Virus record (IMG/VR): IMGVR_UViG_3300023257_000007
Coordinates: 124,001 to 188,000 of that record
DNA length: 64,000 bases
Direction: 5' to 3' (one strand)
This document shows, piece after piece, positions 1 to 64,000 of the stretch; positions within the stretch are counted from its first letter, which is position 1, and the number at the start of each line of letters is the position of its first letter. Both the position numbers and the translations under genes were made by a program. Under the pieces are notes generated by a model. The model was given only the letters and a program-made list of their open reading frames with translations. It ran no database searches and had not been told where the DNA came from.

Positions 1-153
1 TCTAAAATGAAAAAGAAAGATAACCCAGTAGATATATTAGTAACAAATGATCCTGGATCTACAACATCTAAAATGACACTTGCCAATGAATTAGGTGTTG
101 AAATTATGACTTATGAAGATCTTAAAGATTCATTCAATTTAGAGGTAGATTAA
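1..153 (+). CDS. ligA: C-terminal BRCT domain, probably of an NAD-dependent DNA ligase (5'-truncated by the window)
   Basis: Frame +1 reads ...VDILVTNDPGSTTSKMTLANELGVEIMTYEDL...EVD* (TAA 151-153), matching the LigA BRCT pattern 'D.LV.....GS.K...A.ELG..I'. Not in the ORF track. Confidence 0.6.
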   Translation, partial: SKMKKKDNPVDILVTNDPGSTTSKMTLANELGVEIMTYEDLKDSFNLEVD

Positions 154-196
154 AAACTTTTTAACTGTAAGACACTATAATATAAACCAAAAAATT

Positions 197-646
197 TTAA
201 TTGTATTTCGTTCTTCGATTTACTTTTTGAGTTATTTCAAAAAGTAAATCAAGAATATAATTGTCACATTCTTCATTTTTCGTTTCTTCTATTGGAACTG
301 GATTTTCGAAATTTGGATTTTTTTCCGCTCTTTTTTGATCATCTCTAAACCATTGATCTTCATTAATATAATATTCAAATCTCAAACCATTATCTAAAAT
401 AATAATTATCATATCATTTTTACTTTCACTAGAATCAGATGAATTACTAAGTCTAACATCTTTAATTTTACCACCAGGTAAAGTTTGTAAAACTTTCCCA
501 ATATATTCACTAAAATCTAGATCAGATCTATTATTTCTTTGAAATTCTGATTTCCAGTCATCAAATTCATGTCTATCATCTTGATTTAAAGAACCATAAA
601 TATCTTTAAGTTTATTAAAATTCTCGAATTTTTTTAAGTATTTCAT
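197..646 (-). CDS. Hypothetical protein with CTS-like leader (MKYLKKFENF), candidate internal head protein
   Basis: 149-aa ORF with the shared leader; AATATATATAA motif about 30 nt upstream. Confidence 0.7.
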   Translation of the reverse strand: MKYLKKFENFNKLKDIYGSLNQDDRHEFDDWKSEFQRNNRSDLDFSEYIGKVLQTLPGGKIKDVRLSNSSDSSESKNDMIIIILDNGLRFEYYINEDQWFRDDQKRAEKNPNFENPVPIEETKNEECDNYILDLLFEITQKVNRRTKYN

Positions 647-688
647 AATCGTTTTTTTTTTTTGTGGTTATTGATATTATATATATTA

Positions 689-961
689 TTAAGTTGAAAT
701 ATTTTTAGAGAAATTTTTTACAAATGGTATATAAATTTCTCTATAAGGTGACTCATTTTTAATTTGAGGGTGTTTATTAACTAGTTTTTTTAACCTATTT
801 AATTGTTCATCTATATCATCTATTTTAGTAATATCATCTAACATTTCTTCTAAATCTTTTATTTCTAATTTATAAAGACCAAGTTGATCGCTTACTGATT
901 TCCAATCTTTATCATTATTGAATGTATCATTCCATTCGTTGAATTTTCTTAAGTATTTCAT
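689..961 (-). CDS. Hypothetical protein with CTS-like leader (MKYLRKFNEW)
   Basis: 90-aa ORF; upstream region nearly identical to that of 197..646. Confidence 0.7.
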   Translation of the reverse strand: MKYLRKFNEWNDTFNNDKDWKSVSDQLGLYKLEIKDLEEMLDDITKIDDIDEQLNRLKKLVNKHPQIKNESPYREIYIPFVKNFSKNIST

Positions 962-1028
962 AATCTTTTTTTTGGGTTATTGATATTATATATCAACAAA
1001 AAAAAATGGTTTTTAACAAGATTGAAGA

Positions 1029-1433
1029 TTAAAATAATTCTTTTTCTAATTCTTTCATACATTGAATAACACCAAATTTGGTACCTTCCAATATAAAATC
1101 ATATAAAGAAAATATATTATTACTCTTTGGTGAATCATCAAACCAATTATTATCATTACAAATATCATCAACATCACTTTGATATTTCAAATAAAAATTA
1201 AAAATATCTCCATTCTCAACAAAATCTTGTAATTTACCTGGTTCTGGGTCATTAATGTAATCTCTGATAAAATTTTGAACATTAACCAATTCAGTTGTAT
1301 TATCAACTGAATTATCTAATAAATCTAATACTCCTCTCTTTAAAGAAATATATTGTTCGGTTAGTTTATCTTTAAGAGTATCTTCAAGATTCTCTTTTAT
1401 CATTTTTGAATATTCTTCTGTAAATTTTTTCAT
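1029..1433 (-). CDS. Hypothetical protein (weak leader MKKFTEEYSKMIKE)
   Basis: 134-aa ORF; TATATA lies 5 nt before the ATG. Confidence 0.7.
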   Translation of the reverse strand: MKKFTEEYSKMIKENLEDTLKDKLTEQYISLKRGVLDLLDNSVDNTTELVNVQNFIRDYINDPEPGKLQDFVENGDIFNFYLKYQSDVDDICNDNNWFDDSPKSNNIFSLYDFILEGTKFGVIQCMKELEKELF

Positions 1434-1456
1434 AAGACTATATATTATTATATTTT

Positions 1457-2401
1457 TTAAAAATCTGATGCATTTAATAATGTGTATTGATAAATACCAC
1501 CTTCCAATTTAGTTCGATATTTTTCACATAAAGACATAAATCTTTGAAAATCAGACCAATAATGTATTACTTGACAACCTGCAGACCATGATTTAACACC
1601 ACTCCCTGGTGATGATTTTTCGGTACCTACCTTAGTAGAATGTATATTAATACCTCCACCTTCACTACTATTAATATTATAATGAAAAGTTCCGTTTTTT
1701 GTAGGATCTCTATGAACTGGTAAATTATAAGTAGGGTTCAACGCTCTATATCTAGCAGAATTAGTTTGTTTATGATATCCAAGTTTATATGTAAATTGTC
1801 CCTCTTTTAAAATTGAACAACCTTTAGAATTTAATAATTTTTTAAGGTAATAAACTCCAGGTTTTGTAGTACATTCAAATTCTTCAACAATATCATCATA
1901 TACAACTAGCATAGTATCATTCCAATTATTCGGTTTATCAGCGTTTCTAACTCCTATTAATTGAAAAGGTTCAATCCATTTGTATTTTTTTAGTTTAAAA
2001 ATTCGTTTAAGTTGACTAACCGTAATATTTGAAGGTTTTGGTGTTGTGTTTGCTGGATTAGAACTACCATTATTTGAAGTTGATATATTTGTTTGACCAC
2101 CTTGACCTATTGATGAATCTAATTGTTTAGTAGGTGTATAAGTTCCCCATTCAGGGTTATTATATATAACATCTGATTCTCCAAAAGTATCTCCATCTAC
2201 ATACGGATCATAACTATCATCATCGGCATTAATATTACTAGAATATTGATTCATTTCAGAATAAGTAAACTCATTTGCGTCACCATATGAACCAGAATCT
2301 TCAAAATCATCAACACCACTATAAGGATCATATTCTTCTTTTATCACAGTCTCCTGTTTTTGTGTTATTGGCTTTGTTTCATCATATTTAGGTATAGCCA
2401 T
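1457..2401 (-). CDS. Putative YkuD/L,D-transpeptidase-fold cell-wall enzyme, tail-associated lysin candidate
   Basis: Acidic, low-complexity N-terminus; C-domain has INIH-x18-SAGCQV, a His...Cys pair like the YkuD HxnSxGC motif. Start overlaps the stop of the gp5-like gene (TAATG). Confidence 0.55.
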   Translation of the reverse strand: MAIPKYDETKPITQKQETVIKEEYDPYSGVDDFEDSGSYGDANEFTYSEMNQYSSNINADDDSYDPYVDGDTFGESDVIYNNPEWGTYTPTKQLDSSIGQGGQTNISTSNNGSSNPANTTPKPSNITVSQLKRIFKLKKYKWIEPFQLIGVRNADKPNNWNDTMLVVYDDIVEEFECTTKPGVYYLKKLLNSKGCSILKEGQFTYKLGYHKQTNSARYRALNPTYNLPVHRDPTKNGTFHYNINSSEGGGINIHSTKVGTEKSSPGSGVKSWSAGCQVIHYWSDFQRFMSLCEKYRTKLEGGIYQYTLLNASDF

Positions 2402-3564
2402 TATTTATATCTTATAAATTTTTTAGTTTTCTTATCAAAAATTGCAATTTTTCCATCTTCTGTTTCTCTATATATAATATCCTTTTTAGTACCAGAAGTT
2501 GGTATCGTTTTTATTATTTTAGGTTCTAAACCACTTGATTTTTTAACATTTAATTTCTTAAAATCTTTATATTGTGCGTATTCAGATTCATCTGTTTCAA
2601 TTGTCTCACCATCAACAACTTTAATATATGTTATATATTCAGTTCCGTCTTCGTTTTGACTAACAAAAGGAGCGTCATCTATAATAAATTTTGATGGTTG
2701 TGATTCTACTTCTTTATCTACAGCCTTTTCTCTTTCTTCATTAACTTTTTCTTTAAAATCTTTTGAAACATATTCAGATTTTAAAAGTTTTTTAGGTTTT
2801 GGTTCATTAAATTTATCAGTTAAATCAATTGTAAGATCATCATCATCTTTAATAACAGACGTTTCAGGTGATCTTTTCAATTTCTTAATTTTATTATCAT
2901 CATTCAAGAAAACATTATCAGAAACAAAAGTTTCTCTGATTACTTTATATTCCATTAACAACATATCTAACTCTGGTCTAATAATAGGGGCCGCTAAATT
3001 TCCTGTTAATGTTGTAGGAACCAATAATTTATTGATAAATTTATCCATCCACGCAAAAAAATTAGTTCCTAAAACAGCTTCTTGATCTGCAGTTTTATCA
3101 CCTAAATTTATTTTCTGTGAATTATCTTTTAATTCAATATTAATAGAATTATTATCTATTCTAATTTTATTATATTTATGATCTATTATAAATTCATCAC
3201 CATTTGTATATACCTGAGAAGTTTCATCAAATAATAAAGCCACAAAATTCAAATAATCATCTTCACTTAAACTCTTTAATTTTCTTTCAAGATTTATATT
3301 GTAATTCTCACTATAAATATAATGAGGATCATATATATCATCATTTAGAAAAATAACATTCACTATTTTACCAATAGCAGGAACCTCAAAAGATTTTCCA
3401 GCTAACCCCCTATATGGGGAAGAATATGGCAAATCTTCCATTGGTATAGTATCAAAAACACCTTGTACCCTAACTTTAAGTCTACCTTTTCTATTAGGAT
3501 CTTTATTATCTTCTACAATACCTACAAATATTTTATCTCTAATATCAACATTAATTTGTTGCAT
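2401..3564 (-). CDS. Baseplate hub/spike protein with gp5-like N-terminal OB domain
   Basis: GIVEDNKDPNRKGRLKVRVQGVF...FEVPAIGKIVNVIF is the Gp5/VgrG OB-fold signature; no lysozyme domain follows. Confidence 0.8.
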   Translation of the reverse strand: MQQINVDIRDKIFVGIVEDNKDPNRKGRLKVRVQGVFDTIPMEDLPYSSPYRGLAGKSFEVPAIGKIVNVIFLNDDIYDPHYIYSENYNINLERKLKSLSEDDYLNFVALLFDETSQVYTNGDEFIIDHKYNKIRIDNNSINIELKDNSQKINLGDKTADQEAVLGTNFFAWMDKFINKLLVPTTLTGNLAAPIIRPELDMLLMEYKVIRETFVSDNVFLNDDNKIKKLKRSPETSVIKDDDDLTIDLTDKFNEPKPKKLLKSEYVSKDFKEKVNEEREKAVDKEVESQPSKFIIDDAPFVSQNEDGTEYITYIKVVDGETIETDESEYAQYKDFKKLNVKKSSGLEPKIIKTIPTSGTKKDIIYRETEDGKIAIFDKKTKKFIRYK

Positions 3565-3579
3565 ATAATTCTTTTAATT

Positions 3580-5220
3580 TTATAAAATTCCAGAAAGACC
3601 AAGAAGATCGATTGTTTCACCTACAGTTGGAACAACATCTAAAAATTCATCTTCTATGTCTCCACTTAAATCTCCAATTAAATCTCCAATAACATTTTGT
3701 AGTGTTAGATCATAATAATCTTCAGCATAAACATTATTAGGATAAATTTCTGGAATACCAGTAACATCTCTAACTTGATAGACAACTTCTCTTAATAAAT
3801 CTCCCCTGAAACCTCTCAATTTATTCATAACATCACCTTTAAAATCTTGAACATTTTCATTCAATGTATTACTCAATGTTTCTAAAAATGTTGGTTGATT
3901 ATTAACAACATCTTCCCATTCAGTAGGTGCAGCATTTATAATCCAAGATTCAGTTCTATCCTTAGTACTAAATGACTTATTAACTTTTCTTTCAACTGCT
4001 TCTTTTCTAATTTGTTCAACAGATTTCTTATATCTACTAAATTCAAAGTCAGTTGAAGCCATAGATGAATCCGTCATATTTCTTATTCTATCACCCGATC
4101 GTATACGCTTACTGTAAAGTATATCCTGTGTAATCATCAATGGATTAAATAATCTTTCAACAGATTTATAATAAATATCAAATTTTAAATTCGCAGATGT
4201 AGTATTTAAAGTTGAATCAAACCCAGCCATTGATAAATCAGAACCATGTATTTGTGATTTCTCAAAATCAAAATTACAATCACGTAATATATAATATTGT
4301 GATGAAACTTCTGGATTTATTTCATAAGAACCAGTAGAATCATTCCATTTTTTAAAACTTCTAAGATCTGTTATTCTGATTACCATGTCAAATCTTAATA
4401 AATTTTCAGGAAACATATACTTTTGTAATCTATAATCATAATTTAAATTATTATATAATTCAGCTAAATATAAAGCAATCATTGTAACATCTTCATTTAA
4501 ATCAAATGTTATTTTATCTTCTTTATATTTTACAATCTTTGCATTTAACTTATCTAAACCATTAATATTCTTAATATAATAAGGTCTATTTCTATCTCTC
4601 TTTTTATTTAAAAATACATCTCCTTCTAAATTAAATAATTGACCAAGTGTTGCAATAAATTTATTATATAATATTTCTCTAACCTTAACATCTGGTATTT
4701 CAGAATATTGTGTAATAAAAGATTTTAACGATTTAGCATCTAATAAACTTGATTTTTGTGATATAAACAAATCAAAACCTAAAAATGTAGGATCTTCGTA
4801 CTTTAAAAAATCAAAATTTTTCGAAAAATCAGATAAACCATATTTAAATGTGTCTTCATCATAATTAAACATAGACTGAGTTCTTCTTGGACCATCATCA
4901 GGTATTAAAGGATTATAAACATTACCTATATTTATATTACCAGTATTGCTAGTATTTAATGAATCAGAATTAGTAGAATTAGGATTATTACCAGCATCAG
5001 TGTTTGAATTTGGGTTTGATGTAGAATTTAATTCTTTTTCAGTCCACGCAGCACCCTCATTTTTTCTAACATCAATTTCCTCAGCTAATTTTTTAGCCGC
5101 ATTAGATGACATATCTTTAGATTCTTTTAATAATGTAGAATCTTTTAATGATTTAACACTAGCTAAATCTTCTGCTACTTTTGTAGGATCTATTTTTGAA
5201 ATTTCATCTAAATAACCCAT
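3580..5220 (-). CDS. Putative baseplate/tail structural protein
   Basis: 546-aa ORF inside the baseplate operon, with beta-rich central segments (EDPTFLGFDLF, LKFDIYYKSV). Confidence 0.45.
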   Translation of the reverse strand: MGYLDEISKIDPTKVAEDLASVKSLKDSTLLKESKDMSSNAAKKLAEEIDVRKNEGAAWTEKELNSTSNPNSNTDAGNNPNSTNSDSLNTSNTGNINIGNVYNPLIPDDGPRRTQSMFNYDEDTFKYGLSDFSKNFDFLKYEDPTFLGFDLFISQKSSLLDAKSLKSFITQYSEIPDVKVREILYNKFIATLGQLFNLEGDVFLNKKRDRNRPYYIKNINGLDKLNAKIVKYKEDKITFDLNEDVTMIALYLAELYNNLNYDYRLQKYMFPENLLRFDMVIRITDLRSFKKWNDSTGSYEINPEVSSQYYILRDCNFDFEKSQIHGSDLSMAGFDSTLNTTSANLKFDIYYKSVERLFNPLMITQDILYSKRIRSGDRIRNMTDSSMASTDFEFSRYKKSVEQIRKEAVERKVNKSFSTKDRTESWIINAAPTEWEDVVNNQPTFLETLSNTLNENVQDFKGDVMNKLRGFRGDLLREVVYQVRDVTGIPEIYPNNVYAEDYYDLTLQNVIGDLIGDLSGDIEDEFLDVVPTVGETIDLLGLSGIL

Positions 5221-5228
5221 ATCTTATT

Positions 5229-6596
5229 CTATTTTTTTGAAGTGTTTGGAGTATACTCCTCATTTAAACTTCTCTTTGCTAATGTTATTTCTTGAACATT
5301 ACCATCTTTCTTTGAAAATGTGTAACTAATGCCAATTATTATCCATTCCCCTGACAATCTTTTATTAATTTTTGCATCATCAACTTTAGGATTTTTTTCA
5401 GTTGTTACAGCATCTTGATTAAAACCAACATCATCTAATTGTCCTAATGAATATAACTCAAGTAAAACTTTTTGAAATCTATTTAAACTAAAATTAGGTC
5501 TAGTTAATGTTATTAACATATTAGTTTTTTGTAACATTAACATATTATAACTATTCTGTTGATCTGCAAATAAATAATTTTCATGCATATTATCAATATC
5601 CAATTTCCCTAAATATCTACCAGATACAGGTGATAATTGTGAATATTTATCTTTATCATTCTCTTTAATAACTTTTAAATGAAAAAATTTATAACTATTT
5701 TTTAATTTATCATACCATCTAATATACCTTGAATAACCCTCTTTTAAATGAAAAGATGTTTTCTCATCTAACAAATTAAATTTATCAATATAAGTATTAG
5801 TATCATTATAATCTGGATGATTTGTTAATTTTAATTTTGTTATATTATCTTCTTCTTTAGTAGATGATGTTGTATAAGCAGACTCATTACCAACATTTTG
5901 AACTGTTGATATATCGGCTTTTAATTCTATTTCAACATTAACAAAACAAAAATTATAATAAAAATCAATATAACTAGATAAAAAACTCGAATCATTTTTA
6001 AAAGATTTAATTGTTATTTCTTTCATATAATACATTGTATAATCTGCTGGATTTAACCATGTCATTTCATCTTGAGTACCATCTATATTTGTTGCAAATC
6101 CTAATTGTGATTCTTCAGATATTTTTTTTAATATAGAATAACTAGTACCTTTATCAGATCTAAATTCTGTATTATATAAAGTATCTACATTTAATTCACC
6201 TTCTAAATAATATATTAATTTTTGATTTTCTTTTCCAACTGGTTTAGTTGGATTAAAAACTGTTATCTTAAAATCCATTCTAACTGGCATAGAAGATTCA
6301 TTTTGTGCTCTTATAAAAATACTAATTAAATCATTATCAAGTGGATAAATATCACCAAATAATTTATTACTTTTATCATTAAACTTCATTTCTAATTTAG
6401 GTAAAAAATCGTCATTTGTTAATGTTAAATATAATATGTCATCCGATTCTATACTTAATCCTTTATAATATACCAATGGATATTTACCAACATTATCACC
6501 ATAATAATCTTTTTCACTATCCTTTGCATCAGTTCTATAATCATATTCAATATCAACTAATTGTAATTTACTTCTATTTATAATTTCTAATGACAT
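5229..6596 (-). CDS. Baseplate hub protein (gp27/phage late control D-like)
   Basis: C-terminal LSGEWIIIGISYTFS...QEITLAKR is typical of gp27/GpD hubs; lies between gp53-like and gp5-like genes. Confidence 0.6.
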   Translation of the reverse strand: MSLEIINRSKLQLVDIEYDYRTDAKDSEKDYYGDNVGKYPLVYYKGLSIESDDILYLTLTNDDFLPKLEMKFNDKSNKLFGDIYPLDNDLISIFIRAQNESSMPVRMDFKITVFNPTKPVGKENQKLIYYLEGELNVDTLYNTEFRSDKGTSYSILKKISEESQLGFATNIDGTQDEMTWLNPADYTMYYMKEITIKSFKNDSSFLSSYIDFYYNFCFVNVEIELKADISTVQNVGNESAYTTSSTKEEDNITKLKLTNHPDYNDTNTYIDKFNLLDEKTSFHLKEGYSRYIRWYDKLKNSYKFFHLKVIKENDKDKYSQLSPVSGRYLGKLDIDNMHENYLFADQQNSYNMLMLQKTNMLITLTRPNFSLNRFQKVLLELYSLGQLDDVGFNQDAVTTEKNPKVDDAKINKRLSGEWIIIGISYTFSKKDGNVQEITLAKRSLNEEYTPNTSKK

Positions 6597-6597
6597 A

Positions 6598-7044
6598 TTA
6601 TTCTAATTTGTTTGTTATTCTAATTCTACCCGCTTTCTTATCATTTGTAACCTGACTTAATCCTTTAGGTTTCATAGTTGGAGATAACTTAGGAGTACCG
6701 TCTGGTTTCTTTTCTTGAAATTTTGTCAATTTATCAAAAGCAGAATCATCATCTTTTCCACCATGTAATATCATAAGATTTTCAGGAGAAAAATATAAGA
6801 TTTCATCACCTTCTTTAATATTCCATGGATTATAAATATTATTAACAACCATTAATTCTTCAATAAAATCCGTGTGAGTATATAAATAATCACATATTAA
6901 ATCGAGTCTCATTTCATGTTCAGGCAATACAACATAAACATAAAAATTCTGTTCTATATCATAAATAACAGTTGTTCCGAAAATATCATATAAACCATTA
7001 CTTGTTCTTTTAAAACCATCTAAATCATCTAAAGAATATAACAT
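6598..7044 (-). CDS. Baseplate wedge protein, gp53/LysM-like
   Basis: HEMRLDLICDYLY...ELMVVNNIYNPWNIKEGDEILY matches the gp53 'R.D.IS...YG....W.I...N.I.NP' pattern. Confidence 0.7.
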   Translation of the reverse strand: MLYSLDDLDGFKRTSNGLYDIFGTTVIYDIEQNFYVYVVLPEHEMRLDLICDYLYTHTDFIEELMVVNNIYNPWNIKEGDEILYFSPENLMILHGGKDDDSAFDKLTKFQEKKPDGTPKLSPTMKPKGLSQVTNDKKAGRIRITNKLE

Positions 7045-7073
7045 ATTAAAATTTAATTTTTAAACATCACCAT

Positions 7074-8711
7074 CTATGGTAAATACTTTTTAGTAAATTC
7101 ATCAGTTTTTTGAGGATTTGTATTAAAATCCACTTGCCATGTTTCTGAACCCGATTCACCACCTGCAGCAACATTTGAAGGGTTAGTAACATCACCAACA
7201 ATAGAACCAACCTTATAAATTCTCTTATATCCATTATTAAAATATGTCATTATTTCCTGTGCACCCATATTTCTACCCAATCTACAATCTATTTTAACAC
7301 CAATATTAATTGGAGAATCATTAAAAGATAATTGGTTTGCAAAATCAATATTAACTTTATCAACAACTATATTGTTAATTGATAATATAGGCATATATGG
7401 ATTACCAACTGTTATATGCCATGGTGTTGAAGGTAAACCTGTCATAACAGATACAGACCCTCTTAAAGGCCATTTATATTTATTTAATGTACTTGCTAAT
7501 AAACTACCAAGAAGACCATTTGCATTAATACTATCAACCCTTTTTACTGCATCCAGACCACTTTTCTTCACTTGAATTAACACATCATCAGATGTTAAAC
7601 CTACTTCATCATTTTTTTCTTCTGTGATAGTACCAGTTACTGAACCAATCACCTCTTTAACTATTTTAATAATAGCTAATACAAAAGCTCTTACCAATGT
7701 TTTAATAAACCCTAACCATGCATCAACAGAACCACTATTTGTAGCAGCTAATAATTTTTTTATAACAGAACTATTAGAATTAGATAAAACATATCTAACA
7801 TCTGATGTACCCATTTTTAATAAATTATCAATTATATCATTCATTGCAATACCTGGATCAATATTATTAATATATTTTTGTTCATAAGATGTTTCTAAAG
7901 AAATATCTAAATTAGATACTAAACCAAATGAATTTGCATCACGAGTAGCACCTTCTTGTAAAACGTTAGGATTACCAAAAGGTATTTCTTGAGAATCAAA
8001 TCCACCAGATGATTTTCCACCTTCTTCTTTATTTCTTTCTGTCATACCCATAGCCTTTAAAAACCCAAACAATAAACCTTGTGACCAACCAGGTATAGGT
8101 ATAGATTTACCAGCATCAAAATCAAATTCATTTGATAATACTTCACCTAATATTTCATGTACCATTTTTGTTTCTGTTATCCATTTCTCATTAAAAGATA
8201 AATTAAATAACTTTTCATCACCATCTTTAACCCATCCAATAACAGTAGATATAGGTTTTTTGGCATTTTCGGACATTTTCGGCCAATTATTTAAATTAGT
8301 AGGAACAATAGTACCTTCTCTATACCTTCTCAAAATTACTAATCTATTTATAGGATAAACACCTAAATCTTTTAAATATACAAAATCGGCTGCTTTTAAT
8401 TTCATAGCATTATTGTCTTTGAAATATTCAATTAATTTTAGATACGGGTTAGCACCTGTATTAGGTTTACTGAAAGAATTAATATTTATCCTATTTGAGA
8501 TAGCTTTTGTACCAGCCAATTTAGCACTAGTGCCTTTAGTTGGTTTATATACATTAACTCTCTCACCACTATCAGATTTTTTATATAAATCACCTGAAAC
8601 CCAGCCTGATCCCGGGTTATCATATATACTACCTTTATTATCCTTATTATTAAATTGGGATGGATCTAATGAAAATAAAAACTTTAATTCTGTTCCATGA
8701 CTTCTAAACAT
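7074..8711 (-). CDS. Putative baseplate/tail-tube cap protein (gp48/gp54-like)
   Basis: First gene of the baseplate operon; tube-fold-like C-terminus (PWHITVGNP...IVVDKVNIDF...PINIGVKIDCR); late-type promoter upstream. Confidence 0.4.
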   Translation of the reverse strand: MFRSHGTELKFLFSLDPSQFNNKDNKGSIYDNPGSGWVSGDLYKKSDSGERVNVYKPTKGTSAKLAGTKAISNRININSFSKPNTGANPYLKLIEYFKDNNAMKLKAADFVYLKDLGVYPINRLVILRRYREGTIVPTNLNNWPKMSENAKKPISTVIGWVKDGDEKLFNLSFNEKWITETKMVHEILGEVLSNEFDFDAGKSIPIPGWSQGLLFGFLKAMGMTERNKEEGGKSSGGFDSQEIPFGNPNVLQEGATRDANSFGLVSNLDISLETSYEQKYINNIDPGIAMNDIIDNLLKMGTSDVRYVLSNSNSSVIKKLLAATNSGSVDAWLGFIKTLVRAFVLAIIKIVKEVIGSVTGTITEEKNDEVGLTSDDVLIQVKKSGLDAVKRVDSINANGLLGSLLASTLNKYKWPLRGSVSVMTGLPSTPWHITVGNPYMPILSINNIVVDKVNIDFANQLSFNDSPINIGVKIDCRLGRNMGAQEIMTYFNNGYKRIYKVGSIVGDVTNPSNVAAGGESGSETWQVDFNTNPQKTDEFTKKYLP

Positions 8712-8730
8712 TATTTGATATAAATTTTAA

Positions 8731-8742
8731 TTATATATTAAA
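8731..8742 (-). promoter_or_regulatory. Candidate late promoter TTTAATATATAA for the baseplate operon
   Basis: The same TT[AT][AT]TATATA motif precedes most structural and leader-bearing genes (for example near 21250, 24082, 25502, 31388, 33297, 39418, 51195, 55680, 56553, 60835). Confidence 0.6.
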
Positions 8743-8771
8743 ATAATTAAACTGAAACAAAAAGAAAAAAA

Positions 8772-9185
8772 TTAATAATCTCTTATAATCTGTGAAGTAT
8801 CAAAATTATGAAGCTCACCTAAGATTTCTTCCTGTGTTTCAGAATCATCTTGAAAATCTTCATATAAATATAAAGATCCAAACTCAACTGGGAACTCAAA
8901 AATGTTCTTTATCTTAAATAAATCTGCAATATTTAATTCGGGATTTTCAAAATTTGGAATGTAATATATATCTTTTTTCTTTCTTAAAGAATGAACAATT
9001 TTAGTGTATACCAATAAATTGAAGTAATCTCTATATTTTTTAATAGTAAAATCAGGGCCTTCTTCATCTTTTAACTGATCTATTTGTTGTTTTATATCTA
9101 TAATAACTTTGTTCCTAATTCGATTTACTTTCACGTATTTATCAAATTTCTTTCTGTTCTTGCAAAATACTATATAAAATTTCAT
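8772..9185 (-). CDS. Hypothetical protein
   Basis: 137-aa ORF with a TATATA motif upstream. Confidence 0.65.
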   Translation of the reverse strand: MKFYIVFCKNRKKFDKYVKVNRIRNKVIIDIKQQIDQLKDEEGPDFTIKKYRDYFNLLVYTKIVHSLRKKKDIYYIPNFENPELNIADLFKIKNIFEFPVEFGSLYLYEDFQDDSETQEEILGELHNFDTSQIIRDY

Positions 9186-9365
9186 TTAAACATCAATCAT
9201 TTTTAGTTATATATAAGACACCCCAGGTCCAAAATTAACCAAAGTTCATGACAAAAAATGTCATTAATTAAAATTAAAAATTTCACCAACTTTTTCACAA
9301 CTTCAAAATACAAACTTGACAATCTGTGAAATATAATCTTTCACACAAAAATTAATTCATTATGA

Positions 9366-10610
9366 ATGGCTAAAAGTACAGGAAAATTTGACTTTTCCAA
9401 ATTAACAAGCGTAGTTGAAGATATTTCAAAAAAGACCGCTATTATGATTGAAAAAGATAATAAACAAACATCTTTTATTGATACTGGTATTTATACTTTC
9501 AATGCACTACTTTCTAAAAATATTCGAACTGGCGGTATTTCAAAGAATAGAATTACCGTATTAGCTGGACCCCCACAATGTGGTAAATCTTATTTATGTT
9601 ATAATATTGCTAGAAATGCTCAAAAAGAAGGATATAATATTATTTATATTGATACTGAATTTTCAATTGAAAAACATGAAATGGAAAAATTCGGTATAAA
9701 TATTAGCGAAGATAGATTAATGTTAATAAGATCAAATAAAGTAGAAGATCTTAAAATAATGTTAACGCAACTTCTAGATAATCTTAAAACACAAAAACAA
9801 GATGGTGTTGATATAGGAAAAACAATCATATTCCTAGATTCAATTGGTCAATTAGCATCCAATAAAGAAGTAGAAGATGCTTTAGGCGGTAAAATTAAAG
9901 TTGATATGTCTAGAGCAAAAGCTATCAAATCTCTCCTTAGAATTATTAATAGTGATCTTGGATATTTAGATATTCCATTAGTAGCTACTAACCATGTTTA
10001 TATGACACAAGATTTATATCCAGTTGCTGTAATGGGCGGTGGTGAAGGAATCACATATACTGCATCTACTGTAGTTTATATGAGTATAGCTAAACTTAAA
10101 ACAGGTGAAGAAAATAAAGATTATAAAATGTATGTGTCTGATATTGGGCAATCTGGTGTTATAGTAACTGCAAAATCTAGAAAGAATAGATTAGCAAAAC
10201 CAATGAAAATTAAATTCGAAATTAATCATAACGAAGGAACAAATCCTTATAGAGGACTTGAAGTATTTTGTACTCCAGAAAACTTTGATAAAGTTGGTAT
10301 TGCAAAAGTTAAAAAAGTAGAATCAGGTCGAGGTAAAGCTAAGACAATAGAATATCAAGCTGGTGGTACTAAATATTACGTTAAACATTTAGATCAAAGT
10401 TTTTATGAAAAATCATTATTTAATGGTAAAATTTTCACTGATGAAGTAATTACTGCTCTTGAACCAATCGTTCAAACATACTTTGAATATTCATCATATG
10501 ATGAACAACAGAAAATCATGGATAATTTGGACTCTGAACACGCAAAATTTGAATCAGATACTGATTTTGATATTGATGGTGATAATGATGGGCAACTTTT
10601 TGATAAATAA
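9366..10610 (+). CDS. uvsX: RecA/UvsX-family recombinase
   Basis: Walker A GPPQCGKS, YIDTE, Walker B IIFLDSIG, 'MSRAKAIKSLLR', TNHVY, MGGGEG. Confidence 0.92.
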   Translation: MAKSTGKFDFSKLTSVVEDISKKTAIMIEKDNKQTSFIDTGIYTFNALLSKNIRTGGISKNRITVLAGPPQCGKSYLCYNIARNAQKEGYNIIYIDTEFSIEKHEMEKFGINISEDRLMLIRSNKVEDLKIMLTQLLDNLKTQKQDGVDIGKTIIFLDSIGQLASNKEVEDALGGKIKVDMSRAKAIKSLLRIINSDLGYLDIPLVATNHVYMTQDLYPVAVMGGGEGITYTASTVVYMSIAKLKTGEENKDYKMYVSDIGQSGVIVTAKSRKNRLAKPMKIKFEINHNEGTNPYRGLEVFCTPENFDKVGIAKVKKVESGRGKAKTIEYQAGGTKYYVKHLDQSFYEKSLFNGKIFTDEVITALEPIVQTYFEYSSYDEQQKIMDNLDSEHAKFESDTDFDIDGDNDGQLFDK

Positions 10611-10642
10611 AAAATAGATAAATTACAAAATAAATTTTTTAA

Positions 10643-11980
10643 ATGAGTAAAGAAACCCTAAACACAGGAATGGAAAAAGTATTCTTCCATTATATATTAG
10701 AAAACCCTAACCAGTTTTCTAATGTAGAACCGTATTTTTTCAGAAATGAAAATATACAATTTATCTACACTATTCTCAGAGATAACTATCTAAATAGTAA
10801 AAAGAAAATTGTACCAACACCACAACAAATCTTTGCAATGACAAAATTGCACGATCCCAATGGTAAGATATCCGACAATTTAATTAAAATGTTACTTAAA
10901 GGAGATAATAGTCAATATGAAAATGATTGGTTAGACCCTAGATTTAAAGCCTGGAAAATTTCTAATCTTGTTAAAAATAATGTTATGAAATCAATTGACT
11001 TTGTCAGAGGAATTGATGATGTAAACTATGATAATGTTGTCGAAGTTGCATCAAAAATTAATCAAATGTTTAACGAAGTTCAACTTATTGATACAGACGA
11101 AGATGATCTCGGAGATGATTTCGATGATCCAGAATCACATAAACAAGATTTTAATAAACATAAAATATCTACAGGTTGGAATTGTTTAGACAATATGATG
11201 AATGGTGGATGGGATTATGCATCACTTATTGTTCTATTAGGTGAAACCAATGTTGGTAAATCTATGTGGCTAAATAATATAGCAGTTAATATAGCAAACC
11301 AAGGTAAAAATGTTGTTTTTGTAACTTTAGAAATGGCTTCACATAAATGTATGAAGAGAATGGGATCAATGAGATTAAAAATTCCAGTTGATAGTTATGA
11401 TGAAAAATCAAAAGATTCAATCTTCATGAAAAATAAAATAAATCAACTTAAATCGAGTAACGGTGGTGTTTTTAATTCAACATCAGGCAAAATATATGTT
11501 AAAAAATTCCCAACAGGTGCTTGTACAGTTACAGATTTAGACAATTATATAACAAAATTAGAACAAGTAAAAAAAATTAAAATTGATGCAGTTTTAGTTG
11601 ATTATATTAATATTATGGGAATTGAAAAAGGTCTCGACTTCGCTAATATGCTTTTCCTTAAAGGTAAACATTTAGCTGAAGGTTTAAGATATCTTGCTGA
11701 CAAACATAACGTAGCATTAATTACAGCAACACAAACTAATAAATCAGTATGGGGCGCTTCGGATATTTCTCTTAGAGATATTCCAGAATCAAAAGCAGTA
11801 GCAGAAACTGCTGATGCAGTGTGGGCAATCATTAGAAACAGTGAAATGAAAAGACAAAATAAATATAGACTCAAAGTTTTAAAACTTAGAGATGGTGAAT
11901 ATAAAGATGAACAAATAAGATATGATTTTAACACTACTTTTCTTTCTATGGAAAATGATGAATTTGTCGGTACTACCTAA
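10643..11980 (+). CDS. gp41: Replicative DnaB-like helicase (T4 gp41-like)
   Basis: STGW..LD, Walker A GETNVGKS, FVTLEM, LVDYIN, TATQTN, ESKAVAETAD, KLRDG. Confidence 0.92.
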   Translation: MSKETLNTGMEKVFFHYILENPNQFSNVEPYFFRNENIQFIYTILRDNYLNSKKKIVPTPQQIFAMTKLHDPNGKISDNLIKMLLKGDNSQYENDWLDPRFKAWKISNLVKNNVMKSIDFVRGIDDVNYDNVVEVASKINQMFNEVQLIDTDEDDLGDDFDDPESHKQDFNKHKISTGWNCLDNMMNGGWDYASLIVLLGETNVGKSMWLNNIAVNIANQGKNVVFVTLEMASHKCMKRMGSMRLKIPVDSYDEKSKDSIFMKNKINQLKSSNGGVFNSTSGKIYVKKFPTGACTVTDLDNYITKLEQVKKIKIDAVLVDYINIMGIEKGLDFANMLFLKGKHLAEGLRYLADKHNVALITATQTNKSVWGASDISLRDIPESKAVAETADAVWAIIRNSEMKRQNKYRLKVLKLRDGEYKDEQIRYDFNTTFLSMENDEFVGTT

Positions 11981-12007
11981 AAATTTAGGTTAAAATATCA
12001 CAAATAT

Positions 12008-12694
12008 ATGGCTAAAAAGAAATCTGAAATTAATAATTTAGATGATATTTTTGATGGATTTGAGAAAGAAATAATAAATACAGAATCAGATGCAGAATCA
12101 GAATCAGAACTAGATACAGAATCAGAATCAGAATCAGATATAGAACTAGATGATGAATTTGTAAAAGAGGAAGAAGATGATTTTGAAATTAGATTTAAAT
12201 CCATTCAAAATAAACATAAATCTGAAGGTAAACACAGTCTTAATAGAGACACAATATTTAACGGTAAATTAGAAGAAAAAGTTGAAGATGAACAATATTT
12301 AACCGATGTGGATTACTATGATGTAAATCCAGCAAAAATTGAACAAGGTACTCAATTTGAATTTGAATCAAAATTCAATGAAGATTATATTAACCTTAAA
12401 GAACTAGAAAAAGATGTCTATGATCTACTATCAGAAAATACAAAACTAGATTTTACTGCTAATAGAAGAAAACCAAATAGACAAACCTTTAATTCGTACT
12501 ACCAAATGTTACTTAACGAACTTAAATATAAATATACTAAAAGTGAAATTTTTGTAACATTATCGTTTTACTTTACCGATAATATATTTAACATGTTTAA
12601 ACTTTTAGATAAAAAACATGCAACAATAATTATCATTGAATTAAAAAACAAAGGATACCTCGAAGATATTATAGGGGACTTTGATTTTCAATAA
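12008..12694 (+). CDS. Acidic hypothetical protein; C-terminus possibly like the gp33 late-transcription coactivator
   Basis: 228 aa with ESESE repeats (gaatca tandem); C-terminal KLLDKKHATIIIIELKNKGYL aligns by eye to gp33 'KLISK......I..EA..LNFL'. Confidence 0.3.
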   Translation: MAKKKSEINNLDDIFDGFEKEIINTESDAESESELDTESESESDIELDDEFVKEEEDDFEIRFKSIQNKHKSEGKHSLNRDTIFNGKLEEKVEDEQYLTDVDYYDVNPAKIEQGTQFEFESKFNEDYINLKELEKDVYDLLSENTKLDFTANRRKPNRQTFNSYYQMLLNELKYKYTKSEIFVTLSFYFTDNIFNMFKLLDKKHATIIIIELKNKGYLEDIIGDFDFQ

Positions 12695-12710
12695 AAAATT
12701 AAACTAATAT

Positions 12711-15236
12711 ATGAATTTTTATGACAGAAACACAGTCTATGAATCTACATTAAAATATTTTAAAGGTGATCAACTCTCAGCTAATGTATGGATTAATAAA
12801 TACGCACTCAAAGACTCAAATGGAAATATATATGAACTTACACCAGATGATATGCATAAAAGATTATCTAAAGAATTACATAGAATAGAATCCAAATATA
12901 TAAACCCAATATCAGAAGAAGAAATATATGATCTTATCAAAGATTTTAAATATATAGTTCCACAAGGTGGTTCAATGTCAGGGATAGGAAATAATTTACA
13001 AACTGTTTCACTTAGCAATTGTTTCGTTGTTGGAAATGAAGCAGATTCATATGGTGGAATATTTATGGCGGATCAAGAACAAGCACAACTTATGAAAAGA
13101 AGAGGAGGAGTTGGTCACGATATGTCTCACATTAGACCAAAAGGTTTTCCTGTTAAAAATTCAGCATTATCATCAACAGGTATAGTTCCATTTATGGAAA
13201 GATATTCAAATACAACAAGAGAAGTTGCACAAGATGGTAGAAGAGGTGCTCTTATGTTATCATGTTCAATAAAACATCCAGATATTGAAGAATTTATAGA
13301 TGCTAAAATGGAACAAGGTAAAGTTACAGGTGCAAACGTATCTGTTAAAATTACCGACGACTTTATGAAAGCCGCTTTAGAAGATAGTGTATTTTTTCAA
13401 CAATATCCAATTGTTAGTGATAATCCAGTTATCGCAAAAGAAGTAAATGCTAAAAACATTTGGGATAAAATTGTGCATAATGCTTGGAAAAGTGCTGAAC
13501 CTGGTATAATGTTTTGGGATACTATGATTAATGAATCTATTCCAGATTGCTACTCAGATTTAGGCTATAAAACAGTATCAACAAATCCATGTGGTGAGAT
13601 CCCTTTATGTCCGTATGATTCTTGTAGATTACTAGCTATTAATCTTTATTCTTATGTTAAAGATCCTTTCACCAAAAATGCTAAATTTAACTATGAATTA
13701 TTTGGCGAACATGTAATAATCGCACAAAGATTTATGGATGATATTATCGATCTAGAAATAGAAAAAATTGATAGTATACTTAAAAAAATTAAAAGTGATC
13801 CAGAAAATCAATTAATCAAACAAGTAGAAATAGATCTTTGGAAAAAGATACAACATAAAGCTAAAGAAGGTAGAAGAACAGGATTAGGCGTAACAGCCGA
13901 AGGTGATATGTTAGCAGCTCTCAATATTAAATATGGTACTAAAAAAGGAACCGAATTTTCAGCAAAAATACACAAATTATTAGCTATCGAAGCATATACA
14001 TCATCTTGTATCATGGCTGAAGAAAGAGGCGCTTTTGAGATATATGATTTTGATAGAGAAAAGAACAATCCTCTTATTAAAAGATTATTTGAAGCAAAAC
14101 CAGAACTTGAAGAACTACACAAAAAACATGGTAGAAGAAATATTGCATTATTAACTATTGCACCAACTGGAACAGTATCTCTAATGACACAAACAACATC
14201 AGGAATTGAACCGGTATTTCAGTTATATTATAAAAGAAATAGAAAAGTAAATCCTAATGACAAAGATTCTAGAGTTGATTTTGTAGATGAAATAGGTGAT
14301 GCATGGGAATCATATAATGTATTTCATCCAAAATTCTTCAAATGGCTTAAAATTAATGATTACAATATTGAAAAAGTTAAGTTGATGTCAAATAATGATA
14401 TTGCTGTAGTAATTGAAAAAACACCTTGGGCTGGTGCAACATCAGCCGATGTAGATTGGCTTGAAAAAGTTAAAATGCAAGGAGAAATTCAAAAATGGGT
14501 TGATCATTCTATTAGTGTAACAGTTAATTTACCTAAAGAAGTAACAGAAGAAATGGTTTCTAAAGTATATGAAGAAGCATGGAAATCTGGTTGTAAAGGT
14601 ATAACAGTTTATAGAGAAGGTTCTAGGAGTGGTGTATTAGTTTCAACAAATGATGATGAAAAGAAAACACTTGAACAAATTATTAAAGAAAACAATGCTC
14701 CTCGAAGACCAAAAAATATGGAATGTGATATTCTTAGATTCCAAAACAAAGGCGAAAAATGGATCGGTTTTGTAGGTTTATTAGAAGGACAACCTTATGA
14801 AATATTTACTGGTATTATTGATTCTTTCAATATTCCAACATATGTAGAAAAAGGTGTGGTTAGAAAAATGAGAGATGAAAATGGTAAATCTAGATATGAT
14901 TTTGTATATGAAGATAAAGATGGATATGAAGTTATTATGACTGGTTTAAGTAGAGCCTTCAATAGAGAATATTGGAATACAGGTAAATTCATCTCTGCTA
15001 TTTTAAGACACGGTATGCCATTACCAAATGTAATTGCTTTAATGGACTCAATTAGTTTAGATGGTGATTATATAGGAACTTGGAAATCAGGTGTTAAGAG
15101 AATGCTTAAAAAATACATTAAAGATAATACAACAATATCAGCAGTTTGTCCAGAATGTGGACAAGATACATTAGTATTTAATAGTGGTTGTGTACAATGC
15201 ACAAACCCAGAATGTGTTTATTCAAAATGTGAATAA
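12711..15236 (+). CDS. nrdJ: Class II (adenosylcobalamin-dependent) ribonucleotide reductase, Bacteroidota type
   Basis: SNCFV, TNPCGEIPL, IAPTGT, GCKGITVYREGSR and a C-terminal CPECG...CVQC zinc ribbon; N-terminus 'KYFKGD.L.A.VWINKYALKD' resembles Bacteroidales NrdJ. Confidence 0.9.
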   Translation: MNFYDRNTVYESTLKYFKGDQLSANVWINKYALKDSNGNIYELTPDDMHKRLSKELHRIESKYINPISEEEIYDLIKDFKYIVPQGGSMSGIGNNLQTVSLSNCFVVGNEADSYGGIFMADQEQAQLMKRRGGVGHDMSHIRPKGFPVKNSALSSTGIVPFMERYSNTTREVAQDGRRGALMLSCSIKHPDIEEFIDAKMEQGKVTGANVSVKITDDFMKAALEDSVFFQQYPIVSDNPVIAKEVNAKNIWDKIVHNAWKSAEPGIMFWDTMINESIPDCYSDLGYKTVSTNPCGEIPLCPYDSCRLLAINLYSYVKDPFTKNAKFNYELFGEHVIIAQRFMDDIIDLEIEKIDSILKKIKSDPENQLIKQVEIDLWKKIQHKAKEGRRTGLGVTAEGDMLAALNIKYGTKKGTEFSAKIHKLLAIEAYTSSCIMAEERGAFEIYDFDREKNNPLIKRLFEAKPELEELHKKHGRRNIALLTIAPTGTVSLMTQTTSGIEPVFQLYYKRNRKVNPNDKDSRVDFVDEIGDAWESYNVFHPKFFKWLKINDYNIEKVKLMSNNDIAVVIEKTPWAGATSADVDWLEKVKMQGEIQKWVDHSISVTVNLPKEVTEEMVSKVYEEAWKSGCKGITVYREGSRSGVLVSTNDDEKKTLEQIIKENNAPRRPKNMECDILRFQNKGEKWIGFVGLLEGQPYEIFTGIIDSFNIPTYVEKGVVRKMRDENGKSRYDFVYEDKDGYEVIMTGLSRAFNREYWNTGKFISAILRHGMPLPNVIALMDSISLDGDYIGTWKSGVKRMLKKYIKDNTTISAVCPECGQDTLVFNSGCVQCTNPECVYSKCE

Positions 15237-15237
15237 T

Positions 15238-15540
15238 ATGTGGAAACCTAGAATAAAAAAGACAAAAGATGATCTCTACACAGAAATAAATCAAATTCTA
15301 ATAAAATCTGGTTTATCTGATGGAGAAAACTTCTATGGTTTAAATCACACAGAAGTTGTTACTATAGTTTACGAATATTGTAAGATATTAGAATTTAAAT
15401 TATATTTCAAATCTTTTAAAACTTTAGGAGTACCTCTAAGACAATTATATACTTGTTGTGAAAAACTTAGTATGTTAGAAAAAAAAGAAATACTGGAATT
15501 TCGAAAAACAATACCTACAAAGAAAAAAGATGACAAATAA
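15238..15540 (+). CDS. Hypothetical protein
   Basis: ATG 1 nt after the nrdJ stop (MWKPRIKK...); the ORF-track start at 15184 overlaps nrdJ and is unlikely. Confidence 0.6.
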   Translation: MWKPRIKKTKDDLYTEINQILIKSGLSDGENFYGLNHTEVVTIVYEYCKILEFKLYFKSFKTLGVPLRQLYTCCEKLSMLEKKEILEFRKTIPTKKKDDK

Positions 15541-15553
15541 AGTCATCTTTTTT
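15523..15553 (+). terminator. Intrinsic terminator
   Basis: AAAAAAGATGAC-aaataaa-GTCATCTTTTTT. Confidence 0.75.
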
Positions 15554-15659
15554 GTAAAAATAAATCACATGAAAGTTAAATATAGATTTTATTAAATTAT
15601 TAAATAAAAAATCCCAAGCTGAATCAGATTTTATAAAATTTTCTGATAAATTTGATTTC

Positions 15660-15920
15660 ATGGACTATAAAATGTGTGTTGAAATTACTAAAATTATAGA
15701 ATCTATACATAATTATGATGATTTCGATGATGATTTCGATGGTGTGTCATGTTTTACAGATATTACAAATCTTGATATATTTTGGGATATTGGTGAATTA
15801 TCAAAAATAGTAACATTGACTATTCTTATTGGTAGTTCAGAAATATTTTTATATACTATAAATAATGATGAAATATTTATGAATGAAACTTGTTTCTATG
15901 TAATTCAACAATCTTATTAA
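15660..15920 (+). CDS. Hypothetical protein, possibly frameshifted from an ATG at 15569
   Basis: The reading frame stays open upstream to 15573 (KLNIDFIKLLNKK...) but has no in-frame ATG there. Confidence 0.45.
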   Translation: MDYKMCVEITKIIESIHNYDDFDDDFDGVSCFTDITNLDIFWDIGELSKIVTLTILIGSSEIFLYTINNDEIFMNETCFYVIQQSY

Positions 15921-16626
15921 ACTCATCTAATAGTTCTTCACTATTTTCAGAATTATCAATATATTCTTTTACCAATTCCTCTACATCAAAAGATTCATCA
16001 TTGATAGTTATTGGTTCAGTTATATCTTTAGGGTAAGTAATCTTCTTAAAATCAAACTTAGATAAAACAATATCAAGTTTAAGTTTATGTTCAATAGCAT
16101 TTTCCGTTAATTCTAATTCAATCCAATTATTCTTAACCCATTCTTTGTCAATGCCTTCTAACTCATCAACATTATCAATTTTGACTTTACCAAATCTCGG
16201 ACTAGTTGTATTTTCATAGAATTTGTGAGTTCCACTATCTTCATCAATAACTACAAAGCCAATTTTTTTATAATCTCTTTTCAATTGATATAATCCATCA
16301 ATTTCATAATTTGCATCTATTTTATCATAATACTCAATATTTGGATAATATTTGAAAATATAATTTTTCTTCGAATTTTCTACTTTTACAGGTAAAATAG
16401 TTGATATATTATCTAATATTATTGCAACATAATATAATATATCTATATTAATGTTTTGTCCATTAAATATGTTGCCAGTTATATGAAGTGTGTCTTCTTT
16501 ATTTGCATTTTTATGTAATAAAGGAATGAAAATATTATTAAAATAATCTTGCATCATTTTAAAAATATCAGAATCATTATTTTTCCATCCAAACAAGGGA
16601 TTAGATATAACAAAGTTTTTAGACAT
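15877..16626 (-). CDS. Degenerate Mre11/SbcD/gp47-like protein, predicted catalytically inactive
   Basis: N-terminus 'FVISNPLFG...DYFNNIFIP...LHITGNIF' follows gp47 but with DxH changed to NPL and GD to GN; no GNH motif; gp47-like C-terminus (FYENTTSPRF...KNNWIEL). Confidence 0.55.
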   Translation of the reverse strand: MSKNFVISNPLFGWKNNDSDIFKMMQDYFNNIFIPLLHKNANKEDTLHITGNIFNGQNINIDILYYVAIILDNISTILPVKVENSKKNYIFKYYPNIEYYDKIDANYEIDGLYQLKRDYKKIGFVVIDEDSGTHKFYENTTSPRFGKVKIDNVDELEGIDKEWVKNNWIELELTENAIEHKLKLDIVLSKFDFKKITYPKDITEPITINDESFDVEELVKEYIDNSENSEELLDEFNKIVELHRNKFHS

Positions 16627-16643
16627 GTCTTTTATATTAAAAA

Positions 16644-17111
16644 TTAACCAGAAAGTTTACTTTTACAAATATTACCTAATTGTCCTAATGCTTTATAATT
16701 AATATTTTCAAACATTTCCCAAGTGACTACTTCTACATCTTCAAATCTTTGTGTTTGTGGTCCTTGTAAATTATGAATTTGTTGTGGTTTAGGGTATGAT
16801 ATAACTTCATTTAAACTATTTTCACCAATAAACTGGTTTAATCCGTTTGGATCATTGGCAGGTTTTCTTTTTTTATTTTGTTGAATATAAGGATTGCTGT
16901 TTGTTTGTGGAACACCATTAACTTTAATCTCACAATCTATATTCCATCCATCATTAAGATTTTCATTGATTTGATATTGACTCAAATCTGGAGTCTCATT
17001 TAATGATTCCATATCATCATACTGTGGAGTTTCATTTAAAGGTTTTAATTCCTCTTCACTATTATTGTTTTCTTGTACTTGTTTAAATGCTTTTAAATAT
17101 TCCTCATTCAT
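16644..17111 (-). CDS. Hypothetical protein
   Basis: 155-aa ORF behind TTTTTATATATAG. Confidence 0.6.
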   Translation of the reverse strand: MNEEYLKAFKQVQENNNSEEELKPLNETPQYDDMESLNETPDLSQYQINENLNDGWNIDCEIKVNGVPQTNSNPYIQQNKKRKPANDPNGLNQFIGENSLNEVISYPKPQQIHNLQGPQTQRFEDVEVVTWEMFENINYKALGQLGNICKSKLSG

Positions 17112-17144
17112 GACAAAATTTGTTATTTTTTCTATATATAAAAA

Positions 17145-17165
17145 AAACCAGTTATAAACTGGTTT
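17145..17165 (-). terminator. Intrinsic terminator whose U-tract abuts the next promoter
   Basis: AAACCAGTT-ata-AACTGGTTT followed on the - strand by TTTTTATATATAG. Confidence 0.6.
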
Positions 17166-17763
17166 AATTCAATGTATCTGTAAACTTAACAGTGGAAAAC
17201 TTTTTATTAAGTTGATTCTTTATTTTGTTCTTAAATGTATCATCCCATTCACCATCATATTTCAAATCATTAACAACAGATTTTTTAAAATCATTAAATT
17301 GTCTTTGAATAACTTCATAAGGTACATTTGATCTAATTTCACCATTATCAATTTGACTTCTTATTCTATGATTAGATATTTCTACACCAGGTCTAAAAAC
17401 AATAGCTGTTTTCTTAACATCAAGAAACTGTTTAATAGAGCTATTTCTTGTTGTACTATTTGTATTAATAGCATCTAAAACAGCCACACCATATTCTTTT
17501 AATAATACTTTAATTCTAGCATATGCAACTTCCCATGCTTTTTTAGATCTCCACCAATCTCCACTGTTTCCAGCATTTATGTCACCGTATAATTCTAATC
17601 TAATATCATCTGGCGCAATTCGAATATCATCAATTGTTAAGCCGTTCTTATCTAATATTTTTTTAACTTCTGGAAAATCATTTAAAAATACATTATTAAA
17701 ATAAGTTGATTTTCCGGAACCTGAAATTCCAATTGGAAAATATAGAATTGGTTTATTTGCCAT
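17164..17763 (-). CDS. P-loop kinase (AAA_33 / polynucleotide-kinase-like)
   Basis: GISGSGKS, 'APDDIRLEL', 'VLDAINTN...R', 'RIRSQ...VPYEVIQRQF'; no phosphatase domain. Confidence 0.75.
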   Translation of the reverse strand: MANKPILYFPIGISGSGKSTYFNNVFLNDFPEVKKILDKNGLTIDDIRIAPDDIRLELYGDINAGNSGDWWRSKKAWEVAYARIKVLLKEYGVAVLDAINTNSTTRNSSIKQFLDVKKTAIVFRPGVEISNHRIRSQIDNGEIRSNVPYEVIQRQFNDFKKSVVNDLKYDGEWDDTFKNKIKNQLNKKFSTVKFTDTLN

Positions 17764-17822
17764 ATTATTACGTTTTTTGATTTAACTTTAATTTATATAT
17801 AAAACAAATATAATAAATTTAT

Positions 17823-18683
17823 ATGAAAGAACCTGATGAAATTGAAAATTTTTTTACTTTTGAAAATGAAGATGAAGATGAAGAAAATAAAAAAGAAGCA
17901 AAAGAAGTTAAAAAAAGAATTGAAGAAGATCATATTAAAGAAGTAAAATCTAATATCTCTGAACTTGAAGATAATATTCAAAATATACTTGATGAAATAG
18001 AAGAACCCGTCGAAAACCTTTTTCCTACCAATGATTTATTACCAGATCTCGATATGGAAATTGATATTCATGATTATGAAAAAGATATTCAAATGGTTAA
18101 AATTGCAGCAAGTGAAACAATTACTTGTTTAGCTAATCTTTATCTTGATGGAGAAACAATGAAAAATAAAAATATTAATAGTATTATTAAAGACGACGCT
18201 AATAAATTATCAGAACTTAATTTTAATGTAACTCAAACTAAAAGAGCATTAATAATGTGTATGAGACAATTAGATTTAGGTATAAATGATCCTGAAATGT
18301 TTCAATCTGTTACTATGTTTCAAAAAGAAATGAGGGAAACAATCAAAATGGCGTATGGATTACAAATTCAAATGAAAGACTTCTATAAAGGACTTAAAAG
18401 TGAATTAGATGAACTTAATAAAGGTGACGATTTAGAAGATGAATTAGGTGTAAGTGAAATGAATATTATAGGTGACCCTAAAGAACTTAATAATATACTT
18501 GAAGCAATGCAAAATGATAGAACACTTTTAACTTATAATGAAGAAAGAAAAGAAAGAGAAGAAAGAGAAAGGCTAGAAGATGAAGAGTTCGAAGAAAATA
18601 GAAAAAGAAGATTAAAAGAAAAAGAATCTGAAGAAAAAGAAACTAAAAAAGAAAATATACCTAAAGAAGAAAATCCTGATTAA
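17823..18683 (+). CDS. Acidic coiled-coil protein, possibly terminase small subunit (gp16-like)
   Basis: Central 'GINDPEMFQSVTMFQKEMRETIK' resembles gp16 'HPRAFEV..QL.K......K'; late-type promoter upstream. Confidence 0.35.
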   Translation: MKEPDEIENFFTFENEDEDEENKKEAKEVKKRIEEDHIKEVKSNISELEDNIQNILDEIEEPVENLFPTNDLLPDLDMEIDIHDYEKDIQMVKIAASETITCLANLYLDGETMKNKNINSIIKDDANKLSELNFNVTQTKRALIMCMRQLDLGINDPEMFQSVTMFQKEMRETIKMAYGLQIQMKDFYKGLKSELDELNKGDDLEDELGVSEMNIIGDPKELNNILEAMQNDRTLLTYNEERKEREERERLEDEEFEENRKRRLKEKESEEKETKKENIPKEENPD

Positions 18684-18697
18684 AATCAGGATTTTCT
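18668..18697. terminator. Bidirectional terminator between convergent genes
   Basis: AGAAAATCCTGAT-taaa-ATCAGGATTTTCT overlaps both stop codons. Confidence 0.75.
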
Positions 18698-20134
18698 ATT
18701 TTGTAATTCCGTTAATTTAAAATAAAAATCTCGAGCTATTTTCTTTAAGTAATATGTACCCATTCCTTGCATGCCTGTTTTCTCGTTATCTGGATCTGGT
18801 ACTCTTTTACCATTTAAGTAGTTTAAACCACTAACATTTGTAATAAATTTATGACCCCCTGAATTTGATTGAATAATATCCCATGCCGTAACATACATAT
18901 CATTTAATATCTTTTTATCATTTTCACTTAATTTTATAAAAGGAACAGTCATCACAGCATCTAACACATTTTCAGATTGCTGATCTAAACCAACAATTTG
19001 ATCTTTAAATAAAGAAACTAAATCTTTAAATCTAAAACCAAATTCATTTGAAATATCTTTTGGAGCTTTATTTCTTGTACCTTTAGCAGCTCTGACCATA
19101 TCTTGTTCAGATATTCTCTTAATATTTTTAACAGTTATTTTAACGTTTTGTAAATTAGTTTTGAAATTATTTAATACATCTTGTGCAATATCGCCCAAGT
19201 TAATATGTTCAAATTTTGGATCTTTCTTTTTAAAAGGATTTGTTGAAACTTGAACTAATCCCATTGGCCAAGCCATAATAAAAAAATTAGCATCTGGATA
19301 TAATTTAAATGAAGCATATCTATCATATGAACCAGTATCAAACATTCTAGGACCACCATATTGCATCATTATATCATTCTTAACAACTAATTTTTTAAAA
19401 TTTTTAAGATTGTCAAAATATGTATTTGCATGTTTTTCAATTGATTCAGCAGGATCTAAACCTAAATCTTTAGCTAATTTCTTAATTTCTAAAAACATAC
19501 TAACTAAACTAGGTTTTGAATTTTCAACTAAACCTACTAAAAAACCAGGTTTATTTTTATAAGCCAATAATAGTTTATTTACAACAAATCCTAATTTCAT
19601 TCTATTTGATTTAGTTGATATATCTTTATTGGTTTTATAGAAAAATTGAATTACATCAGAAGGAGTTATATCTTGACTTGCATAATCTGCACTATCAACA
19701 GTATCAATCATATTAACATCTTCTGCTGAAAATATATCATTAGGTGAAATTTCACCGGAAATAGTACCAGCATTTGATTTAGCTTTCTTAAAATGTGCAG
19801 ACATAGTTTCTACGCCTATTTGCATATCATGGTGGTCTGTATGAATAACAAATTCTGTTTTACCGTGAGCAAAATCTACTAAAACAGCTAATGTACCGGG
19901 TTGTGGTTTATCTAAATGATATTCCATACCACCATATTGAATAGTATGATATCTTACTGTTTTAATACCATATTGTTTCAAATATTCTCTCATAGCAATA
20001 GCTGATGTAACACCATCTAAATCTACATGAAAATATATTTCAGCTTCATCAAAAGTTTTAGATATTTTTTTAATATCACGTATGCCAGATTCATTTAATT
20101 TCAGAAACTGATTATAACTTTCTAATAAACGCAT
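18686..20134 (-). CDS. DHH/DHHA1-family phosphoesterase with CTS-like leader
   Basis: HVDLDG (motif I), VDF (II), DHH (III) and a C-terminal SGGH; likely start MRLLESYNQFLKLNE (20134) rather than 20146. Confidence 0.8.
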   Translation of the reverse strand: MRLLESYNQFLKLNESGIRDIKKISKTFDEAEIYFHVDLDGVTSAIAMREYLKQYGIKTVRYHTIQYGGMEYHLDKPQPGTLAVLVDFAHGKTEFVIHTDHHDMQIGVETMSAHFKKAKSNAGTISGEISPNDIFSAEDVNMIDTVDSADYASQDITPSDVIQFFYKTNKDISTKSNRMKLGFVVNKLLLAYKNKPGFLVGLVENSKPSLVSMFLEIKKLAKDLGLDPAESIEKHANTYFDNLKNFKKLVVKNDIMMQYGGPRMFDTGSYDRYASFKLYPDANFFIMAWPMGLVQVSTNPFKKKDPKFEHINLGDIAQDVLNNFKTNLQNVKITVKNIKRISEQDMVRAAKGTRNKAPKDISNEFGFRFKDLVSLFKDQIVGLDQQSENVLDAVMTVPFIKLSENDKKILNDMYVTAWDIIQSNSGGHKFITNVSGLNYLNGKRVPDPDNEKTGMQGMGTYYLKKIARDFYFKLTELQNRKS

Positions 20135-20138
20135 GAAA

Positions 20139-20696
20139 TTAAACATTTTTTAACAGATTCATTAAATCATCATTTAATATCTGTAACACTTTTTTACCAT
20201 TTAGTTCAATTTGTGGGACATTCTTAATTATAGAAAAAACATCATTGCCCTCAACAACTATTTCACTAAATAATTTATCAAGTTGTGGATTTCTTCTATA
20301 ATAAGAAACTAAATTATCAACAAACTCTTTTAATTTTAATTCATGATTTTCATTATATTTCAAAACTAATAAAGATTTATCAGTTTGCTCTATTATCATG
20401 AAATGTAAATCATCTTTAGAATGATTATTTGATTCTAAAAGAGAATAAGCATCAGAAGGTTTATAATTATCTAAAAATTTAGCGACTTTGCCATTAAGTT
20501 TAAACCTAGGTTTTTTCCTACTAACATTTGGATCTCTGTTATCTCTTCTTGGAGGTTTAGATAACTCTTGAGCCATTGCAGCCAAATTAGCCTTCTTAAT
20601 CGGAATTTCCTTTGGAATTTCAGGAACAGAACTAGTAATAGTTTTTGAACTACCACCACCTGTTGATGCAAAATCACTATATTTTTTTAAGCCCAT
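20139..20696 (-). CDS. Hypothetical protein with leader-like N-terminus (MGLKKYSDF)
   Basis: 185-aa ORF in the same operon as the DHH gene. Confidence 0.65.
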   Translation of the reverse strand: MGLKKYSDFASTGGGSSKTITSSVPEIPKEIPIKKANLAAMAQELSKPPRRDNRDPNVSRKKPRFKLNGKVAKFLDNYKPSDAYSLLESNNHSKDDLHFMIIEQTDKSLLVLKYNENHELKLKEFVDNLVSYYRRNPQLDKLFSEIVVEGNDVFSIIKNVPQIELNGKKVLQILNDDLMNLLKNV

Positions 20697-20706
20697 TTTT
20701 TAATTT

Positions 20707-21228
20707 TTAAATTTCTTGACTACCTTGTTGTAACTGTTGACCTTGTTGTTGTAATTTCTGGCCTTGTTGTTGTAATTGCTGCCCTTGTGTTTGTAGATTT
20801 TGACCTTGTGCTTGTAAACCATCATCCTGTGCAGGAATATCCTGTGCAGTTTGTTGAGCTTGAGTTTCATCTGGAACATCTTGTAATGGTTGAACTTGTT
20901 GCGTTTGAGCTTGTTGCATTTGAGGTTGAACTTGTGCACCTTTTGCATAATTAGAACCCATTGCCATTGTAACAGGCAAATTCTCAATGTTCATATATGA
21001 TGAAGCGATATAGTTAACAATCATTTCAGCCATTTGTTCTGCACCATAAAGATCTTTAACATCTCTACCTGTCTCATCTTTAACTTTTTTAGTAAAAGCG
21101 TTAATTAATGATTTAGGTACATCAACGTTTGGTAATACTCTATAAACATCATCAATAGCAAATACAGTTTCTTGAACTTTATTTCCTTTTGAATTTTTAA
21201 AATCATTTAGATTTGTTAAATGTTTCAT
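20707..21228 (-). CDS. Hypothetical protein with CTS-like leader and Gln-rich heptad tail
   Basis: MKHLTNLNDF...; QGQNLQT/QGQQLQQ/QGQKLQQ/QGQQLQQ repeats (21-nt tandem, about 20737-20820); TTAATATATAA upstream. Confidence 0.7.
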   Translation of the reverse strand: MKHLTNLNDFKNSKGNKVQETVFAIDDVYRVLPNVDVPKSLINAFTKKVKDETGRDVKDLYGAEQMAEMIVNYIASSYMNIENLPVTMAMGSNYAKGAQVQPQMQQAQTQQVQPLQDVPDETQAQQTAQDIPAQDDGLQAQGQNLQTQGQQLQQQGQKLQQQGQQLQQGSQEI

Positions 21229-21281
21229 AATCGGATTTTTTATTTTTTATTATATATTAAACTTTATTTCTCATTTTTCTT

Positions 21282-22109
21282 TTAGAATATATTCTTAATA
21301 TCCTGCCATGTGGTTCTTCTAGTAATTCCTAAACCTATACCAATATAAGGACCTACTCCTTTATTCATAGGATTATACATAAAACCAACTGAAAACGTTG
21401 GACCAATTCCCCATCTATATTTAGGCATAATAGCTTTTAATACTTTAGATTTTTGTGGATCTATCAAAGCACCATCCAAATTAGCAATACTGAAACCTGG
21501 ATAATCAGATTTAATAAATATTTTTAATTGACCTTTTTCTTCAATTAAACCAGTTGTTAAACCTAAACTAAATTCATCTTTTAATAATGTTGTTATAATA
21601 GGTTTTACAATTTTACCACTATCTATCATAAATCTAGATTCACCAACTAATGTTCTACTATTATATTTATCAAACTGTTTAAAATAATCCCATTTCAACC
21701 CATTTGAACCATCAGGATAAACAGTATCAGTAGTGTGTATTATAATAGGTTCTTTATTTTTAATCTTAGCTAAAGCAGTTGCTAGATAAATAACATCACC
21801 CCTTTGTTTTTTAACTTCATCATATAATTCTTTATTCTTTTCTTTTAGTTCTTTCTTATCAGCAATTAATACAGCTCTCTCATATTGTAATTCATTATTC
21901 TTATTATAAACCTTTATTAAAGTATCTTTATAATATGATTCATTTTGTTCTTTAATTATTAATTTATCTTGTAATTTTCCAACTTTATCACATTTCTGAA
22001 TAAAAAGTAATATTACAATCGCACCAGCAATTAATAAAACTGTTCTTTGATTTTTAGGATCTGAAATAAAACCCCATATTTTCTTTAATATTTCCCAAAA
22101 TTTACCCAT
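21282..22109 (-). CDS. Membrane-anchored coiled-coil protein with C-terminal amphipathic beta-hairpin (spanin-like, Bacteroidota DUF6808-like)
   Basis: TM segment VLLIAGAIVILLFIQ, coiled coil, and end RWGIGPTFSVGFMY...GVGPYIGIGLGI. Confidence 0.45.
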   Translation of the reverse strand: MGKFWEILKKIWGFISDPKNQRTVLLIAGAIVILLFIQKCDKVGKLQDKLIIKEQNESYYKDTLIKVYNKNNELQYERAVLIADKKELKEKNKELYDEVKKQRGDVIYLATALAKIKNKEPIIIHTTDTVYPDGSNGLKWDYFKQFDKYNSRTLVGESRFMIDSGKIVKPIITTLLKDEFSLGLTTGLIEEKGQLKIFIKSDYPGFSIANLDGALIDPQKSKVLKAIMPKYRWGIGPTFSVGFMYNPMNKGVGPYIGIGLGITRRTTWQDIKNIF

Positions 22110-22111
22110 TC

Positions 22112-24064
22112 TTATAAACTATTTTTTGACGAATCTATTGGTGGTGTACCATCTCTAGAAGTTTTATTACTTGGATTAAACACCGCACTCATAGAACTAT
22201 TTGGTATTGAATTATCACCAGTAATTTTATTTTCACCTAGTACCCAATAACCTTTATTCCAAATTCCATTATACCAATTACCAAGATAAAATTTTCCATT
22301 AATAAAAGTTCCATTATACCAATCACCAGACCAAAAATATCCATCATTAAATGTACCACCACTCCATCTACTAAAAAATATATTAGTTTTTGTTGATGAA
22401 CCATTTTTCCAATCAGCATATATTATATCGCTATTTTCTGCTATACCATTTTCCCAAATTGTATTTGTTGTTCCTGTCATGCCTAAAATCGGATCATAAA
22501 TATTCTCTGTTTCAGAATTGAAAAATTTACCATTTTTCCATGTACCATGACTCCATGTTGAATTATTAAACTCGCCTTGATACCAAGTACCAGAACTCCA
22601 TGTAGAATTTATCATTTTTCCATTATACCATGAACCATCTCTCCAACCACCATTATTAAAAGTTCCACCATACCACACACCGTCATACCACGTACCAGTT
22701 TCAAATATTCCATTATTCCAGATTCCATTATTCCATGTAGATCCACTACCTTTAAAAGCACCATTATTAAAAATTCCATCATACCATGTAACATAATTAA
22801 TTATATTACCATTATTAAAAGTTCCATCATACCAGTATATTTTATAATAATATATCAATAATTTTAAATCTCCACTCATATCACCACCATTAAATGTACC
22901 ACCTGACCACATACAATCTATATTATCTGCATTAAAATTGCCATTATTAAAAACACCATTATACCATTGTGAATCTACAAATGTTCCATCATTAAAAGTA
23001 CCACCAGTCCAATTTGATCTATAAAAATACCCATCATTAAAAATACCATTTAACCAAGTTTTTGAACTATTAAAATAACCAAATATCCCATTATTCCAAA
23101 TACCATCATACCAAACACTTGGTCCAAATTTTTGACTTTCTTCACTTAATAAAGAATAATCTTCACCTATATCATATTCCCATGTACCATAACTCCAAAT
23201 ACAATTATTTTCCACCGTACAATTTTTAAAATATCCACCAGTAATTATGTAATCACTTATCACACATTCTTCAAAATATCCACCACTTATAATATGATTA
23301 GAGCCATTAAAAACTCCATTATAATAAATACCAGATTCTATATTAGTTATATAAATATTTGAACTAATTGAATTTTCACAACCAATATAACTATAACCAT
23401 TATTATTATTATTTTTACTTATAGATAAAGATAATATATCATCTTCAGTATTAACTAATGTAGGATACATATAATCATATTTTAATTCAAATGTTGTACC
23501 AGTAGAATTACAAACAAAAAAGATACCTTGATTTACATTAACATCACCAATCAAATCACATTCTTTTATAATAGCTGCATCTATATAACCATCATTTATT
23601 GTGATATTTTCACATTTAACCAAACTAATATAATGATTTGTTAAATTAACATTTGAAGGTAAATCTTCATATTTTTTATTAATAATAATTAGATTTCTAT
23701 TACTATCTACATATATTACTTTATATCCATTATCTTTAACATAAGGAAAATTTAAATCATATCTTCTTTCATAAAATGTATCAATATTACCAGTTGCATC
23801 ATCAAAACTTGAAATATAAACTATATCTCCTATTTTAATATTAGAATCTAACATTGTATAAAACCCAAGATATTCATTATATCTTTCTGGTATGTTTACA
23901 ATCTTAACAGAATTTCTTGTTTCAGGATATTTTGCAAGTTCTCTTTTTCTAACAGGATCAATAGGATCTGATAAATTAACATTAATACCCAATTCTAATG
24001 ATAGACCCTTTATAATTCCATTTGAATTTAATGTGTCAACAGGTATGTTTGTTATTCTAGCCAT
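22112..24064 (-). CDS. Pentapeptide-periodic (W/F-x-x-G-x) repeat protein, probable beta-solenoid
   Basis: Long WYDGIWNNGIF/WTGGTFNDGTF run; likely start MARITNIP (24064), just downstream of palindromic TTTTATATATAAAA at 24082-24095. Confidence 0.7.
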   Translation of the reverse strand: MARITNIPVDTLNSNGIIKGLSLELGINVNLSDPIDPVRKRELAKYPETRNSVKIVNIPERYNEYLGFYTMLDSNIKIGDIVYISSFDDATGNIDTFYERRYDLNFPYVKDNGYKVIYVDSNRNLIIINKKYEDLPSNVNLTNHYISLVKCENITINDGYIDAAIIKECDLIGDVNVNQGIFFVCNSTGTTFELKYDYMYPTLVNTEDDILSLSISKNNNNNGYSYIGCENSISSNIYITNIESGIYYNGVFNGSNHIISGGYFEECVISDYIITGGYFKNCTVENNCIWSYGTWEYDIGEDYSLLSEESQKFGPSVWYDGIWNNGIFGYFNSSKTWLNGIFNDGYFYRSNWTGGTFNDGTFVDSQWYNGVFNNGNFNADNIDCMWSGGTFNGGDMSGDLKLLIYYYKIYWYDGTFNNGNIINYVTWYDGIFNNGAFKGSGSTWNNGIWNNGIFETGTWYDGVWYGGTFNNGGWRDGSWYNGKMINSTWSSGTWYQGEFNNSTWSHGTWKNGKFFNSETENIYDPILGMTGTTNTIWENGIAENSDIIYADWKNGSSTKTNIFFSRWSGGTFNDGYFWSGDWYNGTFINGKFYLGNWYNGIWNKGYWVLGENKITGDNSIPNSSMSAVFNPSNKTSRDGTPPIDSSKNSL

Positions 24065-24482
24065 TAATAATCTTAATTTAGTTTTATATATAAAATATTG
24101 ATTAGTGATAAAAAAATTTTTCAAAAATTTCCTTGAATTCTCTAAGATGTTGATTTTATTGTATTTGAATTTTCAACAAATCCTTTAAATATAATAGTTT
24201 TAGAAATTTTAAAAAAGTGAAAAATTTTTTAAATATATAAATAGTGTAGTATTTAAACAGAATTTAGATTGAAAAGTATTAAAAAAATTAAAAACTTTTA
24301 TTTGAATTCGTTTTATATGATTTAAGATAAATTTTAAAACGCTTTAAAGTTTTTCAGTTGAACTAAACAACATTAAAAATTAGTATTATGAAGATTCAAA
24401 TAATTCAAAGGCAATTAATAGCAATCAAAGGATTTTTTAAGAATTACAAGAATTTTCATACAAAAAAAGGCAATTATAGGCA

Positions 24483-25439
24483 ATGAAAGAATTAGAAAAC
24501 GTTGATCTTTTCAACATGACAGCTGACGACGAATCGTTAAATGTCTTCGACAAACCGACTACAAATCAAGACGGAATTTACAGACCAAAATTAGATGAGG
24601 CAAAAGATAAGAAAACTGGATATCGTTCAGTTATTAGATTTTTACCTAACCTCTTCGAAAATGGTAAAATAGGACCTAGTGCAATAGAAAAACATGTACA
24701 TTACGCTGACCTAAAAAACGAACCGGGATTAGCTAATTATTACGACTGTGCAAAAAACTGGGATCCTAAATGTCCACTCTGTACAATATATTGGAAACTT
24801 AAAAATTCCAAAAATCAAGCAGATGTTGAGAAATCTCAACTCATCAATAGAACAACTAAGTATTATTCTTATGTTCAAATTATTGAAGATGACCAAAACA
24901 CCGATTTAATAGGAAAAATTTTAGTATTCCCTTATGGATATACTATTAAAGAAAAAATTAACAGTGAACGTAATGGTGATGTTACTGGGGAACCCTGTAA
25001 TGTGTTTGACTTAGCAACAGGCAAAGATTTTGTTCTTATTATCAAAGAAAAAGGTGGATTTCCAAATTATGAAGGATCACAATTTAAAGATAGTTCACCT
25101 ATCAAATTGTATGATGCTAATAAAGCTAAATTCCTATCAGCTCCTGTAGATGAGAATGGTAGAATAACAAATGCTAAAGTGCAAAAGAAAGTCAAAGATT
25201 TCTTACTTGAAAGAACTGTAACACTTGATGAACATGCACCAGTACAATGGAATGAAGAAGTAAAAGGTAAAATTGAAAACATTTTAGCTATACTTAATGG
25301 TGAAGAAATAGTTAAAGCAGAAAGATCTTCTAATAAGGCAACAACTGATTCAACAAATGATAACAAAGATCTACCAACTGACTTTGGTGGTGATGAAACA
25401 GACGCTGAAGATTTCTTTAGTATAGAAGATGAAGATTAA
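24483..25439 (+). CDS. gp32: Single-stranded DNA-binding protein (T4 gp32-like)
   Basis: VIRFLP, C...CPLC zinc ligands, KYYSYVQIIED, GKILVF.YG..I..KI, FDL..GKDF, NYEGSQF, acidic tail. Confidence 0.88.
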   Translation: MKELENVDLFNMTADDESLNVFDKPTTNQDGIYRPKLDEAKDKKTGYRSVIRFLPNLFENGKIGPSAIEKHVHYADLKNEPGLANYYDCAKNWDPKCPLCTIYWKLKNSKNQADVEKSQLINRTTKYYSYVQIIEDDQNTDLIGKILVFPYGYTIKEKINSERNGDVTGEPCNVFDLATGKDFVLIIKEKGGFPNYEGSQFKDSSPIKLYDANKAKFLSAPVDENGRITNAKVQKKVKDFLLERTVTLDEHAPVQWNEEVKGKIENILAILNGEEIVKAERSSNKATTDSTNDNKDLPTDFGGDETDAEDFFSIEDED

Positions 25440-25460
25440 TCCTCTTTTTATATGATATTT

Positions 25461-25490
25461 AAAAGCCTCGCAATAATGTGAGGCTTTTTT
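25461..25490 (+). terminator. Intrinsic terminator after the SSB gene
   Basis: AAAGCCTCGCA-ataa-TGTGAGGCTTTTTT. Confidence 0.8.
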
Positions 25491-25516
25491 ATTTTAAAAT
25501 ATTAATATATAGGTGC

Positions 25517-26491
25517 ATGAAAATATATAAATTTAATTCTTTTATATTTGAAAAAAGTTCTCTAACTTCAATTGGAATACCAAATGAAGTTCTTAAACAA
25601 ATTCAAATAGATTACGAATTACCACATAATATAAAATGGGAAGAACTTACATTTTCAAACACCATCAAATCATCACTAGAAAATGATGACAAAAATCTAT
25701 ATATTGAAATAAATAAAGAAGGCACTAAAGTAAACGTAATAACATCAATAAGAAAAAATAAAAAGAAAATCTACATATTAGACGAATATAAATATAATTT
25801 CGGATGGGAAAAATCAGAAAGAATTGATATAACATTCGCACCAATTGTACAAAAAATGTCATTTAAAAGTATATATTATCACTGTGAATCTAAAAACTTT
25901 AAACTCACATCCAAAAAAGAAAGATCACTTGAAAATATAAATGTCCAATATGAAAATTTTAATACACAATTTAAAAAAGACTTTACTAACAAATTCATAA
26001 GTATAATTAAAAAAGATAAATATAATCTACTAGACAATACTATAAAAGAAAACGGTCTAACAACATTTGATGAATATTTATATGATTTTGAATCACAATG
26101 TTCAGAAGAATTAAAAAGATATTTAACAATTAAAGAACTTATTTCTAGATATGGTAAAGATAAAATATTTAGATCATTTATGTATTTCATTAAAACAAAT
26201 AACTTAAAATTATTTGAATCAAATACTTCATTAAAACAAACAATAAGTTTATTCGTTGACGATTATTGGTATGCAATGGACGAATTAGAAGGAGTATTAC
26301 ATGACTTAGGATATAAAAGAATGAGTGATAGTGGTAAAGATGTTCTTTTTGTAGAAAAAGAAGGCGAAACTAGATTATATTGGTACGGAAAAGCTTTTGA
26401 AATTAAAAATGAACCACATTATAAAATGCCAGAAGACTGGGCAACTTTTGTTAAAGAAATAACACAAAATTTTGAAGATATAAAAATATGA
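25517..26491 (+). CDS. Hypothetical protein with CTS-like leader (MKIYKFNSFIFE) and an internal second leader-like motif
   Basis: TTAATATATA 5 nt before ATG 25517; internal LKLFES near 26204. Confidence 0.7.
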   Translation: MKIYKFNSFIFEKSSLTSIGIPNEVLKQIQIDYELPHNIKWEELTFSNTIKSSLENDDKNLYIEINKEGTKVNVITSIRKNKKKIYILDEYKYNFGWEKSERIDITFAPIVQKMSFKSIYYHCESKNFKLTSKKERSLENINVQYENFNTQFKKDFTNKFISIIKKDKYNLLDNTIKENGLTTFDEYLYDFESQCSEELKRYLTIKELISRYGKDKIFRSFMYFIKTNNLKLFESNTSLKQTISLFVDDYWYAMDELEGVLHDLGYKRMSDSGKDVLFVEKEGETRLYWYGKAFEIKNEPHYKMPEDWATFVKEITQNFEDIKI

Positions 26492-26700
26492 AACATATAA
26501 AAACTTTTGAACAACATGCTGCAGATTATTATGAAGGAGAAACTTCATCTTCACCTTCAGGACCAGTTAAAATGAACTGTCCTAATTGTGGTAATGAAAT
26601 GAATGTAATGTTCCATGAAATTAGTCCAAAACCAATCACTTGTGAATTTTGTGGTGATAAAATAGAATATCCATATGGTCAAAGTTGGCGTTGGGCATAA
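26488..26700 (+). CDS. Small zinc-ribbon protein with CTS-like leader (MKHIKTFEQH)
   Basis: CPNC...CEFC; ATGA overlap with the upstream stop. Confidence 0.7.
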   Translation: MKHIKTFEQHAADYYEGETSSSPSGPVKMNCPNCGNEMNVMFHEISPKPITCEFCGDKIEYPYGQSWRWA

Positions 26701-26701
26701 T

Positions 26702-27187
26702 ATGAAACATTTAAAAACATATAATGAAAAATTTTCTTTTAGGAAAGATGATCAAAGAGAAATTAGAAAATGGCTTTTTAATTATATATGTAATGAATAT
26801 TTTGGCGAAAAACAAGAATCATTAAAAAAATATGATAGAAAAATTCGTTTTTCACCAGGTTCTAATGGTAACGATATATATAAAATATATAAAATATTTA
26901 ATGATAATAGATATAGATTTGACATTATATGTGAACTAACAGACGAAGAAATTAAAGATGATATCTATCTCAGTGCAAGTATTGTAAAATTCAAAGATAT
27001 GTATGATATCTCACTTAGACAGACATACAATGAAACAGAAAAACAAATAGAAATTAAAGGTATTGCTTTTGAAGTAAGAGCAATATTAAAAAAGGGAATG
27101 GACAAATCAAAATTTAAATCTGAATTATCTGATAAATTAAGAGAAACTGTTGAACATGAATTCAGCATTATGACTCATTATTTATGA
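26702..27187 (+). CDS. Hypothetical protein with CTS-like leader (MKHLKTYNE)
   Basis: ATG 1 nt after the upstream stop; the leader marks the true start. Confidence 0.7.
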   Translation: MKHLKTYNEKFSFRKDDQREIRKWLFNYICNEYFGEKQESLKKYDRKIRFSPGSNGNDIYKIYKIFNDNRYRFDIICELTDEEIKDDIYLSASIVKFKDMYDISLRQTYNETEKQIEIKGIAFEVRAILKKGMDKSKFKSELSDKLRETVEHEFSIMTHYL

Positions 27188-27636
27188 AATATTTCGGTCC
27201 GGGTAAGTGGAAGATACCAGAAAATGATCGTTTTAAAAATTTTTATAACCTTAAACATTACGAACCACTTTTACTTGACCTTATGAAGGGTTGTGTAATA
27301 GATGATAATTATATACCTAAAGATTTAAAAAAAATTATTTTAGGTGATTATCCATATGGTATCACTAATGATGAAATTAGAAAATATTTATTTAAATTAA
27401 TACATCCAGATGAGGTTAAAGCATACCTTAGAGGATGGTATAAAGTAAGTAAATCTAAAAAGTTAGATTTCACAAAACAAATCTATAAAGATCTTGAATA
27501 TCAAAAAAATAGTAGATTCGAATCTAAAAAAGATTTTAAACCTTTAACTGAAAAATATCCAGAATTTTGGAATGATGTCAAAAAATTATATATCGGAACA
27601 GCTAAAGATATGTTCCAAAATTTAAAATGGAATTAA
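27184..27636 (+). CDS. Hypothetical protein
   Basis: 150-aa ORF, coupled by an ATGA overlap. Confidence 0.6.
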   Translation: MKYFGPGKWKIPENDRFKNFYNLKHYEPLLLDLMKGCVIDDNYIPKDLKKIILGDYPYGITNDEIRKYLFKLIHPDEVKAYLRGWYKVSKSKKLDFTKQIYKDLEYQKNSRFESKKDFKPLTEKYPEFWNDVKKLYIGTAKDMFQNLKWN

Positions 27637-27694
27637 AAATAATTGTTTTTTCTTGAAATTTTTAGTATATTAATGTAAATTAAAACTAAAAATT

Positions 27695-28459
27695 ATGAGA
27701 ATAGGATACCATACTTCAATCTCCGAAGGACTTAAAAAAACTGCAAAATATATTAAAGATACAGGAATGAGCGCAACACAAATTTTCGCAGGCTCACCTA
27801 GAACATATTATGTATCAAAAAACCAATCAGAAAGACACTACATAAAAGAACTAAATTGTTATAAAGTAGTTCATATAAATTACCTAGTAAATCCAGCAAA
27901 ATCAAGACCAGCCATACCTAAATCTATTATTGATAATATTAGATTTTGTAGAGACATTGATGCTGATGGTATTGTAATTCATTGGGGTTCAAATGAAAAT
28001 CTTAAAGAAGCATTGCACTATTCATATGAAAACTTTTTAGCAGTAAGAAATAAAATAGGATTAGAAACAAAAATATTAATAGAAACAACAGCCGAAGGTG
28101 GAAACAAATTAAAATTTAATACACTAATAGACTTTTATGACAAATATAAAGATGAATTAAACTTAGGATTATGTTTTGACACCGCTCACCTTTATGCAGC
28201 AGGTTATAACGTATTTAAATTAATTGAAAAACATGGAAAAAATATAGATGTAATGCATTTAAATAACCCAAGTCCAGATGTAGTTTTCGGAAAACATCTA
28301 GATAGACATAATATGTCTCTTTTTGATGAAGCAGGAAAATTTACAAGAGAAGAAATATATGAATTAATGAGACTTGGCACAAAATATGATATACCAATGA
28401 TTTTAGAAACAGGAGAACCACATAATGATTTCATGATTTGTGAATCAATAAAACTATAG
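27695..28459 (+). CDS. nfo: Endonuclease IV-like AP endonuclease (TIM barrel)
   Basis: VHINYLVN, VIHWG, IETTA, CFDTAHLYAAGY, MHLNN, DRH, ILET metal ligands. Confidence 0.8.
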   Translation: MRIGYHTSISEGLKKTAKYIKDTGMSATQIFAGSPRTYYVSKNQSERHYIKELNCYKVVHINYLVNPAKSRPAIPKSIIDNIRFCRDIDADGIVIHWGSNENLKEALHYSYENFLAVRNKIGLETKILIETTAEGGNKLKFNTLIDFYDKYKDELNLGLCFDTAHLYAAGYNVFKLIEKHGKNIDVMHLNNPSPDVVFGKHLDRHNMSLFDEAGKFTREEIYELMRLGTKYDIPMILETGEPHNDFMICESIKL

Positions 28460-28497
28460 ATCTTTTTAACTCATTTGAATTAAAAAAATTCACATTT

Positions 28498-28531
28498 AAT
28501 TTTTAATTTTTGAAAAAATTCACTATATTTA
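28498..28531 (+). promoter_or_regulatory. Candidate early/middle promoter, near-identical copy at 60875..60908
   Basis: AATTTTTAATTTTTGAAAAAATTC-NN-TATATTTA at both loci (32 of 34 positions identical). Confidence 0.5.
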
Positions 28532-28589
28532 TAGTAGATAAAAAAGAAAAAAAGGTTAACAAAAGTTCATAGTTTAGTAGTTTAGTGGT

Positions 28590-28618
28590 GAAAGGGCGGA
28601 CAGATAGTTCGCCTTTTC
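28590..28618 (+). terminator. GC-rich hairpin or terminator closing a short non-coding transcript
   Basis: GAAAGGGCGGAC-agata-GTTCGCCTTTTC followed by a T-rich tail. Confidence 0.6.
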
Positions 28619-28670
28619 TATTTTACTGTTTTTCGTAATTAAACTAATCATTTATTTTTTAGTAAATATT

Positions 28671-29096
28671 ATGTTTGAAAAATTTAACGAGAAAATGAAA
28701 ATTGATTTTATAGAAGTAATTAATAGATTATTTAAAAACAAAATAGATTATAAATTACTGATAGATAAAGATAAAGAAGATAATTTCTTTATGGTTAATA
28801 GAAAAATTGCAACCAAATATATTAAAGGTGCACAATTTTTTAATTCTAGATATGTTGATAAAGCAACTGCTTTAGATATTTGGAAATATTTTTTTAGAAA
28901 TGCTCAAGGGATACCTTCTTGGTATTGGGCTCCAAAAAATAGAACAAAAACACCCAAAACAAAAACTCCTAAAAAAGATATTGAAAAAATAACATCATTT
29001 TATGATTTAAATAATGATGATTTTTTATTTTTAGAAAAATATTTCAAGGATAACGTTGATTACGAGATTAAAAAACTAAAAAGATTTGAAGAATGA
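28671..29096 (+). CDS. Hypothetical protein, possibly clamp-loader small subunit (gp62-like)
   Basis: 'NFFMVNRKIATKY...AQFFN' resembles gp62 'F.INR.LS......A..MN'; W...PK basic stretch. Confidence 0.35.
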   Translation: MFEKFNEKMKIDFIEVINRLFKNKIDYKLLIDKDKEDNFFMVNRKIATKYIKGAQFFNSRYVDKATALDIWKYFFRNAQGIPSWYWAPKNRTKTPKTKTPKKDIEKITSFYDLNNDDFLFLEKYFKDNVDYEIKKLKRFEE

Positions 29097-29146
29097 AAAT
29101 TTGGATATTTCAATAGAAATATATAAATAAAAATAATTCAAAAAGA

Positions 29147-29437
29147 ATGGCAAAAATAAATACAGAATATATTCATTTTATACTAGAACAGTTTGAAAAA
29201 ACATTTGAAGAAAAACTTTATGATGTATATGTAGGACATAAAAAAACCAGTGATGATGACAAGGATGTCAAAATCTATACTGCAAAACCAGAAGAATGGG
29301 AACAAGTCATTGATACATTATTAGAAAAAGGTGTAAATCTAGAAGAATATGAACTATGTTCAAAAATACAAGGATTAAAACCTAAAGTATTGGAAGAAGC
29401 AAAGAAAAGACTTGAACAAAAAGAAAATATAGATTAA
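29147..29437 (+). CDS. Hypothetical protein with UVR-like C-terminal helix pair
   Basis: 'LEEYELCSKIQ' resembles the UVR 'E.YE.AA.IRD' motif. Confidence 0.5.
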   Translation: MAKINTEYIHFILEQFEKTFEEKLYDVYVGHKKTSDDDKDVKIYTAKPEEWEQVIDTLLEKGVNLEEYELCSKIQGLKPKVLEEAKKRLEQKENID

Positions 29438-30091
29438 TTATCTACTTAATAAACCTATTTTAGAATAAACATTTTTCCAATCATCCTCATTGTTTATTAT
29501 ATATTCAGGTTCTCTGGAATCTAAAATAGTTTCAGCATTTTCAATTGTTACATAATCAACGGCTTTTATTTTAATTCCATCATTAATTCTAACTCTATAA
29601 GTTTTAAATGTTTCACTCAAAATTTGTGCTATATATAAAGGAAAAGTACCATCATCAATATACATAACAGCAGAAAGTTTTGCATTTGGCATCTCAACGT
29701 ACAACTTATTCTCTGTATCTATCAAATGATATTTGGATAAGCTTTCTTTAATTCCGTTATGTTTAATAACATCACTATTCTTAACATAATAATAAGAATC
29801 TGTAGAAGTTTCTTTAAAAACTAATGATGCATCAATTTTTTTACAGAATTGATTTAACATTTTTCTTTGAAAATTGCCTTTATCTAATAAATTACTATTA
29901 ATTAATCCACTAAACTTATATTTATCTTCTAATATAACAACAATTTTTCTATTTGCATTATCATAATACAAACAATCTATATCCAACATATAATTAGATC
30001 TAGATAAACTTCTATGTCCTTCAGAAAAGACATTACTTTTACCCCATTTTCTTTTATAATCTTCAAATATGTTTTTAATTCTTTGTATCAT
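29438..30091 (-). CDS. Hypothetical protein
   Basis: 217-aa ORF overlapping the end of the CCA gene. Confidence 0.6.
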   Translation of the reverse strand: MIQRIKNIFEDYKRKWGKSNVFSEGHRSLSRSNYMLDIDCLYYDNANRKIVVILEDKYKFSGLINSNLLDKGNFQRKMLNQFCKKIDASLVFKETSTDSYYYVKNSDVIKHNGIKESLSKYHLIDTENKLYVEMPNAKLSAVMYIDDGTFPLYIAQILSETFKTYRVRINDGIKIKAVDYVTIENAETILDSREPEYIINNEDDWKNVYSKIGLLSR

Positions 30092-31382
30092 TACTCATAT
30101 ATTCATTTTTAAATCTTTCGTATTCTATTCTTCTCATTTCTTCACCTAAAGCCTTTCCATGAAATCCCTTTTGCATTAACTCTTGTGAATTTTTTAAAAA
30201 ACCATCACTACAATATTTAATGAAAGCTTCAGTTATATTTGAATATAATCCCTGAGACTTAGTATATAATCTTAATATATTATCATCAATACCAAATCTA
30301 GTCTTATTTTTAGCTAACTGATAAATATTTGTCATCCACATATCACCTGTAGATTCTTCTATTATCTTTTTCTCATAATTAAATAGAAAAATAATATAAT
30401 CAATCAAATTATTTTGCAACTTACAATCAATTAATTTGTTGGTTAAATTCGAATCATCTGAACTTGGAGTCATCAAAATAGGTAAAATTATCCTATTATC
30501 GAAAAGTGAAAAATTCACCCAAGGAACCTCTATTTTAATTCCAGGGAAAATCTCATCAAACATATCAAATTCATCAAGTAATCTTAAATATTTAATAAAC
30601 ATAGACATATCATTTGCATCTCTCGCATGACCTAACATTTTATTCCATTCACCATTTTTAGTGTCAAATATTCTTTCAAATGAAACATCATCTTTCTCAG
30701 ATATTCCATGTAATCTATGATCCATAGTTAATGCATTCTTTACATTTTCACTTATTTTACCATTAGTTCTTGCACAAAATCTAAACAATCTTAATATTCT
30801 CAATCTATCTTCATTAAACCTTTCATAAGGTTCACCAACAGTTTTAATAAGTCCTTTCTTTAAATCTTCAATACCACCAACATAATCAATGATTTTCTTA
30901 CTACCAAGATCATAAAACATTGCATTAATTGTTAAATCTCTTCTTAAAACATCATCTTGTATTGTAACATTTGAACCAATTTCTACTTTTTGATCATCAC
31001 CTTTAACATCTCTACCTTTAGCAATATCTTTTCTATAGGTTGCTAATTCATGACCTAATGGTTCTAAATCTGTATAAATTCTTAATACTCCAAAATTTTG
31101 TCCTTGCTCTTCTTCAGAAACATAACCACCATTCCAATCTTCTAATATCTCTTTAGATTCATCTGGCATTGCATCTGTAACTAAATCAAAATCTTTAGGT
31201 TTTTTTCCTTGTAAATAATCTCTAGGAGCGCCACCTACAACATATAATTCCTTACCATACTTTTTAAATCTTTCATATATTTCTACAATATCTTCGGGTA
31301 TGAACATATCTTTAGCTTTAACAGTTTTCTTTTGCATTTTATTTTCATTTAAAAATTCAGAATATTTATACAATTTATTCAT
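30075..31382 (-). CDS. cca: CCA-adding enzyme / tRNA nucleotidyltransferase (class II NTase) with CTS-like leader
   Basis: VVGGAPRD...DFDLVTD, ELATYR, RRDLTINAM, RFNEDRLRILR; N-terminus MNKLYKYSEFLNE. Confidence 0.85.
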   Translation of the reverse strand: MNKLYKYSEFLNENKMQKKTVKAKDMFIPEDIVEIYERFKKYGKELYVVGGAPRDYLQGKKPKDFDLVTDAMPDESKEILEDWNGGYVSEEEQGQNFGVLRIYTDLEPLGHELATYRKDIAKGRDVKGDDQKVEIGSNVTIQDDVLRRDLTINAMFYDLGSKKIIDYVGGIEDLKKGLIKTVGEPYERFNEDRLRILRLFRFCARTNGKISENVKNALTMDHRLHGISEKDDVSFERIFDTKNGEWNKMLGHARDANDMSMFIKYLRLLDEFDMFDEIFPGIKIEVPWVNFSLFDNRIILPILMTPSSDDSNLTNKLIDCKLQNNLIDYIIFLFNYEKKIIEESTGDMWMTNIYQLAKNKTRFGIDDNILRLYTKSQGLYSNITEAFIKYCSDGFLKNSQELMQKGFHGKALGEEMRRIEYERFKNEYMSNDTKN

Positions 31383-31402
31383 GACAATATATATTAAATT
31401 AA

Positions 31403-31431
31403 AAAACCATCGTTTAAATTACGATGGTTTT
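31403..31431 (-). terminator. Intrinsic terminator after phoH, directly upstream of the cca promoter
   Basis: AAAACCATCGT-ttaaatt-ACGATGGTTTT. Confidence 0.7.
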
Positions 31432-31449
31432 ATTATAAGACATTATTTA

Positions 31450-32196
31450 TTAATCTTTTAAATCATATCTTTGTAAAATTCCTGCAATTATAGGATTTCT
31501 AACAATATCTTCAGGTCTATCTACTATAAATTCATAAACTCCAACACCTTTAGCACCTTTCATTAAAGTGAATGCGTCATATAAACCACTACTATTCTTT
31601 TTATTATACCTATCAGTTTGTTCTAAATCACCACTAATAATAAATTTACTATTAAAACCAATTCTAGTTAAAACAGTTTTCATTTGTTTTGGTGTACAAT
31701 TCTGTGCTTCTTCAAATATTAAAATACTATTATCTATATTCCAACCTCTTAAATAAGCTAAAGCTAAAGGTTTAATTATTTCAGATTCAACTAATTTTTT
31801 TCTATTTTCAATGCCTATTATTTTGTCAATAAGTTTATAAGTTGAATATAAATAAGGTTCTAATTTATCTTCTAAATCACCAGGTAAATAACCTAATTTC
31901 TCTTCTGATTCAACAGCTGGTGTAATAATATAAATATTATGATAATTGTTAGAAGAATCAGCTAATAATTGTAATGCCTTAATTATACTAATATAACTTT
32001 TTCCTACACCGGCAGGTCCTATACAAATTGATATTTGATTACTATCAATTATTTTTATAAAATCTTTTTGTTTTTCATTTTTACATCTAATCTTAACTTT
32101 TTTGCCATATAATATATCTGCAAGTTGTTTATTATTTAACAACTCTTTATCTTTACTTTTTACATTTAATTTTGTTGTTATTATTGGTTTTCTCAT
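31450..32196 (-). CDS. phoH: PhoH-family ATPase
   Basis: GPAGVGKS, PAVESEEKLGYLPGDL, LAYLRGWN, FEEAQN, TRIG..SK.IISGD, RNPII. Confidence 0.92.
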   Translation of the reverse strand: MRKPIITTKLNVKSKDKELLNNKQLADILYGKKVKIRCKNEKQKDFIKIIDSNQISICIGPAGVGKSYISIIKALQLLADSSNNYHNIYIITPAVESEEKLGYLPGDLEDKLEPYLYSTYKLIDKIIGIENRKKLVESEIIKPLALAYLRGWNIDNSILIFEEAQNCTPKQMKTVLTRIGFNSKFIISGDLEQTDRYNKKNSSGLYDAFTLMKGAKGVGVYEFIVDRPEDIVRNPIIAGILQRYDLKD

Positions 32197-32399
32197 ATAA
32201 ATATTTTATTTTTAACCAAAAACAAAAAAACCACTCGTTGCAATATCGCATTTTAAGTGGCTTAAAAAAATATGTTTTTAGTATTCTTAATTTTCATTCA
32301 TTATTATATATTTTTAAAAATAGATGAAATTTTCACAATATTTTTAAAATAGTTTAAACAAAAAGTTTAATATATAAATAATATAATAACAAAAAATAT

Positions 32400-32633
32400 A
32401 TGAAATATTTAAAGACATACGAAGAATTAACCGATTCACAAAAAGAATCTGAATATAATAAAAAATTAGAAGAACTAGAAGATAAAAAAGAAAGACTTCA
32501 GAAAAAACTCCAATATTCAGAAGATGTAAGAGATCCAGAAAAAACAGAACAAATAAGAAAAGAAAAGAAAGAAGAAATTGAAAAGAATAAAAAGAAAAAG
32601 AGTTCTGAAGATCAAAACTCTTTTGTATCCTAA
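32400..32633 (+). CDS. Small charged protein with CTS-like leader (MKYLKTYEEL)
   Basis: 77 aa, K/E-rich; TTTAATATATAA upstream. Confidence 0.65.
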   Translation: MKYLKTYEELTDSQKESEYNKKLEELEDKKERLQKKLQYSEDVRDPEKTEQIRKEKKEEIEKNKKKKSSEDQNSFVS

Positions 32634-33274
32634 TTTTTACATAATAAATCTGCAGCACTAGTAGAAGCATATGCTTTAGGTTTACATTCAACCTTAAATC
32701 CATAACCACACAACATACCCATCATAGCTTTATAAACTTTATTAGATTTATTTCTACCATTTCCATCATCTGAATTAAAATCAACATGTAATACAGGTAA
32801 TCTATAAGGCATAGAACCATCATATTCATTTAATTCATGATCTTTAAAATATTTACCTTTTAATTTTTCATCTAAATATAAAGCAAGTTCAAGTAAATAT
32901 AAACCTTCTGTATATAATCTATTAAAAATTGCTTCATTAGAACCTGAACTAATTAATTTTGAATTATCTGGTTTATTTTCTTTATACCATTGATCAAATT
33001 TATAACCTCTAGCAGCTAAATATTTAGGTATATTAATTCTTTTAAAAATACAATGCGCACCATTATGCTTAAAATTATCATAAAATACGATAGTTATAGC
33101 ATATTGTGTTTTTCGTCTCTTATTTTTAGAATCACAACCAACAGAAATTGTAACATCACTTGGTACTGAATAATTACCAGATTTATCCCCTAAATATTCC
33201 ATTATGTAATCAATTTCATTATCAACGAAATCACCACCAAACCTTTTAAAGTAAATTTTATTTTTCATTTTCAT
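32630..33274 (-). CDS. RNase H-like YkuK (DUF458) family protein
   Basis: VGCDS, AITIV, LHVDFN, SN, G.LCGYG...CKP.AYAST.AAD. Confidence 0.7.
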   Translation of the reverse strand: MKMKNKIYFKRFGGDFVDNEIDYIMEYLGDKSGNYSVPSDVTISVGCDSKNKRRKTQYAITIVFYDNFKHNGAHCIFKRINIPKYLAARGYKFDQWYKENKPDNSKLISSGSNEAIFNRLYTEGLYLLELALYLDEKLKGKYFKDHELNEYDGSMPYRLPVLHVDFNSDDGNGRNKSNKVYKAMMGMLCGYGFKVECKPKAYASTSAADLLCKN

Positions 33275-33304
33275 TATTTTACAATTTTTAAAAAATTATA
33301 TATT

Positions 33305-33333
33305 AAAAAATCCCACTGAGAGTGGGATTTTTT
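33305..33333. terminator. Intrinsic terminator after the S1-like gene; U-tract fused to the next promoter
   Basis: AAAAAATCCCACT-gag-AGTGGGATTTTTT; the - strand continues ...TTTTTTAATATATAA. Confidence 0.8.
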
Positions 33334-33335
33334 AT

Positions 33336-34487
33336 TTAATTAGGAAAGTCTAAATAAATCTTTCTATCGTCCCGTATAACAGAAATCACTTTAACTTTCA
33401 CCTCTTTTCCCACTTCCAACTTTTTATCAGCCTTCTGTATATAAGTGTTCTGAATTAACCCTGTTGTCTCTGGATCCAATTCTACTAAAACACCAAATGA
33501 CTTGATAGATTTAACCTTGCCATCTTTAATTTGTCCAACTTTAATCTTATCCCACAAAGATTCTCTCAAAAATTGAGATAAAATAATCTTATTACCTTTC
33601 AAAATATCTCTAACATAGAATGTTACTTCCATACCAGGTTGAACTTGATCAATCTTCCATTCAGGATTAAGATTGACTTTATGTATCATACCAGTTAAAC
33701 ATTCATTAAACTGAACAAATACACCGTAAGCCATTGTGCCTGTTACTGTTCCTTTATAAGCAATTGTTTTCTTAAGTTTACTAATTTCTACTGGAATTAG
33801 AGTTTTAAGATATTTCTTGCGTGAAACAACATATACACCTTTCTCTTGTTGTAAAGATTCTAATAACACATTAATTCTACTACCAACTAAATTACTAGAT
33901 TGTTCATCTGTTAATTTATTAATTCCAGCCAAAATATTTGGCATAAAAGATTTAATAGTTATATTATCCAACTCAATATCCAACATGAAACCTGCTGGTA
34001 TTCTTTCAATAACTTTTACAACTAACTGACGATTTTCTTTATAATAATCTTTCAATTTGTGCGAAACCTTCGCTTTAATAAGATCTGTTATTGAACCTTT
34101 AATTTGAAACGGATTATCTATCACCTTTATTATCATAACATCAATTTCATCACCAACCTTCAAATTTTGAATAATTTTAAAATCAGATAACTTATTCTCA
34201 ACATAAATACTATCTTTATAATTTATATTAATCTTAAGTTCCCTTTTAGAAATCGTTTCAATTTGACCAGTAACAATGTCACCTATTTTCACCTCATTAT
34301 ATGAAGATTCATTTTCAGACATCATATCTAACATCTCTTTATACTTATCATTAAAAGCTGATGTATCCATATCATCAGTCCACTTGATAATTTTATTATC
34401 TTCTTTCTCTAATTCATTCCAAAACGCATCATCATCAATAATCGATGTATAATCTAAATTTTCTGGATTTTCTGAATTTTCTTTCAT
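33336..34487 (-). CDS. rpsA: Ribosomal protein S1-like multi-S1-domain protein
   Basis: About four S1 repeats: VKIGDIVTGQI, LKVGDEIDVMI, YKGTVTGTMAYGVFVQF..CLTGMIH, KDGKVKSIKSFGVLVEL...TTGLI...GKEVKVKVISV. Confidence 0.8.
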   Translation of the reverse strand: MKENSENPENLDYTSIIDDDAFWNELEKEDNKIIKWTDDMDTSAFNDKYKEMLDMMSENESSYNEVKIGDIVTGQIETISKRELKININYKDSIYVENKLSDFKIIQNLKVGDEIDVMIIKVIDNPFQIKGSITDLIKAKVSHKLKDYYKENRQLVVKVIERIPAGFMLDIELDNITIKSFMPNILAGINKLTDEQSSNLVGSRINVLLESLQQEKGVYVVSRKKYLKTLIPVEISKLKKTIAYKGTVTGTMAYGVFVQFNECLTGMIHKVNLNPEWKIDQVQPGMEVTFYVRDILKGNKIILSQFLRESLWDKIKVGQIKDGKVKSIKSFGVLVELDPETTGLIQNTYIQKADKKLEVGKEVKVKVISVIRDDRKIYLDFPN

Positions 34488-34543
34488 AAATTAATTTTTT
34501 TGGTTAAACTTCTTTTATCTTTACATATACTTAAACAATAAAA

Positions 34544-34572
34544 AAAAGTTGTTAAAAAAATTAACAACTTTT
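34544..34572. terminator. AT-rich inverted repeat, probable terminator
   Basis: AAAAGTTGTTAA-aaaaa-TTAACAACTTTT. Confidence 0.5.
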
Positions 34573-34593
34573 CTTAATTATATTAAAAATGTT

Positions 34594-34989
34594 TCAATAA
34601 CTAATTTCTAGTTTTTGTAAATAATTATTTAATACTGATGCCCTTTCATAATCTTCAATTTCTAAATAATATTTCATTTTTTTGATAAGATCCTGTTCGC
34701 TGTCATTATATGAAAAAACGTTATTTTTTGTAATGTCTACAACATATTTCTTTCTTTTTTTGTTGTAAGTAACATCATAGTCTTTTAATTTTTGTCTGAC
34801 ATCTTCTATCGTATAATTATAGTCAGAATTTTCATCAAGTTTATTTAAACTCTCCGATTCTATCAACATTAACATAAACTCTTCTGAGAATGCCTTTTTC
34901 TCACATAAAAAATCACACAGAATTTCAGGATCTGTGCCAATAATCTTTAATAGTGAGTTGAAATTTTCCTTAAATCTTCTTGTAGCCAT
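34594..34989 (-). CDS. Hypothetical protein with UVR-like C-terminus
   Basis: 'LEIEDYERASVLNNYL'. Confidence 0.55.
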   Translation of the reverse strand: MATRRFKENFNSLLKIIGTDPEILCDFLCEKKAFSEEFMLMLIESESLNKLDENSDYNYTIEDVRQKLKDYDVTYNKKRKKYVVDITKNNVFSYNDSEQDLIKKMKYYLEIEDYERASVLNNYLQKLEISY

Positions 34990-35036
34990 GATAATATGGT
35001 TATTTTCTGCCCAATAAGAAACTTATTAGGCAAATA

Positions 35037-35333
35037 TTAATCATCAAATTGTGTGTACTCATTAGGTTGATTCAATAAACCTAAACTTTTGTAAATACAC
35101 ACTTTATTATTATCAATATAATATTTATCATAAGACGTAAAATTACATAAACTTATAAAAGATTCAAACCAAACCTCTTTTCCTGTAATAATATCATTTA
35201 ATTCAATTGTTATCATCTGATTTTCTTCAATTAAATTAATATCAATGTCAAGATCTTCAAAAAAATTATATAAATTTGATTTCAATGAAACATACTGTGT
35301 TTCATTTATAAATTGATTAAATTTTGTTTTCAT
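35037..35333 (-). CDS. Hypothetical protein with CTS-like leader (MKTKFNQFINE)
   Basis: 98 aa; TAATG coupling to the upstream gene. Confidence 0.65.
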   Translation of the reverse strand: MKTKFNQFINETQYVSLKSNLYNFFEDLDIDINLIEENQMITIELNDIITGKEVWFESFISLCNFTSYDKYYIDNNKVCIYKSLGLLNQPNEYTQFDD

Positions 35334-36025
35334 TATCTAAATGTTTTATAAAATTTACCTAAATTGTTCTTCTTATATATTAATTCTTTTTCTCTTCTAT
35401 CTAATTCTTCTAAAAATTCTTCATCATTAGAAACACCAAAATCTTTATAATGTTTCTCTCTAGAAGGCGCGGATGTCGTATAACTACCGTAAGTCGCAAT
35501 TGAGTCTGGTTTTGTAGTTTCAGGTAAATTTCTTTTTATAATTAACCCAGCCATTCTATTATCAATTTGATTAATTATTGGATCTTTTAAATGTTTAACA
35601 ATTTTCTTATTATTTTTAGTTTCTGGATAAAATGCAATAAATTCATCAAAAACGCCAATATCAAAAAGTCTACTTTTATTACTAGATTTAGTACTCGTTA
35701 TTCCTTCACTATATTCATAATCTGCAATTAAAGGAAATATATCATTAATATCTTTTGATTTTGAATTCATAAAATCATATAGAGGTTGTATGGCTTTTTT
35801 ATAAGCTTTTTGATTTTCTTCTTCTATACCAACTTTATTTCTTTCATACCAATTCGTACTCAAAGATCTCCATTTATCCTTGATCTTATCATATCCTTGA
35901 TAAGTACTATAATCTTTTTTAAGTTTTTGAAGACTTTTTAATACAACATCATCATCAACAATATTTTCAATTTCTTCCAATCTAATTTCAAGATCTTCAA
36001 GATCATTACTACAATATATTTTCAT
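35333..36025 (-). CDS. Hypothetical protein
   Basis: 230 aa; TAATG-coupled at both ends. Confidence 0.65.
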   Translation of the reverse strand: MKIYCSNDLEDLEIRLEEIENIVDDDVVLKSLQKLKKDYSTYQGYDKIKDKWRSLSTNWYERNKVGIEEENQKAYKKAIQPLYDFMNSKSKDINDIFPLIADYEYSEGITSTKSSNKSRLFDIGVFDEFIAFYPETKNNKKIVKHLKDPIINQIDNRMAGLIIKRNLPETTKPDSIATYGSYTTSAPSREKHYKDFGVSNDEEFLEELDRREKELIYKKNNLGKFYKTFR

Positions 36026-36447
36026 TAAAATAAACCTAATTTATTTGATTCAGTTGAATATTTGTATTGTGGATATTTATCCAAAAACTCATCTAATTCA
36101 AAATTGTTTTTTGTTTTAGTTTTTTGTAAAATTTCATTAAGACTATCTTCAACACTAACACCTAAAACTTCGAAATCTTTGTAGATACCAGTTGATAGTT
36201 TATTCTTATATTCAGAATTAGGATTATAAGATATATAACCTTTATTTTCAGAAGGTTTAAAATTCTTTTTATCATTAACAAAATCTAACCATTCTATATT
36301 AAATTTTTCATCACCATTATAAATATCACAAAAAATAGTGTAAATAATTTTCAATTTATCAGGTTTAATATTATATAATGTTAAATCGTTCCCTGTATAA
36401 TCAAGATTAATGTTTTCAAACATTTTATATAAAACTAAATATTTCAT
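36025..36447 (-). CDS. Hypothetical protein with leader-like N-terminus (MKYLVLYKMFEN)
   Basis: TATATA 5 nt before the ATG; ends ESNKLGLF. Confidence 0.65.
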   Translation of the reverse strand: MKYLVLYKMFENINLDYTGNDLTLYNIKPDKLKIIYTIFCDIYNGDEKFNIEWLDFVNDKKNFKPSENKGYISYNPNSEYKNKLSTGIYKDFEVLGVSVEDSLNEILQKTKTKNNFELDEFLDKYPQYKYSTESNKLGLF

Positions 36448-36503
36448 AATATTATATATTTAAATTAAATTCTAACTTTTTGTTTTTTCTTTTGTAAGGT
36501 TTT

Positions 36504-37208
36504 TTAGATATTCACATCACCTTGTTCCTTAATATAACTAATTAAATCAGGTCTTCTTTCACCGCCACGAGGATATGGATCATTTCCAAATGCTTTATCT
36601 AAAGTGCCTTGTTGGAAATTTATAGGAATATCATAAATTGAAGTACTAGTCGCAACATCATCATCGTCAATTTCCCAAAATATATCAATCCAATTAAATC
36701 TAAATGTTATAGTAAATGTAATTTCTTGAACCTCTTGAATTTGATATGCTAAACTAATAGAAGATATATTTTTTAATAAAACATCCCTAAATGATACAGT
36801 ATAAATCAAATCCCCATCTTTATTCAAAACATGTAATAAAAATAAGGGTAAATGAGTCTTCTTAGGGTTTAAATAACTCTCAATTAATACCTGTAATAAT
36901 ATAAAATAATTTAAATGAGAATCAACAGATCTAAAAGTTATATCTAAATCATTACTAAATTTATCCTGTACATTTTGAGCCTCTCTCCATGAATATTTCT
37001 TACCATATTTTAATCTCTGCTCTGGATTATCTAATGTAAAAGAAGGAAAAGATATTTCCTTTATCGTAGAATTAACATAATCAATAACAGAATCATATGC
37101 TACAAAATTTTTATCCATTAACTTCTTAAAATCTCTGTATAAATACTCTTCGATAAAATCAACCGGTAAGTTGAATATAAACTGATTGTTTTGTGAACTT
37201 AATCTCAT
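36504..37208 (-). CDS. Tail-tube-fold protein (gp19/gp3/gp54-like)
   Basis: 'IKEISFPSFTL...LDITFRSVD..LNYF...LHVLNKDG..IYTVSFRDV....ISSISLAY...TFTITFRF' matches the T4 tube-family pattern. Confidence 0.55.
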   Translation of the reverse strand: MRLSSQNNQFIFNLPVDFIEEYLYRDFKKLMDKNFVAYDSVIDYVNSTIKEISFPSFTLDNPEQRLKYGKKYSWREAQNVQDKFSNDLDITFRSVDSHLNYFILLQVLIESYLNPKKTHLPLFLLHVLNKDGDLIYTVSFRDVLLKNISSISLAYQIQEVQEITFTITFRFNWIDIFWEIDDDDVATSTSIYDIPINFQQGTLDKAFGNDPYPRGGERRPDLISYIKEQGDVNI

Positions 37209-37212
37209 AATT

Positions 37213-39393
37213 TTATGTTAATATTTCATATGCCTTATCAATACCACCTTCACTACTAATACCTTCAAGTTTTAGTATTTCATCTTTCATTGCATTTGTA
37301 ATGTTTTCTATTATATAGGTGAAATTATACATTGTCTTAACTTTAGAAAAATCTCCAATAATTTGTTCCAATTGTGAATTAAATGATGTTTGATTATAAG
37401 TACTTTTCACAAATAAAACAAAATATCTAATATTAGAACTTGTACCATCACTTGCACCACCTTGTCCAGATTCTGCAGCTATACCACCTTGTTTATAACC
37501 TTCATCATAACCTGCATCATAATTTACATTAACTTTAATATCATTATAATTTCCAACAACACCATCATTATAACCAGCTAAAAAACCATCAGCATAATCA
37601 GCAGAAGCACCACCTCCACCTCCAGTAACATCATTAATACCAGGTCCGGTATTTGGTTTTAAATTAGAATATACAGGTGATGTTACTCCAACATTTATTT
37701 GATCTTGTAAACTTGAACCAACAGCAGCTTGACTAGACGCACTATCTAAAAAAGTAACATTTTCATAAATAGCAAACTTACCAGAATAAATAAGAGTCTT
37801 AGTTCCACTAAACTGTCCGTTTAAAGTAATATAAAAATTAGTATTATTTTCACTTATAGTTTTTAATGTTTGTACATCTCTTTGACTAACCTTAAATACT
37901 ATTTGACCTTTATCATATAAATTTTGATCTGTTTCATAAAATATATCCTTCTCTAAAAACTCCTCATCAGATTTAAATGATAATACTATTTTTGAATTAA
38001 ACATTAATTCTGATAAATCATAAGGGGCTACACTAGCATCCGCTGATAATATACCCATAGAAAATTTAATAATATTATCAAATGGAGTAATCATTATCTC
38101 TAATAAACCATTGCCCTTATAACCGGAAACAGACTTAGAACTACCAACCATTATTTTATACTTATCTATTAATATAGGATAATTAACCTTACTAACAGAT
38201 AAATCAGGTAAAAATTTACTTGTAATATTACCTCTATTCAAACTTTCAACTGGGTTTGAATTATATAAAGTAGGCAAATAAGCATCCGCAATATCTATCC
38301 TAGTTAAATTAATACCATATTTAAATAAATTAGTAGTTAAACCCAATGAAGCACTTCTTTCAATTTGACTTAAATCTGTTAAATCTATAACTTTCATTAA
38401 TACATCTATAGCTGCAGTAGTATTAGAAAATGTAATAACAGGTCTGTAATAAACCTCCTGTGCAAAATTTTCAGTCACAGTAAATGTTTGTGTTCTCTGT
38501 CTTATATTTTCTTCATATAATGTAACATCATATTCTAATCTTATAATTTTTCCTTTAGCTCTTAAATCAGCAACAAAATCATCCATATTTTCATTTGAAC
38601 CATTATAAGTTCCCTGAATTATGAAAAAATCTCCAACATCAGACTCTGCAATCTCACAACCCAATGTTTCATATTCTGGTGATTGAGACAATGAAGCGGT
38701 ATACCAATTATCAGTATAATAATACTTAGTTCCAAATGTTGTTTCAGTATCAGTTATATATGTAAATTGAATAAATATAGGAGCAGTCTCACTTAAACCA
38801 ACACCATTAGTTAAATTGTAATTAATAGTATCTGGTAACGCAGCGTTATTTTGATTTAAAAATGTTGTTCTTTGTGGTGATAAAACTCTCACTGAAGGTA
38901 CATCTAACTCAATATATTTAATCCAAACTTGTTCGTCATAGTATTGAGGCACTCCAAATTGTACTTCATTTTGTCTATTAGGATCTTCATTATCAAAGAA
39001 ATAATTAGATAATTCATATACATTATTATTATTATAATCATAAGTATAAACCTTAATTAAAAAACCTTTATAAGTTCCATCATCTATTGTGTTATTTTGA
39101 GATAATTTAATTTTTATTTTATCATATAAAACTGGACTAGAATTATATGTTTGTGATTTTATAAAATTGTATGTTGTACTTAATTGAGCATATTTTCTAG
39201 ATATAGGATCAATATTAATTAATTGGTTATTTGGAATATTAATAGCAGTTGCTCTATTAGATGTGAACAACCTTTTACTATTATCATTTAGATTAGTGTA
39301 TACTTGATATTGCTCAGATATATTGTTATCATTATCATAAGTCCATTCAAGTAGAATATTAGTATCTAATTTTAAATATTTGTTCAACGACAT
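37213..39393 (-). CDS. Putative virion structural protein
   Basis: 726 aa, beta-rich; TTAATATATAG upstream; Gly-rich/GYxxGY segment near the C-terminus. Confidence 0.5.
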   Translation of the reverse strand: MSLNKYLKLDTNILLEWTYDNDNNISEQYQVYTNLNDNSKRLFTSNRATAINIPNNQLINIDPISRKYAQLSTTYNFIKSQTYNSSPVLYDKIKIKLSQNNTIDDGTYKGFLIKVYTYDYNNNNVYELSNYFFDNEDPNRQNEVQFGVPQYYDEQVWIKYIELDVPSVRVLSPQRTTFLNQNNAALPDTINYNLTNGVGLSETAPIFIQFTYITDTETTFGTKYYYTDNWYTASLSQSPEYETLGCEIAESDVGDFFIIQGTYNGSNENMDDFVADLRAKGKIIRLEYDVTLYEENIRQRTQTFTVTENFAQEVYYRPVITFSNTTAAIDVLMKVIDLTDLSQIERSASLGLTTNLFKYGINLTRIDIADAYLPTLYNSNPVESLNRGNITSKFLPDLSVSKVNYPILIDKYKIMVGSSKSVSGYKGNGLLEIMITPFDNIIKFSMGILSADASVAPYDLSELMFNSKIVLSFKSDEEFLEKDIFYETDQNLYDKGQIVFKVSQRDVQTLKTISENNTNFYITLNGQFSGTKTLIYSGKFAIYENVTFLDSASSQAAVGSSLQDQINVGVTSPVYSNLKPNTGPGINDVTGGGGGASADYADGFLAGYNDGVVGNYNDIKVNVNYDAGYDEGYKQGGIAAESGQGGASDGTSSNIRYFVLFVKSTYNQTSFNSQLEQIIGDFSKVKTMYNFTYIIENITNAMKDEILKLEGISSEGGIDKAYEILT

Positions 39394-39466
39394 AAATTTT
39401 TACTATAATTTTAAACTATATATTAAAATGACAAATATGAAACTAGAAAATTTATAGATTATTAAA

Positions 39467-41023
39467 TTAAATTGTAATAGTTAATTCATCATATGGATAT
39501 TCCTGTTTTTTATAAATATTATCCCTTCTCGATAAATAGTGATTATATAATGTATTAGTATATTGCTTTGAAAATCTATCAACTATATCAAATACAATTA
39601 ATTTACTTTTTTCAGAATGTAATCTTAATCCACGTCCAATAGACTGACGTATAATTTGATCAGATTTAAAAGAATCAGCAAATACAATATTAACAATTGA
39701 TTTTATATTAACACCTGTACTTAATGTACCATAACTCGCTACAAGTATTTTTGGATTACCACTTGTAATCTCCATATATTTTTTAATTTGTATTCTAACA
39801 TCCGATTTAACAGAACCATCTATATAATAAAAATCTTTTCCCTGTATATTATTTCTAAAAAAATCATATAATTGTGTACCATAGTCAATACTATGAAACA
39901 AAACTAACGAATTTTGTTTAAATTTAGTAACCAATTTAGTTAAAAATAATTTTCTTTTTTCTGAATTATGAATATATTGTTTCTCTAATTCAAAAGCTTT
40001 CTTACCACCGCCCCTCTTCTTAATCATAAAAACATTTTCTGCAAATTCATGATCATCATAATTTAATTGTAAAGACTTTATTTTTAAATTACTTATAACA
40101 CCAATCTCCTGTAGTTTTTTAGCTCTCACAGTTAAAAGTTTAGGACCCATTAATGATTCAATAGTCATTAATTCTGAAGTTCCATTTAATGGATATGTAC
40201 CAGACATACCAAATCTATATCTAGCATAACCAAATGTTCTTTCTAGAATAGTATTAATAGTTTTAGCTTTAGCTTTATGTGCTTCATCAGTACCTATTAA
40301 ATAAAATTGTTTGAAAAATTCTTTTGGATATTTCTCTAAAGATTGATATGTGCCAATATAAATATTCGGTTCAACATTATCTCTATTTTTTCTTGGTTTA
40401 TCAGACATAATCTCTTGTATCTTAATATCTAAAGGTTCTTTTTGTTCTTTATTATAACCCTCATTATAATCTAAAATATCATCATAAAATTGTGTCACCA
40501 AAGATATATTAGGAACAATTAACAAAAATTTAGCTTCAGGGTCAATATATTTTAATATGAAAAATACAACAGTCGCAAACACTAATGACTTACCACCCGC
40601 TGTAGCAATTTCTACTAAACCATACCTGTGTTTTAACAACTTAAACATCGCATCTATCTGATGTTCATACGGGAAAAATATTTCTCCTTTATCAGTTTTA
40701 TATCCTGTATAAAACTCATTACAAAAATTTTCAATTTCAATTTTTTTAATATCATTGTTCCTAGGAAAGTTTTCTTTATTTTCTATCTCAAACGGATACC
40801 CATATTCTTTACAAATTTCATATACATAGTTCCATAAACCAAAATTTATAAAACCATTTTTGAAAAAATCAATTTTACCATCCCAAACACCTAATTTATA
40901 TCTTTTCATAAATCGATAATTATTAACGAATGGATTTAATAAATGTTTTAATTGATTGTATTCTTCTCGGGTAGATTCTTGTAATATTATCTTAGTGTTG
41001 TGTTCATTCAACTTAAATTTCAT
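39467..41023 (-). CDS. uvsW: UvsW-like SF2 helicase
   Basis: WDGKIDFF, ATAGGKS, DEAH, SGT, STGVNI, QSIGRGLR. Confidence 0.9.
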   Translation of the reverse strand: MKFKLNEHNTKIILQESTREEYNQLKHLLNPFVNNYRFMKRYKLGVWDGKIDFFKNGFINFGLWNYVYEICKEYGYPFEIENKENFPRNNDIKKIEIENFCNEFYTGYKTDKGEIFFPYEHQIDAMFKLLKHRYGLVEIATAGGKSLVFATVVFFILKYIDPEAKFLLIVPNISLVTQFYDDILDYNEGYNKEQKEPLDIKIQEIMSDKPRKNRDNVEPNIYIGTYQSLEKYPKEFFKQFYLIGTDEAHKAKAKTINTILERTFGYARYRFGMSGTYPLNGTSELMTIESLMGPKLLTVRAKKLQEIGVISNLKIKSLQLNYDDHEFAENVFMIKKRGGGKKAFELEKQYIHNSEKRKLFLTKLVTKFKQNSLVLFHSIDYGTQLYDFFRNNIQGKDFYYIDGSVKSDVRIQIKKYMEITSGNPKILVASYGTLSTGVNIKSIVNIVFADSFKSDQIIRQSIGRGLRLHSEKSKLIVFDIVDRFSKQYTNTLYNHYLSRRDNIYKKQEYPYDELTITI

Positions 41024-41086
41024 AATGCCTAAAAATTTTTATCACCGTGCCATAAATGATTATTATATTTTAAAGTGATTGTTTCA

Positions 41087-41548
41087 CTACATATCTAATC
41101 CAGTAATATTATGGATTTCTATCTTATTCTTAATAGACCATATAACATGATCTACACTTTTTCTAGATTCTCCTAAAAATTGTATATGATTTTCATACAA
41201 TTCTAACTTAGCCTTTTGCCAAGCTAAATCAGATTCTATTAACTTACCTTTTTCACTACCATTAGTCTTAATTTGATATTTAGTAGCATAATATTCAAAT
41301 CTAGCCTTAGTCATTTGTTTCAATTTAGGAACATCTTTATATATTCTATAAGTATATATTGCAATTTCATCATTTAATATTTGTCTATAAGATATAGCTT
41401 CAGATTCTAATTGCATTGCATCTTTCAAATCACTGGTGATTCTGTTAGTTAAATTTTGAATAATTCTATTACATTTATTTCTTTGTTCCTCTAACTTATC
41501 AGCCAATTGTTCAATTATTTCTTCAAAATTAACTTCATTTTCTTTCAT
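41087..41548 (-). CDS. uvsY: UvsY-like recombination mediator
   Basis: Helical 153 aa next to uvsW; 'FEYY...K...IESD...L..Y...IQFL......V....WSIKN.IE'. Confidence 0.6.
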   Translation of the reverse strand: MKENEVNFEEIIEQLADKLEEQRNKCNRIIQNLTNRITSDLKDAMQLESEAISYRQILNDEIAIYTYRIYKDVPKLKQMTKARFEYYATKYQIKTNGSEKGKLIESDLAWQKAKLELYENHIQFLGESRKSVDHVIWSIKNKIEIHNITGLDM

Positions 41549-41578
41549 GACAATTATAATATAAATTCAATTTTGGGT

Positions 41579-42328
41579 TTAAATTTTTTGATAATTGATA
41601 TCAAAATAATAATTAAACTTATAATTCTTAGAAGATTCAGTTTGATTATATGTCATAAACAATTCACCTAAACCATTACTAGGAAACTTCTTAACAACAT
41701 TTAAATTACTTTCCAAATCACCTTTTTGCTTCGCTTCAAATGTGTATTCTGGGTTATATTTCAAAACTGAACTTGTACCTATTTTTTGATCATTTTCAAT
41801 AGAAATATATTCAATATACATATCAATATTTAAAAATTTATATCTATCTAAAACATTCTTTTCTATATAATAATAAATAGATTGATTAATATCTTTATTT
41901 AACAAATCATCATAATAGACAGATTTAAATGCTCTATTCTCTTTAATTTTAACAAATAAATATTCCTTTAAAATTGTCTTAACATCAATGGTATATTCCC
42001 ATATAGTACTAATTTCTCTAATTTTGACGTTTTGTTGGGATTCTTTTATAGTATGATTATCATTTTTTAAAGACGTTAAATTCAATGTAAATACAGTTTC
42101 ATCTCCTACATGTGTTTCACAATCATAATATTGAAATCCATTATTTTTTACTAGATCTCTATCACCAGAAGTGAAAAATTGAGAATATTGTATTGTCTCA
42201 TTATCAATAATAACATCATCTTCGATTTCTAACATTTTAGAACCAAAAAAAGATTTCTCCTCTATCATATTAAGAGTACCAGGTACTCTAGAAGTTTTAA
42301 ATTTTCTTAGTATAAGATTATTTTTCAC
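41579..42328 (-). CDS. Putative structural protein
   Basis: 249 aa, coupled to the 1825-aa gene. Confidence 0.5.
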   Translation of the reverse strand: MKNNLILRKFKTSRVPGTLNMIEEKSFFGSKMLEIEDDVIIDNETIQYSQFFTSGDRDLVKNNGFQYYDCETHVGDETVFTLNLTSLKNDNHTIKESQQNVKIREISTIWEYTIDVKTILKEYLFVKIKENRAFKSVYYDDLLNKDINQSIYYYIEKNVLDRYKFLNIDMYIEYISIENDQKIGTSSVLKYNPEYTFEAKQKGDLESNLNVVKKFPSNGLGELFMTYNQTESSKNYKFNYYFDINYQKI

Positions 42329-45300
42329 TATGTTAAATTCTTTTTTGTATCATCTTTAGATGTATCTAAAACTTCTTTATCTGTAAATATGTAATATTCT
42401 TTATCCCAAGTTGATTTAAATATAAATCTTTCTACATAACTATAACCAAACTCATCAACCATAGGGTAAATTGATCTATCTTCTTCTGTATTTCTTATCT
42501 TTAATACATTTTCCACTGGGTTTATTTTAGAATAAATAATCTCAGAAACCTTACCAAAATCTTCCAGATTTTCATTAAACTTATAATTTCTTTCTAATGC
42601 ATTAAAATAATATTCACCTTCTGTTACTCTTGGCATAGTATAACATACTTGAACTTCAACATTATCAAAATATGCATTATAAGTTGGACTTGATATTGGT
42701 GTAGCCAAAAATACAACATCAAAATCACAATACACACTAAAATCTATATTTATTTCAATGTTACTAGAAGTAACTGCAGAACTTATATCTATACCAGAAA
42801 TTGTATATTTATCTATAATCCAATATGGATTATAAATTGTTGTTTTAGATAAATTATCAGAACTCGTATTATTTATCAAAATATCAACGAGATAGTCTTT
42901 AAAAAACAAATTCTTTTCAATGGATATTAACTTATAATATATAAAATCACCCTTTTTTTTAATAATAACATTAATTTCTGATATAATTGCCTCATTGGGA
43001 ATGTCAAAATTAAAATTAGATAATCTTAATGTATCTGAATATCCTGTTAATGTTACAACAAGACCCGCTGAAATATCAGGTATTAAAAAATCAATTTTAG
43101 CAGAAATATTATCACTTTTATCTAAAATATTTTCTTCATCAACCCAATTTATAACAGTAGTATAACCTGATGTACCACCAGTTAATCCATTTGTAGTTAT
43201 TTCAACATCACTAGCAAAAGATTTTTGACAAAATATTCCATTATGAGATGAATAATCTGTACCATCAAATAATTCAATATTTTTGAAAATAGGTTCATAT
43301 GGCCCACTATATCTATATATTTCTTTATTATAAATTTGTGTTTCACCATGTTGTTGAACCTTTTTACTTATGTCTTTCTCATTTATAGTAATTTTTCTTG
43401 AAATAGGTTCATTAATGTCATAATTAACAGACGCACTAGCATCTACAGGTTTATATTTATCATAAATATTAGTTCTTGGACCTTTCAATGCACTATGATT
43501 AAATGATTGTTTCTTGATAGTTAATAAATCTGGTCTACTAATAGAAACCATATATGGTGGGAAATCTTTGCCCCAAGACTCTAATTCTTCCATGGTACCA
43601 TTTGTAGTGGCACTTGGAACCATATTCATATAAGCATAATTACCATTTTCATCAATATAATGATAATATACATTTCTATCAAATCCATAAGTATTATTTA
43701 AATCATTTAAAGCAGATATTACATTTGAAGCAGTCAATGTAACAGTATTATAACTAATACCTGTATTATTATATGGTGTTCCATCTAATGCCTTAGCATA
43801 ATAATATCCATAATTCTCACCAAATATTTTAATATTATTTAAATCATATAAATCCTTAAACATTGTTAATTTTGTATTAACAACAATTAATAAATTTTTA
43901 TACTTATCATTTAAAAATATATCAATACCAGTATCAGATGTATCAATATAATTTTCATTAATAATTGCAGAACTTTCAAAATCTAATTCATTTACAACTT
44001 CATATAACTCATATGTAGCACCACAAACAACAAAATCAGAAAAATTAGATGTCATATCATCTTCCTCCCAATTATCTAATGAAACATAAATAGTACAACC
44101 AGTATCACCACTAAATTGATATATTTGTGCAGTTAATCTAGTAGAATCAATATAATAAGAACTTCCAGTTGAATAAAAATGAGAATAATCTCCAGTTGTG
44201 TCTATATCATAAAAATCATATAAAGGTAGAGTTAAACCTGCAAATGTAAAACCTGTGGTTTTTATATAATAATCTTTATAATCTATAAAACTAGCATCAT
44301 ATGATCTTTTTAATTTTAAAGGGCCATTGTTAACATAAGCTAAATCTGTAAAACTTGTTAAAGTCATAGTTTGTCCAGTAATAAAACCCCTAATACCTAA
44401 ATTTTCATAATGCCAATTCACAGTATCCATGTATCTTGTTTGATAAAAACTATATCCAGACACATCAACATAATCTGCAATAGTTCTTCCACTATCACCA
44501 TCACTATTATAAACTGTTTCAATATACTGATAACAAGGATTAAATATAATACTACACTTATATTCATCATATTTCTTTTTACCGGAAATTATATTATAAA
44601 TTTTATAATTAGAATCTCTAAATAAATTTGCAACAGAATCTAAATCAATTCTCAAACCTTTAAAAAGAGTTGAAGCTGCATTATAATTATTTGTTGTTTT
44701 AAATATTGAATATTTAGTAGTAGATTTAATATATAGTTGACTCTCATATTCATAATACATCTTATTCTTGAAAAAATAATCAAAATAATCAAAAGTAGAA
44801 CCAACATATAAACTCAAATTAAATTTTTGACTATCATCATTCATTAAATTTGTTTCAATATTAGTACTTTGTTGAACATACTTTTCATTAGTACCATTAT
44901 CATGCAAACCACCAACACGATACATATAATCCATATTTTTATCTGTTACACTTGGAGTATCTTTATAAATATTAGTTGTTTTATTGAATTGTGAGCCTAC
45001 TTTATTATTATTATTTAATTTGTATGAATAATCACTGTGACTTATACTATTCATAAAACCCCATTTACAAACTGTCTCATTTTTAATCCACATAGGATTA
45101 ATATCTTTTGTTTCTGTTATTTGATATAATTCATCTGTAGAAATATACTCTGACGAAACATTCATTATCTTATTTTGACCAGGAACACCTTCTGGCATAA
45201 CTTTAAATTGTTTAGGAGTTGAATTATCTCTAAATTCAGTTGTATATAATTTATGTTCATCAGTATCAACATATTCTGTTTTCTCATAATCAAAATCAGC

Positions 45301-47805
45301 ATAATGTGTATCAACTCTATCAAAATCCCAATCTTTAATATCACTAAATTTAACTCTATAAACAGGATACATTAACGGTTTTCTTAATTTCTTATTTACT
45401 CTTATATCTTTAACTACAGAATATTCTGAATCATTTGATTTAATCCAATATTCTAATTTGGAACTATTAGATTTTATAGCATAATCAGTATCTATATAAT
45501 ACTTTAACTCAATTTCATCATTTTGATCTATCGGCAAATTATATATATTTACATATGTTAATGAAGTATTAGAATCAGTTAAAGCTACAATATTTTCATT
45601 ATAAAACACACCACCAGAATATATATTATCATAATCAATACTAGGACTTAATAAATAATCAGTTAAAGTATCAGTTAAAGTATCATATTTCATTAATCCA
45701 GTACTAGCACTATTTTCAAACCACTTAAAAATTACATTATTATTATTATCATAAAAAACATGAGATGTTGAACCAGTAATATCATAACTAGTTGTTTGTG
45801 TAATATTTTTTTCATAATATTCTTTTTTAATAAACAAACCTTCAGTAGTACCCAAAAAAATTGTTCCATCATCTTTTAAATCAAATGTTAAAGGAATACC
45901 TTCCATAGACGTATTTGCAGAATTATATTCAACAGAAGCTATAGGTTCTAAATCATAATAAACTGTAAAAATACCTGCATCTAATCCATTACTAATAACA
46001 CTATATAAATTATTATTTTGTACTTCAATTTTACAATTAAAAACATCTCCTGTTACATTTGTATTATAAAATGTAACATCATATTTATTAGAAAGTTTTA
46101 CAGACCAAGATACAGTTAAAGTACCACCAGATCGAGCACAGGCAAAAATTGTAGAACCTGTAACAAAAATACTTTTAATTTGTTCAGCATCTTCTATACC
46201 AGAATTTAAATTAGTAATTGTATCTTCTACACCACTATCAAAATCTTTAATCCACATTCCTTCATATGTACCAACATACAATACATTATTATCTAAAAAT
46301 AATGATTGCACACCTGAATTTGGTAATGAAGAATTTGAAGTAGTATATGAATTTAATAAAACTAAATCTATATCATATATGAATAAACCATCATCAGCAC
46401 CAATGTAAATCTTATCATCATTAAAATAAACTACATTAAATGGTGGAATTGATTCTGTGATTGATGTATAAGAATAAGCAATATCTGATTTCTCAATAAT
46501 ATTTTGTTCAACTTTTAAAACATGAAACTTGTTGTCAATATCAACTAAATACAAATCACCATATAATCCCTTGAAATATCCATCATCATCAATATACGTA
46601 TCACAAGTAAATTCACCAGTTCTGCCATTTACAACATTTATATAAGATGTACCAGTATTTTGAAAAACAATATCAACAATATTATCACTATGAATATCTG
46701 TAATAGATAAATCATAATCACTTATAATTTTATATGTATCAACATTATCATCACTCTTTTTAACTACTCTATATAAATCTTCTAAAGCATAAATATAATA
46801 CTCATTATTATTATCCCAAGTATTAATAAAAGGCATGGTTGAACCAGTTGTTCCACTAACAACAAATATATTATTTACAATATCTAAACCATCTATTAAT
46901 GTAGGTGGTTGATATGAAGTTAAGTTACAAACCTCATCCATTTGTTCCACATAAAAACCATAATATCTATTAACAGAATATTTATTTAAACCGAAAGGTG
47001 ATGCAGGTGTATCATCATATAAAAATTTAAAGTTGACAATGCTTGGAAATATCAAATTATTTAATTGATACCCCTCCGTTATAAATTGTTCTAATTGAAA
47101 ATGTGGTTGTTCATAATATAATTTATCATCTAAAAAGAAATCCTTTTCAGTATAAGTACCATAATCATAATCAATACCATACCATCTACTAAAATTATAT
47201 TTTTTAGCATCAAACTCAAATGGAGATTCAGGAAATCTGTCATTTTCAGTAAAATTTCTATACATCCAATATCCTAAAGGTGATTGATAAGTTAAATCAA
47301 ATGTTGTAACACATTTCCATTTATCCACAATCTCACTTCTAAAATTATTTTTAGTTAAATTTACTATTTCATATGAATTACTATCATAAACTGCAGAATC
47401 ATCAACTCTTAATATAATAAAATTTGAAGGTAAATTGTTAGGTCTAATATATAGAGGAGCCAAATATTCAAATTCTTCTTCATACCACTGATCTTGAATA
47501 TTTTTAGCACCAGCATAATAAATATCATCAAATTGACAATCATATGTATTATACATTTTATCACTATCATCTTCATATTTAACTTTAAAAGCTAAATTAG
47601 AAGGCAAACCTTTATAAAATATAGGTAATTGATCCTCCAAATAAGTATTCTTATTCATAGAAAAATGTTTAAATCTTTCATCACTTAATTGTCTATTAAC
47701 CTTGAAAGATTCTAAATATAAGTTATAATCAGTATTAACCACTACACTTACATTTGTTGTAAGTGTAGGATTAGTTCTTATTATTTGAAAACTTTTATCT
47801 ATCAT
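42328..47805 (-). CDS. Very large putative virion protein with a central beta-propeller-like segment
   Basis: 1825 aa; blade-like repeats 'NSSLPNSGVQSLFLDNNVLYVGTYEGM', 'DDKIYIGADDGLFI', 'DDGTIFLGTTEGLFI'. Confidence 0.55.
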   Translation of the reverse strand: MIDKSFQIIRTNPTLTTNVSVVVNTDYNLYLESFKVNRQLSDERFKHFSMNKNTYLEDQLPIFYKGLPSNLAFKVKYEDDSDKMYNTYDCQFDDIYYAGAKNIQDQWYEEEFEYLAPLYIRPNNLPSNFIILRVDDSAVYDSNSYEIVNLTKNNFRSEIVDKWKCVTTFDLTYQSPLGYWMYRNFTENDRFPESPFEFDAKKYNFSRWYGIDYDYGTYTEKDFFLDDKLYYEQPHFQLEQFITEGYQLNNLIFPSIVNFKFLYDDTPASPFGLNKYSVNRYYGFYVEQMDEVCNLTSYQPPTLIDGLDIVNNIFVVSGTTGSTMPFINTWDNNNEYYIYALEDLYRVVKKSDDNVDTYKIISDYDLSITDIHSDNIVDIVFQNTGTSYINVVNGRTGEFTCDTYIDDDGYFKGLYGDLYLVDIDNKFHVLKVEQNIIEKSDIAYSYTSITESIPPFNVVYFNDDKIYIGADDGLFIYDIDLVLLNSYTTSNSSLPNSGVQSLFLDNNVLYVGTYEGMWIKDFDSGVEDTITNLNSGIEDAEQIKSIFVTGSTIFACARSGGTLTVSWSVKLSNKYDVTFYNTNVTGDVFNCKIEVQNNNLYSVISNGLDAGIFTVYYDLEPIASVEYNSANTSMEGIPLTFDLKDDGTIFLGTTEGLFIKKEYYEKNITQTTSYDITGSTSHVFYDNNNNVIFKWFENSASTGLMKYDTLTDTLTDYLLSPSIDYDNIYSGGVFYNENIVALTDSNTSLTYVNIYNLPIDQNDEIELKYYIDTDYAIKSNSSKLEYWIKSNDSEYSVVKDIRVNKKLRKPLMYPVYRVKFSDIKDWDFDRVDTHYADFDYEKTEYVDTDEHKLYTTEFRDNSTPKQFKVMPEGVPGQNKIMNVSSEYISTDELYQITETKDINPMWIKNETVCKWGFMNSISHSDYSYKLNNNNKVGSQFNKTTNIYKDTPSVTDKNMDYMYRVGGLHDNGTNEKYVQQSTNIETNLMNDDSQKFNLSLYVGSTFDYFDYFFKNKMYYEYESQLYIKSTTKYSIFKTTNNYNAASTLFKGLRIDLDSVANLFRDSNYKIYNIISGKKKYDEYKCSIIFNPCYQYIETVYNSDGDSGRTIADYVDVSGYSFYQTRYMDTVNWHYENLGIRGFITGQTMTLTSFTDLAYVNNGPLKLKRSYDASFIDYKDYYIKTTGFTFAGLTLPLYDFYDIDTTGDYSHFYSTGSSYYIDSTRLTAQIYQFSGDTGCTIYVSLDNWEEDDMTSNFSDFVVCGATYELYEVVNELDFESSAIINENYIDTSDTGIDIFLNDKYKNLLIVVNTKLTMFKDLYDLNNIKIFGENYGYYYAKALDGTPYNNTGISYNTVTLTASNVISALNDLNNTYGFDRNVYYHYIDENGNYAYMNMVPSATTNGTMEELESWGKDFPPYMVSISRPDLLTIKKQSFNHSALKGPRTNIYDKYKPVDASASVNYDINEPISRKITINEKDISKKVQQHGETQIYNKEIYRYSGPYEPIFKNIELFDGTDYSSHNGIFCQKSFASDVEITTNGLTGGTSGYTTVINWVDEENILDKSDNISAKIDFLIPDISAGLVVTLTGYSDTLRLSNFNFDIPNEAIISEINVIIKKKGDFIYYKLISIEKNLFFKDYLVDILINNTSSDNLSKTTIYNPYWIIDKYTISGIDISSAVTSSNIEINIDFSVYCDFDVVFLATPISSPTYNAYFDNVEVQVCYTMPRVTEGEYYFNALERNYKFNENLEDFGKVSEIIYSKINPVENVLKIRNTEEDRSIYPMVDEFGYSYVERFIFKSTWDKEYYIFTDKEVLDTSKDDTKKNLT

Positions 47806-47819
47806 AATTTATAATAATT

Positions 47820-50800
47820 TTATTGAAAACCTACTGATACTTGTGATTGTGTTGATATATAATTAGCCGTTCTGTGTTGTTTCATATTAAATATCAAAGT
47901 AAATTGGAACGGTCTAATACTGTTCTCAGTTTCTACAAATATTTTCAACGGTCTCTTTAATATACGTGAAACAGGTTTTTCAGTTGGATTTATAGTAAAT
48001 GAACTTCCACTTACAGCATCAAACTTAAAATATAAATTTATTGGTATAATCATCTCTTCTTGACCATTTATTAATTTCAACTTTTCCTGTCCTGTGTCAA
48101 TTAAATCTGATATATCTATAACTAATGGATATATACTAGATAAAAATGCATTTTGGTTTGTTAATGTCCCATCAGTCCAACTAATACCAGTTAACAAATT
48201 GAACGTATAATCATCTCTAGTAAAAGTTGTCCCTGTTAATCCAAGATTTGAACCATATGTTCCACCATCAGCATTTAACCAATTATAAGCAGTTGCTTTA
48301 TCAGACTCTGTTATACCTGAATATAAATTCTGTCCGTTGTGATTATCAGAAAACCAAAGAAATTGATTGTCTTCTTGATTATGTAGATAACCATCAGCAT
48401 CAATATAACAGGATGAATCATCTGTAAATTGAAAGAAACTATTTGTTCCACCAACTGTATAATTTCTATCAGAAAATAAACCTAATGGGTTATTTTGTGC
48501 AATATTCTTCAAACTAATATAATAATCTTTTATAACATAAATATTATTATAATAAATTCTATCTGCAGTAGCACCACTTATTTCTCCATAATCTTCACAT
48601 TCAACTATAATATTAGTTTCCGAATTATTACCAATTTCAGTTTCTGTTGTACCTTTAAATAATGTAACAAGAAGTTCACCTTTAGCTCTACTAACTTGTT
48701 CTTCTAAAGAAGATATCTTATTTGTTAATGTTTCTAAATAATCAAATAAATTAATTAAATTACCTTGAGCATCTCTAAATGACGTTGCCAAAGTTTTATC
48801 ATTATGTGCATAATAACTATCATTTTGAGTAAAACTATCTCTAACGTGTCTATAAACACCTTTAGCATCCATTTCATTATCAAATTCAACTCTTACTGAT
48901 TCTTGACTATTTTGTAATGTTATTAATTGAGAATCATCATTAGTGTTTTCATATTCATCAGGAAAATCAATCTTAACAATATCCGACCATTCTGATTCAA
49001 TCAAAGCATCGGGCCAACCAACCTCAGAAATAGATTTAACTTTTATTTCAATAGATTCATTTTCCTTAATGGGAATATCTACTTGATTTATATTTGGTTT
49101 TTCTGCATTTGCAACATCTTCAACAACCCAATACCACACATTTTTGGTACTATCAAAACTTCTCTCTCTAGGTTTTGTTACATATTCTTTCCAATTAGAA
49201 AAGAAACCATTAGTATTTTGTGTTTGTAATATAGTTTGATTACTTAAAGGTATTTTTTGACCAGATGCAGTTGTTATAACTGTATTAGTTGGTGATGGTG
49301 TCATACCAATAGAAGGTGCATTAATTTGTGAACTTCTAGGAGTAAATTCAGCACTACTACTTTCAGGATTATTTATAACCGATCCACTTGTTGTTGGATC
49401 TGGTTTTAAGTTTGGTTGCGTTAATAAACTTGTATCAATAGTTAAACCTTGTTGACCAGATAAATCTTCTAAATTCACAGTAGGTTTAATATCAAAACTC
49501 TCTATTGGATTAGTTTGACCATCTTTAGCACTATATCTATACTGAATTTTAAATGCAACCACATCTTGTATTTTATCTTCAAGACTTCTAGCCATTGGAA
49601 TATCAAAGAAACCTCTTAATCTATATTTAGGGCTTGCAGATAAAGTTGTAACAACATTAGAAATTTGATTAACAATTGAGCCATATTGTTTAGATTCACT
49701 CTCTTGTTGTGTTATAAGTCTATTTAACTCATTTTGAGATTTATTTTTTTCACCAATACTTTTATATTGTTTTGTGTTTAATTCTTTATTTTTTTCAATA
49801 ATAGAATCATTTAATTGGTTTAATCTAGACTTAATAGATTCTTTTCTTGTATGTAAATCTTTCTTTTCTTTTGAATTTCCATTATCTGTAAGATGTTTAT
49901 TAATTTGTACAACTTTAAAATTATCTATTTCCAATACTGGTTTATTTGGAATTAATGCCTCATCAGTTGGTGTTTGTCTTCTTATTAAATCTTTTAATAA
50001 TTTACCATAATCATATATATTATCTAAATAATAACTTGTCAAATCTATCGTATTATCCGTATTTAATACTAAATCATTTGTATAAAATGCACTACCTTGA
50101 GACCAAACACTACCAATTATATTATTATCAGTATTTACAGGTTTCATAAATACAAGATTATATTCATTATAACCCACACCAATATTAACAGATTTATCTA
50201 ACTCACCAGCTGAGTATATCTTTAAAACATCTGTTCCAACAGGAATAGGATCATAACCTTCAACTCTTTCAACTATTATCTTAGGCGTAGATGAAGCTTT
50301 ACTAATTTCAATTATTTTATATCTAGTATTACTTTCTTTTTTATTTATTATTATTTCATCATTAATAGATAATTCTTTATTAACACCATCTTTAGTTCTA
50401 TAAGTTAGAGTATTTAAGTGATACCAAAATTTCTTTCTTATTGTATCATCCTCTGTATTTAAAACACTAAAAAAACCAACATTATTTAATGTTTGTAAAT
50501 TAATATCATAAATATCTTCATCCAAATATTTATAAGGGTCCAAATTATCAACAACACCTGGTTGAGCCAAGTACCAATTAATAAAAGTGTCATAATTAAT
50601 ATCTGATTTATTCAAAAATGTGTCTATAAAACTATTTAAAGAATTTCTTCCTGTCTCTGTTAATTGTCCATAACTACCAACTTGAAATTTTACAATATGT
50701 CTCCTTACCAAAACTTTCTTATTCCTATCATCAATTTTACCAGTTAAATCAAAATTTACATGTATGTTAGGGTTAATTAATTCTTCGAAAAACCAGTTAG

Positions 50801-51170
50801 TTTTACTTTCAAATTTATCAATGTTATTTAAATTACTAATAGGTACAGGTTCTCTATTAAGATCAACTTGATAGATCTTTTTTGTAGTTTGTCCATCTAT
50901 AATATAAGTTGAACCTTGACCTTCTCCGCCTGTTAATTTTTTAATATTTTGATTTAGTAAATCTATTTGTGATTTCAAATAACCAACTGTAGGCATCTGA
51001 AATGTTGAATTAGTATAATTACCACTATTATCTTTTATCACCCAATCAACTGTTACATTACTATCATTAGTTGATAGTAGATCATTTATTGATGATAAAA
51101 TTTCTATACTATTTTTATTAAGAATAGCAATATCTTCTAATAATTTAACAAAGGAATTTTCTTGACTCAT
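47820..51170 (-). CDS. Large putative virion/baseplate protein with coiled coils
   Basis: 1116 aa; late-type promoter TTTAATATATAA upstream; S/T/P-rich insert near 49230-49420. Confidence 0.5.
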   Translation of the reverse strand: MSQENSFVKLLEDIAILNKNSIEILSSINDLLSTNDSNVTVDWVIKDNSGNYTNSTFQMPTVGYLKSQIDLLNQNIKKLTGGEGQGSTYIIDGQTTKKIYQVDLNREPVPISNLNNIDKFESKTNWFFEELINPNIHVNFDLTGKIDDRNKKVLVRRHIVKFQVGSYGQLTETGRNSLNSFIDTFLNKSDINYDTFINWYLAQPGVVDNLDPYKYLDEDIYDINLQTLNNVGFFSVLNTEDDTIRKKFWYHLNTLTYRTKDGVNKELSINDEIIINKKESNTRYKIIEISKASSTPKIIVERVEGYDPIPVGTDVLKIYSAGELDKSVNIGVGYNEYNLVFMKPVNTDNNIIGSVWSQGSAFYTNDLVLNTDNTIDLTSYYLDNIYDYGKLLKDLIRRQTPTDEALIPNKPVLEIDNFKVVQINKHLTDNGNSKEKKDLHTRKESIKSRLNQLNDSIIEKNKELNTKQYKSIGEKNKSQNELNRLITQQESESKQYGSIVNQISNVVTTLSASPKYRLRGFFDIPMARSLEDKIQDVVAFKIQYRYSAKDGQTNPIESFDIKPTVNLEDLSGQQGLTIDTSLLTQPNLKPDPTTSGSVINNPESSSAEFTPRSSQINAPSIGMTPSPTNTVITTASGQKIPLSNQTILQTQNTNGFFSNWKEYVTKPRERSFDSTKNVWYWVVEDVANAEKPNINQVDIPIKENESIEIKVKSISEVGWPDALIESEWSDIVKIDFPDEYENTNDDSQLITLQNSQESVRVEFDNEMDAKGVYRHVRDSFTQNDSYYAHNDKTLATSFRDAQGNLINLFDYLETLTNKISSLEEQVSRAKGELLVTLFKGTTETEIGNNSETNIIVECEDYGEISGATADRIYYNNIYVIKDYYISLKNIAQNNPLGLFSDRNYTVGGTNSFFQFTDDSSCYIDADGYLHNQEDNQFLWFSDNHNGQNLYSGITESDKATAYNWLNADGGTYGSNLGLTGTTFTRDDYTFNLLTGISWTDGTLTNQNAFLSSIYPLVIDISDLIDTGQEKLKLINGQEEMIIPINLYFKFDAVSGSSFTINPTEKPVSRILKRPLKIFVETENSIRPFQFTLIFNMKQHRTANYISTQSQVSVGFQ

Positions 51171-51289
51171 TTTGAAATGAATTTATTTTTTATTATATAT
51201 TAAATTGAATCAATTAAAAGAAGGAAAATGATAATTATTATTTATCATAATTTTACGCCATTTTTAGCTAATGATAATAAGTTAAGTAA

Positions 51290-52045
51290 TTATAAATGCG
51301 GATCAAAATTAAAAAAAGTTATCTGTTCTTCTATTATTCTAAAAAAGAATTTTACTTCATTATTTTCTTTGTCAACATTTGTATATGGTGTAACTTTTTC
51401 AATCCAAGATTTATCTTGTGCAAAATGTATTAACGATTGGTTTAAAAGTGTTTCATCTTTGTGATCTTCTTTAAATAAATCTAAAGACATAGTTTTACTA
51501 ATTCTTAATTCATCTAATATTTTAACTTCAGATTTTACATTAGACCACCAATCCACAAAATCTTTTTTAACTTGATGTAATAAATTTAAATTCTTAAGAT
51601 TAGAATCTTTTAATCTCAACTTAATTGATTTAACACATTGGTGTCTTGGAAAATCATACCTTAAAAATCTATCATTAATTTTAAATTTCCCTATTTTATA
51701 GACTAGATTTTTTATACTATTATAGAATCCATATTCTAAAATTTTATTCTTTATACCTATAAAAAATGATAATTTATCGTCTTTAATACTTCTTAATGTC
51801 AAAAATGCAGTTTCTAAACTTTTCTTCATTTCTAATTCACCAAGTAATTCATTAATCTTCGTTATTCTATCAGTTGAAAAAAAATAGTAAAAACTACCAG
51901 TATTTAAATAGTTTTGGAAAGCAAAATCATTACCATGTTTATTAACCAAATCAAAAAAAATTCTAAATCCTTCTTTACCAGCTAACAATGGTTCTATTTG
52001 TATTTGTTCATTTATAAATTGTATATATGTATTAATAACTTTCAT
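51290..52045 (-). CDS. Hypothetical protein with CTS-like leader (MKVINTYIQFINE)
   Basis: 251 aa; ATGA coupling. Confidence 0.65.
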   Translation of the reverse strand: MKVINTYIQFINEQIQIEPLLAGKEGFRIFFDLVNKHGNDFAFQNYLNTGSFYYFFSTDRITKINELLGELEMKKSLETAFLTLRSIKDDKLSFFIGIKNKILEYGFYNSIKNLVYKIGKFKINDRFLRYDFPRHQCVKSIKLRLKDSNLKNLNLLHQVKKDFVDWWSNVKSEVKILDELRISKTMSLDLFKEDHKDETLLNQSLIHFAQDKSWIEKVTPYTNVDKENNEVKFFFRIIEEQITFFNFDPHL

Positions 52046-52377
52046 AATAATCCAAGTTTAATTGCTTCTATTTTTGTATTTAAATCATTAATATTTTTAA
52101 TATCCTCAGATTTACAAAATACATAGTTCGATTCACCACCCAAATTCTCTTCAATGCCAGTGTATGTTATTAAATTGTAATCTAGTTGATAAATTATACC
52201 TTTTATATAATTTTTAAAAGATTTTGGTTGTTGATCTGAATAACCATGCCCATCTTGCCAATATATCTTATTATTGAAAAACATTTCTTGCAATCTATAA
52301 AATTCTGATTTATCACACGATATAATTAAATATTTTTCATTCGTTGTTCTTTCATTATATGTTTTTAAATACTTCAT
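52042..52377 (-). CDS. Hypothetical protein with CTS-like leader (MKYLKTYNE)
   Basis: 111 aa; ends IEAIKLGLL. Confidence 0.65.
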   Translation of the reverse strand: MKYLKTYNERTTNEKYLIISCDKSEFYRLQEMFFNNKIYWQDGHGYSDQQPKSFKNYIKGIIYQLDYNLITYTGIEENLGGESNYVFCKSEDIKNINDLNTKIEAIKLGLL

Positions 52378-52862
52378 TAATAACTTTCATATCCATAAAC
52401 ACTATTCAAATATTCCTCTTTACTTACTTTTGTTTCTTTACCATTTTTGTAAATATAATACTCACTTGGTGCAGTTTTAATTTTATCTTCATTAACAAAA
52501 TTATTATATCGCATAATATTATTCTCATTATTCATGCCTGTCTCACCAACTAATGAATTTGGACTGCTTTCATCACTTCTATTAAATTTCTGATCATAAT
52601 CAGCATTTACAATAGATTTTTCATAGAATTGATCTACAATAGCCTTAGCAATATCATAATCACCTTTACCAATATTCTCATCGAATATTTTTTTGATTCT
52701 GTTCTGATTTTCAGCCATCATCATATTAAGAAAATCGTTAGCTTCCTGGTCATTATACTCAGTACCAGCATCTCTCTTATTTTCTTTAATGATATCCTTG
52801 ATAATTTCTTGGATAGTCTGAAATTTATTGTCAACTTCTTTTGGTGTGAATTCTGTATACAT
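52377..52862 (-). CDS. Hypothetical protein with an internal leader-like motif (MRYNNFVNE)
   Basis: 161 aa; TTTTATATATAC upstream; internal ATG at 52514. Confidence 0.6.
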   Translation of the reverse strand: MYTEFTPKEVDNKFQTIQEIIKDIIKENKRDAGTEYNDQEANDFLNMMMAENQNRIKKIFDENIGKGDYDIAKAIVDQFYEKSIVNADYDQKFNRSDESSPNSLVGETGMNNENNIMRYNNFVNEDKIKTAPSEYYIYKNGKETKVSKEEYLNSVYGYESY

Positions 52863-52964
52863 ATCTTTTAAATTTTATTTTCATTCAACAGTATATATAA
52901 AAATTTAATTGTAAACTAAATATCCAATGATTAATATAATTTTAAATAAAAGAAAAACATACAA

Positions 52965-54596
52965 ATGATCACAATAAACGATCTTAACATACACTTCCCA
53001 CTAAAACTTATACCAAGAAACCAACAAATAGAATCACTACATTTTGTTAAAGAATCAATTAATACTGGTAATAAATTTGTACTTCTTAATATACCAACAG
53101 GTGTGGGTAAATCATATTTCGCAATAATGTTTATGAACTGGTATAGAAACTTTGTTAATGAAGATGCAAAATTTGATATTTTAACAAACTCTAAAGTACT
53201 ACAAAACCAATATATAAAAGATTATGTTTTTATAGAAAATTTTAAAGGTAGAAGTAATTATAAATGTGAACCTTTTAACACAGACTGTGAACAAGGAAAA
53301 GAATTATGTTCAATTATGAAAAGAAAATGTTCAGATTGTCCATATGATATGGCAAAAGAAAAATGGAAAAACAGTAATATCTCACTTACAAACTTCCATT
53401 TATTTAACACAATTGCATTATATTTGCCATCTTTATTAAAAGAAAGATCTTCTAATGTTCTATTAATAGATGAAGCACACGATTTTGAAAATGTTTTTTG
53501 TGATTTCATTTCAACAAGATTAAATGTTAGAGGTCTTAAAATGATGGGTTTTACATTATCAGAATTAGAAAAAATAGACAAACAAATACAAAAAGTAAAA
53601 AGGATTGACCAATATGTTAATTTACTTGAACGAGTTATAATACCAGACTTAAATGAAAAAGATGTACTATTTTCAAAAGAGGTTATAGAAAAATCAATTA
53701 CATCAAAAAGAAAAACAGAAATAACTAAATATATATCTCAAATACAAACAAACAAATTAAAATATAAAAACTTTATCGAAGAATTCAAAAAAAATAAAAA
53801 TAACTGGGTTCTAGATATTAATCTTAACAAAAAAGCCAAAATATATTCCGGAATTGAATTAATAACACAACCAGTATGGGGTAATGAATATTTAAAAGAA
53901 TCTATATGGGATAAATATGACCATGTTATATTTATGTCTGGCACCATTCTAAATAAAGAAATGTTTAGCTATATAAATGGACTGGATAAAGAAGTTTCAA
54001 CATATTATGAAATGAATAGTCCATTTTCTATTAAAAGAAGACCAATATATTATATAAAAGCTGGTAAAATGACTTATAATGAAAAAATAGAAACATTCAA
54101 AAATCAAAAAGAATGGATTAAAAAAATTATAAAGAAAAACGCTAAAAGAAAAGGTATAATACATACAACTACATATGAATTCGCAGATATGTTAAAAACC
54201 CAAATTTATAACAAAAGATTAATTTTTCATGAAACAAAAAACCGTGAAGAAATGTTAAATAAACATATTGATAGCAAACAACCGACAATATTAGTAAGCC
54301 CAAGTATGAATAGTGGTGTTGATTTAAAAGATGATTTAAGCAGATTTCAAATTATAATGAAAATACCTTTCCCAAATATTAGTAGCAATAAGATTAAGCA
54401 AAGACAAAAAACAAATAAAGAATGGTATAACTGGAAAACATGTGTTGATTTTATTCAATCTTATGGTAGGTCATTGCGATCTGAAGAGGACTGGGCTGAA
54501 ACGTATGTACTAGATTCTAGTTTATCAACGTTACTTAAATATAATAGTAATTTAATTCCGAGATATATCACTGACGCTATTAAAGTTCTAAAATAA
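52965..54596 (+). CDS. DinG/XPD-like SF2 helicase
   Basis: PTGVGKS, Cys cluster (CEP...C...C...CSDCPY), DEAH, MSGT, GVDL, KIPFP, QSYGRSLR. Confidence 0.85.
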   Translation: MITINDLNIHFPLKLIPRNQQIESLHFVKESINTGNKFVLLNIPTGVGKSYFAIMFMNWYRNFVNEDAKFDILTNSKVLQNQYIKDYVFIENFKGRSNYKCEPFNTDCEQGKELCSIMKRKCSDCPYDMAKEKWKNSNISLTNFHLFNTIALYLPSLLKERSSNVLLIDEAHDFENVFCDFISTRLNVRGLKMMGFTLSELEKIDKQIQKVKRIDQYVNLLERVIIPDLNEKDVLFSKEVIEKSITSKRKTEITKYISQIQTNKLKYKNFIEEFKKNKNNWVLDINLNKKAKIYSGIELITQPVWGNEYLKESIWDKYDHVIFMSGTILNKEMFSYINGLDKEVSTYYEMNSPFSIKRRPIYYIKAGKMTYNEKIETFKNQKEWIKKIIKKNAKRKGIIHTTTYEFADMLKTQIYNKRLIFHETKNREEMLNKHIDSKQPTILVSPSMNSGVDLKDDLSRFQIIMKIPFPNISSNKIKQRQKTNKEWYNWKTCVDFIQSYGRSLRSEEDWAETYVLDSSLSTLLKYNSNLIPRYITDAIKVLK

Positions 54597-54603
54597 ACAA
54601 GAA

Positions 54604-54627
54604 AACCTCCTATTAATATAGGAGGTT
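54604..54627. terminator. Terminator between convergent genes
   Basis: AACCTCCTAT-taat-ATAGGAGGTT. Confidence 0.65.
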
Positions 54628-54630
54628 ATA

Positions 54631-54996
54631 TTATTTATTGTATGATCCTGTGTTTGTCCAATCTCTTTTAGTTACCAATCCTGTTTGTTTTTTAAATTCT
54701 GTTTCTTGTGTTATTGATAAATTTTTATAACCATTTACAAGATTTGTAACTTTATCTAAACCTTTTTGATATGTTTCATCCGTTTCATCTTCAAATTTTT
54801 TATACCATTTTTTAGTAATAGCTGACCACATAGGTTCACTACCCACCTCCGGATGATTTTCCTTATAATCTTGTAAATATTTTGTGCATTCTTCATAATC
54901 ACCACAATTATCTATGTAATCCAACACATCTTGTAAATCATTATCATCTTGTAAATCATTATCTTGTAAATTTTCAAATTTTTTTAAGTGTTTCAT
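54631..54996 (-). CDS. Hypothetical protein with CTS-like leader (MKHLKKFENL)
   Basis: True start probably 54996; upstream AAAAAAAACGATT is shared with the 646 gene; LQD(D)ND mini-repeats. Confidence 0.65.
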   Translation of the reverse strand: MKHLKKFENLQDNDLQDDNDLQDVLDYIDNCGDYEECTKYLQDYKENHPEVGSEPMWSAITKKWYKKFEDETDETYQKGLDKVTNLVNGYKNLSITQETEFKKQTGLVTKRDWTNTGSYNK

Positions 54997-55030
54997 AATC
55001 GTTTTTTTTTTGTTGTCATTTGACATATAT

Positions 55031-55651
55031 TTAAAATTTTTGGATAAACCAAAAATTATCTCTTCCCCAAGTGGTCTTTACAATTTTCCCTTTAGCTTGT
55101 AAATCAGTTAAAACATTATTAACATCAGCTTCAGAAAAACCAACATGACCAGCAATAGTATAAGAACTCATCTTAACACCTTTATCTTTCATAACATGTA
55201 AAACATCATTACCTATTTCATTAATATCTTTAGAAATACCTTTAGTTTTTCCTAAAGTATTTAAACCTTTTGGTCCTTCACTTTGTAAATCATTAATAGT
55301 CTTAGAAATACCTAAAACTGGTTTTGCAATAGCTGGTCCTTTAGCTTTTGTATCATTCAATTGATCTAAACTATAACCTGGTTGATTACCTTCAAATTTT
55401 TGAATAAATTCAAATTTATCGTGTCCTAATATATTATTCTTAACGATATGACCACCGTCTTCTAGACCTTTTAGTATATTGTTAACTTGAGCTACAGTAA
55501 CAGCACCACCCAAAGCGGTTTTAATTGACATAGCAGTTGCAGGAACGCCTTTATCTTTCATTGCTGATATAACTTGATCTTTTAAATCACCTATTTCTTT
55601 TGCTACTTTATTAGCTTCTGTGATAAACTCTGTTAATGTTTTAATTTTCAT
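55031..55651 (-). CDS. Tandem winged-helix (Z-alpha-like) protein with CTS-like leader
   Basis: Leader MKIKTLTEFITE|A; two similar domains each containing MKDKGV...VNN(I/V)L..L...G.IVK...F.FIQKF. Confidence 0.6.
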   Translation of the reverse strand: MKIKTLTEFITEANKVAKEIGDLKDQVISAMKDKGVPATAMSIKTALGGAVTVAQVNNILKGLEDGGHIVKNNILGHDKFEFIQKFEGNQPGYSLDQLNDTKAKGPAIAKPVLGISKTINDLQSEGPKGLNTLGKTKGISKDINEIGNDVLHVMKDKGVKMSSYTIAGHVGFSEADVNNVLTDLQAKGKIVKTTWGRDNFWFIQKF

Positions 55652-55696
55652 AATAACAATTATTATTTTTTCTTTTACTTATATATAAAAGTTAAA

Positions 55697-55755
55697 AATT
55701 CATTTTTTTAATTCAATACTATATATAAAATTCGATTACCTAAAATTTTTAAACT
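55697..55755. repeat. 59-bp exact direct repeat, copy 1, containing a late-type promoter
   Basis: aattcatttttttaattcaatactatatataaaattcgattacctaaaatttttaaact, identical to 56531..56589. Confidence 0.95.
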
Positions 55756-55756
55756 A

Positions 55757-56530
55757 TCATAATTTTATATTTGGAAATAGGTTTTTAACATTATCATAAT
55801 AAAGATTTCTAATATCATCTATAGATATATTAAATTCTTCTAATAAATTAGTTGGAGAATGTTTAGTTTTACCTGTCAGAACATCTTCAAAAAAATTTAA
55901 TTTTTCGTCTAATAAAGTTTTAAAATCTGATTTTTGTCTTTTTGCCATTTTATTTATACCTCTTAAGTATGCTAAAATTTCATCTGGTGTGATGATTTTA
56001 TTTAATAATCCATTTTTTTCTTTAATCATTATGTTATATAAATGTTTATTATTATAAGTAATATTATATCTTTTAGATAATTTATCATTATAATCTGATT
56101 TAACCATGTCGATTATTTCATCTGTAAAGTATTTTTGGAAATGTGACATTTCATGATCAACTAATTCAGATATTTTATAAGATAATTCCTCATATATTTT
56201 TTTAATATTGAGTGGATTTAATTTAATTTCTTCAATAGGAATACTAAATGTTATTACACTTACAAATATCATAAAATTTGTAGTTTTTGGTAAAATTTGA
56301 CCACCAACTTTAACTGAATAATTATCACTTTTTTTAAAATTGATATCAATATCAAAATAAAATCTAATATCATCAAATTTTTTTTCCTCTTTAATTTTTA
56401 TACTCTTTGAATCATTAATATTTTCAACATTCTCAATTATATCAACACATTTATTAAAAAAATATTTTTGTAATGATTTTCTAATCTCTCTCTTTAAATT
56501 AAAATATTCGTAATATTTAATATACTTCAT
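55757..56530 (-). CDS. Putative zincin metalloprotease (HExxH) with CTS-like leader
   Basis: MKYIKYYEYF leader; ELVDHEMSHFQ and a downstream helix DEILAY. Confidence 0.55.
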   Translation of the reverse strand: MKYIKYYEYFNLKREIRKSLQKYFFNKCVDIIENVENINDSKSIKIKEEKKFDDIRFYFDIDINFKKSDNYSVKVGGQILPKTTNFMIFVSVITFSIPIEEIKLNPLNIKKIYEELSYKISELVDHEMSHFQKYFTDEIIDMVKSDYNDKLSKRYNITYNNKHLYNIMIKEKNGLLNKIITPDEILAYLRGINKMAKRQKSDFKTLLDEKLNFFEDVLTGKTKHSPTNLLEEFNISIDDIRNLYYDNVKNLFPNIKL

Positions 56531-56589
56531 AATTCATTTTTTTAATTCAATACTATATATAAAATTCGATTACCTAAAATTTTTAAACT
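56531..56589. repeat. 59-bp exact direct repeat, copy 2
   Basis: Abuts the ATG of 55757..56530. Confidence 0.95.
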
Positions 56590-56645
56590 TATAACTCTTA
56601 TTAATATATATTTTTCGGAGAAACACATAAAATTCAATAAATATT

Positions 56646-59600
56646 ATGACGAAAAAACTTGAAGAACGATATAAAAAATTAACCCATCGTGAGCATATTC
56701 TACAACGACCAGAAACATATATTGGTTCAACTGTCACAGAACTTAAAAAAATGTTCATTATCGAAGATATAAATGATATTAAAAATTTAAATATTGTAAA
56801 TCAAATGGTACATTATAATCCAGGTTTTATTAAAATATTTGATGAAATAATTACAAATGCATCAGATCATTATATTAGAACAAAAAAAGTCAAATATATT
56901 AAAGTTATTATAGAAAAAGATCATATTTCAATTGAAAATGATGGTCCTGGCATACCAGTAGAAATACATAAAAAAGAAAAAATTTATGTACCAGAATTAA
57001 TATTCGGTCACCTTTTAACTGGAGAAAATTATGACGATACAGAAGAAAGAATAGTAGGCGGTAGAAACGGATATGGTTCAAAACTCACTAATACATACTC
57101 AACGAAATTTATTGTAGAAACTGCAGATGGTACAAATAAATATAAACAAGAATTTTCAAATAATCTTGAAATAAAAGGTAAACCAAAAATTACAAAAAAT
57201 AAAAAGAATTTTACAAAAATAACATTCTATCCAGATTTTAATAGATTTGGTCTAACAGAAATTACAGAAGAACTTCAACAAATAATGCTGAAAAGATGTG
57301 TGGACATATCTGTATATTGTCCAAATGTAAAAGTATATTATAACAATACATTAATACCTGTTAAAACATTTAAAGACTATATGAAAATGTATGTTGAAGA
57401 CCAAGACTATTTTTATGAAAAAGTAAACACATCATGGGAGATTGGAGTATCCAAATCCGAAGACGATTTATTCCAACAAATATCAATGGTAAATAGTATA
57501 TCAACTTATCAAGGTGGAACTCATGTTAATTTTATAACTAAACAAATAACAAAAGGTGTTGCTGATATCTTAAATAAGAAATATAAAAATATTAATATTA
57601 AAGAAGCAGATATTAAAAGAAACCTTTTCATATTCGTTAATTCTAAAATAGTAAATCCTTCTTTTGATACACAAACAAAAGAAAACCTAATAACAAGAAT
57701 GACACAGAAAAACACTGAAGGTGTAAACATATCAGATAAATTCTTGAAATTGCTAGCTTCTTCAGAAATAATGGAGAGCGTTCTTAGATATATCGAAGCA
57801 AAAGAAAAATCATCATTGGCTAAAGAAAGTGGTAAGAAGGTTTCTAAAGTTAGGATTAAAAAACTTGACGATGCAAATAAAGCAGGTACTACTCAATCAC
57901 AAAAATGTATGTTATTCTTAACAGAAGGTGATTCAGCTTTATCTACGGCTTTATCAGGATTCGCAGTAACAGGTAGAGATTATTATGGAGCATTCCCCTT
58001 GAAAGGAAAACCTTTGAATGTCAGAGACATCGCAATGGATAAAATACGAGCCAATGAAGAAATTAAAAACATAGTATCAGCATTAGGATTAGAATATGGT
58101 AAAAAATATAAATCAACAAAAGATCTGAGATATGGCAAAGTTGTTATTATGTCTGACCAAGATTTGGATGGATATCACATTAAAGGATTATTAATAAATC
58201 TATTTGATACATTTTGGCCCGAATTATTACAATTAGATTTTTTATATGAATTTATAACACCAATTGTTAAAGTAACAAAAGGAAAACAATATAAATATTT
58301 CTACAGATTAGAAGAATATAGAAAATGGAAAAATAGCTCAGATACAAAAGGATTTTTTGTTAAATATTATAAAGGTCTTGGTACAATAGAACCAAAGGAA
58401 TCTAAAAGATTTTTCAAAAATATCGCAAAACACTTAATAAGATTTAATTATAAAGATGAAGAAAAAACCGAAAATCTTATTGATTTAGCTTTCAATAAAA
58501 AAAGAGCAGAAGATAGGAAAAAATGGTTACTTAACTATAATCCAGCCAACGAAATAGATAAATTCACAACAAAAACAACTATTGATTCATTTATAGACGA
58601 TGAACTAATAGAATTTTCAATGGCAGATAATATAAGATCAATACCTTCATTGTTAGATGGTTTAAAACCATCACAAAGGAAAATCTTATTTACAATGTTT
58701 TTGAATAATTATAAAAATGAAGTTAAAGTCAATCAACTAAGTGGTTCTATTATTGATAAATCAGCATATCACCATGGACCTGCTAGTTTAGAACAAGGCA
58801 TAGTTGGAATGGCACAAAATTTTGTTGGTTCCAATAATATAAACTTATTAGTACCAAATGGTCAATTTGGTACAAGAATAACTGGTGGTAAAGATAGCTC
58901 TGCGTCAAGATATATCTTCACAAAATTAAATAAAATATCTAATGTTATTTTTGATAAAAGAGATACAGATGTTTTAAATCACAATTATGATGATGGTAAG
59001 AAAATAGAACCTGAATATTATATACCAGTAATACCAATGATACTTGTAAATGGTGCAAAAGGAATCGGAACAGGTTATTCTACAGATATTACACAATTTA
59101 ATCCTGTTGATATAATAGAATATTATGAAAACAAACTCACTAAAAAGAAAACAGACAAAATAATAAAGCCTTGGTTCAATGGATTTAAAGGTGAAATTAA
59201 ATGGGATGAAGAAAATGGTAGATATCTAACAAAAGGTATTTATGAGAAATTAAATGCAACAACAATTAGAATAACAGAATTACCAATCGGTACCTGGAAT
59301 GATAAATATTTTGATCATTTAGATAAATTAATTGATAGAAAAGTTATTAAAGATTATACCAAAAATTGTACTGATATAGAAATAGATATTACTATTAATA
59401 TAGGTAGAGAAGAAATCCAAAATATTGATAGTATTAATAAAGTTTTTAATCTTATTAGTTATATAAGCCTAGACAACTTAAACGTGATGGATAAAGAAGG
59501 TAAAATAAAGAAATATAAAGATCAATATGAAATATTAGATGATTTCTTAGTTATAAGATTAAATTATTATAAATTAAGAAAAGAAAATATGTTAGCTAAA

Positions 59601-59909
59601 TTAAAACGTGAAAAATCTATTCTTTATAATAAAATGAAATTTATCAAATATATTCTAGAAGATAAACTGGATTTTAAAAACAAAAAAAGAGTAACAATAG
59701 AAAAATCCATGATCGAATTAGGCTTAAAAAAAATTGATGATAATCTAGATTATTTGTTAAATATGAACTTTTTATCATTAAGTAATGAAAAATTACGTGA
59801 TTTAAAAAACACATATGAAAATAAAAAGAGTGAAATTGATGTTATTCAAAATATATCAATAAATAAAATGTGGTTAACTGATTTACAAAATGTTAAAAAA
59901 TTATTATAA
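56646..59909 (+). CDS. Single-polypeptide type IIA DNA topoisomerase
   Basis: REHILQRPETYIGS, DEIITNASD, GGRNGYGSKL, TEGDSA, PLKGK, DQDLDG, RSIPSLLDGLKPSQRK, AYHHG, SASRYIF. Confidence 0.93.
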   Translation: MTKKLEERYKKLTHREHILQRPETYIGSTVTELKKMFIIEDINDIKNLNIVNQMVHYNPGFIKIFDEIITNASDHYIRTKKVKYIKVIIEKDHISIENDGPGIPVEIHKKEKIYVPELIFGHLLTGENYDDTEERIVGGRNGYGSKLTNTYSTKFIVETADGTNKYKQEFSNNLEIKGKPKITKNKKNFTKITFYPDFNRFGLTEITEELQQIMLKRCVDISVYCPNVKVYYNNTLIPVKTFKDYMKMYVEDQDYFYEKVNTSWEIGVSKSEDDLFQQISMVNSISTYQGGTHVNFITKQITKGVADILNKKYKNINIKEADIKRNLFIFVNSKIVNPSFDTQTKENLITRMTQKNTEGVNISDKFLKLLASSEIMESVLRYIEAKEKSSLAKESGKKVSKVRIKKLDDANKAGTTQSQKCMLFLTEGDSALSTALSGFAVTGRDYYGAFPLKGKPLNVRDIAMDKIRANEEIKNIVSALGLEYGKKYKSTKDLRYGKVVIMSDQDLDGYHIKGLLINLFDTFWPELLQLDFLYEFITPIVKVTKGKQYKYFYRLEEYRKWKNSSDTKGFFVKYYKGLGTIEPKESKRFFKNIAKHLIRFNYKDEEKTENLIDLAFNKKRAEDRKKWLLNYNPANEIDKFTTKTTIDSFIDDELIEFSMADNIRSIPSLLDGLKPSQRKILFTMFLNNYKNEVKVNQLSGSIIDKSAYHHGPASLEQGIVGMAQNFVGSNNINLLVPNGQFGTRITGGKDSSASRYIFTKLNKISNVIFDKRDTDVLNHNYDDGKKIEPEYYIPVIPMILVNGAKGIGTGYSTDITQFNPVDIIEYYENKLTKKKTDKIIKPWFNGFKGEIKWDEENGRYLTKGIYEKLNATTIRITELPIGTWNDKYFDHLDKLIDRKVIKDYTKNCTDIEIDITINIGREEIQNIDSINKVFNLISYISLDNLNVMDKEGKIKKYKDQYEILDDFLVIRLNYYKLRKENMLAKLKREKSILYNKMKFIKYILEDKLDFKNKKRVTIEKSMIELGLKKIDDNLDYLLNMNFLSLSNEKLRDLKNTYENKKSEIDVIQNISINKMWLTDLQNVKKLL

Positions 59910-59947
59910 TATTTTATTTTTTTGAATAATTATTATATATTTGTATT

Positions 59948-60337
59948 ATGGAAAGGGAATATGAAAAATTAAAATTTATACTTAATAAAAAACCCCATAA
60001 AAGAGGTATAACTAACTATAATAAATATTGGGATAGTTTAAGAAAAGAATCAGAAGAAGAATATTTTAGACAACAATATGAATTAGTAGAAGATGAATTA
60101 CATGTGTGGTTTAGTAGAAAAACTGTTACTTCATTTATGTATAAATTATTTATTGGTTTATCTATAGTATTTATATTTTTGAATGTTATATTAGCTTTAA
60201 TTTTCTTAGTGTTATCTTTTATTTCACAATTATATATGAAACACAGTGACCAAAAAATTATAAGTACACAATTTTTTTACCGACTATTAGAAATAGATGA
60301 AAAAACTGAACCTTTTTCAGAAATAGATAAAAATTGA
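59948..60337 (+). CDS. Two-TM membrane protein
   Basis: Hydrophobic stretch FMYKLFIGLSIVFIFLNVILALIFLVLSFISQLY. Confidence 0.65.
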   Translation: MEREYEKLKFILNKKPHKRGITNYNKYWDSLRKESEEEYFRQQYELVEDELHVWFSRKTVTSFMYKLFIGLSIVFIFLNVILALIFLVLSFISQLYMKHSDQKIISTQFFYRLLEIDEKTEPFSEIDKN

Positions 60338-60364
60338 AAACTTAAAAAATTGTTTAAAAAAATT

Positions 60365-60392
60365 AAAACCAATCTGGTATCAGATTGGTTTT
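60365..60392. terminator. Bidirectional terminator
   Basis: AAAACCAATCTG-gtat-CAGATTGGTTTT. Confidence 0.75.
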
Positions 60393-60416
60393 AAAATTTA
60401 TATTAAATTTATTACT

Positions 60417-60809
60417 TTATAATGTAGGTAAATTTGAAGTTGGTCCTGACATTAATCGACCAGATTGTTTTGCTGGCATATAAACCCATTTTGTATGTTT
60501 TTTATCAATACCAATCAATCCTCTAAATTTATCTACTTCTGCTTCTTTTACTAATTCATCAACATCTTTTTTAGTTAACTTTAATTTAGTTCTATGTGTT
60601 TGTAAAATCTTTTGTTTATGTTTAGTATTTTTATTTAGTTTATTAAATTTTTCTAATATATCACCTTCTACACCAAGTTTTGTCATCAATTCAGTCCAAC
60701 CTTTTTTTACTTTTTCTAAATTTGCTTTATCTTCTTTTGACATAAATGAAAAACCTTCATCTATTTGATTCTCTTTTGAGAATGATTCATATGTCATTAA
60801 ATGTTTCAT
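60417..60809 (-). CDS. Basic hypothetical protein with CTS-like leader (MKHLMTYESF...IDE|G)
   Basis: 130 aa; TTTAATATATAA upstream. Confidence 0.7.
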   Translation of the reverse strand: MKHLMTYESFSKENQIDEGFSFMSKEDKANLEKVKKGWTELMTKLGVEGDILEKFNKLNKNTKHKQKILQTHRTKLKLTKKDVDELVKEAEVDKFRGLIGIDKKHTKWVYMPAKQSGRLMSGPTSNLPTL

Positions 60810-60927
60810 AATTTTAATTTTATTTTTCTTTATTTTATATATTAAACAAAAAAATTCATTTTTTAATCCATTGAAATTTTTAATTTTTGAAAAAATTCCG
60901 TATATTTAATTAAACTAAAACACTAAA

Positions 60928-61296
60928 ATGAAAAAATTAATTAAAATATTGATAACAATTTATAACGTAATATCAATACCTAGTATATTAATACACGAAC
61001 TTCTACACATAATTGCAACCTATTTAACAGGAAACACAGTTAATTGGTATAATTCAGAATTTAGATGTTATCTAGACACCGGTGAAATGTATGCCTCTGT
61101 AGTAATTAATAAAAAATTAACAAAGGTAAAATCAGCAATAATATCTATGGCTCCTATATTTGCGGTATTGTTAACTCTATCTTTAAGTTTTATTTCCCCT
61201 TTCTTTATATATATATTAGCTTACCAAGCAACAACTTTCATATATTCATTACCAAGCAAAACCGATTTTGAAGATTTTTTAGACTTATTAGAATAA
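60928..61296 (+). CDS. Small membrane-embedded HExxH metallopeptidase (DUF3267/M50-like)
   Basis: LIHELLHIIA within a hydrophobic helix; 'SMAP' and 'LPSKTDF'. Confidence 0.55.
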   Translation: MKKLIKILITIYNVISIPSILIHELLHIIATYLTGNTVNWYNSEFRCYLDTGEMYASVVINKKLTKVKSAIISMAPIFAVLLTLSLSFISPFFIYILAYQATTFIYSLPSKTDFEDFLDLLE

Positions 61297-61331
61297 TTAT
61301 TATATATTAAATATAAAATAAAATTTTATTA

Positions 61332-61826
61332 ATGATCGGCCCTTTTGAAGGTAAATATGAGTTTCTAAGTAATTTCTACAATTTTTATAAGAAACATGGA
61401 ATTATGATTTCATTCAATGGTATTGAATGTGAAACATCTGAACATGCATATCAAGCTGCAAAATCAACCACTTTTGATGATTTCATGTATGTTATGAATT
61501 CATCTACAGCATCAAAATCTAAAAAAAGAGGCAAAGAAATTAAGAAAAGAATTGATTGGAGAGAAGCTAAATTTAAAGTTATGTATGAAGTTTGTAGAAG
61601 AAAATTTGAAATACCAGAACTTAAACAACTTTTGTTAAATACAGAAGAAGAAGAACTCATAGAACTTAATTGGTGGGGAGATGAAGTATTTGGTGTCAAT
61701 AGCAATACAATGAAAGGCGAAAATCATCTCGGTAAAATATTAATGAAAATAAGAGATGAGTTTAACGGTAAAGTTGATGAAAATAAATCAACTGGACTCG
61801 GCAAAATATTATTTCCAGATGAATGA
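61332..61826 (+). CDS. NADAR (YbiA-like) family hydrolase
   Basis: LSNFY, SEHAYQAAK, DW...K..VM......KF, LLNT....LIE...D..FG, GENHLGKILMKIR. Confidence 0.9.
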   Translation: MIGPFEGKYEFLSNFYNFYKKHGIMISFNGIECETSEHAYQAAKSTTFDDFMYVMNSSTASKSKKRGKEIKKRIDWREAKFKVMYEVCRRKFEIPELKQLLLNTEEEELIELNWWGDEVFGVNSNTMKGENHLGKILMKIRDEFNGKVDENKSTGLGKILFPDE

Positions 61827-62386
61827 TAATTATTGGTATTAGTGGAAAAATTGGTAGTGGTAAAGATACTGTCACCAATTCAATTATTAAAAACTTCAAA
61901 GAATACAAATTTAAAAATAAAAAATTTGCACATTATGTTAAAAAAATCTGTGCACTTCTCACAGGTATAAATCTTAAAGTGCTCACTAATAGACAAACAA
62001 AAGAAAAATATCTAGAAGATTGGGGAATGACAGTTGGTAGGATGTTTCAATTAATAGGAACAGAATCAATTAGAAATAATTTACACCCTGATGCCTGGAT
62101 TTTAACACTAGTTGCCAACAGCAAAGGACAAAATGTTATTATATCAGATGTAAGATTTAAAAATGAAGCAAATTACATAAAAAATAATGGTGGTATTCTA
62201 ATAAGATTGGAAGGCGATCCAAAAGAAATAAGAGGAAAAGATGGTAGAGATTTAAATCATATATCAGAAACAGATTTAGACGATTATGAAGATTTTGACA
62301 TAATATGGAACAACAAACCACCCATCGAAAATCTCAAAAACTTAATGAAAATAATAAAAGATAAGATAAATGAAAAATATAACTAA
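61823..62386 (+). CDS. Deoxynucleoside monophosphate kinase (T4 gp1-like)
   Basis: GISGKIGSGKDT, FA..VK, R.FQLIGTE..R....D.WI, ISDVRFKNEA, H.SET.LD. Confidence 0.85.
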   Translation: MIIIGISGKIGSGKDTVTNSIIKNFKEYKFKNKKFAHYVKKICALLTGINLKVLTNRQTKEKYLEDWGMTVGRMFQLIGTESIRNNLHPDAWILTLVANSKGQNVIISDVRFKNEANYIKNNGGILIRLEGDPKEIRGKDGRDLNHISETDLDDYEDFDIIWNNKPPIENLKNLMKIIKDKINEKYN

Positions 62387-62687
62387 AGTTTATGAAATAA
62401 AAGACTCTAAAATTGATATAACAATCAATTATGGTTTAGATAAAGAACAAATATTAAATCACCCAATATCTTTTGATGAAAAAAATCCACATATATTATA
62501 TGTATTTCTTTCAAGTAAAGAAATGGAAAAACATACAGATTGGTTATGGGAAAATAAAGAAAATAATCCTTTCGTAGTTGTTATGTTAACACAATACGAA
62601 GAAAAAGATTTCGATGAAATAGAATCAAGCATAGATTTATTATATACTTCTGTAAAAGAAAAATTTGAAAATAAGAATGACAATTAG
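62370..62687 (+). CDS. Hypothetical protein
   Basis: 105 aa, in the operon. Confidence 0.55.
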   Translation: MKNITKVYEIKDSKIDITINYGLDKEQILNHPISFDEKNPHILYVFLSSKEMEKHTDWLWENKENNPFVVVMLTQYEEKDFDEIESSIDLLYTSVKEKFENKNDN

Positions 62688-62931
62688 TGAACTATTTGAA
62701 AAAGAAAGACCAATGTATGTTATTTGTGTAAAATCAGATTCAGCTTATAATGTATCTGAAGGTACAAAATATAAAATTGAATCTTATACTACTAGAAGTC
62801 TTAAATTATTCATGTTATTTAAAAATGATAATAATGATGAATTAGAATTACAAGTAGGTGAATCTTCAAAACATTTTATACCAATTATTTCTGATAGAAA
62901 AAGAAAATTAGATAGAGTGAGAGGATTATAA
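62677..62931 (+). CDS. Hypothetical protein
   Basis: ATG at 62677, in frame with the track ORF. Confidence 0.5.
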   Translation: MTISELFEKERPMYVICVKSDSAYNVSEGTKYKIESYTTRSLKLFMLFKNDNNDELELQVGESSKHFIPIISDRKRKLDRVRGL

Positions 62932-63216
62932 TTATCTTTTAACATCTCTAATAACTTTATCCATTCCTTTTTTCATATCTTCTATTAAAGATAATATAGT
63001 TTTATATTGTGGATCTTTTTTATGATATTTATCTAATTCTTGATATAATCTTTGTAATTCTTCTTCAAAATCTGGTCGTTTATTTTGTTTGCCAGTTTTT
63101 ATTCCTTTAGTATAAACAGTTCCTTCCTCATCTACAAACCTATTTCTCCAATTCCAACCTATAGGCCCAATTTTATTTTCATTAACATAATCATCAAAAT
63201 TACAAATATGTTTCAT
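62932..63216 (-). CDS. Hypothetical protein with CTS-like leader (MKHICNFDDYVNE)
   Basis: 94-aa lone - strand gene within a + strand block. Confidence 0.65.
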   Translation of the reverse strand: MKHICNFDDYVNENKIGPIGWNWRNRFVDEEGTVYTKGIKTGKQNKRPDFEEELQRLYQELDKYHKKDPQYKTILSLIEDMKKGMDKVIRDVKR

Positions 63217-63298
63217 AATATTTAGATATTTTTATCTAAATATTAAAAAACTTAAATTATTTTTTATACTAAGTAAGTAAATCTAAAATTTTAACTTC

Positions 63299-63730
63299 AT
63301 GAAAAAAACTATGACGATTGATTATAACGAATATATGTCTTTAATCAATAGTAAAGATGAACTTCGAAAACAAATGGAAATACTTAAAAAAGAAGTCTTT
63401 AAGAAAAACGAAGAATTATCTTTTATTAAAGATAATGCGGAAGAAATATTAGTAATTGAAAAAACAGAAGATGGTTCAAAAATAGAAAGCAGAAGAAAAG
63501 AAAAAGATGTTATATCAAGTATTGTTAATGAAAATATGAAATTAATGGAAAAATTAGAAAAGACAAAAGAAAAATTATCAGAACTTAAAGATGAGTTTGA
63601 TTTAATAAAATATGAATATGAAGATTATTTAAAACTAAACCATGAATTAAAAATAAATAATTTTGAAAATAAAATTCAAAAATTAGAAAAAAGAAATATT
63701 CTACAAAGAATAATAAATAAAAAACAATGA
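63299..63730 (+). CDS. Coiled-coil hypothetical protein
   Basis: 143 aa, K/E/L heptads. Confidence 0.6.
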   Translation: MKKTMTIDYNEYMSLINSKDELRKQMEILKKEVFKKNEELSFIKDNAEEILVIEKTEDGSKIESRRKEKDVISSIVNENMKLMEKLEKTKEKLSELKDEFDLIKYEYEDYLKLNHELKINNFENKIQKLEKRNILQRIINKKQ

Positions 63731-64000
63731 AAATGGCTTTTATCTATTTAATTGAAAGTGACAACGAACATGAAAAATTATATAAGATAGGTTTTACAAG
63801 AAATAACGATGTCAAAAAAAGATTAAAACAACTTAAAATTGGTAATACATCTAAATTAACAATAATAGAAAAATTTGAAACAAACCACAATAGAAAAGTA
63901 GAAATTACACTACACAATATTTATTCAGTAAAAAATATTGATGGAGAATGGTTTAAACTTGAAAATTATGATGTTGATAATTTTTTAGAAAATTGTTCTA
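63727..64000 (+). CDS. GIY-YIG-like T5orf172/MUG113-family protein (3'-truncated by the window)
   Basis: FIYLIES...YKIGFT...KKRLKQL..GN......VE..LH......GEWF. Not in the ORF track. Confidence 0.8.
   Translation, partial: MKMAFIYLIESDNEHEKLYKIGFTRNNDVKKRLKQLKIGNTSKLTIIEKFETNHNRKVEITLHNIYSVKNIDGEWFKLENYDVDNFLENCS

What the first reader, a model, noticed from the sequence alone, without database searches (positions are those of the whole stretch)
18686..20134. DHH/DHHA1 phosphoesterase carrying the capsid tag: candidate injected signal-degrading anti-defence enzyme
Seen: the full DxD/D/DHH/GGH motif set behind MRLLESYNQFLKLNE|SG. Known: DHH/DHHA1 enzymes (NrnA, GdpP/Pde2) hydrolyse short oligonucleotides and cyclic or linear dinucleotides, and CBASS and type III CRISPR signal with cyclic nucleotides. 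Inference: delivery with the genome could remove immune second messengers or nanoRNAs immediately on entry. The substrate cannot be read from the sequence.
Basis: partly seen in the sequence, partly recalled or inferred. Interest (0 to 1): 0.75.

Follow-up and report, generated by a model that had tools for sequence, protein, structure and literature searches.

The report
Capsid-tagged DHH phosphoesterase of a megaphage
A giant T4-like phage from salt-lake metagenomes encodes a very divergent but catalytically intact DHH/DHHA1 phosphoesterase. Its N-terminus looks like the phage T4 signal that loads proteins into the capsid for injection, so it may be an enzyme delivered with the DNA; neither its target nor its packaging has been measured.

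Summary
Window 18686-20134 (-) encodes a 482-aa protein with every DHH catalytic motif and a GGH motif. An AlphaFold model (pLDDT 85) matches two-domain DHH/DHHA1 enzymes best: PAP phosphatase Z 17.8, pGpG phosphodiesterase PggH Z 15.9. RecJ scores lower, and no OB domain was seen.

It belongs to a large, self-contained viral family found in T4-like jumbo and mega phages. The family falls below Pfam and NCBIfam cut-offs.

Residues 1-15 lie outside the fold. They carry Y-x-x-F-L and then L-N-E|S-G, which matches the targeting and processing determinants of the T4 capsid targeting sequence (MKTYQEFIAE|A).

Across 182 homologues with a prefix, P1 is Glu in 97% and P3 is Leu/Ile in 89%. Eight homologues start exactly at M-S-G. 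The common 6-8-residue prefixes resemble the 6-residue propeptide of T4 Alt (ITE-6), an injected enzyme.

The genome has a T4-type prohead protease. The gene ends a three-gene block behind the same promoter-like motif that precedes the capsid gene.

Some homologues are fused to peptidoglycan hydrolase, SAM-lyase, SET or GNAT domains.

Packaging is therefore plausible (about 0.55) but unproven. The anti-signalling role is one of several possible functions, and nucleotide salvage is a serious rival.

The parts
18686..20134 (-). ORF of the DHH/DHHA1-like phosphoesterase (482 aa plus stop)
   Evidence: Model pLDDT 85.4, pTM 0.85. Fold matches.
20144..20146 (-). Alternative upstream ATG (would add MFNF); judged not to be the start
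   Evidence: Homologues and database proteins start at MR(L/I)LES.
20090..20134 (-). 15-residue N-terminal extension MRLLESYNQFLKLNE, a candidate capsid-targeting propeptide with Y7 and F10 at i/i+3
   Evidence: Low model confidence and outside the DHH core. T4 CTS determinants at residues 4, 7, 8 and 10 (PMC9026906). T4 CTS sequence.
20084..20098 (-). Predicted prohead-protease junction L13-N14-E15 | S16-G17
   Evidence: E15 and G17 are invariant. Family-wide, P1=E in 177/182 and P3=L/I in 162/182; 8 members start at M-S-G.
19625..20086 (-). DHH catalytic domain (about residues 17-170)
   Evidence: Pfam DHH 26.1 bits over residues 37-126. PggH profile hit, E 0.0016. Fold matches.
20012..20029 (-). 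Motif I, H36-V-D38-L-D40-G41
19874..19876 (-). Motif II, D87
19829..19837 (-). Motif III, D100-H101-H102
19694..19696 (-). Motif IV, D147 (VDSAD)
   Evidence: The same D..SA.F context is seen in PggH.
19400..19624 (-). Helical linker/insert (about residues 171-245), longer than in 310-330-aa NrnA/PggH-type enzymes
   Evidence: secondary structure of the model. Only 256-279 residues align to the small enzymes.
18689..19399 (-). DHHA1-like domain with a helical insert (about residues 246-482)
   Evidence: fold alignments span model residues 28-478. No Pfam DHHA1 hit. No PDB sequence hit.
18851..18859 (-). G426-G427-H428 (SGGH), the DHHA1 signature
20139..20696 (-). Upstream ORF (185 aa) starting MGLKKYSDF (K-x-Y-x-x-F); its stop lies 4 nt before the DHH start
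   Evidence: A syntenic ORF starting MGLQKFNDF is present in L009.
20707..21228 (-). First ORF of the three-gene block (173 aa) starting MKHLTNLNDF (tag score 6.7)
   Evidence: A syntenic ORF is present in L009.
21250..21258 (-). AATATATAA, a late-promoter-like motif 30 nt upstream of the first ORF
   Evidence: Genome-wide the motif peaks at -30..-26 from start codons. It precedes the capsid gene and the baseplate operon but not the replication genes.

Best explanation
The gene encodes an active metal-dependent DHH/DHHA1 phosphoesterase. It belongs to a viral family that is far from NrnA, GdpP and RecJ in sequence but shares their two-domain fold.

In this phage the enzyme is probably made late, with a 15-residue N-terminal propeptide that works like the T4 capsid targeting sequence. 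The proposed steps are:
1. The aromatic pair Y7/F10 docks the protein to the prohead core.
2. The T4-type prohead protease cuts after L13-N14-E15, leaving S16-G17 as the mature N-terminus.
3. The enzyme stays in the filled head and enters the host with the DNA, as T4 Alt and the internal proteins do.
4. In the cell it hydrolyses small phosphodiester substrates: linear dinucleotides or nanoRNA, pAp-like nucleotides, or cyclic oligonucleotide signals.

Shown here: the motifs, the fold, the family, the junction statistics, the presence of a T4-type protease, and the promoter-like motif.
Inferred: packaging, cleavage, injection and the substrate class.
Speculative: that the targets are immune second messengers.
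For: Enzyme:
- All DHH motifs and GGH are invariant in 39 homologues.
- The model has pLDDT 85.4.
- VIA-align gives Z 17.8 to an archaeal PAP phosphatase, 15.9 to PggH, and 13.2 to TmPDE and DhhP, all spanning model residues 15/28-480 and standing far above unrelated rows at Z about 6.
- Foldseek gives probability 1.0 to DhhP, PggH, TmPDE, NrnA and GdpP.
- The only PDB profile hit is PggH, E 0.0016.

Propeptide:
- Residues 1-15 lie outside the aligned core and have low confidence.
- The T4 CTS is MKTYQEFIAE. Its targeting depends on residues 4 and 7, and its processing on residues 8 and 10 (PMC9026906).
- Across the family P1=E in 177/182 and P3=L/I in 162/182.
- Eight members begin M-S-G. The start was checked on DNA for three: two have in-frame stops shortly upstream, and in the third the upstream frame is open but offers no L/I-x-E start. 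Glu is therefore dispensable for the enzyme yet almost obligatory whenever a prefix exists.
- 12 of 217 members carry an exact aromatic-x-x-aromatic-[LIVM]-x-E prefix. The two 634-642-kb megaphage orthologues start M(I/L)xKYxQFINEE|VG.
- T4 Alt, an injected enzyme, loses only six residues, at ITE-6 (PMC5694885). This matches the common MKKLIKE|SG prefixes.

Machinery:
- The genome has a gp23-like capsid protein.
- An 811-aa ORF aligns to T4 gp21 at E 5e-6, with the GE(L/F)xHP and VSSR motifs conserved.

Timing:
- The AATATATAA motif found upstream of the capsid gene also heads this three-gene block.

Fusions:
- Homologues carry C-terminal PG_binding_1, GH19, M23, TseH, SAM-lyase/DUF3293, SET or GNAT domains. 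These domain types are described for injected polyvalent proteins (PMC7824862).
Against: - No virion proteome, transcript data or biochemistry exists. No RNA run was listed.
- The DHH N-terminus is only a borderline match to the genome's main tag.
- The main tag shows no excess of L/I-x-E sites after it.
- Tagged genes are not enriched in late-type operons (23/61 against 144/429, p=0.56).
- Tagged proteins are slightly acidic on average, whereas the T4 internal proteins are highly basic.
- The tag also sits on RNase H, a CCA-adding enzyme and a nucleotidase.
- A complete 321-kb relative has the enzyme but no such tag family.
- In the majority clade the neighbours are NUDIX, CTP synthase, thymidylate synthase and glutamine synthetase genes. 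This fits a cytoplasmic role in nucleotide metabolism.
- The M-S-G variants cannot be targeted by a propeptide.
- The invariant E-S/T-G could still be a structural cap of helix 1.
Confidence: 0.4

Rival explanations
1. A cytoplasmic nucleotide-salvage enzyme. On this view it is a nanoRNase/dinucleotidase or pAp phosphatase that completes the breakdown of host RNA and DNA fragments to mononucleotides for phage replication. That would make it a functional analogue of NrnA/Orn or T4 DexA. The N-terminal extension would be a lineage-typical leader with no role in the capsid.
For: - The closest folds are a PAP phosphatase, PggH, TmPDE and NrnA.
- Neighbours in the majority clade are NUDIX, CTP synthase, thymidylate synthase and glutamine synthetase genes.
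- The enzyme is conserved across a whole clade, including genomes without the tag family and members starting at M-S-G.
- The same tag sits on other nucleic-acid enzymes.
- Jumbo phages often carry NrnA-like DHH proteins.
Against: - It does not explain why P1=Glu and P3=Leu/Ile are kept in about 90-97% of prefixed members while Glu is absent from unprefixed ones.
- It does not explain the repeated appearance of exact T4-CTS-like prefixes.
- It does not explain the fusions to peptidoglycan hydrolases, SAM lyase, SET and GNAT.
- It does not explain the promoter-like motif shared with structural genes.
Confidence: 0.3
2. A RecJ-like single-strand-specific exonuclease working in recombination, repair or host DNA degradation.
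For: - The RecJ cores are significant fold matches (Z 13.3 Thermus RecJ, 12.6 archaeal RecJ2).
- Weak NCBIfam matches to RecJ around motif I.
- The window carries UvsX, UvsW, gp32 and an SbcD-like ORF nearby.
Against: - TIGR00644 scores 16.4 bits against a cut-off of 396.9.
- Only the core of RecJ aligns (chain residues 59-423 of 648), and no OB-fold domain was seen in the model.
- The small-nucleotide enzymes score higher.
Confidence: 0.1
3. A virion-associated protein whose main role is at the cell envelope during entry or lysis, working with peptidoglycan hydrolases. The DHH module would then act on a non-nucleotide phosphodiester or serve as a scaffold.
For: - C-terminal fusions to PG_binding_1+GH19, M23 and TseH-like domains.
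- Lysozyme genes sit immediately upstream in several relatives, and a GH108 gene plus a T4 baseplate gene sit beside one.
Against: - The window's protein has no such domain.
- No DHH enzyme is known to me that acts on cell-wall polymers (my own knowledge).
- The conserved catalytic set is that of the nucleotide phosphoesterases.
Confidence: 0.1
4. A non-catalytic Cdc45/GAN-like replisome accessory factor.
For: Cdc45 and archaeal RecJ-Cdc45 are fold matches (Z 8-12) of similar length.
Against: All metal-binding and catalytic residues are invariant. The phage uses a DnaB-type helicase, not CMG.
Confidence: 0.03

Closest known systems
T4 Alt (ADP-ribosyltransferase carried in the head and injected)
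   Same: - A large enzyme rather than a small basic protein.
- A short N-terminal propeptide ending I/L-x-E that is removed by the prohead protease: six residues at ITE-6 in Alt (PMC5694885).
- Encoded by a phage with T4-type capsid and prohead-protease genes.
   Different: - A different fold and chemistry: ADP-ribosylation against phosphoester hydrolysis.
- Packaging of the DHH protein is only inferred.
- Alt is also processed at its C-terminus; this was not examined here.
T4 internal proteins IPI/IPII/IPIII with the capsid targeting sequence MKTYQEFIAE
   Same: - The signal is N-terminal.
- Aromatic residues at i/i+3 are followed by I/L-x-E and cleavage.
- Unrelated proteins share the same leader.
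- Some family members carry near-identical leaders, for example MAKTYKEYLAEE and MISKYNQFINEE.
   Different: - The window's leader is 15 residues, with two extra residues between F-L and L-N-E.
- The cargo is a 467-aa enzyme, not a small basic protein.
- About 10% of this genome's ORFs carry a related leader, far more than in T4.
PggH (Vibrio cholerae pGpG phosphodiesterase, PDB 7d62) and the archaeal PAP phosphatase (PDB 8a8k)
   Same: - Best sequence-profile hit (E 0.0016) and top fold hits (Z 15.9 and 17.8) over both domains.
- The DxD, D, DHH, D and GGH motifs are shared, as is the D..SA.F context of motif IV.
   Different: - 13-14% identity.
- About 150 extra residues in helical segments.
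- No match above any curated family cut-off.
- Substrate unknown.
NrnA/Pde2, GdpP, DhhP and TmPDE (nanoRNA, pApA and c-di-AMP phosphodiesterases)
   Same: Two-domain DHH/DHHA1 fold and catalytic motifs.
   Different: - No signalling or membrane domains.
- The NrnA RxRxR motif, recalled from memory and not tested rigorously, was not seen.
- The family is viral only, with no close cellular fold cluster.
DHH phosphodiesterases of jumbo phages predicted to counter nucleotide signals (Iyer et al. 2021, PMC7824862)
   Same: The same superfamily, the same kind of host genome (jumbo phages) and the same proposed role.
   Different: - The roughly 300-aa jumbo-phage DHH proteins (AR9, PhiEaH1, PaBG and others) are only distant fold matches (TM 0.3-0.5).
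- tblastn against 50,697 phage records finds this family only in four uncultured huge phages.
- That paper does not propose capsid delivery for the DHH enzymes.
Known phage enzymes that destroy immune nucleotides (Acb1, Apyc1, AcrIII-1)
   Same: The proposed outcome only: removal of cyclic nucleotide messengers.
   Different: Different folds by my own knowledge (2H, metallo-beta-lactamase and DUF1874); none of them came up in the fold searches. As far as I know they are made after infection rather than carried in the virion.

Membership tests
DHH superfamily (DHH + DHHA1 phosphoesterases) | Motifs I-IV: DxD, D, DHH, D | tested here: met
   D38/D40, D87, D100-H101-H102 and D147 are present and invariant in 39 homologues.
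DHH superfamily (DHH + DHHA1 phosphoesterases) | GGGH motif in the second domain | tested here: met
   S425-G426-G427-H428; GGH is invariant. The first Gly is replaced by Ser.
DHH superfamily (DHH + DHHA1 phosphoesterases) | Two-domain DHH/DHHA1 fold | tested here: met
   VIA-align Z 17.8, 15.9 and 13-14 over model residues 15/28-480. Foldseek probability 1.0 to more than 50 DHH/DHHA1 chains.
DHH superfamily (DHH + DHHA1 phosphoesterases) | Pfam DHH (PF01368) above the gathering score | tested here: not met
   26.1 bits against a cut-off of 28.1. 26 of 48 relatives hit the model, all below the cut-off.
DHH superfamily (DHH + DHHA1 phosphoesterases) | Pfam DHHA1 (PF02272) match | tested here: not met
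   No match at E<=10 in the whole genome, while all 14 control genomes matched.
NrnA/PggH-type nanoRNase or dinucleotide phosphodiesterase | Compact architecture of about 310-330 aa | tested here: not met
   482 aa; only 256-279 residues align, and there are extra helical segments.
NrnA/PggH-type nanoRNase or dinucleotide phosphodiesterase | Hydrolysis of pGpG, pApA, nanoRNA or pAp | not testable with these tools
   Needs an enzyme assay.
RecJ exonuclease | Equivalog model TIGR00644 or archaeal RecJ NF053576 above its cut-off | tested here: not met
   16.4 bits against 396.9, and 13.1 bits against 360.
RecJ exonuclease | OB-fold domain closing a ssDNA hole | tested here: not met
   The protein ends with the DHHA1-like domain. 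Only residues 59-423 of the 648-residue Thermus RecJ chain align.
T4-type capsid-targeted, protease-processed head protein | N-terminal propeptide of about 6-20 residues with aromatic targeting residues at i/i+3 | tested here: met
   Y7 and F10 in a 15-residue extension. The T4 determinants are at residues 4 and 7.
T4-type capsid-targeted, protease-processed head protein | Cleavage motif I/L-x-E at the end of the propeptide | tested here: met
   L13-N14-E15. Family-wide P1=E 97% and P3=L/I 89%. T4 examples: IAE-10 and ITE-6.
T4-type capsid-targeted, protease-processed head protein | A T4-type prohead protease and gp23-type capsid encoded by the same genome | tested here: met
   Peptidase_S77 region in an 811-aa ORF. 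It aligns to T4 gp21 at E 5e-6, including the His and Ser motifs. Gp23 scores 85.5 bits.
T4-type capsid-targeted, protease-processed head protein | The protein is present in virions with a processed N-terminus | not testable with these tools
   No cultured relative. No RNA or proteome data were found.
Genome's main N-terminal tag family MK[YH]LKT[YF][NE]E | Score above the 99.9th percentile of internal windows with the family's position matrix | tested here: inconclusive
   MRLLESYNQF scores 2.9 against a threshold of 2.95. The orthologue in L009, MQFLKNFENF, scores 8.3.

The most novel reading that the evidence does not exclude
This whole viral DHH/DHHA1 family is a capsid-loaded effector of T4-like jumbo and mega phages, processed at a conserved L/I-x-E|S/T-G site. 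On this reading it is injected with the genome and destroys host cyclic or linear oligonucleotide immune messengers (CBASS, type III CRISPR or similar) before any phage gene is expressed. That would be the first pre-packaged, rather than newly synthesised, enzyme against nucleotide signalling. The roughly 10% of ORFs carrying the related N-terminal leader would then be a very large repertoire of injected proteins.
Probability: 0.15. Interest if true: 0.85.

Novelty: new variant of a known kind. Interest (0 to 1): 0.62.

Why it matters
As far as I know, the phage enzymes known to degrade immune nucleotides are made only after infection starts. An enzyme delivered with the DNA would act before the host alarm can build up.

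The family is abundant: more than 3,000 sequence clusters at 90% identity, in aquatic metagenomes. It is unannotated and invisible to curated models. Assigning it a fold, an active site and a likely processing site makes it directly testable.

The conserved junction and the T4-like leaders also offer a sequence rule for predicting the injected proteome of uncultured T4-related giant phages.

If the salvage explanation is right instead, the finding is an ordinary auxiliary nucleotide-metabolism gene with an unusual leader.

Tried and rejected
- Megablast of window 15000-24000 against 50,697 phage records gave no match.
- A whole-length profile search of PDB sequences, and a separate search with the C-terminal half, gave no significant hit. 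The only matches were chance-level ones to nucleotidyltransferases (GSYxRYT), at E about 0.7. The putative D-x-D is not conserved, so this lead was dropped.
- Pfam DHHA1 gave no hit in the genome. NCBIfam gave only sub-threshold RecJ fragments.
- The AlphaFold DB cluster search found no close cellular fold cluster (TM<0.5).
- Complex prediction, with the protease domain and DHH residues 1-45, returned 'no answer' with a score of 0.00. This is not evidence either way.
- Sequencing runs: only DNA runs (salt lake and marine metagenomes) hold the locus, and no RNA run was listed.
- NCLDV origin of the 280-326-kb relatives was considered because of the DnaJ, SET and glutamine synthetase neighbours. 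I rejected it mainly because the three complete 317-326-kb records carry gp23-type capsid genes. No NCLDV capsid hit was found either, but that search matched nothing in its control genomes, so it is not informative.
- Positional analogy to T4 e -> ipIII: a lysozyme gene sits upstream of the DHH gene in some relatives. Those lysozymes are not detectably similar to T4 e by BLAST, so the analogy carries no weight.
- Enrichment of tagged genes in late-type operons was tested and not found.
- Enrichment of L/I-x-E after the main tag was tested and not found.
- A literature search for the tag peptides found nothing.
Full report
**What is there.**
- Window 18686-20134 (-) is an ORF of 482 codons.
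- The longest frame begins 12 nt further up, at ATG 20146, which overlaps the preceding gene.
- The start at 20134 (MRLLES...) agrees with the database protein P0001 and with the 70%-identical homologue P0002. It also agrees with the syntenic relative L009, where the leader begins at Met1 four bases after the upstream stop.
- The window is part of a 344,634-bp virus record with 25% G+C, which CheckV rates as 48% complete.
- The record carries T4-type genes: a gp23-like capsid protein, UvsX, UvsW, gp32 and a gp5-like hub.
- Near-identical DNA is present in several salt-lake metagenomes and one marine metagenome.

**The enzyme.**
They are invariant in 39 homologues.
- Curated models barely see the protein. 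Pfam DHH scores 26.1 bits, under the 28.1 cut-off. Pfam DHHA1 gives nothing. NCBIfam gives only sub-threshold RecJ fragments.
- An AlphaFold model built from the alignment is confident (pLDDT 85.4, pTM 0.85).
- An exhaustive structural search places the model among two-domain DHH/DHHA1 enzymes over residues 15/28-480: PAP phosphatase 8a8k Z 17.8, PggH 7d62 Z 15.9, Thermus RecJ core 13.3, TmPDE 13.2, DhhP 13.2, NrnA/Pde2 12.6 and Cdc45 about 10. Unrelated chains score about 6. Foldseek agrees.
- The only sequence-profile hit in the PDB is PggH (E 0.0016), and it shares the D..SA.F context of motif IV.
- The protein is about 150 residues longer than those small enzymes because of helical segments. 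No RecJ-type OB domain was seen in the model.
- My reading is a catalytically competent phosphoesterase whose closest relatives act on small nucleotides. The substrate cannot be read from the sequence.

**The family.**
- A word-indexed search found more than 3,251 clusters at E<=0.001, typically 45-49% identical over the full length, on contigs up to 337 kb.
- An exhaustive profile search of 1.84 billion representatives found only 479 clusters at 50% identity. The family is therefore self-contained and does not merge with cellular DHH families. No close cellular fold cluster exists.
- Three complete 317-326-kb relatives carry gp23-type capsid genes.
- Among 50,697 deposited phage genomes, only four uncultured huge phages (634-735 kb) have the family.
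- The roughly 300-aa DHH proteins of cultured jumbo phages are only distant fold matches.

**The N-terminal extension.**
- Residues 1-15 are outside the conserved fold and are modelled with low confidence.
- The T4 capsid targeting sequence is MKTYQEFIAE (PMC8442874; T4 ipII and ipIII read).
- In T4, targeting depends mainly on residues 4 and 7, and processing on residues 8 and 10 (PMC9026906). That gives an aromatic pair at i/i+3 followed by I-x-E.
- The window's leader has Y7-N-Q-F10-L11 and then L13-N14-E15|S16-G17.
- I could place the junction in 190 family members, and 182 of those have a prefix. Among the 182, the residue before S/T-G is Glu in 177 and P3 is Leu or Ile in 162.
- Eight members begin exactly M-S-G. 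For three of them I checked the DNA: two have stop codons shortly upstream, one of these with a clear ribosome-binding site, and in the third the upstream frame is open but offers no plausible earlier start.
- Glu is thus not needed by the enzyme, yet it is almost always there when a prefix exists. That is what a processing determinant would look like.
- Twelve of 217 members carry an exact aromatic-x-x-aromatic-[LIVM]-x-E leader, for example MAKTYKEYLAEE. The two megaphage orthologues start MISKYNQFINEE|VG and MLRKYGQFINEE|VG.
- Most members have only 6-8 residues, such as MKKLIKE|SG. This is not an argument against packaging, because T4 Alt, an injected enzyme, loses just six residues at ITE-6 (PMC5694885).

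**The machinery and timing.**
- An 811-aa ORF next to the capsid gene aligns to T4 gp21 (E 5e-6), including the GE(L/F)xHP and VSSR motifs.
- The motif [AT]ATATATAA peaks sharply 26-30 nt upstream of start codons.
- It precedes the capsid gene, the baseplate operon and other large ORFs. It does not precede UvsX, the helicase, RNR, gp32, UvsW or the topoisomerase.
- One copy (21250-21258) heads the block 20707-21228 / 20139-20696 / DHH. The first two ORFs of that block also begin with K-x-[YL]-x-x-F leaders, and the block is syntenic in L009.
- I read the motif as a late-type promoter. This is inference from position only.

**The tag family at large.**
- 46 of 490 crude ORFs begin MK[YH]LKT[YF][NE]E, where 0.5 are expected. 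Four more do so from an internal Met.
- 21 ORFs fit the strict T4-like pattern, against 1 of 361 in the complete 321-kb relative G002, which lacks the tag family.
- The upstream DNA is not conserved and Leu codons vary synonymously, so the peptide is what is selected.
- The same leaders occur in the 634-642-kb megaphages.
- Several results weaken the 'capsid tag' label for the generic tag:
  - There is no excess of L/I-x-E after it.
  - Tagged genes are not enriched in late-type operons.
  - Tagged proteins are slightly acidic on average.
  - The tag sits on an RNase H, a CCA-adding enzyme, a nucleotidase-like protein and LRR proteins.
- The DHH leader itself is a borderline match to the main motif.

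**Other context.**
- Homologues carry C-terminal PG_binding_1, GH19, M23, TseH-like, SAM-lyase/DUF3293, SET, GNAT and other domains.
- Lysozyme genes often sit next to the gene.
- Such domains are typical of polyvalent proteins injected with phage DNA (PMC7824862).
- Against this, the majority-clade neighbours include NUDIX, CTP synthase, thymidylate synthase and glutamine synthetase genes. That fits nucleotide salvage.

**Verdict.**
- I put the probability that it is an active DHH/DHHA1 phosphoesterase at about 0.85.
- I put the probability that it is loaded into the capsid through a cleavable leader, like T4 Alt, at about 0.55.
- I put the probability that its purpose is to destroy immune messengers at about 0.15-0.2. 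Nucleotide salvage is the main rival.
- A counter-signalling role for jumbo-phage DHH enzymes has been suggested before (PMC7824862). The conserved processing-site signature and the delivery model are what is new here.

Noticed in passing
whole genome; in the window e.g. 197-646(-), 689-961(-), 26488-26700(+), 32400-32633(+), 52042-52377(-), 55757-56530(-), 60417-60809(-): About 10% of ORFs (46-50 of 490) start with the near-invariant peptide MK[YH]LKT[YF][NE]E. Many are small ORFs in tandem arrays. The upstream DNA is not conserved. The same leaders occur in the 634-642-kb megaphages LR745206 and LR756502 but not in a complete 321-kb relative. The function is unknown.
   Followed up: partly
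whole genome; in the window 36025-36447(-) and 52042-52377(-); arrays at genome 299-343 kb: 49 of 490 ORFs end in ..[EN][GAS]xK[LM]GL[LM]-COOH. 34 are strict matches within the last 8 residues, and there are no internal matches anywhere in the proteome. Most are ORFs of about 100 aa in tandem arrays; 15 also carry the N-terminal tag. It could be a second, C-terminal signal or the end of a large paralogous family.
   Followed up: partly
window 30075-31382(-); genome 292159-292764(+), 109032-109559(+), 97218-97820(-): Tag-like leaders precede the catalytic domains of a CCA-adding enzyme (MNKLYKYSEFLNEN, Pfam domain from residue 46), an RNase H (domain from residue 22), an NT5C-like nucleotidase and an LRR protein.
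   Followed up: partly
window 21250-21258(-), and upstream of 8711, 24064, 51170, 9185, 17763, 17823 and others: The motif [AT]ATATATAA peaks 26-30 nt before start codons. It marks the capsid and baseplate operons but not the replication genes. It is probably this phage's counterpart of the T4 late promoter TATAAATA.
   Followed up: partly
genome 5467-7902(-) (outside the window): The T4 gp21-like prohead protease domain (first 190 aa or so) is fused to about 600 further residues with a weak coiled-coil-type match. This may be a protease-scaffold fusion.
   Followed up: partly
window 22112-24064(-): A 650-aa protein made largely of W/Y-x-[ND]-G-x-F-type repeats (GTFNNG, WYDG ...), behind its own late-type motif on the same strand as the DHH block. 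No family match was found.
   Followed up: no
window 56646-59909(+): A 1087-aa ORF whose N-terminus looks, from memory only, like a single-chain type IIA topoisomerase. Not scanned against any library.
   Followed up: no
window 15877-17763(-): An SbcD-like C-terminal fragment (249 aa) and an AAA_33 / polynucleotide-kinase-like P-loop protein (199 aa) lie just downstream of the DHH locus. The kinase-like gene is also syntenic in L009.
   Followed up: partly
relatives L007/L008, L005/L006, L121, L122: In the majority clade the DHH gene is almost always followed by a convergent DUF192 gene (PF02643), with NUDIX or glutamine synthetase genes beyond it. This is a conserved pair of unknown meaning.
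   Followed up: no

Follow-up and report, generated by a model that had tools for sequence, protein, structure and literature searches.

A T4-like N-terminal tag on a CCA-type tRNA nucleotidyltransferase of an uncultured huge phage, with possible loading into the capsid

Capsid targeting peptides and tRNA nucleotidyltransferases

Capsid targeting through a short N-terminal peptide is known experimentally only from phage T4 and its close kin, where it loads a few small anti-restriction proteins. The T4 capsid targeting sequence (CTS), MKTYQEFIAE, is cleaved once and is sufficient to load foreign proteins (PMC8442874), with the internal head proteins (IPI-III) joining the prohead core through the CTS and the prohead protease gp21 cutting after Glu in sites such as ITE and LTE (PMC5694885). 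In giant phages (the propeptide-bearing head proteins of phiKZ and SPN3US) and in T4 Alt, enzymes are likewise loaded into the head through N-terminal propeptides that a gp21-related protease removes after a Glu, however these propeptides are longer and lack a common address motif, and no RNA-repair enzyme is among the reported cargo. CCA-adding enzymes are common in jumbo and huge phages, without any claim of packaging (PMC7824862; PMC7162821).

Here we examined a 64,000-nt window (positions 124,001 to 188,000) of the 345-kb IMG/VR record IMGVR_UViG_3300023257_000007, from an uncultured huge phage of a salt lake, in which a sequence-only reading had noticed a CCA-type enzyme behind a capsid tag and inferred that late expression and packaging would allow tRNA 3' ends to be restored at the start of the next infection. 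The observation is borne out by our analysis. The interpretation is supported in part, with the enzyme assignment, the private promoter and the T4-like character of the tag supported by sequence evidence, whilst packaging, cleavage, expression timing and use in the next cell have not been shown. A megablast of 12 kb against the phage collection gave no near-identical match.

The nucleotidyltransferase gene and its flanking signals

The open reading frame at 30075..31382 (-) encodes an intact class II tRNA nucleotidyltransferase of 435 residues, starting MNKLYKYSEFLNENK, with the Pfam PolyA_pol head domain (PF01743) matching residues 46-179 (30846..31247, -) at an E-value of 1.1e-29, and the PHROG tRNA nucleotidyltransferase family matching at 3e-45. 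Across 62 orthologues the residues of motif A (Gly50, Gly51, Arg54, Asp55, Asp64, and Asp66, the GGxxRD...DxD pattern with its two catalytic Asp residues), motif B (Arg147, Arg148, and Asp149), motif C (Asp166, Gly170, and Asp173, the D..GG..D pattern), and motif D (Glu191, Asp192, and Arg195, the EDxxR pattern of the nucleotide-selecting template) are invariant, with motifs C and D lying at residues 166-198. The AlphaFold2 model (pLDDT 88.6, pTM 0.87) shows a full head-neck-body-tail fold, with full-length Foldseek matches to 1MIV, 3H37, 5HC9, 4WBY, and 3AQM at a probability of 1.00, whilst residues 1-20 are modelled with low confidence and are detached from the fold.

The enzyme resembles the class II CCA-adding enzymes of B. 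stearothermophilus (1MIV), T. maritima (3H37/5HC9), and Planococcus (6IBP), and those of jumbo phages, in its motifs A-D, its fold (TM about 0.6), its size, and its occurrence as one copy per genome next to many tRNA genes. There is one PF01743 protein per genome in this record and in two complete relatives. In contrast to these enzymes, it has a roughly 25-residue N-terminal extension that carries the tag, a divergent body and tail, and no HD domain. The enzyme of the T4-like Aeromonas phage CC2 starts directly at MEKYLVGGAVRD and has no tag, and the homologue in Lak-B4 is also untagged.

Upstream of the gene, an intrinsic-terminator-like hairpin with an 11-bp stem and a U-run (31399..31435, -; centroid -12.9 kcal/mol, z -2.5) closes the gene of a PhoH-like ATPase (31450..32196, -), and is followed by the promoter-like sequence TTTAATATATAT (31387..31398, -), then TGTC, then the ATG, such that the motif ends 4-5 nt before the start codon and is of the short-spacing, leaderless-like class. 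The 8-mers ATATATAA and AATATATA are 9-10-fold enriched in the 60 nt upstream of ORFs, the 62%-identical orthologue has the same promoter spacing, and S1-domain, PhoH, and CCA genes are neighbours in that relative also. The same motif precedes the major capsid protein, protease, and tail/baseplate operons, but not UvsX, DnaB, RNR, or SSB, which is consistent with the late type proposed in the sequence-only reading. However, this designation rests only on which genes carry the motif, a topoisomerase II gene carries a variant of it, and no RNA run was listed beside the DNA runs, which are salt-lake and marine metagenomes, leaving synthesis at the time of head assembly undecided. A simple search with T4 gp55 against this record and the relative LR745206 found no gp55-like late sigma factor, and a gp55-looking 125-residue ORF next to the head genes (C1:14229-14606) gave no PHROG hit, thus the late transcription machinery was not identified.

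The N-terminal tag and the heptad array of the head protease

Residues 1-13 of the enzyme (31344..31382, -) form a tag, MNKLYK-YSEFLNE, followed by NK, with a putative prohead-protease cut after Glu13. The tag shares with the T4 CTS a position at the extreme N-terminus, a start of the MK/MN kind, the identical spacing of aromatic-x-x-aromatic-[IL]-x-Glu, and an [LI]xE end of the kind that gp21 cuts, although three extra residues lie between the Met and the heptad. The T4 internal-protein genes and the T4 gp23 cleavage site FGSFLTE|A fit the same heptad. A search of the literature found no paper containing the tag strings, and none linking a capsid targeting sequence to metagenomic huge phages.

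The tag exceeds chance, with the strict heptad [YF]xx[FYW][ILV]xE starting 21 of the 479 proteins of the record, about 12 times its internal rate, and a looser core pattern found in the first ~16 residues of 36 of 479 ORFs, compared with 6.7 +/- 2.5 when residues 2-16 are shuffled and 1.4% of internal 16-residue windows. Of the 64 copies of the strict heptad in 102,317 residues, 21 start within the first 12 residues of a protein, and 13 of the 43 non-N-terminal copies lie in a single protein, the head protease. The tag is selected at the protein rather than the nucleotide level, with synonymous codons in tags no more constrained than genome-wide (z -2.5, towards more diversity), and 28 of 53 tagged genes having no promoter motif within 120 nt. 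At least 81 of the 120 closest orthologues keep the strict heptad and 99 the loose one, whilst about 10 lack it, so the tag is modular.

What is new here, and lies outside the window, is that the 811-residue head-maturation protease/scaffold ORF carries 11 tandem YSEYIAE units with a 14-residue period at residues 305-451. This ORF matches phrog_207 at 1e-29 and aligns to T4 gp21 over GEFDHP, VSSRAAG, and DAVADP, and the phage additionally encodes a gp23-family major capsid protein, a gp20-family portal, and a head-closure protein. The link of the heptad to the prohead core or scaffold is at the level of sequence only. Folding the full protease/scaffold ORF with residues 1-45 of the enzyme gave no verdict (score 0.00, partner pLDDT about 30) and is not evidence either way. 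The propeptide of the major capsid protein, WM[AS]EYAE..[MI]NE|N, is conserved between G000 and LR745206, and ends in a conserved [MI]NE|N. The array is conserved in LR745206 and LR756502 and degenerate in LR756500, whilst in phage 121Q this part of the ORF corresponds to a separate scaffolding protein, and neither T4 gp21 and gp22 nor the 121Q scaffold has a heptad array.

Related huge phages with the array also have the tags (about 10% of ORFs), with densities of 8.7, 10.1, and 3.2 tags per 100 kb in three array-bearing genomes, compared with 0.2 in Lak-B4 (26% GC), which has no array and almost no tags. This comparison rests on four array-bearing genomes and one without the array, all of them related. 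A reversed-pattern control gives 0-0.5.

About 17 tagged ORFs lie in the window. Amongst these are an enzyme at 18686..20146 (-) with a weak, below-cut-off DHH-family match (26.1 bits against 28.1) and a tag from Met5 (MRLLESYNQFLKLNES), whose orthologue in LR745206 is tagged too, a winged-helix protein at 55031..55651 (-; MKIKTLTEFITE...), a small ORF at 62932..63216 (-) whose tag ends like that of the CCA enzyme (MKHICNFDDYVNE|NK), and a small ORF at 32400..32633 (+; MKYLKTYEEL...) with its own promoter motif. In the record as a whole, tagged enzymes include NUDIX, RNase H, and DeoC, and a weaker, below-cut-off Tpt1-like match. In LR745206, a complete relative, the tag sits on an Rnl1-type RNA ligase, a 2H-phosphoesterase plus DEDD exonuclease, and a DHH protein. 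Reciprocal best hits with LR745206 comprised only 112 pairs, with a widened pattern giving false positives, and were used qualitatively only.

Interpretation of the tagged enzyme

The reading we favour, with a probability of roughly 0.55, is that the gene encodes a complete class II tRNA nucleotidyltransferase, most likely a CCA-adding enzyme, transcribed from its own promoter of the class that drives the head and tail genes, probably as a leaderless or near-leaderless mRNA, and carrying a detachable N-terminal address of the T4 CTS kind. In this view, the heptad YSEFLNE imitates the YSEYIAE unit of the scaffold-like extension of the gp21-family protease, the tag would dock the enzyme into the assembling prohead core, the protease would cut after Glu13 (L-N-E|N), and the roughly 49-kDa enzyme would stay trapped in the capsid and enter the next cell with the DNA. 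There it, or the unpackaged pool late in infection, would add or restore the 3' CCA on the phage's 35 or more CCA-less tRNA transcripts and on any tRNAs trimmed by host defences. Our analysis establishes the gene, fold, catalytic motifs, promoter motif and terminator, the non-random tag and its conservation in orthologues, the array in the protease ORF, and the co-occurrence of tags and array across genomes, whilst docking, cleavage, packaging, ejection, timing, and nucleotide specificity are inferred, the proposed steps by analogy with T4 internal proteins. No proteomic, transcriptomic, or biochemical datum exists for this phage, and neither cleavage of the tag, the trimmed protein in virions, nor loading of a foreign protein was assayed. 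Furthermore, about 10% of ORFs are tagged, far more than the known T4 CTS cargo, and the set includes a DeoC aldolase and RNase H, for which packaging has no obvious use. Only about a third of the tags end in a canonical [LI]xE, with many ending in ES or having no Glu at all. Additionally, tagged proteins are mostly acidic or neutral and lack the basic character of T4 internal proteins, with a median pI of 5.9, the same as untagged proteins, and a pI of 5.4 for the CCA enzyme.

The best-surviving alternative, which we consider less likely, is that the enzyme is an ordinary cytoplasmic tRNA-maturation enzyme, with the N-terminal motif serving another purpose, such as stability control, binding to a phage chaperone, another localisation, or processing by the head protease without retention in the capsid. 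The record carries 35 tRNA genes, about 32 of them without an encoded CCA, making maturation of the phage's own tRNAs an obvious additional or alternative role, whether or not the enzyme is packaged, which the sequence-only reading had missed. The housekeeping-type enzymes in the tagged set, and a tag frequency that is high for capsid cargo, also favour this view. However, it does not explain why the only internal concentration of the heptad in the proteome is the head protease/scaffold ORF, why the motif matches the T4 CTS and the gp23 cleavage site, or why tags and array occur together in the array-bearing relatives and are both missing from Lak-B4. The maturation role itself is compatible with the favoured reading.

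It is possible, though doubtful, that the enzyme is instead a poly(A) polymerase, or an A-only or CC-only adding enzyme. The best PDB profile match is E. coli poly(A) polymerase I (3AQK/L/M; 3AQM at 4e-45, 158 bits), of the same superfamily fold, closely followed by CCA-adding enzymes (6IBP at 2e-39, 139 bits), Foldseek ranks poly(A) polymerase, CCA-adding, and A-adding structures about equally, and no PolyA_pol_RNAbd domain was called by Pfam. The sequence-only reading was right that specificity cannot be fixed from sequence, and addition of CCA to tRNA was not assayed here, with support for it being circumstantial only. Against this alternative, the single PF01743 enzyme per genome lies beside dozens of tRNA genes lacking all three CCA bases, and the poly(A) polymerase signature [LIV][LIV]G[RK][RK]F after motif A, described by Martin & Keller (2004), is absent, with EQG(K/Q)NF aligned to LVGRRF of 3AQM. 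A long loop between motifs A and B is also present, which is shortened in CC-adding enzymes.

It is improbable that the tag is not part of the protein, with transcription starting downstream of the first ATG and translation beginning at Met16 (31335..31337, -), a possible internal start that would give an untagged isoform. Whilst only 4-5 nt separate the promoter motif from the first ATG, and Met16 is conserved only in the two closest relatives (P0002 and P0003), 35 ORFs in the record have the same 0-9 nt spacing, with a sharp peak at 4-6 nt and an ATG exactly there, the pattern expected of leaderless mRNAs. Moreover, the tag is kept as a peptide pattern in at least 81-99 of 120 orthologues, most of which have no nearby internal Met, and tags also occur on operon-internal genes with no promoter.

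Least likely is a nucleotide-level signal (a translation start region, regulator binding site, or initially transcribed sequence) or a by-product of composition, for although the genome is 25% GC, the codons for K, Y, F, L, N, I, and E are AT-rich, and tagged genes are somewhat enriched in the short-spacing promoter class (9 of 53 against 26 of 426), this is opposed by the shuffles, the lack of extra constraint on synonymous sites, the swapping of aromatic positions between Y, F, L, and W, the near absence of tags from Lak-B4 at the same GC content, and the reversed-pattern control.

A bolder reading, which is tentative, is that a clade of 0.46-0.74-Mb phages (the non-Lak part of the ‘Mahaphage’ group) uses this address, mirrored by the array in a protease-scaffold fusion, to load about a tenth of its proteome into the capsid. 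The cargo would include a ready-made RNA-repair and anti-signalling kit of the CCA-adding enzyme, an Rnl1 ligase, a 2H-phosphoesterase/exonuclease, the weak Tpt1-like match, NUDIX, and DHH, co-injected such that tRNA damage and nucleotide alarm signals are countered before any phage gene is expressed.

The signal described here is of the same kind as that of T4, but appears on roughly 10% of the ORFs of the largest known phages and is tied by sequence to their head protease/scaffold. The tag-plus-array pair would be a compact, testable model of how cargo is recruited to a prohead core, and a possible tool for loading proteins into capsids. If the tag works as in T4, it gives a sequence-only way to read the injected proteome of uncultured huge phages, and would also mean that these phages deliver tRNA-repair and signal-degrading enzymes as proteins, which bears on how they survive tRNA-targeting and nucleotide-signalling defences.

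Genomic setting and the nucleotidyltransferase gene

The window occupies C1:209476-273475 of a 344,634-bp linear virus record (25% GC, CheckV completeness about 48%), with identical DNA found in salt-lake and marine metagenome runs. The closest deposited genomes are the 462-735-kb uncultured phages LR756501/3, LR745206, LR756502, LR756504, and LR756500, which include the genomes over 634 kb assigned to the "Mahaphage" clade, with predicted Bacteroidetes hosts (PMC7162821). A possible Bacteroidetes host, or at least a Gram-negative one, is consistent with three adjacent small ORFs at C1:47939-49198 that have lipoprotein-type signal peptides (MKRILLIL..SC). Outside the window, the record encodes a T4-type head module comprising a gp23-family major capsid protein (C1:3566-5329), a portal protein, a head-closure protein, and an 811-aa ORF (C1:5467-7902) whose first 200 residues are a head-maturation protease, with this domain aligning to T4 gp21 over the GEFDHP, VSSRAAG, and DAVADP segments. 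Two members of a family of roughly 550-600-aa ORFs with similar N-termini (M..T/N.K I.I....), located at C1:1788-3440, 8010-9752, 95580-97226, 100168-101979, and 130817-132418, flank the major capsid protein and protease genes; each member has its own promoter motif, and they may be homing-endonuclease-like insertions. Two tRNA genes with a CUA anticodon (amber suppressors) also lie outside the window, at C1:112614-112688 and 140629-140701, although TAG ends 41 of the 479 called ORFs and the large genes read through under the standard code, which may reflect partial or stage-specific TAG reading as in the related Lak phages.

The ORF at 30075..31382 (-) is intact, encodes 435 aa, and begins MNKLYKYSEFLNENK. 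Pfam identifies the PolyA_pol head domain PF01743 (1.1e-29, residues 46-179) and PHROGs identifies tRNA nucleotidyltransferase (3e-45), with the catalytic motifs A (GG..RD...DxD), B (RRD), C, and D (EDxxR) invariant in an alignment of 62 orthologues. The AlphaFold2 model built on this alignment is confident (pLDDT 88.6, pTM 0.87) and shows the full head-neck-body-tail fold, whereas residues 1-20 are low-confidence and detached, and Foldseek matches CCA-adding, A-adding, and poly(A) polymerase structures over the full length. Upstream, the end of the PhoH gene is followed by an 11-bp hairpin with a U-run, then TTTAATATATAT, then four bases, and then the ATG. The observation made in the sequence-only reading, of an intact class II nucleotidyltransferase head with its own promoter beside the ATG, is therefore correct. 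Directly upstream of the gene lie PhoH (31450-32196), an RNaseH-like (PF04308) protein (32630-33274), and an S1-domain protein (33336-34487), all on the minus strand, with S1, PhoH, and the CCA gene also neighbours in the 62%-identical relative (locus L027), where PhoH is inverted.

The 8-mers ATATATAA and AATATATA are 9-10-fold enriched in the 60 nt upstream of ORFs, and 145 of 479 ORFs have the motif within 120 nt. Across the whole record, the spacing of the motif (AATATATA[AG]; examples in the window at 25517 (+), 31382 (-), and 36447 (-)) to the ATG is bimodal, with one peak at 15-24 nt (major capsid protein 21, protease 18, large tail/baseplate genes 19-22) and the other at 0-9 nt, mostly 4-6, comprising 35 ORFs including this gene. 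The short class resembles leaderless mRNAs, and the 62%-identical orthologue has the same 4-nt spacing. Describing the promoter as "late-type", as the sequence-only reading did, is reasonable but rests only on the gene classes that carry it, as a search with T4 gp55 found no homologue and no RNA run was listed. The motif is absent before UvsX, DnaB, RNR, and SSB, however a T-ending variant lies 34 nt before a single 1087-aa topoisomerase II (56646-59909 (+)), which fuses the parts that T4 splits into gp39/gp60 and gp52.

The N-terminal tag and its sequence link to the head genes

The N-terminal tag exceeds chance expectation, with a loose pattern found at 44 of 479 N-termini compared with 0.9% of internal Met positions, and a heptad-like core found in 36 N-termini compared with 6.7 +/- 2.5 after shuffling of residues 2-16 and 1.4% of internal windows. 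The strict heptad [YF]xx[FYW][ILV]xE has 64 copies in 102,317 residues, 21 of which start within the first 12 residues of a protein. Synonymous codon choice inside tags is not more constrained than elsewhere, more than half of the tagged genes have no adjacent promoter, and the composition-matched relative Lak-B4 (26% GC) has 0.2 tags per 100 kb, compared with 8.7 here and 10.1 in LR745206, with reversed-pattern controls giving 0-0.5. The signal therefore acts at the protein level and is specific to this lineage, and is not an artefact of AT-richness or of start-codon context.

The tag on this enzyme is both conserved and modular. Of the 120 closest homologues (42-82% identity, mostly on phage-like contigs), at least 81 have the strict heptad and 99 a loose one within the first 22 residues, with a typical N-terminus of MK(L/I)K(K/R)YxQFIxENK followed by ..IP.P.DI. 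About ten begin directly at the conserved IP.P.DI segment, and one untagged orthologue that was examined on its contig has no upstream extension. An untagged isoform from an internal start is conceivable, as Met16 (31335-31337 (-)) directly follows the tag (..NENK-M-QKK), however this residue is conserved in the two closest relatives only. The orthologues in LR745206 and LR756502 start MILKKYKMFLES and MIITKYAKFLES, whilst the homologues in Lak-B4 and in the T4-like Aeromonas phage CC2 are untagged.

The capsid targeting sequence (CTS) of T4, MKTYQEFIAE, is cut off once by the prohead protease and suffices to load foreign proteins (PMC8442874), with all T4 internal head proteins joining the core through a CTS and gp21 cutting after Glu at sites such as ITE and LTE (PMC5694885). 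The T4 heptad YQEFIAE, the T4 gp23 maturation site FGSFLTE|A, and YSEFLNE of the present protein share the spacing aromatic-x-x-aromatic-[IL]-x-Glu. What is new here is that the 811-aa protease ORF of this phage contains, at residues 305-451, eleven tandem 14-residue units (Y-S-E-Y-I-A-E-N-L-D-K-N-I-x), each holding Y(S/A)EY(I/V)AE and ending in a gp21-type I-A-E site. Thirteen of the 43 heptads not located at an N-terminus sit in this single protein. The units lie in a long scaffold-like extension fused to the protease (C1:5467-7902; also L031:1501-3624 and L032:1498-3597, the loci recorded for the same fusion). In E. coli phage 121Q the aligned region is split into a gp21-like protease and a gp22-like scaffolding protein, and the array therefore lies in the scaffold-equivalent part of the ORF.

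The array is conserved in LR745206 and LR756502, and degenerate in LR756500, whose tags read MKYIKEYEEF(I/L/V)xE. It is absent from Lak-B4, which has almost no tags and whose protease requires TAG=Q to be read (three in-frame TAGs), and neither T4 gp22 nor the 121Q scaffold has such an array. An 83-aa ORF of LR745206 (460435-460686 (-)) carries three units of the same 14-aa array (YEDYIAE, YSEYISE, YCDYLCE). The propeptide of the major capsid protein contains the conserved segment WM(A/S)EYAE..(M/I)NE|N in this phage and in LR745206, an ending that is the same as the ...FLNE|NK of the enzyme. In addition, a 70-aa ORF matching part of the Gp23 family lies immediately downstream of the tagged NUDIX gene (C1:49263-49475 and 49472-50173), and LR745206 has a 157-aa protein (291407-291880) that copies the N-terminal propeptide of the major capsid protein (..WMSHYAEMHSINEN..), both of which may represent a second route into the capsid.

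Tagged proteins and the role of the enzyme

In this record the tagged proteins include a NUDIX hydrolase, a DeoC-family aldolase, an RNase H, and a winged-helix protein, together with weak, below-cut-off matches to a DHH-family protein and to Tpt1, the latter on an ORF inside a tRNA cluster, and many small ORFs of unknown function. In the complete 635-kb LR745206, 99 of 915 ORFs are tagged, and those with Pfam matches include the CCA enzyme, an Rnl1-type RNA ligase, a 2H-phosphoesterase (LigT/Acb1-like) fused to a DEDD exonuclease, a DHH plus winged-helix protein, an M15 peptidase, and a Zn protease. The tagged set resembles an RNA-end-repair and nucleotide-signal-degrading kit, which fits the proposal of the sequence-only reading that the enzyme restores tRNA ends in the next cell, although no enrichment test was performed. 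In contrast, the major capsid protein, portal, protease, tail and baseplate proteins, RNR, helicases, topoisomerase II, UvsX, PhoH, and the S1-domain protein are untagged.

Ordinary tRNA maturation is an obvious additional or alternative role. ARAGORN identifies 35 tRNA genes in the 345 kb, none of which is followed by CCA and only about three of which may end in it, and there is one bona fide PF01743 protein per genome here and in two complete relatives. The enzyme would therefore be needed to finish the phage's own tRNAs, several of which lie behind ORFs that carry the same promoter motif. With regard to specificity, the best profile-to-PDB hit is E. coli poly(A) polymerase I (158 bits), ahead of CCA-adding enzymes (139 bits), however at the position of the poly(A) polymerase signature LVGRRF the family has EQG(K/Q)NF, and a long loop lies between motifs A and B. 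We consider full CCA addition likely, on the strength of the tRNA context.

The interpretation offered by the sequence-only reading, of a capsid-tagged enzyme made late and used in the next cell, is partly supported. The capsid-tag reading now rests on an internal sequence link to the head protease/scaffold and on the co-occurrence of tags and array across genomes, whereas packaging, cleavage, timing, and use in the next cell are all inferred, and we place the probability of the capsid-address mechanism at about 0.55. The maturation of the phage's own tRNAs is compatible with packaging and does not depend on it. The wider possibility, that a proteome-wide address loads an RNA-repair and counter-defence kit into the capsids of these phages, is more tentative.

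What the first reader, a model, noticed from the sequence alone, without database searches (positions are those of the whole stretch)
55031..55651. Capsid-tagged protein with two Z-alpha-like winged-helix domains
Seen: leader ...FITE|A followed by an internal duplication. Domain 2 (VLHVMKDKGVKMSSYTIAGHVGFSEADVNNVLTDLQAKGKIVKTTWGRDNFWFI) aligns by eye along its length with ADAR1 Z-alpha ([55 protein letters not shown]), keeping the Asn, KGK and Trp. The key Tyr and the basic residues of the recognition helix are not conserved, so canonical Z-DNA/Z-RNA binding is doubtful. Known: Z-alpha domains are typical of eukaryotic immunity and poxvirus E3. Inference: an injected nucleic-acid-coating or decoy protein protecting the incoming genome.
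Basis: partly seen in the sequence, partly recalled or inferred. Interest (0 to 1): 0.68.

Follow-up and report, generated by a model that had tools for sequence, protein, structure and literature searches.

The report
Megaphage tandem Z-alpha-like winged-helix protein
A giant salt-lake phage has a real, conserved 206-residue protein with two small winged-helix domains shaped most like Z-alpha domains but lacking the residues that grip left-handed DNA; its T4-like N-terminal tag and late-type promoter suggest, without proving, that it is packed into the phage head.

Summary
Window 55031-55651 (minus strand) is a 206-aa gene under purifying selection (dN/dS 0.09-0.14). It has two winged-helix domains that are 41% identical (E 1e-14), joined by a roughly 55-residue disordered linker.

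The host genome is a 345-kb fragment (about 48% complete) of a Mahaphage/Lak-related megaphage from salt-lake and marine metagenomes.

Z-alpha membership fails:
- The Pfam score is below cut-off.
- The Tyr177 position is never aromatic in 22 domain copies.
- Pro192 and Pro193 are replaced by Asp and Asn.
- The Asn173 position is variable.
- Published bacterial Z-alpha-like domains lacking the Asn and Tyr do not bind Z-DNA.

The capsid tag is plausible but untested:
- The leader MKIKTLTEFITE|A matches the T4 capsid-targeting sequence MKTYQEFIAE at 7 of 10 positions.
- All homologues keep a hydrophobic-x-Glu site.
- The genome encodes a T4-type prohead protease.
- The gene and its orthologues carry the ATATATA[AG] motif that also precedes the capsid, protease, sheath and baseplate genes.

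A DNA-coating role is doubtful, because family pI ranges from 4.4 to 9.2 and the recognition helix is acidic. The family is tiny: 15 phage relatives among 1.84 billion representative proteins.

The parts
55031..55651 (-). Whole gene, 206 aa plus stop (protein P0001)
   Evidence: ORF list and translation. dN/dS 0.09-0.14 against orthologues on L029 and L030. Orthologues P0003-P0006.
55616..55651 (-). N-terminal leader, residues 1-12 (MKIKTLTEFITE), followed by Ala13. Candidate capsid-targeting propeptide with a hydrophobic-x-Glu cleavage site (I-T-E12).
   Evidence: Seven of ten positions are identical to the T4 CTS MKTYQEFIAE, allowing a 2-residue insertion (T4 sequence from PMC8442874). Three of the four T4 positions reported as critical (4, 7, 8, 10; PMC9026906) are identical: F9, I10 and E12. 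The fourth is hydrophobic (L6 for Tyr4). All homologues keep the aromatic motif followed by hydrophobic-x-E. There are no substitutions in 13 codons among three orthologues, although dS elsewhere is 0.46-0.70. Function not tested.
55388..55594 (-). Winged-helix domain 1, residues about 20-88 (H-S-H-H-S-S)
   Evidence: Secondary structure of the full-length model. 41% identical to domain 2. PHROG 15148 'HTH DNA binding protein', E 4e-6. Lacks the wing Trp (Glu instead) and has Lys at the Tyr177 position.
55226..55387 (-). Linker, residues 89-142. Predicted disordered, rich in Gly, Pro and Lys, with an extra copy of the pre-helix motif GISKxIN[DE][LI].
   Evidence: pLDDT about 30. Net charge +3. 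dN/dS 0.12-0.28, so still constrained. The same doubled motif (K[GN]ISxF[LI]DD[IV]D) is in P0007 and P0008.
55034..55225 (-). Winged-helix domain 2, residues 143-206. The Z-alpha/TFE-like domain that defines the family.
55679..55686 (-). ATATATAA motif 35 nt upstream of the ATG. Candidate late-type promoter element.
   Evidence: The motif ATATATA[AG] is 7-fold enriched upstream of ORFs, with a sharp peak near -30. It precedes the major head protein, head maturation protease, tail sheath and baseplate operon. It is also present before the orthologues in L001 (-27), L002 (-31), L023 (-53) and L024 (-28). It is near-identical in L029 and L030. Promoter activity and timing are inferred.
55719..55726 (-). 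Second motif copy, ATATATAG, 75 nt upstream in the same 105-nt intergenic spacer
   Evidence: Conserved in L029 and L030. Role unknown.
54631..55026 (-). Downstream gene, 4 nt after the stop and probably co-transcribed. Small acidic protein whose likely true start (Met11) gives the tag MKHLKKFENL.
   Evidence: ORF list and sequence read. The A-rich 'aaaaaaaaaacgatt' stretch before Met11 resembles the leaders of other tagged genes.

Best explanation
P0001 is a late-expressed megaphage protein made of two minimal winged-helix domains of the Z-alpha/TFE structural type, held on a flexible linker.

The most likely course is as follows:
1. The gene is transcribed with the virion genes from an ATATATAA-type late promoter.
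2. Its 12-residue N-terminal leader works like the T4 capsid-targeting sequence and takes the protein into the prohead core.
3. The T4-type (S77) prohead protease removes the leader after Glu12.
4. The mature two-domain protein stays inside the head with the DNA and enters the cell with it.

Once in the cell, its two winged helices would bind nucleic acid or a partner protein in an ordinary, non-Z-specific way.

Shown: the gene, the duplication, the fold class, the absence of the Z-contact residues, the protease gene, and the promoter-like motif with its conservation.

Inferred: late timing, targeting, cleavage, injection and the ligand.
For: - Fold: a confident domain model, with Z-alpha, TFE, Hop2 and RPC39 winged helices as best matches.
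- Leader: matches the T4 CTS at 7 of 10 positions, including F, I and E at the positions T4 genetics found critical.
- Conservation of the leader: an [IL]K[KN]Fx[DE][FL]xxE-type leader ending in hydrophobic-x-E is kept in all 15 phage homologues, although the rest falls to 30-50% identity.
- Protease: an 811-aa protein has an N-terminal head maturation protease domain. It matches phrog_207 at 1.3e-29 and Pfam Peptidase_S77 at 23.5 bits. Proteases of this type cleave after Glu (PMC5694885).
- Promoter: the ATATATA[AG] motif near -30 precedes the major head protein, protease, sheath and baseplate operon. It is absent at that position before the recA-like, DnaB-like and RNR genes and topoisomerase II. 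It is conserved before five orthologues.
- Genome-wide: 12 ORFs carry [EDQ][FY][ILV]xE within the first 15 residues, three times the internal rate. Five of these have the late motif (Fisher p 0.019).
- Neighbourhood: the adjacent same-strand genes are also tagged.
Against: - There are no proteomic, transcript or binding data, and no RNA runs hold the sequence.
- P0001's leader does not score with the PSSM of the commonest tag in this genome, MKYLKTYNE (score -0.5). That tag shows no enrichment for the late motif (p 0.5).
- The protease match is under Pfam's cut-off.
- The motif also precedes homing endonuclease and glycosyltransferase genes, so 'late' is not the same as 'virion'.
- The gene sits in a replication neighbourhood, divergent from topoisomerase II in 4 of 4 two-domain orthologues.
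- T4 internal proteins are strongly basic, whereas this family ranges from pI 4.4 to 9.2.
- A leader-like motif also recurs inside longer homologues. This could mean something other than N-terminal targeting.
- The zero synonymous change in the leader could reflect constraint on translation initiation rather than on the peptide.
Confidence: 0.38

Rival explanations
1. A cytoplasmic late-phase DNA-binding protein that is not packaged. It could be a transcription or packaging accessory, or an architectural factor, whose two winged helices bind B-form phage DNA. It could act like a TFE-type factor on the polymerase-promoter complex. The N-terminal motif would then serve some other shared purpose, such as translation start, docking or turnover.
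For: - The best sequence-profile match to any solved protein is archaeal TFE (E 4.9e-6; phmmer 0.014).
- PHROG matches are to 'HTH DNA binding protein' and 'transcriptional regulator'.
- Synteny with topoisomerase II and an XPD-like helicase is conserved.
- The leader codons and the upstream 100 nt are frozen at DNA level, which fits regulatory or translational constraint.
- Basic residues cluster in the wing strand and the pre-helix arm (columns 5, 7, 61, 64).
Against: - It carries the same promoter type as the genes it would regulate.
- Helix 3 is acidic, with Asp at the wing tip.
- It offers no explanation for a T4-CTS-like leader with a hydrophobic-x-E site kept across all homologues.
- No phage RNA polymerase catalytic motif was found in the 345 kb held.
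Confidence: 0.3
2. The winged helices are protein-protein adaptor modules, as in RPA32 C-terminal domain, ESCRT-II, ScpB or the cullin WH-B domain. They would bridge two partners, for example replication or packaging proteins, with no nucleic-acid binding.
For: - Pfam RPA_C scores exactly at its cut-off (22.6 bits) and also matches P0012.
- Two-domain Foldseek matches to ScpB, ESCRT-II and RPC34.
- The domains are neutral, the recognition helix is acidic, and some family members are very acidic (net -32, -14, -9).
- The conserved short linear motif K-G-I-S-x-F-L-D-D is doubled in the linker.
Against: - Those two-domain matches came from a low-confidence model (pLDDT 52.6) with rmsd 13-17 A.
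- No partner was identified.
- The nearly invariant Asn in helix 3 and the Lys/Arg in the wing strand are typical of nucleic-acid contacts.
Confidence: 0.17
3. A genuine Z-DNA/Z-RNA (or other non-B) binding protein: a phage counterpart of tandem Z-alpha proteins such as ADAR1, ZBP1, PKZ and poxvirus E3.
For: - Z-alpha domains are the top structural matches.
- The profile hits ZBP1 and ADAR1 Z-alpha at 3e-4 to 2e-3.
- hhalign against a true Z-alpha repeat gives probability 91.7%.
- The tandem architecture is shared, and Trp is kept in domain 2.
Against: - The Tyr177 equivalent is Thr or Lys in P0001 and never aromatic in 22 copies.
- Pro192 and Pro193 are replaced by Asp and Asn.
- The Asn173 equivalent is not conserved.
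- Pfam z-alpha scores 14.9 bits against a cut-off of 21.
- Replacing the Tyr, as in ADAR1 Z-beta, abolishes specific Z binding (PMC11293857).
- Bacterial Z-alpha-like domains lacking the Asn and Tyr failed to bind Z-form or to convert B to Z (PMC11298590).
- The E 1e-6 hit to P0020 sums three near-identical repeats of about 15 bits each.
Confidence: 0.05

Closest known systems
Z-alpha / Z-beta domains (Pfam PF02295: ADAR1, ZBP1, PKZ, poxvirus E3, CyHV-3 ORF112, ASFV I73R)
   Same: Minimal winged helix of about 65 residues (a1-b1-a2-a3-b2-b3). It superposes at 0.9-1.3 A over 60-63 residues. It is used in tandem on a flexible linker. It has the same hydrophobic register in helix 3 (V-x-x-V-L-x-x-L) and the wing Trp in domain 2. 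There is weak but repeated sequence similarity.
   Different: No Tyr177 equivalent, no Pro-Pro in the wing, a variable Asn173 position, and an acidic helix 3. The Pfam score is below cut-off. The host is a bacteriophage rather than a eukaryote or a large eukaryotic DNA virus. It most resembles Z-beta and the published bacterial 'Z-alpha-like' domains that do not bind Z-form.
Archaeal TFE / TFIIE-alpha winged helix (PDB 1q1h) and RNA polymerase III RPC39/RPC34 winged helices
   Same: Best sequence-profile match among solved structures (E 4.9e-6, 29.7 bits). It aligns through helices 1-3 and the wing, including a Trp-Phe-Ile wing strand. RPC34 also uses tandem winged helices.
   Different: No zinc ribbon or further TFE domains. 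No cognate multi-subunit polymerase motif was found in the genome fragment. Identity is only about 26%.
T4 internal proteins IPI, IPII, IPIII and their capsid-targeting sequence
   Same: Short N-terminal leader starting MK, with an aromatic-hydrophobic-x-Glu end (EFITE|A versus EFIAE|). Late-type promoter. A T4-type prohead protease gene in the genome. The same genome has many unrelated small proteins sharing N-terminal tags.
   Different: No sequence relation beyond the leader. T4 internal proteins are not winged helices and are strongly basic. Packaging and cleavage here are untested. The commonest tag in this genome (MKYLKTYNE) differs from P0001's leader.
Pfam DUF7343 (PF24034), an uncharacterised winged-helix domain
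   Same: The only Pfam model that P0001 passes at its curated cut-off (35.7 versus 27.6 bits, domain 2).
   Different: The other family members score only 13-21 bits, so the link is to the general winged-helix class. The family has no known function and gives no mechanistic help.

Membership tests
Z-alpha (PF02295) | Compact a1-b1-a2-a3-b2-b3 winged-helix fold that superposes on solved Z-alpha domains | tested here: met
Z-alpha (PF02295) | Score above Pfam's gathering cut-off | tested here: not met
   14.9 bits against a cut-off of 21, E 0.028. No other family member lists z-alpha at E up to 0.1.
Z-alpha (PF02295) | Tyr177 (ADAR1 numbering) in helix 3, which gives Z-specificity | tested here: not met
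   The equivalent is Thr182 in domain 2 and Lys in domain 1. Across 22 domain copies the column holds E, K, T, S, D, N, Q and I, and is never aromatic.
Z-alpha (PF02295) | Asn173 in helix 3 | tested here: inconclusive
   Asn is present in both P0001 domains (N178 and N57), but in only 10 of 22 family copies; the others are H, Y, S, C, A, E or K. The nearly invariant Asn is one residue later, at the Arg174 position.
Z-alpha (PF02295) | Pro192-Pro193 in the wing | tested here: not met
   The equivalents are Asp198 and Asn199. The Asp is conserved (D/E in 19 of 22).
Z-alpha (PF02295) | Trp195 in the wing | tested here: inconclusive
   Trp201 is in domain 2 and in all 17 C-terminal-type domains. 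Glu replaces it in all five domain-1-type copies.
Z-alpha (PF02295) | Binds Z-DNA/Z-RNA or drives B-to-Z conversion | not testable with these tools
   Needs circular dichroism or EMSA. Precedent: bacterial Z-alpha-like domains without the Asn and Tyr were inactive (PMC11298590).
T4-type capsid-targeted internal head protein | N-terminal leader of about 10 residues resembling MKTYQEFIAE | tested here: met
   MKIKTLTEFITE has 7 of 10 positions identical, allowing a 2-residue insertion. The T4 sequence is from PMC8442874 and the critical positions from PMC9026906.
T4-type capsid-targeted internal head protein | Cleavage site ending in Glu (hydrophobic-x-Glu) after the leader | tested here: met
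   I-T-E12|A13. Homologues have V-T-E, F-N-E, L-N-E, F-T-E, I-N-E and I-A-E at the same place. Only the motif is shown. Cleavage after Glu by this protease class is from PMC5694885.
T4-type capsid-targeted internal head protein | A T4-type (S77) prohead protease encoded by the phage | tested here: met
   G000:5467-7902, 811 aa. Residues 4-200 match phrog_207 'head maturation protease' at 1.3e-29. Pfam Peptidase_S77 scores 23.5 bits, under the cut-off of 27.
T4-type capsid-targeted internal head protein | Expressed late, with the head genes | tested here: inconclusive
   It shares the ATATATA[AG] upstream motif with the capsid, protease, sheath and baseplate genes, and the motif is conserved in orthologues. 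There are no transcript data.
T4-type capsid-targeted internal head protein | Present in virions in processed form and ejected with the DNA | not testable with these tools
   Needs virion mass spectrometry. No cultured relative carries the gene.
DUF7343 (PF24034) | Score above Pfam's gathering cut-off | tested here: met
   35.7 bits against 27.6 for residues 149-199. The six-frame search gives 29.2 bits. Other family members score below the cut-off.
TFE / TFIIE-alpha | Extended winged helix followed by a zinc ribbon, acting on an archaeal or eukaryotic-type RNA polymerase | tested here: not met
   The winged helix aligns at E 4.9e-6. However, there is no zinc ribbon in the 206 residues, and no polymerase catalytic motif in the genome fragment.

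The most novel reading that the evidence does not exclude
This would be the first bacteriophage branch of the Z-alpha lineage. It would be a tandem Z-alpha/Z-beta-type protein loaded into a megaphage head by a T4-like targeting leader and delivered with the genome. There it would recognise a non-B or torsionally stressed nucleic-acid form through a contact set different from the canonical Asn-Tyr-Pro-Pro-Trp. It would link the phage winged helices to the Z-alpha domains of eukaryotes and their large DNA viruses.
Probability: 0.07. Interest if true: 0.8.

Novelty: new variant of a known kind. Interest (0 to 1): 0.42.

Why it matters
Z-alpha domains are known from animal innate immunity, from large eukaryotic DNA viruses and, in inactive 'Z-alpha-like' form, from bacteria. 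The two survey papers read here do not mention phages. A phage family whose nearest structural neighbours are Z-alpha domains, yet which lacks the Z-contact residues, gives a natural out-group for asking which residues make a winged helix Z-specific.

The leader may matter more for phage biology. If it is a working capsid-targeting sequence, then this megaphage clade carries dozens of small, unrelated tagged proteins, which would point to a very large injected-protein repertoire. In that case the tag would be a simple computational handle for listing that repertoire in uncultured huge phages.

If the leader is not a targeting signal, the protein is just one more small phage winged-helix protein of unknown target.

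Tried and rejected
- tblastn of P0001 against 50,697 phage records found no match. A profile search of the complete 735-kb Mahaphage LR756501 also found none, and the gene next to its topoisomerase II is unrelated. The family is therefore confined to a subclade.
- The first full-length AF2 model was poor (pLDDT 52.6). Its two-domain Foldseek matches (ScpB, ESCRT-II, YceH; rmsd 13-17 A) were not relied on.
- I tested whether P0001's leader is an instance of the genome's dominant MKYLKTYNE tag using a PSSM. It is not (score -0.5).
- I tested whether strictly tagged genes are enriched for the late motif. They are not (8 of 45 versus 62 of 441, p 0.5).
- I checked whether the tagged proteins are one paralogous family. 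BLASTP of their bodies shows they are not, apart from one pair.
- I looked for a phage multi-subunit RNA polymerase to support a TFE-like role. There is no DFDGD-type motif and no Pfam hit for the 1116-aa and 1825-aa neighbours.
- I looked for RNA data. No RNA run holds the locus.
- Literature searches for the tag strings found nothing.
- The ESM Atlas look-alikes (DUF1627, phage MarR-like, DsrD, PKZ) all scored under 0.9 and were treated only as leads.
- The E 1e-6 hit to the triple Z-alpha protein P0020 was discounted, because three near-identical repeats are summed.

Full report
**What is there**

Window 55031-55651 carries, on the minus strand, an ATG-started ORF of 206 codons. Nothing of 40 aa or more lies on the other strand.

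Residues 16-86 and 139-206 are 41% identical (E 1e-14), so the internal duplication is real. Against two metagenomic orthologues of 88-89% identity, dN/dS is 0.09-0.14 overall. It is 0.06-0.13 in the two domains and 0.12-0.28 in the linker. This is therefore a real, constrained protein-coding gene.

The first 13 codons show no substitution at all, although dS elsewhere is 0.46-0.70. The 100 nt upstream are almost identical in the three sequences.

**Where it lives**

The window is part of a 344,634-bp IMG/VR record with 25% G+C, estimated about 48% complete. It encodes:
- a major head protein, a tail sheath and a baseplate spike;
- RecA-, DnaB- and RNR-type genes;
- a fused 1087-aa topoisomerase II;
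- an 811-aa protein whose first 200 residues are a head maturation protease.

The closest records are the 634-735-kb 'uncultured phage' genomes LR756501-4 and LR745206, followed by Lak phages, Sphingomonas phage PAU, and Tenacibaculum, Chryseobacterium and Flavobacterium phages. This is the Mahaphage clade, predicted to infect Bacteroidetes (PMC7162821). Near-identical DNA occurs in salt-lake metagenomes and one marine metagenome. No RNA run holds it.

**The family**

A word-index search found only four relatives. An exhaustive profile search of 1.84 billion representative proteins found 16 hits at E up to 0.001. Fifteen are phage-like proteins of 84-376 aa.

All share the C-terminal winged helix, with consensus DKG[VI]xMSTYxI...V.NVL..L...K[IV].K...G.D.[FY]W. 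It is preceded by K[GN]ISxF[LI]DD[IV]D.

Longer members add a Lys/Glu-rich linker and a divergent N-terminal winged-helix-like domain. P0001 and its closest kin instead have a copy of the C-terminal domain.

There is no paralogue elsewhere in this genome and none in the complete 735-kb relative. All four two-domain genes whose context could be read (the window, P0005, P0006 and P0008) lie divergently next to topoisomerase II. In three of them an XPD-like helicase is nearby.

**Is it Z-alpha?**

By fold, that is a fair description. A domain model built on 22 domain copies is confident (pLDDT 84.1, pTM 0.71).
- Foldseek ranks the Hop2 winged helix first (3.6e-5). Next come PKZ and ADAR1 Z-alpha (1.9e-4 to 1e-3; TM up to 0.78/0.91; rmsd 1.0-1.4 A), RPC39, TFE and ZBP1.

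By sequence:
- The family profile scores TFE best (4.9e-6), then ZBP1 Z-alpha (3.4e-4) and ADAR1 Z-alpha (2e-3).
- hhalign against one repeat of P0020 gives 91.7% probability. P0020 is a true triple Z-alpha protein (Pfam 1.3e-31).
- P0020's E 1e-6 in the big search is inflated, because three near-identical repeats are summed.
- Pfam's own z-alpha model gives P0001 only 14.9 bits against a cut-off of 21. DUF7343 passes (35.7 bits) in P0001 but not in the other members.

The residue test is the clearest. With the register fixed:

| ADAR1 position | P0001 domain 2 | Across the family |
|---|---|---|
| Tyr177 | Thr182 (Lys in domain 1) | never aromatic in 22 copies |
| Pro192-Pro193 | Asp198-Asn199 | the Asp is conserved |
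| Asn173 | Asn178 | Asn in only 10 of 22; the near-invariant Asn sits at the Arg174 position |
| Trp195 | Trp201 | kept in the C-terminal domain type only |

The literature read here names exactly these residues as what makes a winged helix Z-specific. It also reports that bacterial Z-alpha-like domains lacking the Asn and Tyr neither bind Z-form nor convert B to Z (PMC11298590; PMC11293857).

I therefore file the domain as Z-alpha/TFE-like in fold and not as a Z-alpha family member. I put canonical Z binding at about 5%.

**Is it capsid-tagged?**

The T4 capsid-targeting sequence is MKTYQEFIAE (PMC8442874). T4 genetics place targeting mainly at residues 4 and 7, and processing at residues 8 and 10 (PMC9026906).

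P0001's MKIKTLTEFITE|A matches 7 of 10 positions if two residues are inserted. The matches include Phe, Ile and Glu at three of those four positions.

Every homologue begins with a similar [IL]K[KN]Fx[DE][FL]..E motif and has a hydrophobic-x-Glu site at the same place. T4-type and phiKZ-type prohead proteases all cut after Glu (PMC5694885), and this genome has such a protease.

An 8-mer, ATATATA[AG], is 7-fold enriched upstream of ORFs, with a sharp peak near -30.
- It precedes the major head protein, the protease, the sheath, a tail-spike-like protein and the baseplate operon.
- It does not precede the recA-like, DnaB-like or RNR genes or topoisomerase II at that position.
- From my own knowledge, it resembles the T4 late promoter TATAAATA.
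- It lies 35 nt before P0001's ATG, and 27-53 nt before the orthologues in four other contigs.

Twelve ORFs in the genome carry [EDQ][FY][ILV]xE within the first 15 residues, three times the internal rate. Five of these twelve have the late motif (p 0.019).

This is a coherent case, but every functional step is inferred. Against it:
- P0001's leader does not score with the PSSM of the genome's dominant tag.
- That dominant tag shows no late-motif enrichment.
- The motif also precedes homing endonuclease genes.
- The family is not uniformly basic.
- Leader-like motifs recur inside longer homologues.

**What it binds**

This is unknown. Both domains are about neutral (net 0 and +1), and the linker carries +3. 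Family members range from net -32 to +10.

Helix 3 is rich in Asp and Glu, and the wing tip has a conserved Asp. Conserved Lys/Arg lie in the first wing strand and in the arm before helix 1.

This does not look like a histone-like coat. It is compatible with weak or structure-dependent nucleic-acid binding, or with protein docking.

**Verdict**

The tag is plausible but untested, and the coating or decoy role is unsupported.

My best single account is a late, leader-targeted head-internal protein with two Z-alpha/TFE-type winged helices, at about 0.38. The rivals are:
- a non-packaged late DNA-binding factor (0.30);
- a protein adaptor (0.17);
- a true Z binder (0.05).

It is a new, very small phage family of a very common fold.

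Noticed in passing
Whole genome G000. In the window: 197-646, 689-961, 52042-52377, 55757-56530 and 60417-60809 (all minus strand): About 40 of 486 ORFs begin with a near-identical tag M[KR][YH]LKT[YF]NE. This is 45 N-termini above the 99th percentile of internal scores, where about 5 would be expected. Their bodies are unrelated by BLASTP. Synonymous codon variation (TTA/CTT, TAT/TAC, AAA/AAG) shows that the constraint is on the peptide. The tag may be a capsid-targeting or other sorting signal on a very large scale. Similar tags occur in the 735-kb relative LR756501.
   Followed up: partly
Genome G000, mostly 300-343 kb. In the window: 52042-52377 (ends ...EAIKLGLL): 56 of 486 ORFs, mostly about 100 aa, end in ...[EN][AGS]xK[LM]GLL*. 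Fifteen of these also carry the N-terminal MKYLKTYNE tag. Where such genes abut, the C-terminal motif, stop codon and next tag form a conserved junction of about 50 nt (aaataaattaggattattataATGAAATATTTAAAAACATATAATGAA). This could be a large family with a shared C-terminal peptide, or a cassette-shuffling junction.
   Followed up: partly
Genome-wide. In the window, for example upstream of 8711, 24064, 39393, 51170, 55651 and 56530 (minus-strand genes): A promoter-like motif [T]TAATATATA[AG] lies about 23-38 nt before 70 ORFs, where about 4 would be expected. These include the head, protease, sheath and baseplate genes, three homing endonuclease genes and a glycosyltransferase gene. It resembles the T4 late promoter.
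   Followed up: partly
G000:5467-7902 (minus strand), outside the window: The head maturation protease domain (residues 4-200) is fused to a C-terminal extension of about 600 residues with no family match. This may be a scaffold fused to the protease, as in herpesvirus assemblin-scaffold.
   Followed up: no
Window 30075-31382 (minus strand): A tRNA nucleotidyltransferase (CCA-adding type; phrog_2244, 3e-45, match from residue 44) has a 43-residue N-terminal extension. The extension starts MNKLYKYSEFLNEN, the same CTS-like [EDQ][FY][ILV]xE class as P0001.
   Followed up: no
Window 42328-47805 and 47820-51170 (minus strand): Two giant proteins (1825 and 1116 aa) lie behind a late-type motif and have no Pfam match. 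The 1116-aa protein belongs to phrog_29329 and is shared with LR7565xx megaphages, Lak phages, Sphingomonas phage PAU gp264 and Tenacibaculum, Chryseobacterium and Flavobacterium phages. It is a clade marker of unknown function.
   Followed up: partly
Locus L001 11739-14405, compared with window 52965-54596: The XPD/Rad3-like helicase next to the gene is 543 aa here. In the relative it is 888 aa with a LAGLIDADG domain, so it probably carries an intein there.
   Followed up: no
Homologues P0006-P0017 (loci L002, L023 and others): Leader-like motifs ([IL]x[KT]F[ST][ED][ML]xxxE) recur internally, just before the C-terminal winged-helix module. The pre-helix motif K[GN]ISxF[LI]DD[IV]D occurs twice about 35 residues apart, and in P0001 as GISKTINDL and GISKDINEI. 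This may reflect fusion of once separate tagged genes, or internal processing sites.
   Followed up: no
Locus L024 5150-5404: A single-domain 84-aa relative (P0018) has a canonical tag MKNIKNFDQFNE|A and the same late-type motif at -28. It sits beside a 5'-3' exonuclease gene rather than topoisomerase II, and was seen on 7 contigs.
   Followed up: partly

Follow-up and report, generated by a model that had tools for sequence, protein, structure and literature searches.

How a single small gene comes to be bracketed, to the nucleotide, by two exact copies of a 59-bp sequence carrying a promoter-like motif, and whether such a pair lets the gene be gained and lost as a unit, is the question raised by this locus. 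The gene encodes a protein with an HExxH motif and a short N-terminal leader that recurs elsewhere in the same DNA, and the question therefore extends to what this protein may do and how it may be delivered.

Source phage and the repeat-bracketed gene

The window, the whole 64-kb stretch of DNA that was analysed, has a GC content of 23-29% throughout (mean ~25%) and is 94% coding in the ORF set used, leaving 6% non-coding. Two IMG/VR contigs, of 348,222 and 344,634 bp, contain the same sequence, as do assemblies of salt-lake and marine metagenomes from ENA, JGI and Logan. The source metagenomes include Antarctic salt-lake runs such as those behind the Logan records SRR7528919 and SRR7529183 and JGI 3300022858, 3300023257 and 3300022868. 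The following genes serve to place it.

2401 to 3564: gp5-like baseplate hub
9366 to 10610: UvsX-like recombinase
10643 to 11980: gp41/DnaB-like helicase
12711 to 15236: class I ribonucleotide reductase
24483 to 25439: gp32-like protein
31450 to 32196: PhoH
39467 to 41023: UvsW-like helicase

On the basis of the T4-like replication and recombination genes and of the occurrence of the same sequence in contigs of ~345 kb, the source is a jumbo phage, uncultured and T4-like in the wider sense, ~345 kb in size and with 25% GC, from Antarctic salt lakes. A 4-nt Shine-Dalgarno core was found for none of the 66 ORFs of the window. Shine-Dalgarno sequences are not known to be used in the phylum Bacteroidota, and the sole cultured phage with the domain of the protein described here infects Flavobacterium; a host within the Bacteroidota is therefore a reasonable guess, with the Flavobacteriia as the first guess.

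The region around the repeat pair contains the following features.

52965 to 54596, plus strand: DEAD_2/XPD-like helicase, 543 aa, the conserved left border of a variable interval
54604 to 54627, both directions: GC-containing hairpin followed by T-runs, the only terminator-like site of the region
54631 to 54996, minus strand: 121-aa ORF starting MKHLKKFENL, one of the ORFs with the shared leader
55031 to 55651, minus strand: 206-aa protein, each half resembling a winged helix (DUF7343; Lrs14-like), downstream of and co-oriented with the HExxH gene
55679 to 55690, minus strand: a further promoter-like motif, TTTTATATATAA, proximal to the 206-aa gene and 27 nt ahead of its ATG
55697 to 55755, minus strand: 59-bp repeat, downstream copy, starting 1 nt past the TGA stop (55757-55759) of the HExxH gene
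55757 to 56530, minus strand: 257-aa ORFan with HExxH (HEMSH, residues 126-130) and the N-terminus MKYIKYYEYF
56531 to 56589, minus strand: 59-bp repeat, upstream copy, abutting the ATG (56530) of the HExxH gene
56646 to 59909, plus strand: fused type II DNA topoisomerase (topoII), 1087 aa, divergently transcribed, the conserved right border of the variable interval

The two 59-bp copies are exact, lie in direct orientation with a start-to-start spacing of 834 bp, and lose their identity sharply at both edges. Every particular of the observation in the earlier note, which had described the pair as identical and fitted to the ORF, is correct. The 257-aa ORF is the only sizeable one between the copies, and its ATG is fixed by an in-frame TGA two codons upstream. 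A search of the window with the 59-mer at up to three mismatches returned these two copies only, and 100 dinucleotide-preserving shuffles gave zero matches at the same tolerance (<=3 mismatches). The 348-kb genome contains the 59-mer at these two places only, and an exact 19-mer taken from the repeat has two copies there and one chance match in a giant-virus MAG; the 19-mer search of the genome and the 3-mismatch search of the window speak against a dispersed family of the 59-mer itself. Apparent extensions of the repeat, to 76 nt and with a gap to 73 nt, were at the chance level for AT-rich DNA and were rejected.

Unchanged to the letter, the pair recurs within individual contigs of five separate samples (ENA or JGI assembly), one of these contigs being 239.7 kb long. 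The 348-kb IMG/VR contig contains it, the 344.6-kb IMG/VR contig has both copies, on two loci, and a 907-nt Logan contig (run X5) bridges the downstream copy. The earlier note had allowed for an assembly artefact; this is excluded, since both copies are spanned by individual contigs that come from five samples and were built by several assemblers.

Promoter-like motif and the variable site

Both repeat copies carry TTTTATATATAG on the minus strand, at 56553-56564 in the upstream copy, 22 nt ahead of the ATG of the HExxH gene, and at 55719-55730 in the downstream copy, 67 nt ahead of the ATG of the next gene (206 aa). The underlying pattern, T(T/A)ATATATA, is the commonest promoter-like motif of the phage in the 64-kb window: it occurs 44 times, and 26 of these occurrences fall in the 6% of non-coding DNA. 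Nearly all of the intergenic ones face a start codon in the same orientation, most of them 19-34 nt off, and the starts concerned include those of topoII, whose own motif at 56602-56611 lies outside the repeat, of a 1116-aa ORF, of a 726-aa ORF and of many small ORFs. A similar motif is found ~36 nt ahead of topoII in a relative (L013) whose topoII is 62% identical. T(T/A)ATATATA is best read as the putative main promoter element of the phage, with the T4 late promoter TATAAATA as the obvious analogy. The earlier view that each repeat contains a promoter agrees with this, in that the repeat contains a genuine copy of this recurring motif, placed ahead of an ATG at the spacing usual for the phage.

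No sigma-70 consensus site was detected in the 59-mer, and the whole region yielded 21 such sites against 23.2 expected from shuffles. The 59-mer forms no stem-loop (MFE -1.3 kcal/mol, z = +1.6 against shuffles), and contexts of 115-119 nt around the repeat fold no better than shuffles. By inspection it holds three spaced GAATT words.

Other promoter modules, of 42-54 nt, recur in the window at 76-83% identity. One of these, at 55667-55708, has an 83% identical counterpart at 60823-60864, ahead of the gene at 60417-60809, and straddles the inner end of the downstream repeat, so that the last 12 nt of the repeat lie within it. As the end of the downstream repeat falls inside a recurring module, the sequence suggests that the downstream copy is native and the upstream copy a duplicate of it.

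The hairpin at 54604-54627 closes a three-gene minus-strand unit against the convergent helicase gene. No terminator-like site was found between the HExxH gene and the 206-aa gene; since the hairpin is the only terminator, the genes for the 257-, 206- and 121-aa proteins form one unit with internal promoters. The 206-aa protein is likely a DNA-binding regulator, as predicted from its winged-helix-like halves. A longer reading of the 121-aa ORF, from 55026, is probably spurious because of an A-run length polymorphism at 55002.

The interval between the helicase and topoII differs among relatives. In two of them, L010 and L015, whose topoII is 54% identical, topoII again has this helicase as its neighbour (54% identical to the present one in the case of L010), and the intervening ORFs are unrelated to the three found here. 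The upstream neighbour of topoII differs in two others, being a large nuclease-like ORF in L014 (topoII 58%) and an AdoMet-decarboxylase-like ORF, read by eye, in L013 (topoII 62%). Relatives with topoII 54-62% identical thus carry unrelated genes at this site, and only the helicase is common to them; the differing gene content of L010, L013 and L014 marks the interval as a variable region, and the variable site of the earlier note is borne out. Searches of viral and metagenome contigs for closer relatives, with topoII and the 206-aa protein as queries, returned only the same clone or sequences at 54-62% amino-acid identity.

Proposed origin and possible mobility of the bracketed gene

Promoter modules that bracket genes have a precedent. 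In T4-type phages, PeSL (promoter-early stem-loop) cassettes flank ORFans; recombination between them deletes the ORFan or frees a mini-circle able to re-insert at another module, and both the loss of such genes between close relatives and the mini-circles are documented (Arbiol et al. 2010, PMC2839356; Comeau et al. 2014, PMC4122927). The phages so described are enterobacterial, Vibrio and Aeromonas T4-like phages.

The present arrangement is alike in that an ORFan within a variable region is flanked on either side by a promoter-bearing intergenic module, which occupies the space between the stop codon of one gene and the start codon of its successor. It would be a substrate for homologous recombination that needs no transposase, by which an inserted gene would gain a promoter automatically, and the phage has T4-like recombination genes. 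It differs from PeSLs in several respects: these have a sigma-70 promoter with -35 and -10 elements, whereas here the phage-specific T(T/A)ATATATA takes its place; they include a stable, often G/C-rich stem-loop terminator, whereas here there is neither stem-loop nor terminator; and their families run to ~50 imperfect copies in a genome, against two perfect copies here. The products of PeSL recombination are documented, whereas the repeat pair described here is known from assembled contigs. With no stem-loop, no sigma-70 promoter and one repeat pair, the arrangement is classed as a PeSL variant and not as a PeSL, although by analogy it probably works like one.

On balance, and by a modest margin of confidence, the ORF bracketed by promoter modules is taken to be a recombination-borne cassette of the PeSL type. 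An 834-bp unit, consisting of the ORF, 1 nt and the module, would have recombined into a single resident module upstream of the 206-aa gene; an equivalent unequal exchange with a co-infecting relative could have had the same outcome. The new ORF would thereby have landed exactly behind a ready-made promoter, and the old downstream gene would have kept a promoter copy in addition to its own proximal one. The repeats would then also allow UvsX-type recombination to remove the ORF precisely.

The assembled data bear on this as follows. Recovered copies of the window sequence are 99.9-100% identical; as all of them are ~100% identical, and hence clonal, neither recency nor mobility can be judged from them. 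The exact identity of the two repeat copies, read in the earlier note as the mark of a recent event, may reflect such an event or gene conversion. A joint that skips the 834 bp was absent from the assembled Logan contigs of four runs, the empty-site pattern had 0 matches in IMG/VR, and protein look-ups returned the same context only and no empty allele. No circle junction was seen in the assembled contigs, a class of data from which rare variants are dropped. Logan contigs break at the repeat because their k of 31 is shorter than 59, and nothing can be read from the gaps over the HExxH gene in X7 and X8, two runs of low coverage. In run X6 a variant of the gene, ~96% identical, is followed by 16 letters past its stop that do not fit the repeat. 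The claim that the cassette is excisable accordingly found no empty allele or circle junction to match it in the assembled contigs searched. Of the wider claim of gain and loss without a transposase, the mechanism is documented in T4-type phages (PMC2839356, PMC4122927), and no empty allele was found in the contigs and IMG/VR records searched.

The main alternative is a fixed, old regulatory duplication that no longer moves, with the gene as a stable resident. The identity of the copies would then be maintained through gene conversion, through selection on a site bound by a protein such as the 206-aa one, or through both. This is the less probable account, yet a substantial one. The arrangement is invariant in every assembly, although these all represent one clone and their invariance says little, and the contigs and IMG/VR records searched gave no empty allele. 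No other of the 66 ORFs has a GC as low as that of the HExxH gene (19.0%), whose codon use is typical of the phage; together, these give no compositional sign of recent foreign origin, and native codon use fits a long-standing resident. A diverged paralog in the same genome indicates that the HExxH family has long been established there, and the three GAATT words could be binding sites. Against a fixed duplication, selection on a promoter would not hold all 59 positions, given that other modules are only 76-83% alike, and a phage with UvsX-type recombination would be expected to recombine 59-bp direct repeats. A comparison of the HExxH gene with the 206-aa gene, as for the remnant of a tandem duplication, showed no homology.

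A single gene flanked by direct repeats could also point to a mobile element (a transposon, a MITE or a homing element), with the repeat as its target-site duplication or terminal repeat, or else to an assembly artefact. Either is highly improbable, since 59 bp is far above known target-site duplication lengths, no transposase, integrase or homing nuclease is encoded in the 834-bp unit, its best pair of terminal inverted repeats (28 nt with 75% complementarity, in AT-rich DNA) is not significant, and both copies lie within single contigs from several assemblers and samples.

The HExxH protein family and the shared leader

Neither the DNA nor the protein of the HExxH gene had a match in phage GenBank, and the first word-based and exhaustive HMMER searches with the protein returned almost nothing. 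By iteration through a paralog fragment the family was grown to 10 members, plus the C-terminal domain of gp088 of Flavobacterium phage vB_FspM_immuto. The paralog is split over two ORFs.

26702 to 27187, plus strand: paralog of the N-terminal half, 161 aa, leader MKHLKTYNEKF, ending 4 residues past HEFSIMTH
27184 to 27636, plus strand: 150-aa paralog of the C-terminal half, whose start shares ATGA with the end of the preceding ORF

HEFSIMTH aligns to HEMSH with a 3-residue insertion, and IHPDEVKAYLRGWYKVSK of the C-terminal paralog (27184-27636) fits the PDE..A...G....AK block of the family. H126, E127, H130, E184, A187, G191, A196, K197 and P253 are invariant in the 10-member alignment. E184, in a P-x-E-x-x-A block, sits on a predicted helix 54 residues past the second histidine, and the pairing of HExxH with a downstream Glu, noticed before in the single sequence, thus holds for H126, E127, H130 and E184 across 10 sequences. 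Most members have RHExEH..Q, an EG(R)YD start and an NLPAAQY end; the protein encoded between the repeats is a divergent member, with HEMSH in place of the usual HExEH and without the EG(R)YD block.

The C-terminus of immuto gp088 (YP_010114595.1) is the same domain (hhalign 99.1%, E 1e-18) and shares the blocks EGRYD, RHEIEH and PxE..A...G.Y..AK, with HExxH present. In this 907-aa protein the domain is fused behind ~700 residues of other domains, unlike the stand-alone protein of the present phage, and the product name NMN adenylyltransferase refers to those other parts. ESM Atlas clusters of more than 100 members resemble the family, which occurs both stand-alone and fused. By these sequence comparisons the HExxH protein is a member of an unannotated, phage-only domain family.

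The zincin fold of the earlier note is a candidate only: HExxH and the Glu are conserved, and the likeness of predicted models to M48-type zincins is weak. Sequence and profile searches for the HExxH protein against Pfam, PHROG, NCBIfam and PDB gave no matches at thresholds. Below threshold there were only SprT (E 0.018, for the homolog P0002) and Peptidase_M91 (E 0.006, elsewhere in immuto gp088); leads to LPD23 and SprT from the Atlas feature search were dropped, Pfam having given no confirmation. AF2 models of the protein reached a pLDDT of 50 from a single sequence and 58 from 4 sequences. In these low-pLDDT models the order of secondary structure (a helix, four strands and a long helix with HExxH) fits that of zincins, and with them Foldseek (PDB, AFDB clusters) and VIA-align returned noise-level matches only. 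ESM Atlas models of two homologs were better (pTM 0.61 for P0001 and 0.74 for P0007). Their Atlas neighbours are large clusters of phage hypothetical proteins, with TM up to 0.83 for P0007 and ~0.57-0.71 for P0001, and the nearest named folds are Peptidase_M48, M56, U49 and DA1, at TM 0.36-0.44.

As in M48/M56-type peptidases (HtpX, Ste24, BlaR1) and mini-gluzincins, HExxH would lie, in the predicted structure, on a long helix after a small beta-sheet and an invariant Glu on a later helix. The family differs from the M48/M56 type in that TM is only 0.36-0.44, no Pfam peptidase profile matches, and the protein encoded here has no membrane segments. The best guess, at about even odds, is that it is a small gluzincin-like metallohydrolase; a protease role would be plausible.

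At least nine ORFs of the window start MK(H/Y)(L/I)K(K/T/Y)(F/Y)(E/N) and have unrelated bodies, against ~0.01 expected by chance (own estimate), and four of the leader ORFs also have the same 15 nt before the ATG. The comparison that suggests itself is with T4, where the internal proteins are diverse anti-defence proteins with only the capsid targeting sequence (CTS) in common (PMC3012670); this sequence is MKTYQEFIAE (PMC8442874). Here, as among the T4 internal proteins, unrelated small accessory proteins have a common short N-terminal motif. The T4 internal proteins are, unlike the present protein, not HExxH proteins.

The earlier note had proposed an injected effector. The ORF would then encode a capsid-targeted protease, with MKYIKYYEYF as the CTS, that is injected and cleaves host proteins; this reading, a speculation from the shared N-terminal motif, is unlikely. 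It draws on the excess of leader ORFs with unrelated bodies over chance and on the precedent of T4 internal proteins tied only by their CTS (PMC3012670). The family adds two further points: the members P0006 and P0007 start ..YTEFINEG and ..FQEFINEG, close to the T4 CTS and with ..EFINE|G, and at another locus (L024) the homolog P0002 and four neighbour genes share a different leader, MKFSYAY..KIA. The CTS-like starts of P0006 and P0007 keep the idea of packaged effectors alive at the family level. The N-terminus of the present protein, MKYIKYYEYFNLKRE, is only loosely alike: it matches the general CTS pattern loosely and contains no (I/L)-x-E prohead-protease site. The leader ORFs are scattered through the window and not clustered, and the leader consists almost wholly of A/T-only codons, so that it may be a preferred translation-initiation region in a genome without Shine-Dalgarno use. 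The homolog P0005 lies among small early-type genes, and the immuto domain is the C-terminus of a 907-aa protein without such a leader. What stands of the proposal is a shared N-terminal motif beyond chance; the missing (I/L)-x-E in the N-terminus concerned tells against it.

A broader conjecture, for which the probability is lower still, is that the phage runs an ORF-precise, transposase-free cassette platform, with promoter modules as recombination sites and the shared leader as a packaging or expression tag. Were this so, unrelated accessory proteins, including a new small metalloprotease family, would be swapped behind ready expression and delivery signals; the platform would amount to a phage counterpart of the integron, serving effectors that are injected or act early, with the 59-bp pair as a case caught in the act.

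Neither the repeat cassette nor the HExxH family overturns current understanding, and the modular shuffling of promoter cassettes in T4-type phages is already known in kind. The unannotated, phage-restricted HExxH domain family merits a family definition. If the repeats mediate gain and loss of the gene, PeSL-type shuffling would extend far past the T4-like phages named above, to an environmental phage of 345 kb and 25% GC, probably with a Bacteroidota host, whose promoters are of another type and come without a terminator hairpin, and a regulatory repeat combined with general recombination would be a generic means by which accessory genes are traded among large phages.

N-terminal leaders shared by otherwise unrelated genes

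The N-terminus MK(H/Y)(L/I)K.(F/Y)(E/N) is common to nine ORFs of the window that are otherwise unrelated, with starts at 646, 961, 21228, 26488, 26702, 32400, 52377, 54996 and 56530, the last being the start of the HExxH gene flanked by the 59-bp repeats. Similar N-termini were also found in the relatives' contigs L010 and L014. The A-rich 15 nt 5' of the start (AAAAAAAAAACGATT ATG) are shared by four of the nine (646, 961, 21228, 54996). The leader motif may serve in packaging as a tag, mark a region of initiation or be a site of recombination. Before the MKHLKKFENL start, the poly-A tract at 54997-55011 has a one-base length polymorphism at 55002, as seen in contig L004 and sequencing run X5. 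The apparent ORF is 131 vs 121 aa long depending on this A-run, and the shift in length supports 54996 as the true start.

A different leader, MKFSYAY(I/L)..KIA..P.EL or close to it, is carried by five consecutive genes with unrelated bodies at 3812-7100 of L024, a contig with a homolog of the HExxH protein; three of the five starts are nearly identical in DNA. The 435-aa PolyA_pol-head protein (CCA-adding/poly(A) polymerase-like; 30075-31382, minus strand) starts MNKLYKYSEFLNEN, which is near the pattern of the T4 capsid targeting sequence, Y.EF(I/L).E.

Two-ORF paralog and other HExxH proteins

A paralog of the HExxH gene is present as two ORFs overlapping by ATGA:
26702-27187, plus strand, first paralog ORF
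27184-27636, plus strand, second paralog ORF

Each piece was analysed separately. The first stops four residues past HEFSIMTH, with a 3-residue insertion at the HExxH position, and the second contains the conserved block PDE..A...G....SK (BLASTP E 4e-10). Either this copy of the gene has been split or is decaying, or the pair encodes a version made of two subunits.

A second HExxH ORF (60928-61296, plus strand; 122 aa, ..IHELLHII..) lies 4.4 kb from the HExxH gene; it has a weak Pfam DUF3267 match in the precomputed annotation, and may encode another small zincin-like protein. In Flavobacterium phage vB_FspM_immuto, the HExEH family domain shared with the window protein forms the last 200 residues of gp088 (NC_055915.1; 1898-4621 of contig L032), a 907-aa multidomain protein that GenBank lists as 'nicotinamide mononucleotide adenylyltransferase' and that has a sub-threshold Peptidase_M91 match at residues 634-678.

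Large ORFs, a repeat array and topoisomerase II

Two giant ORFs are adjacent:
42328-47805, minus strand, 1825 aa
47820-51170, minus strand, 1116 aa

Neither has a Pfam match, and the only match of the 1116-aa ORF is PHROG 29329 (function unknown). At least 11 imperfect repeats of 42-45 nt form an array at 22235-23011 (minus strand) within ORF 22112-24064/24124 (650-670 aa), whose repetitive, W/G/N-rich product is possibly a fibre or adhesin.

The topoisomerase II genes of L010 (from 5998) and L014 (from 6322) have an intein-like insertion after the Toprim region (..DADCIEENT.. and ..DADCIDENT.., respectively), which the window gene lacks. In L014 a large nuclease-like ORF lies directly upstream.

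Promoter-like motif and translation starts

Intergenic DNA is strongly enriched in the motif T(T/A)ATATATA(A/G): this 6% of the sequence contains 26 of the 44 matches in the window, and the motif usually lies 19-34 nt 5' of an ATG. Examples are located at 8731-8740, 17132-17141, 39416-39425 and 51193-51202, the last in a putative promoter upstream of the giant pair (42328-51170). Palindromic copies lie between divergent genes in several cases (17793-17802, 24084-24093, 9207-9216). None of the 66 window ORFs has the core AGGA, GGAG or GAGG in the 20 nt 5' of its start. Translation in the window thus seems to start independently of Shine-Dalgarno sequences, a hint of a Bacteroidota-type host.
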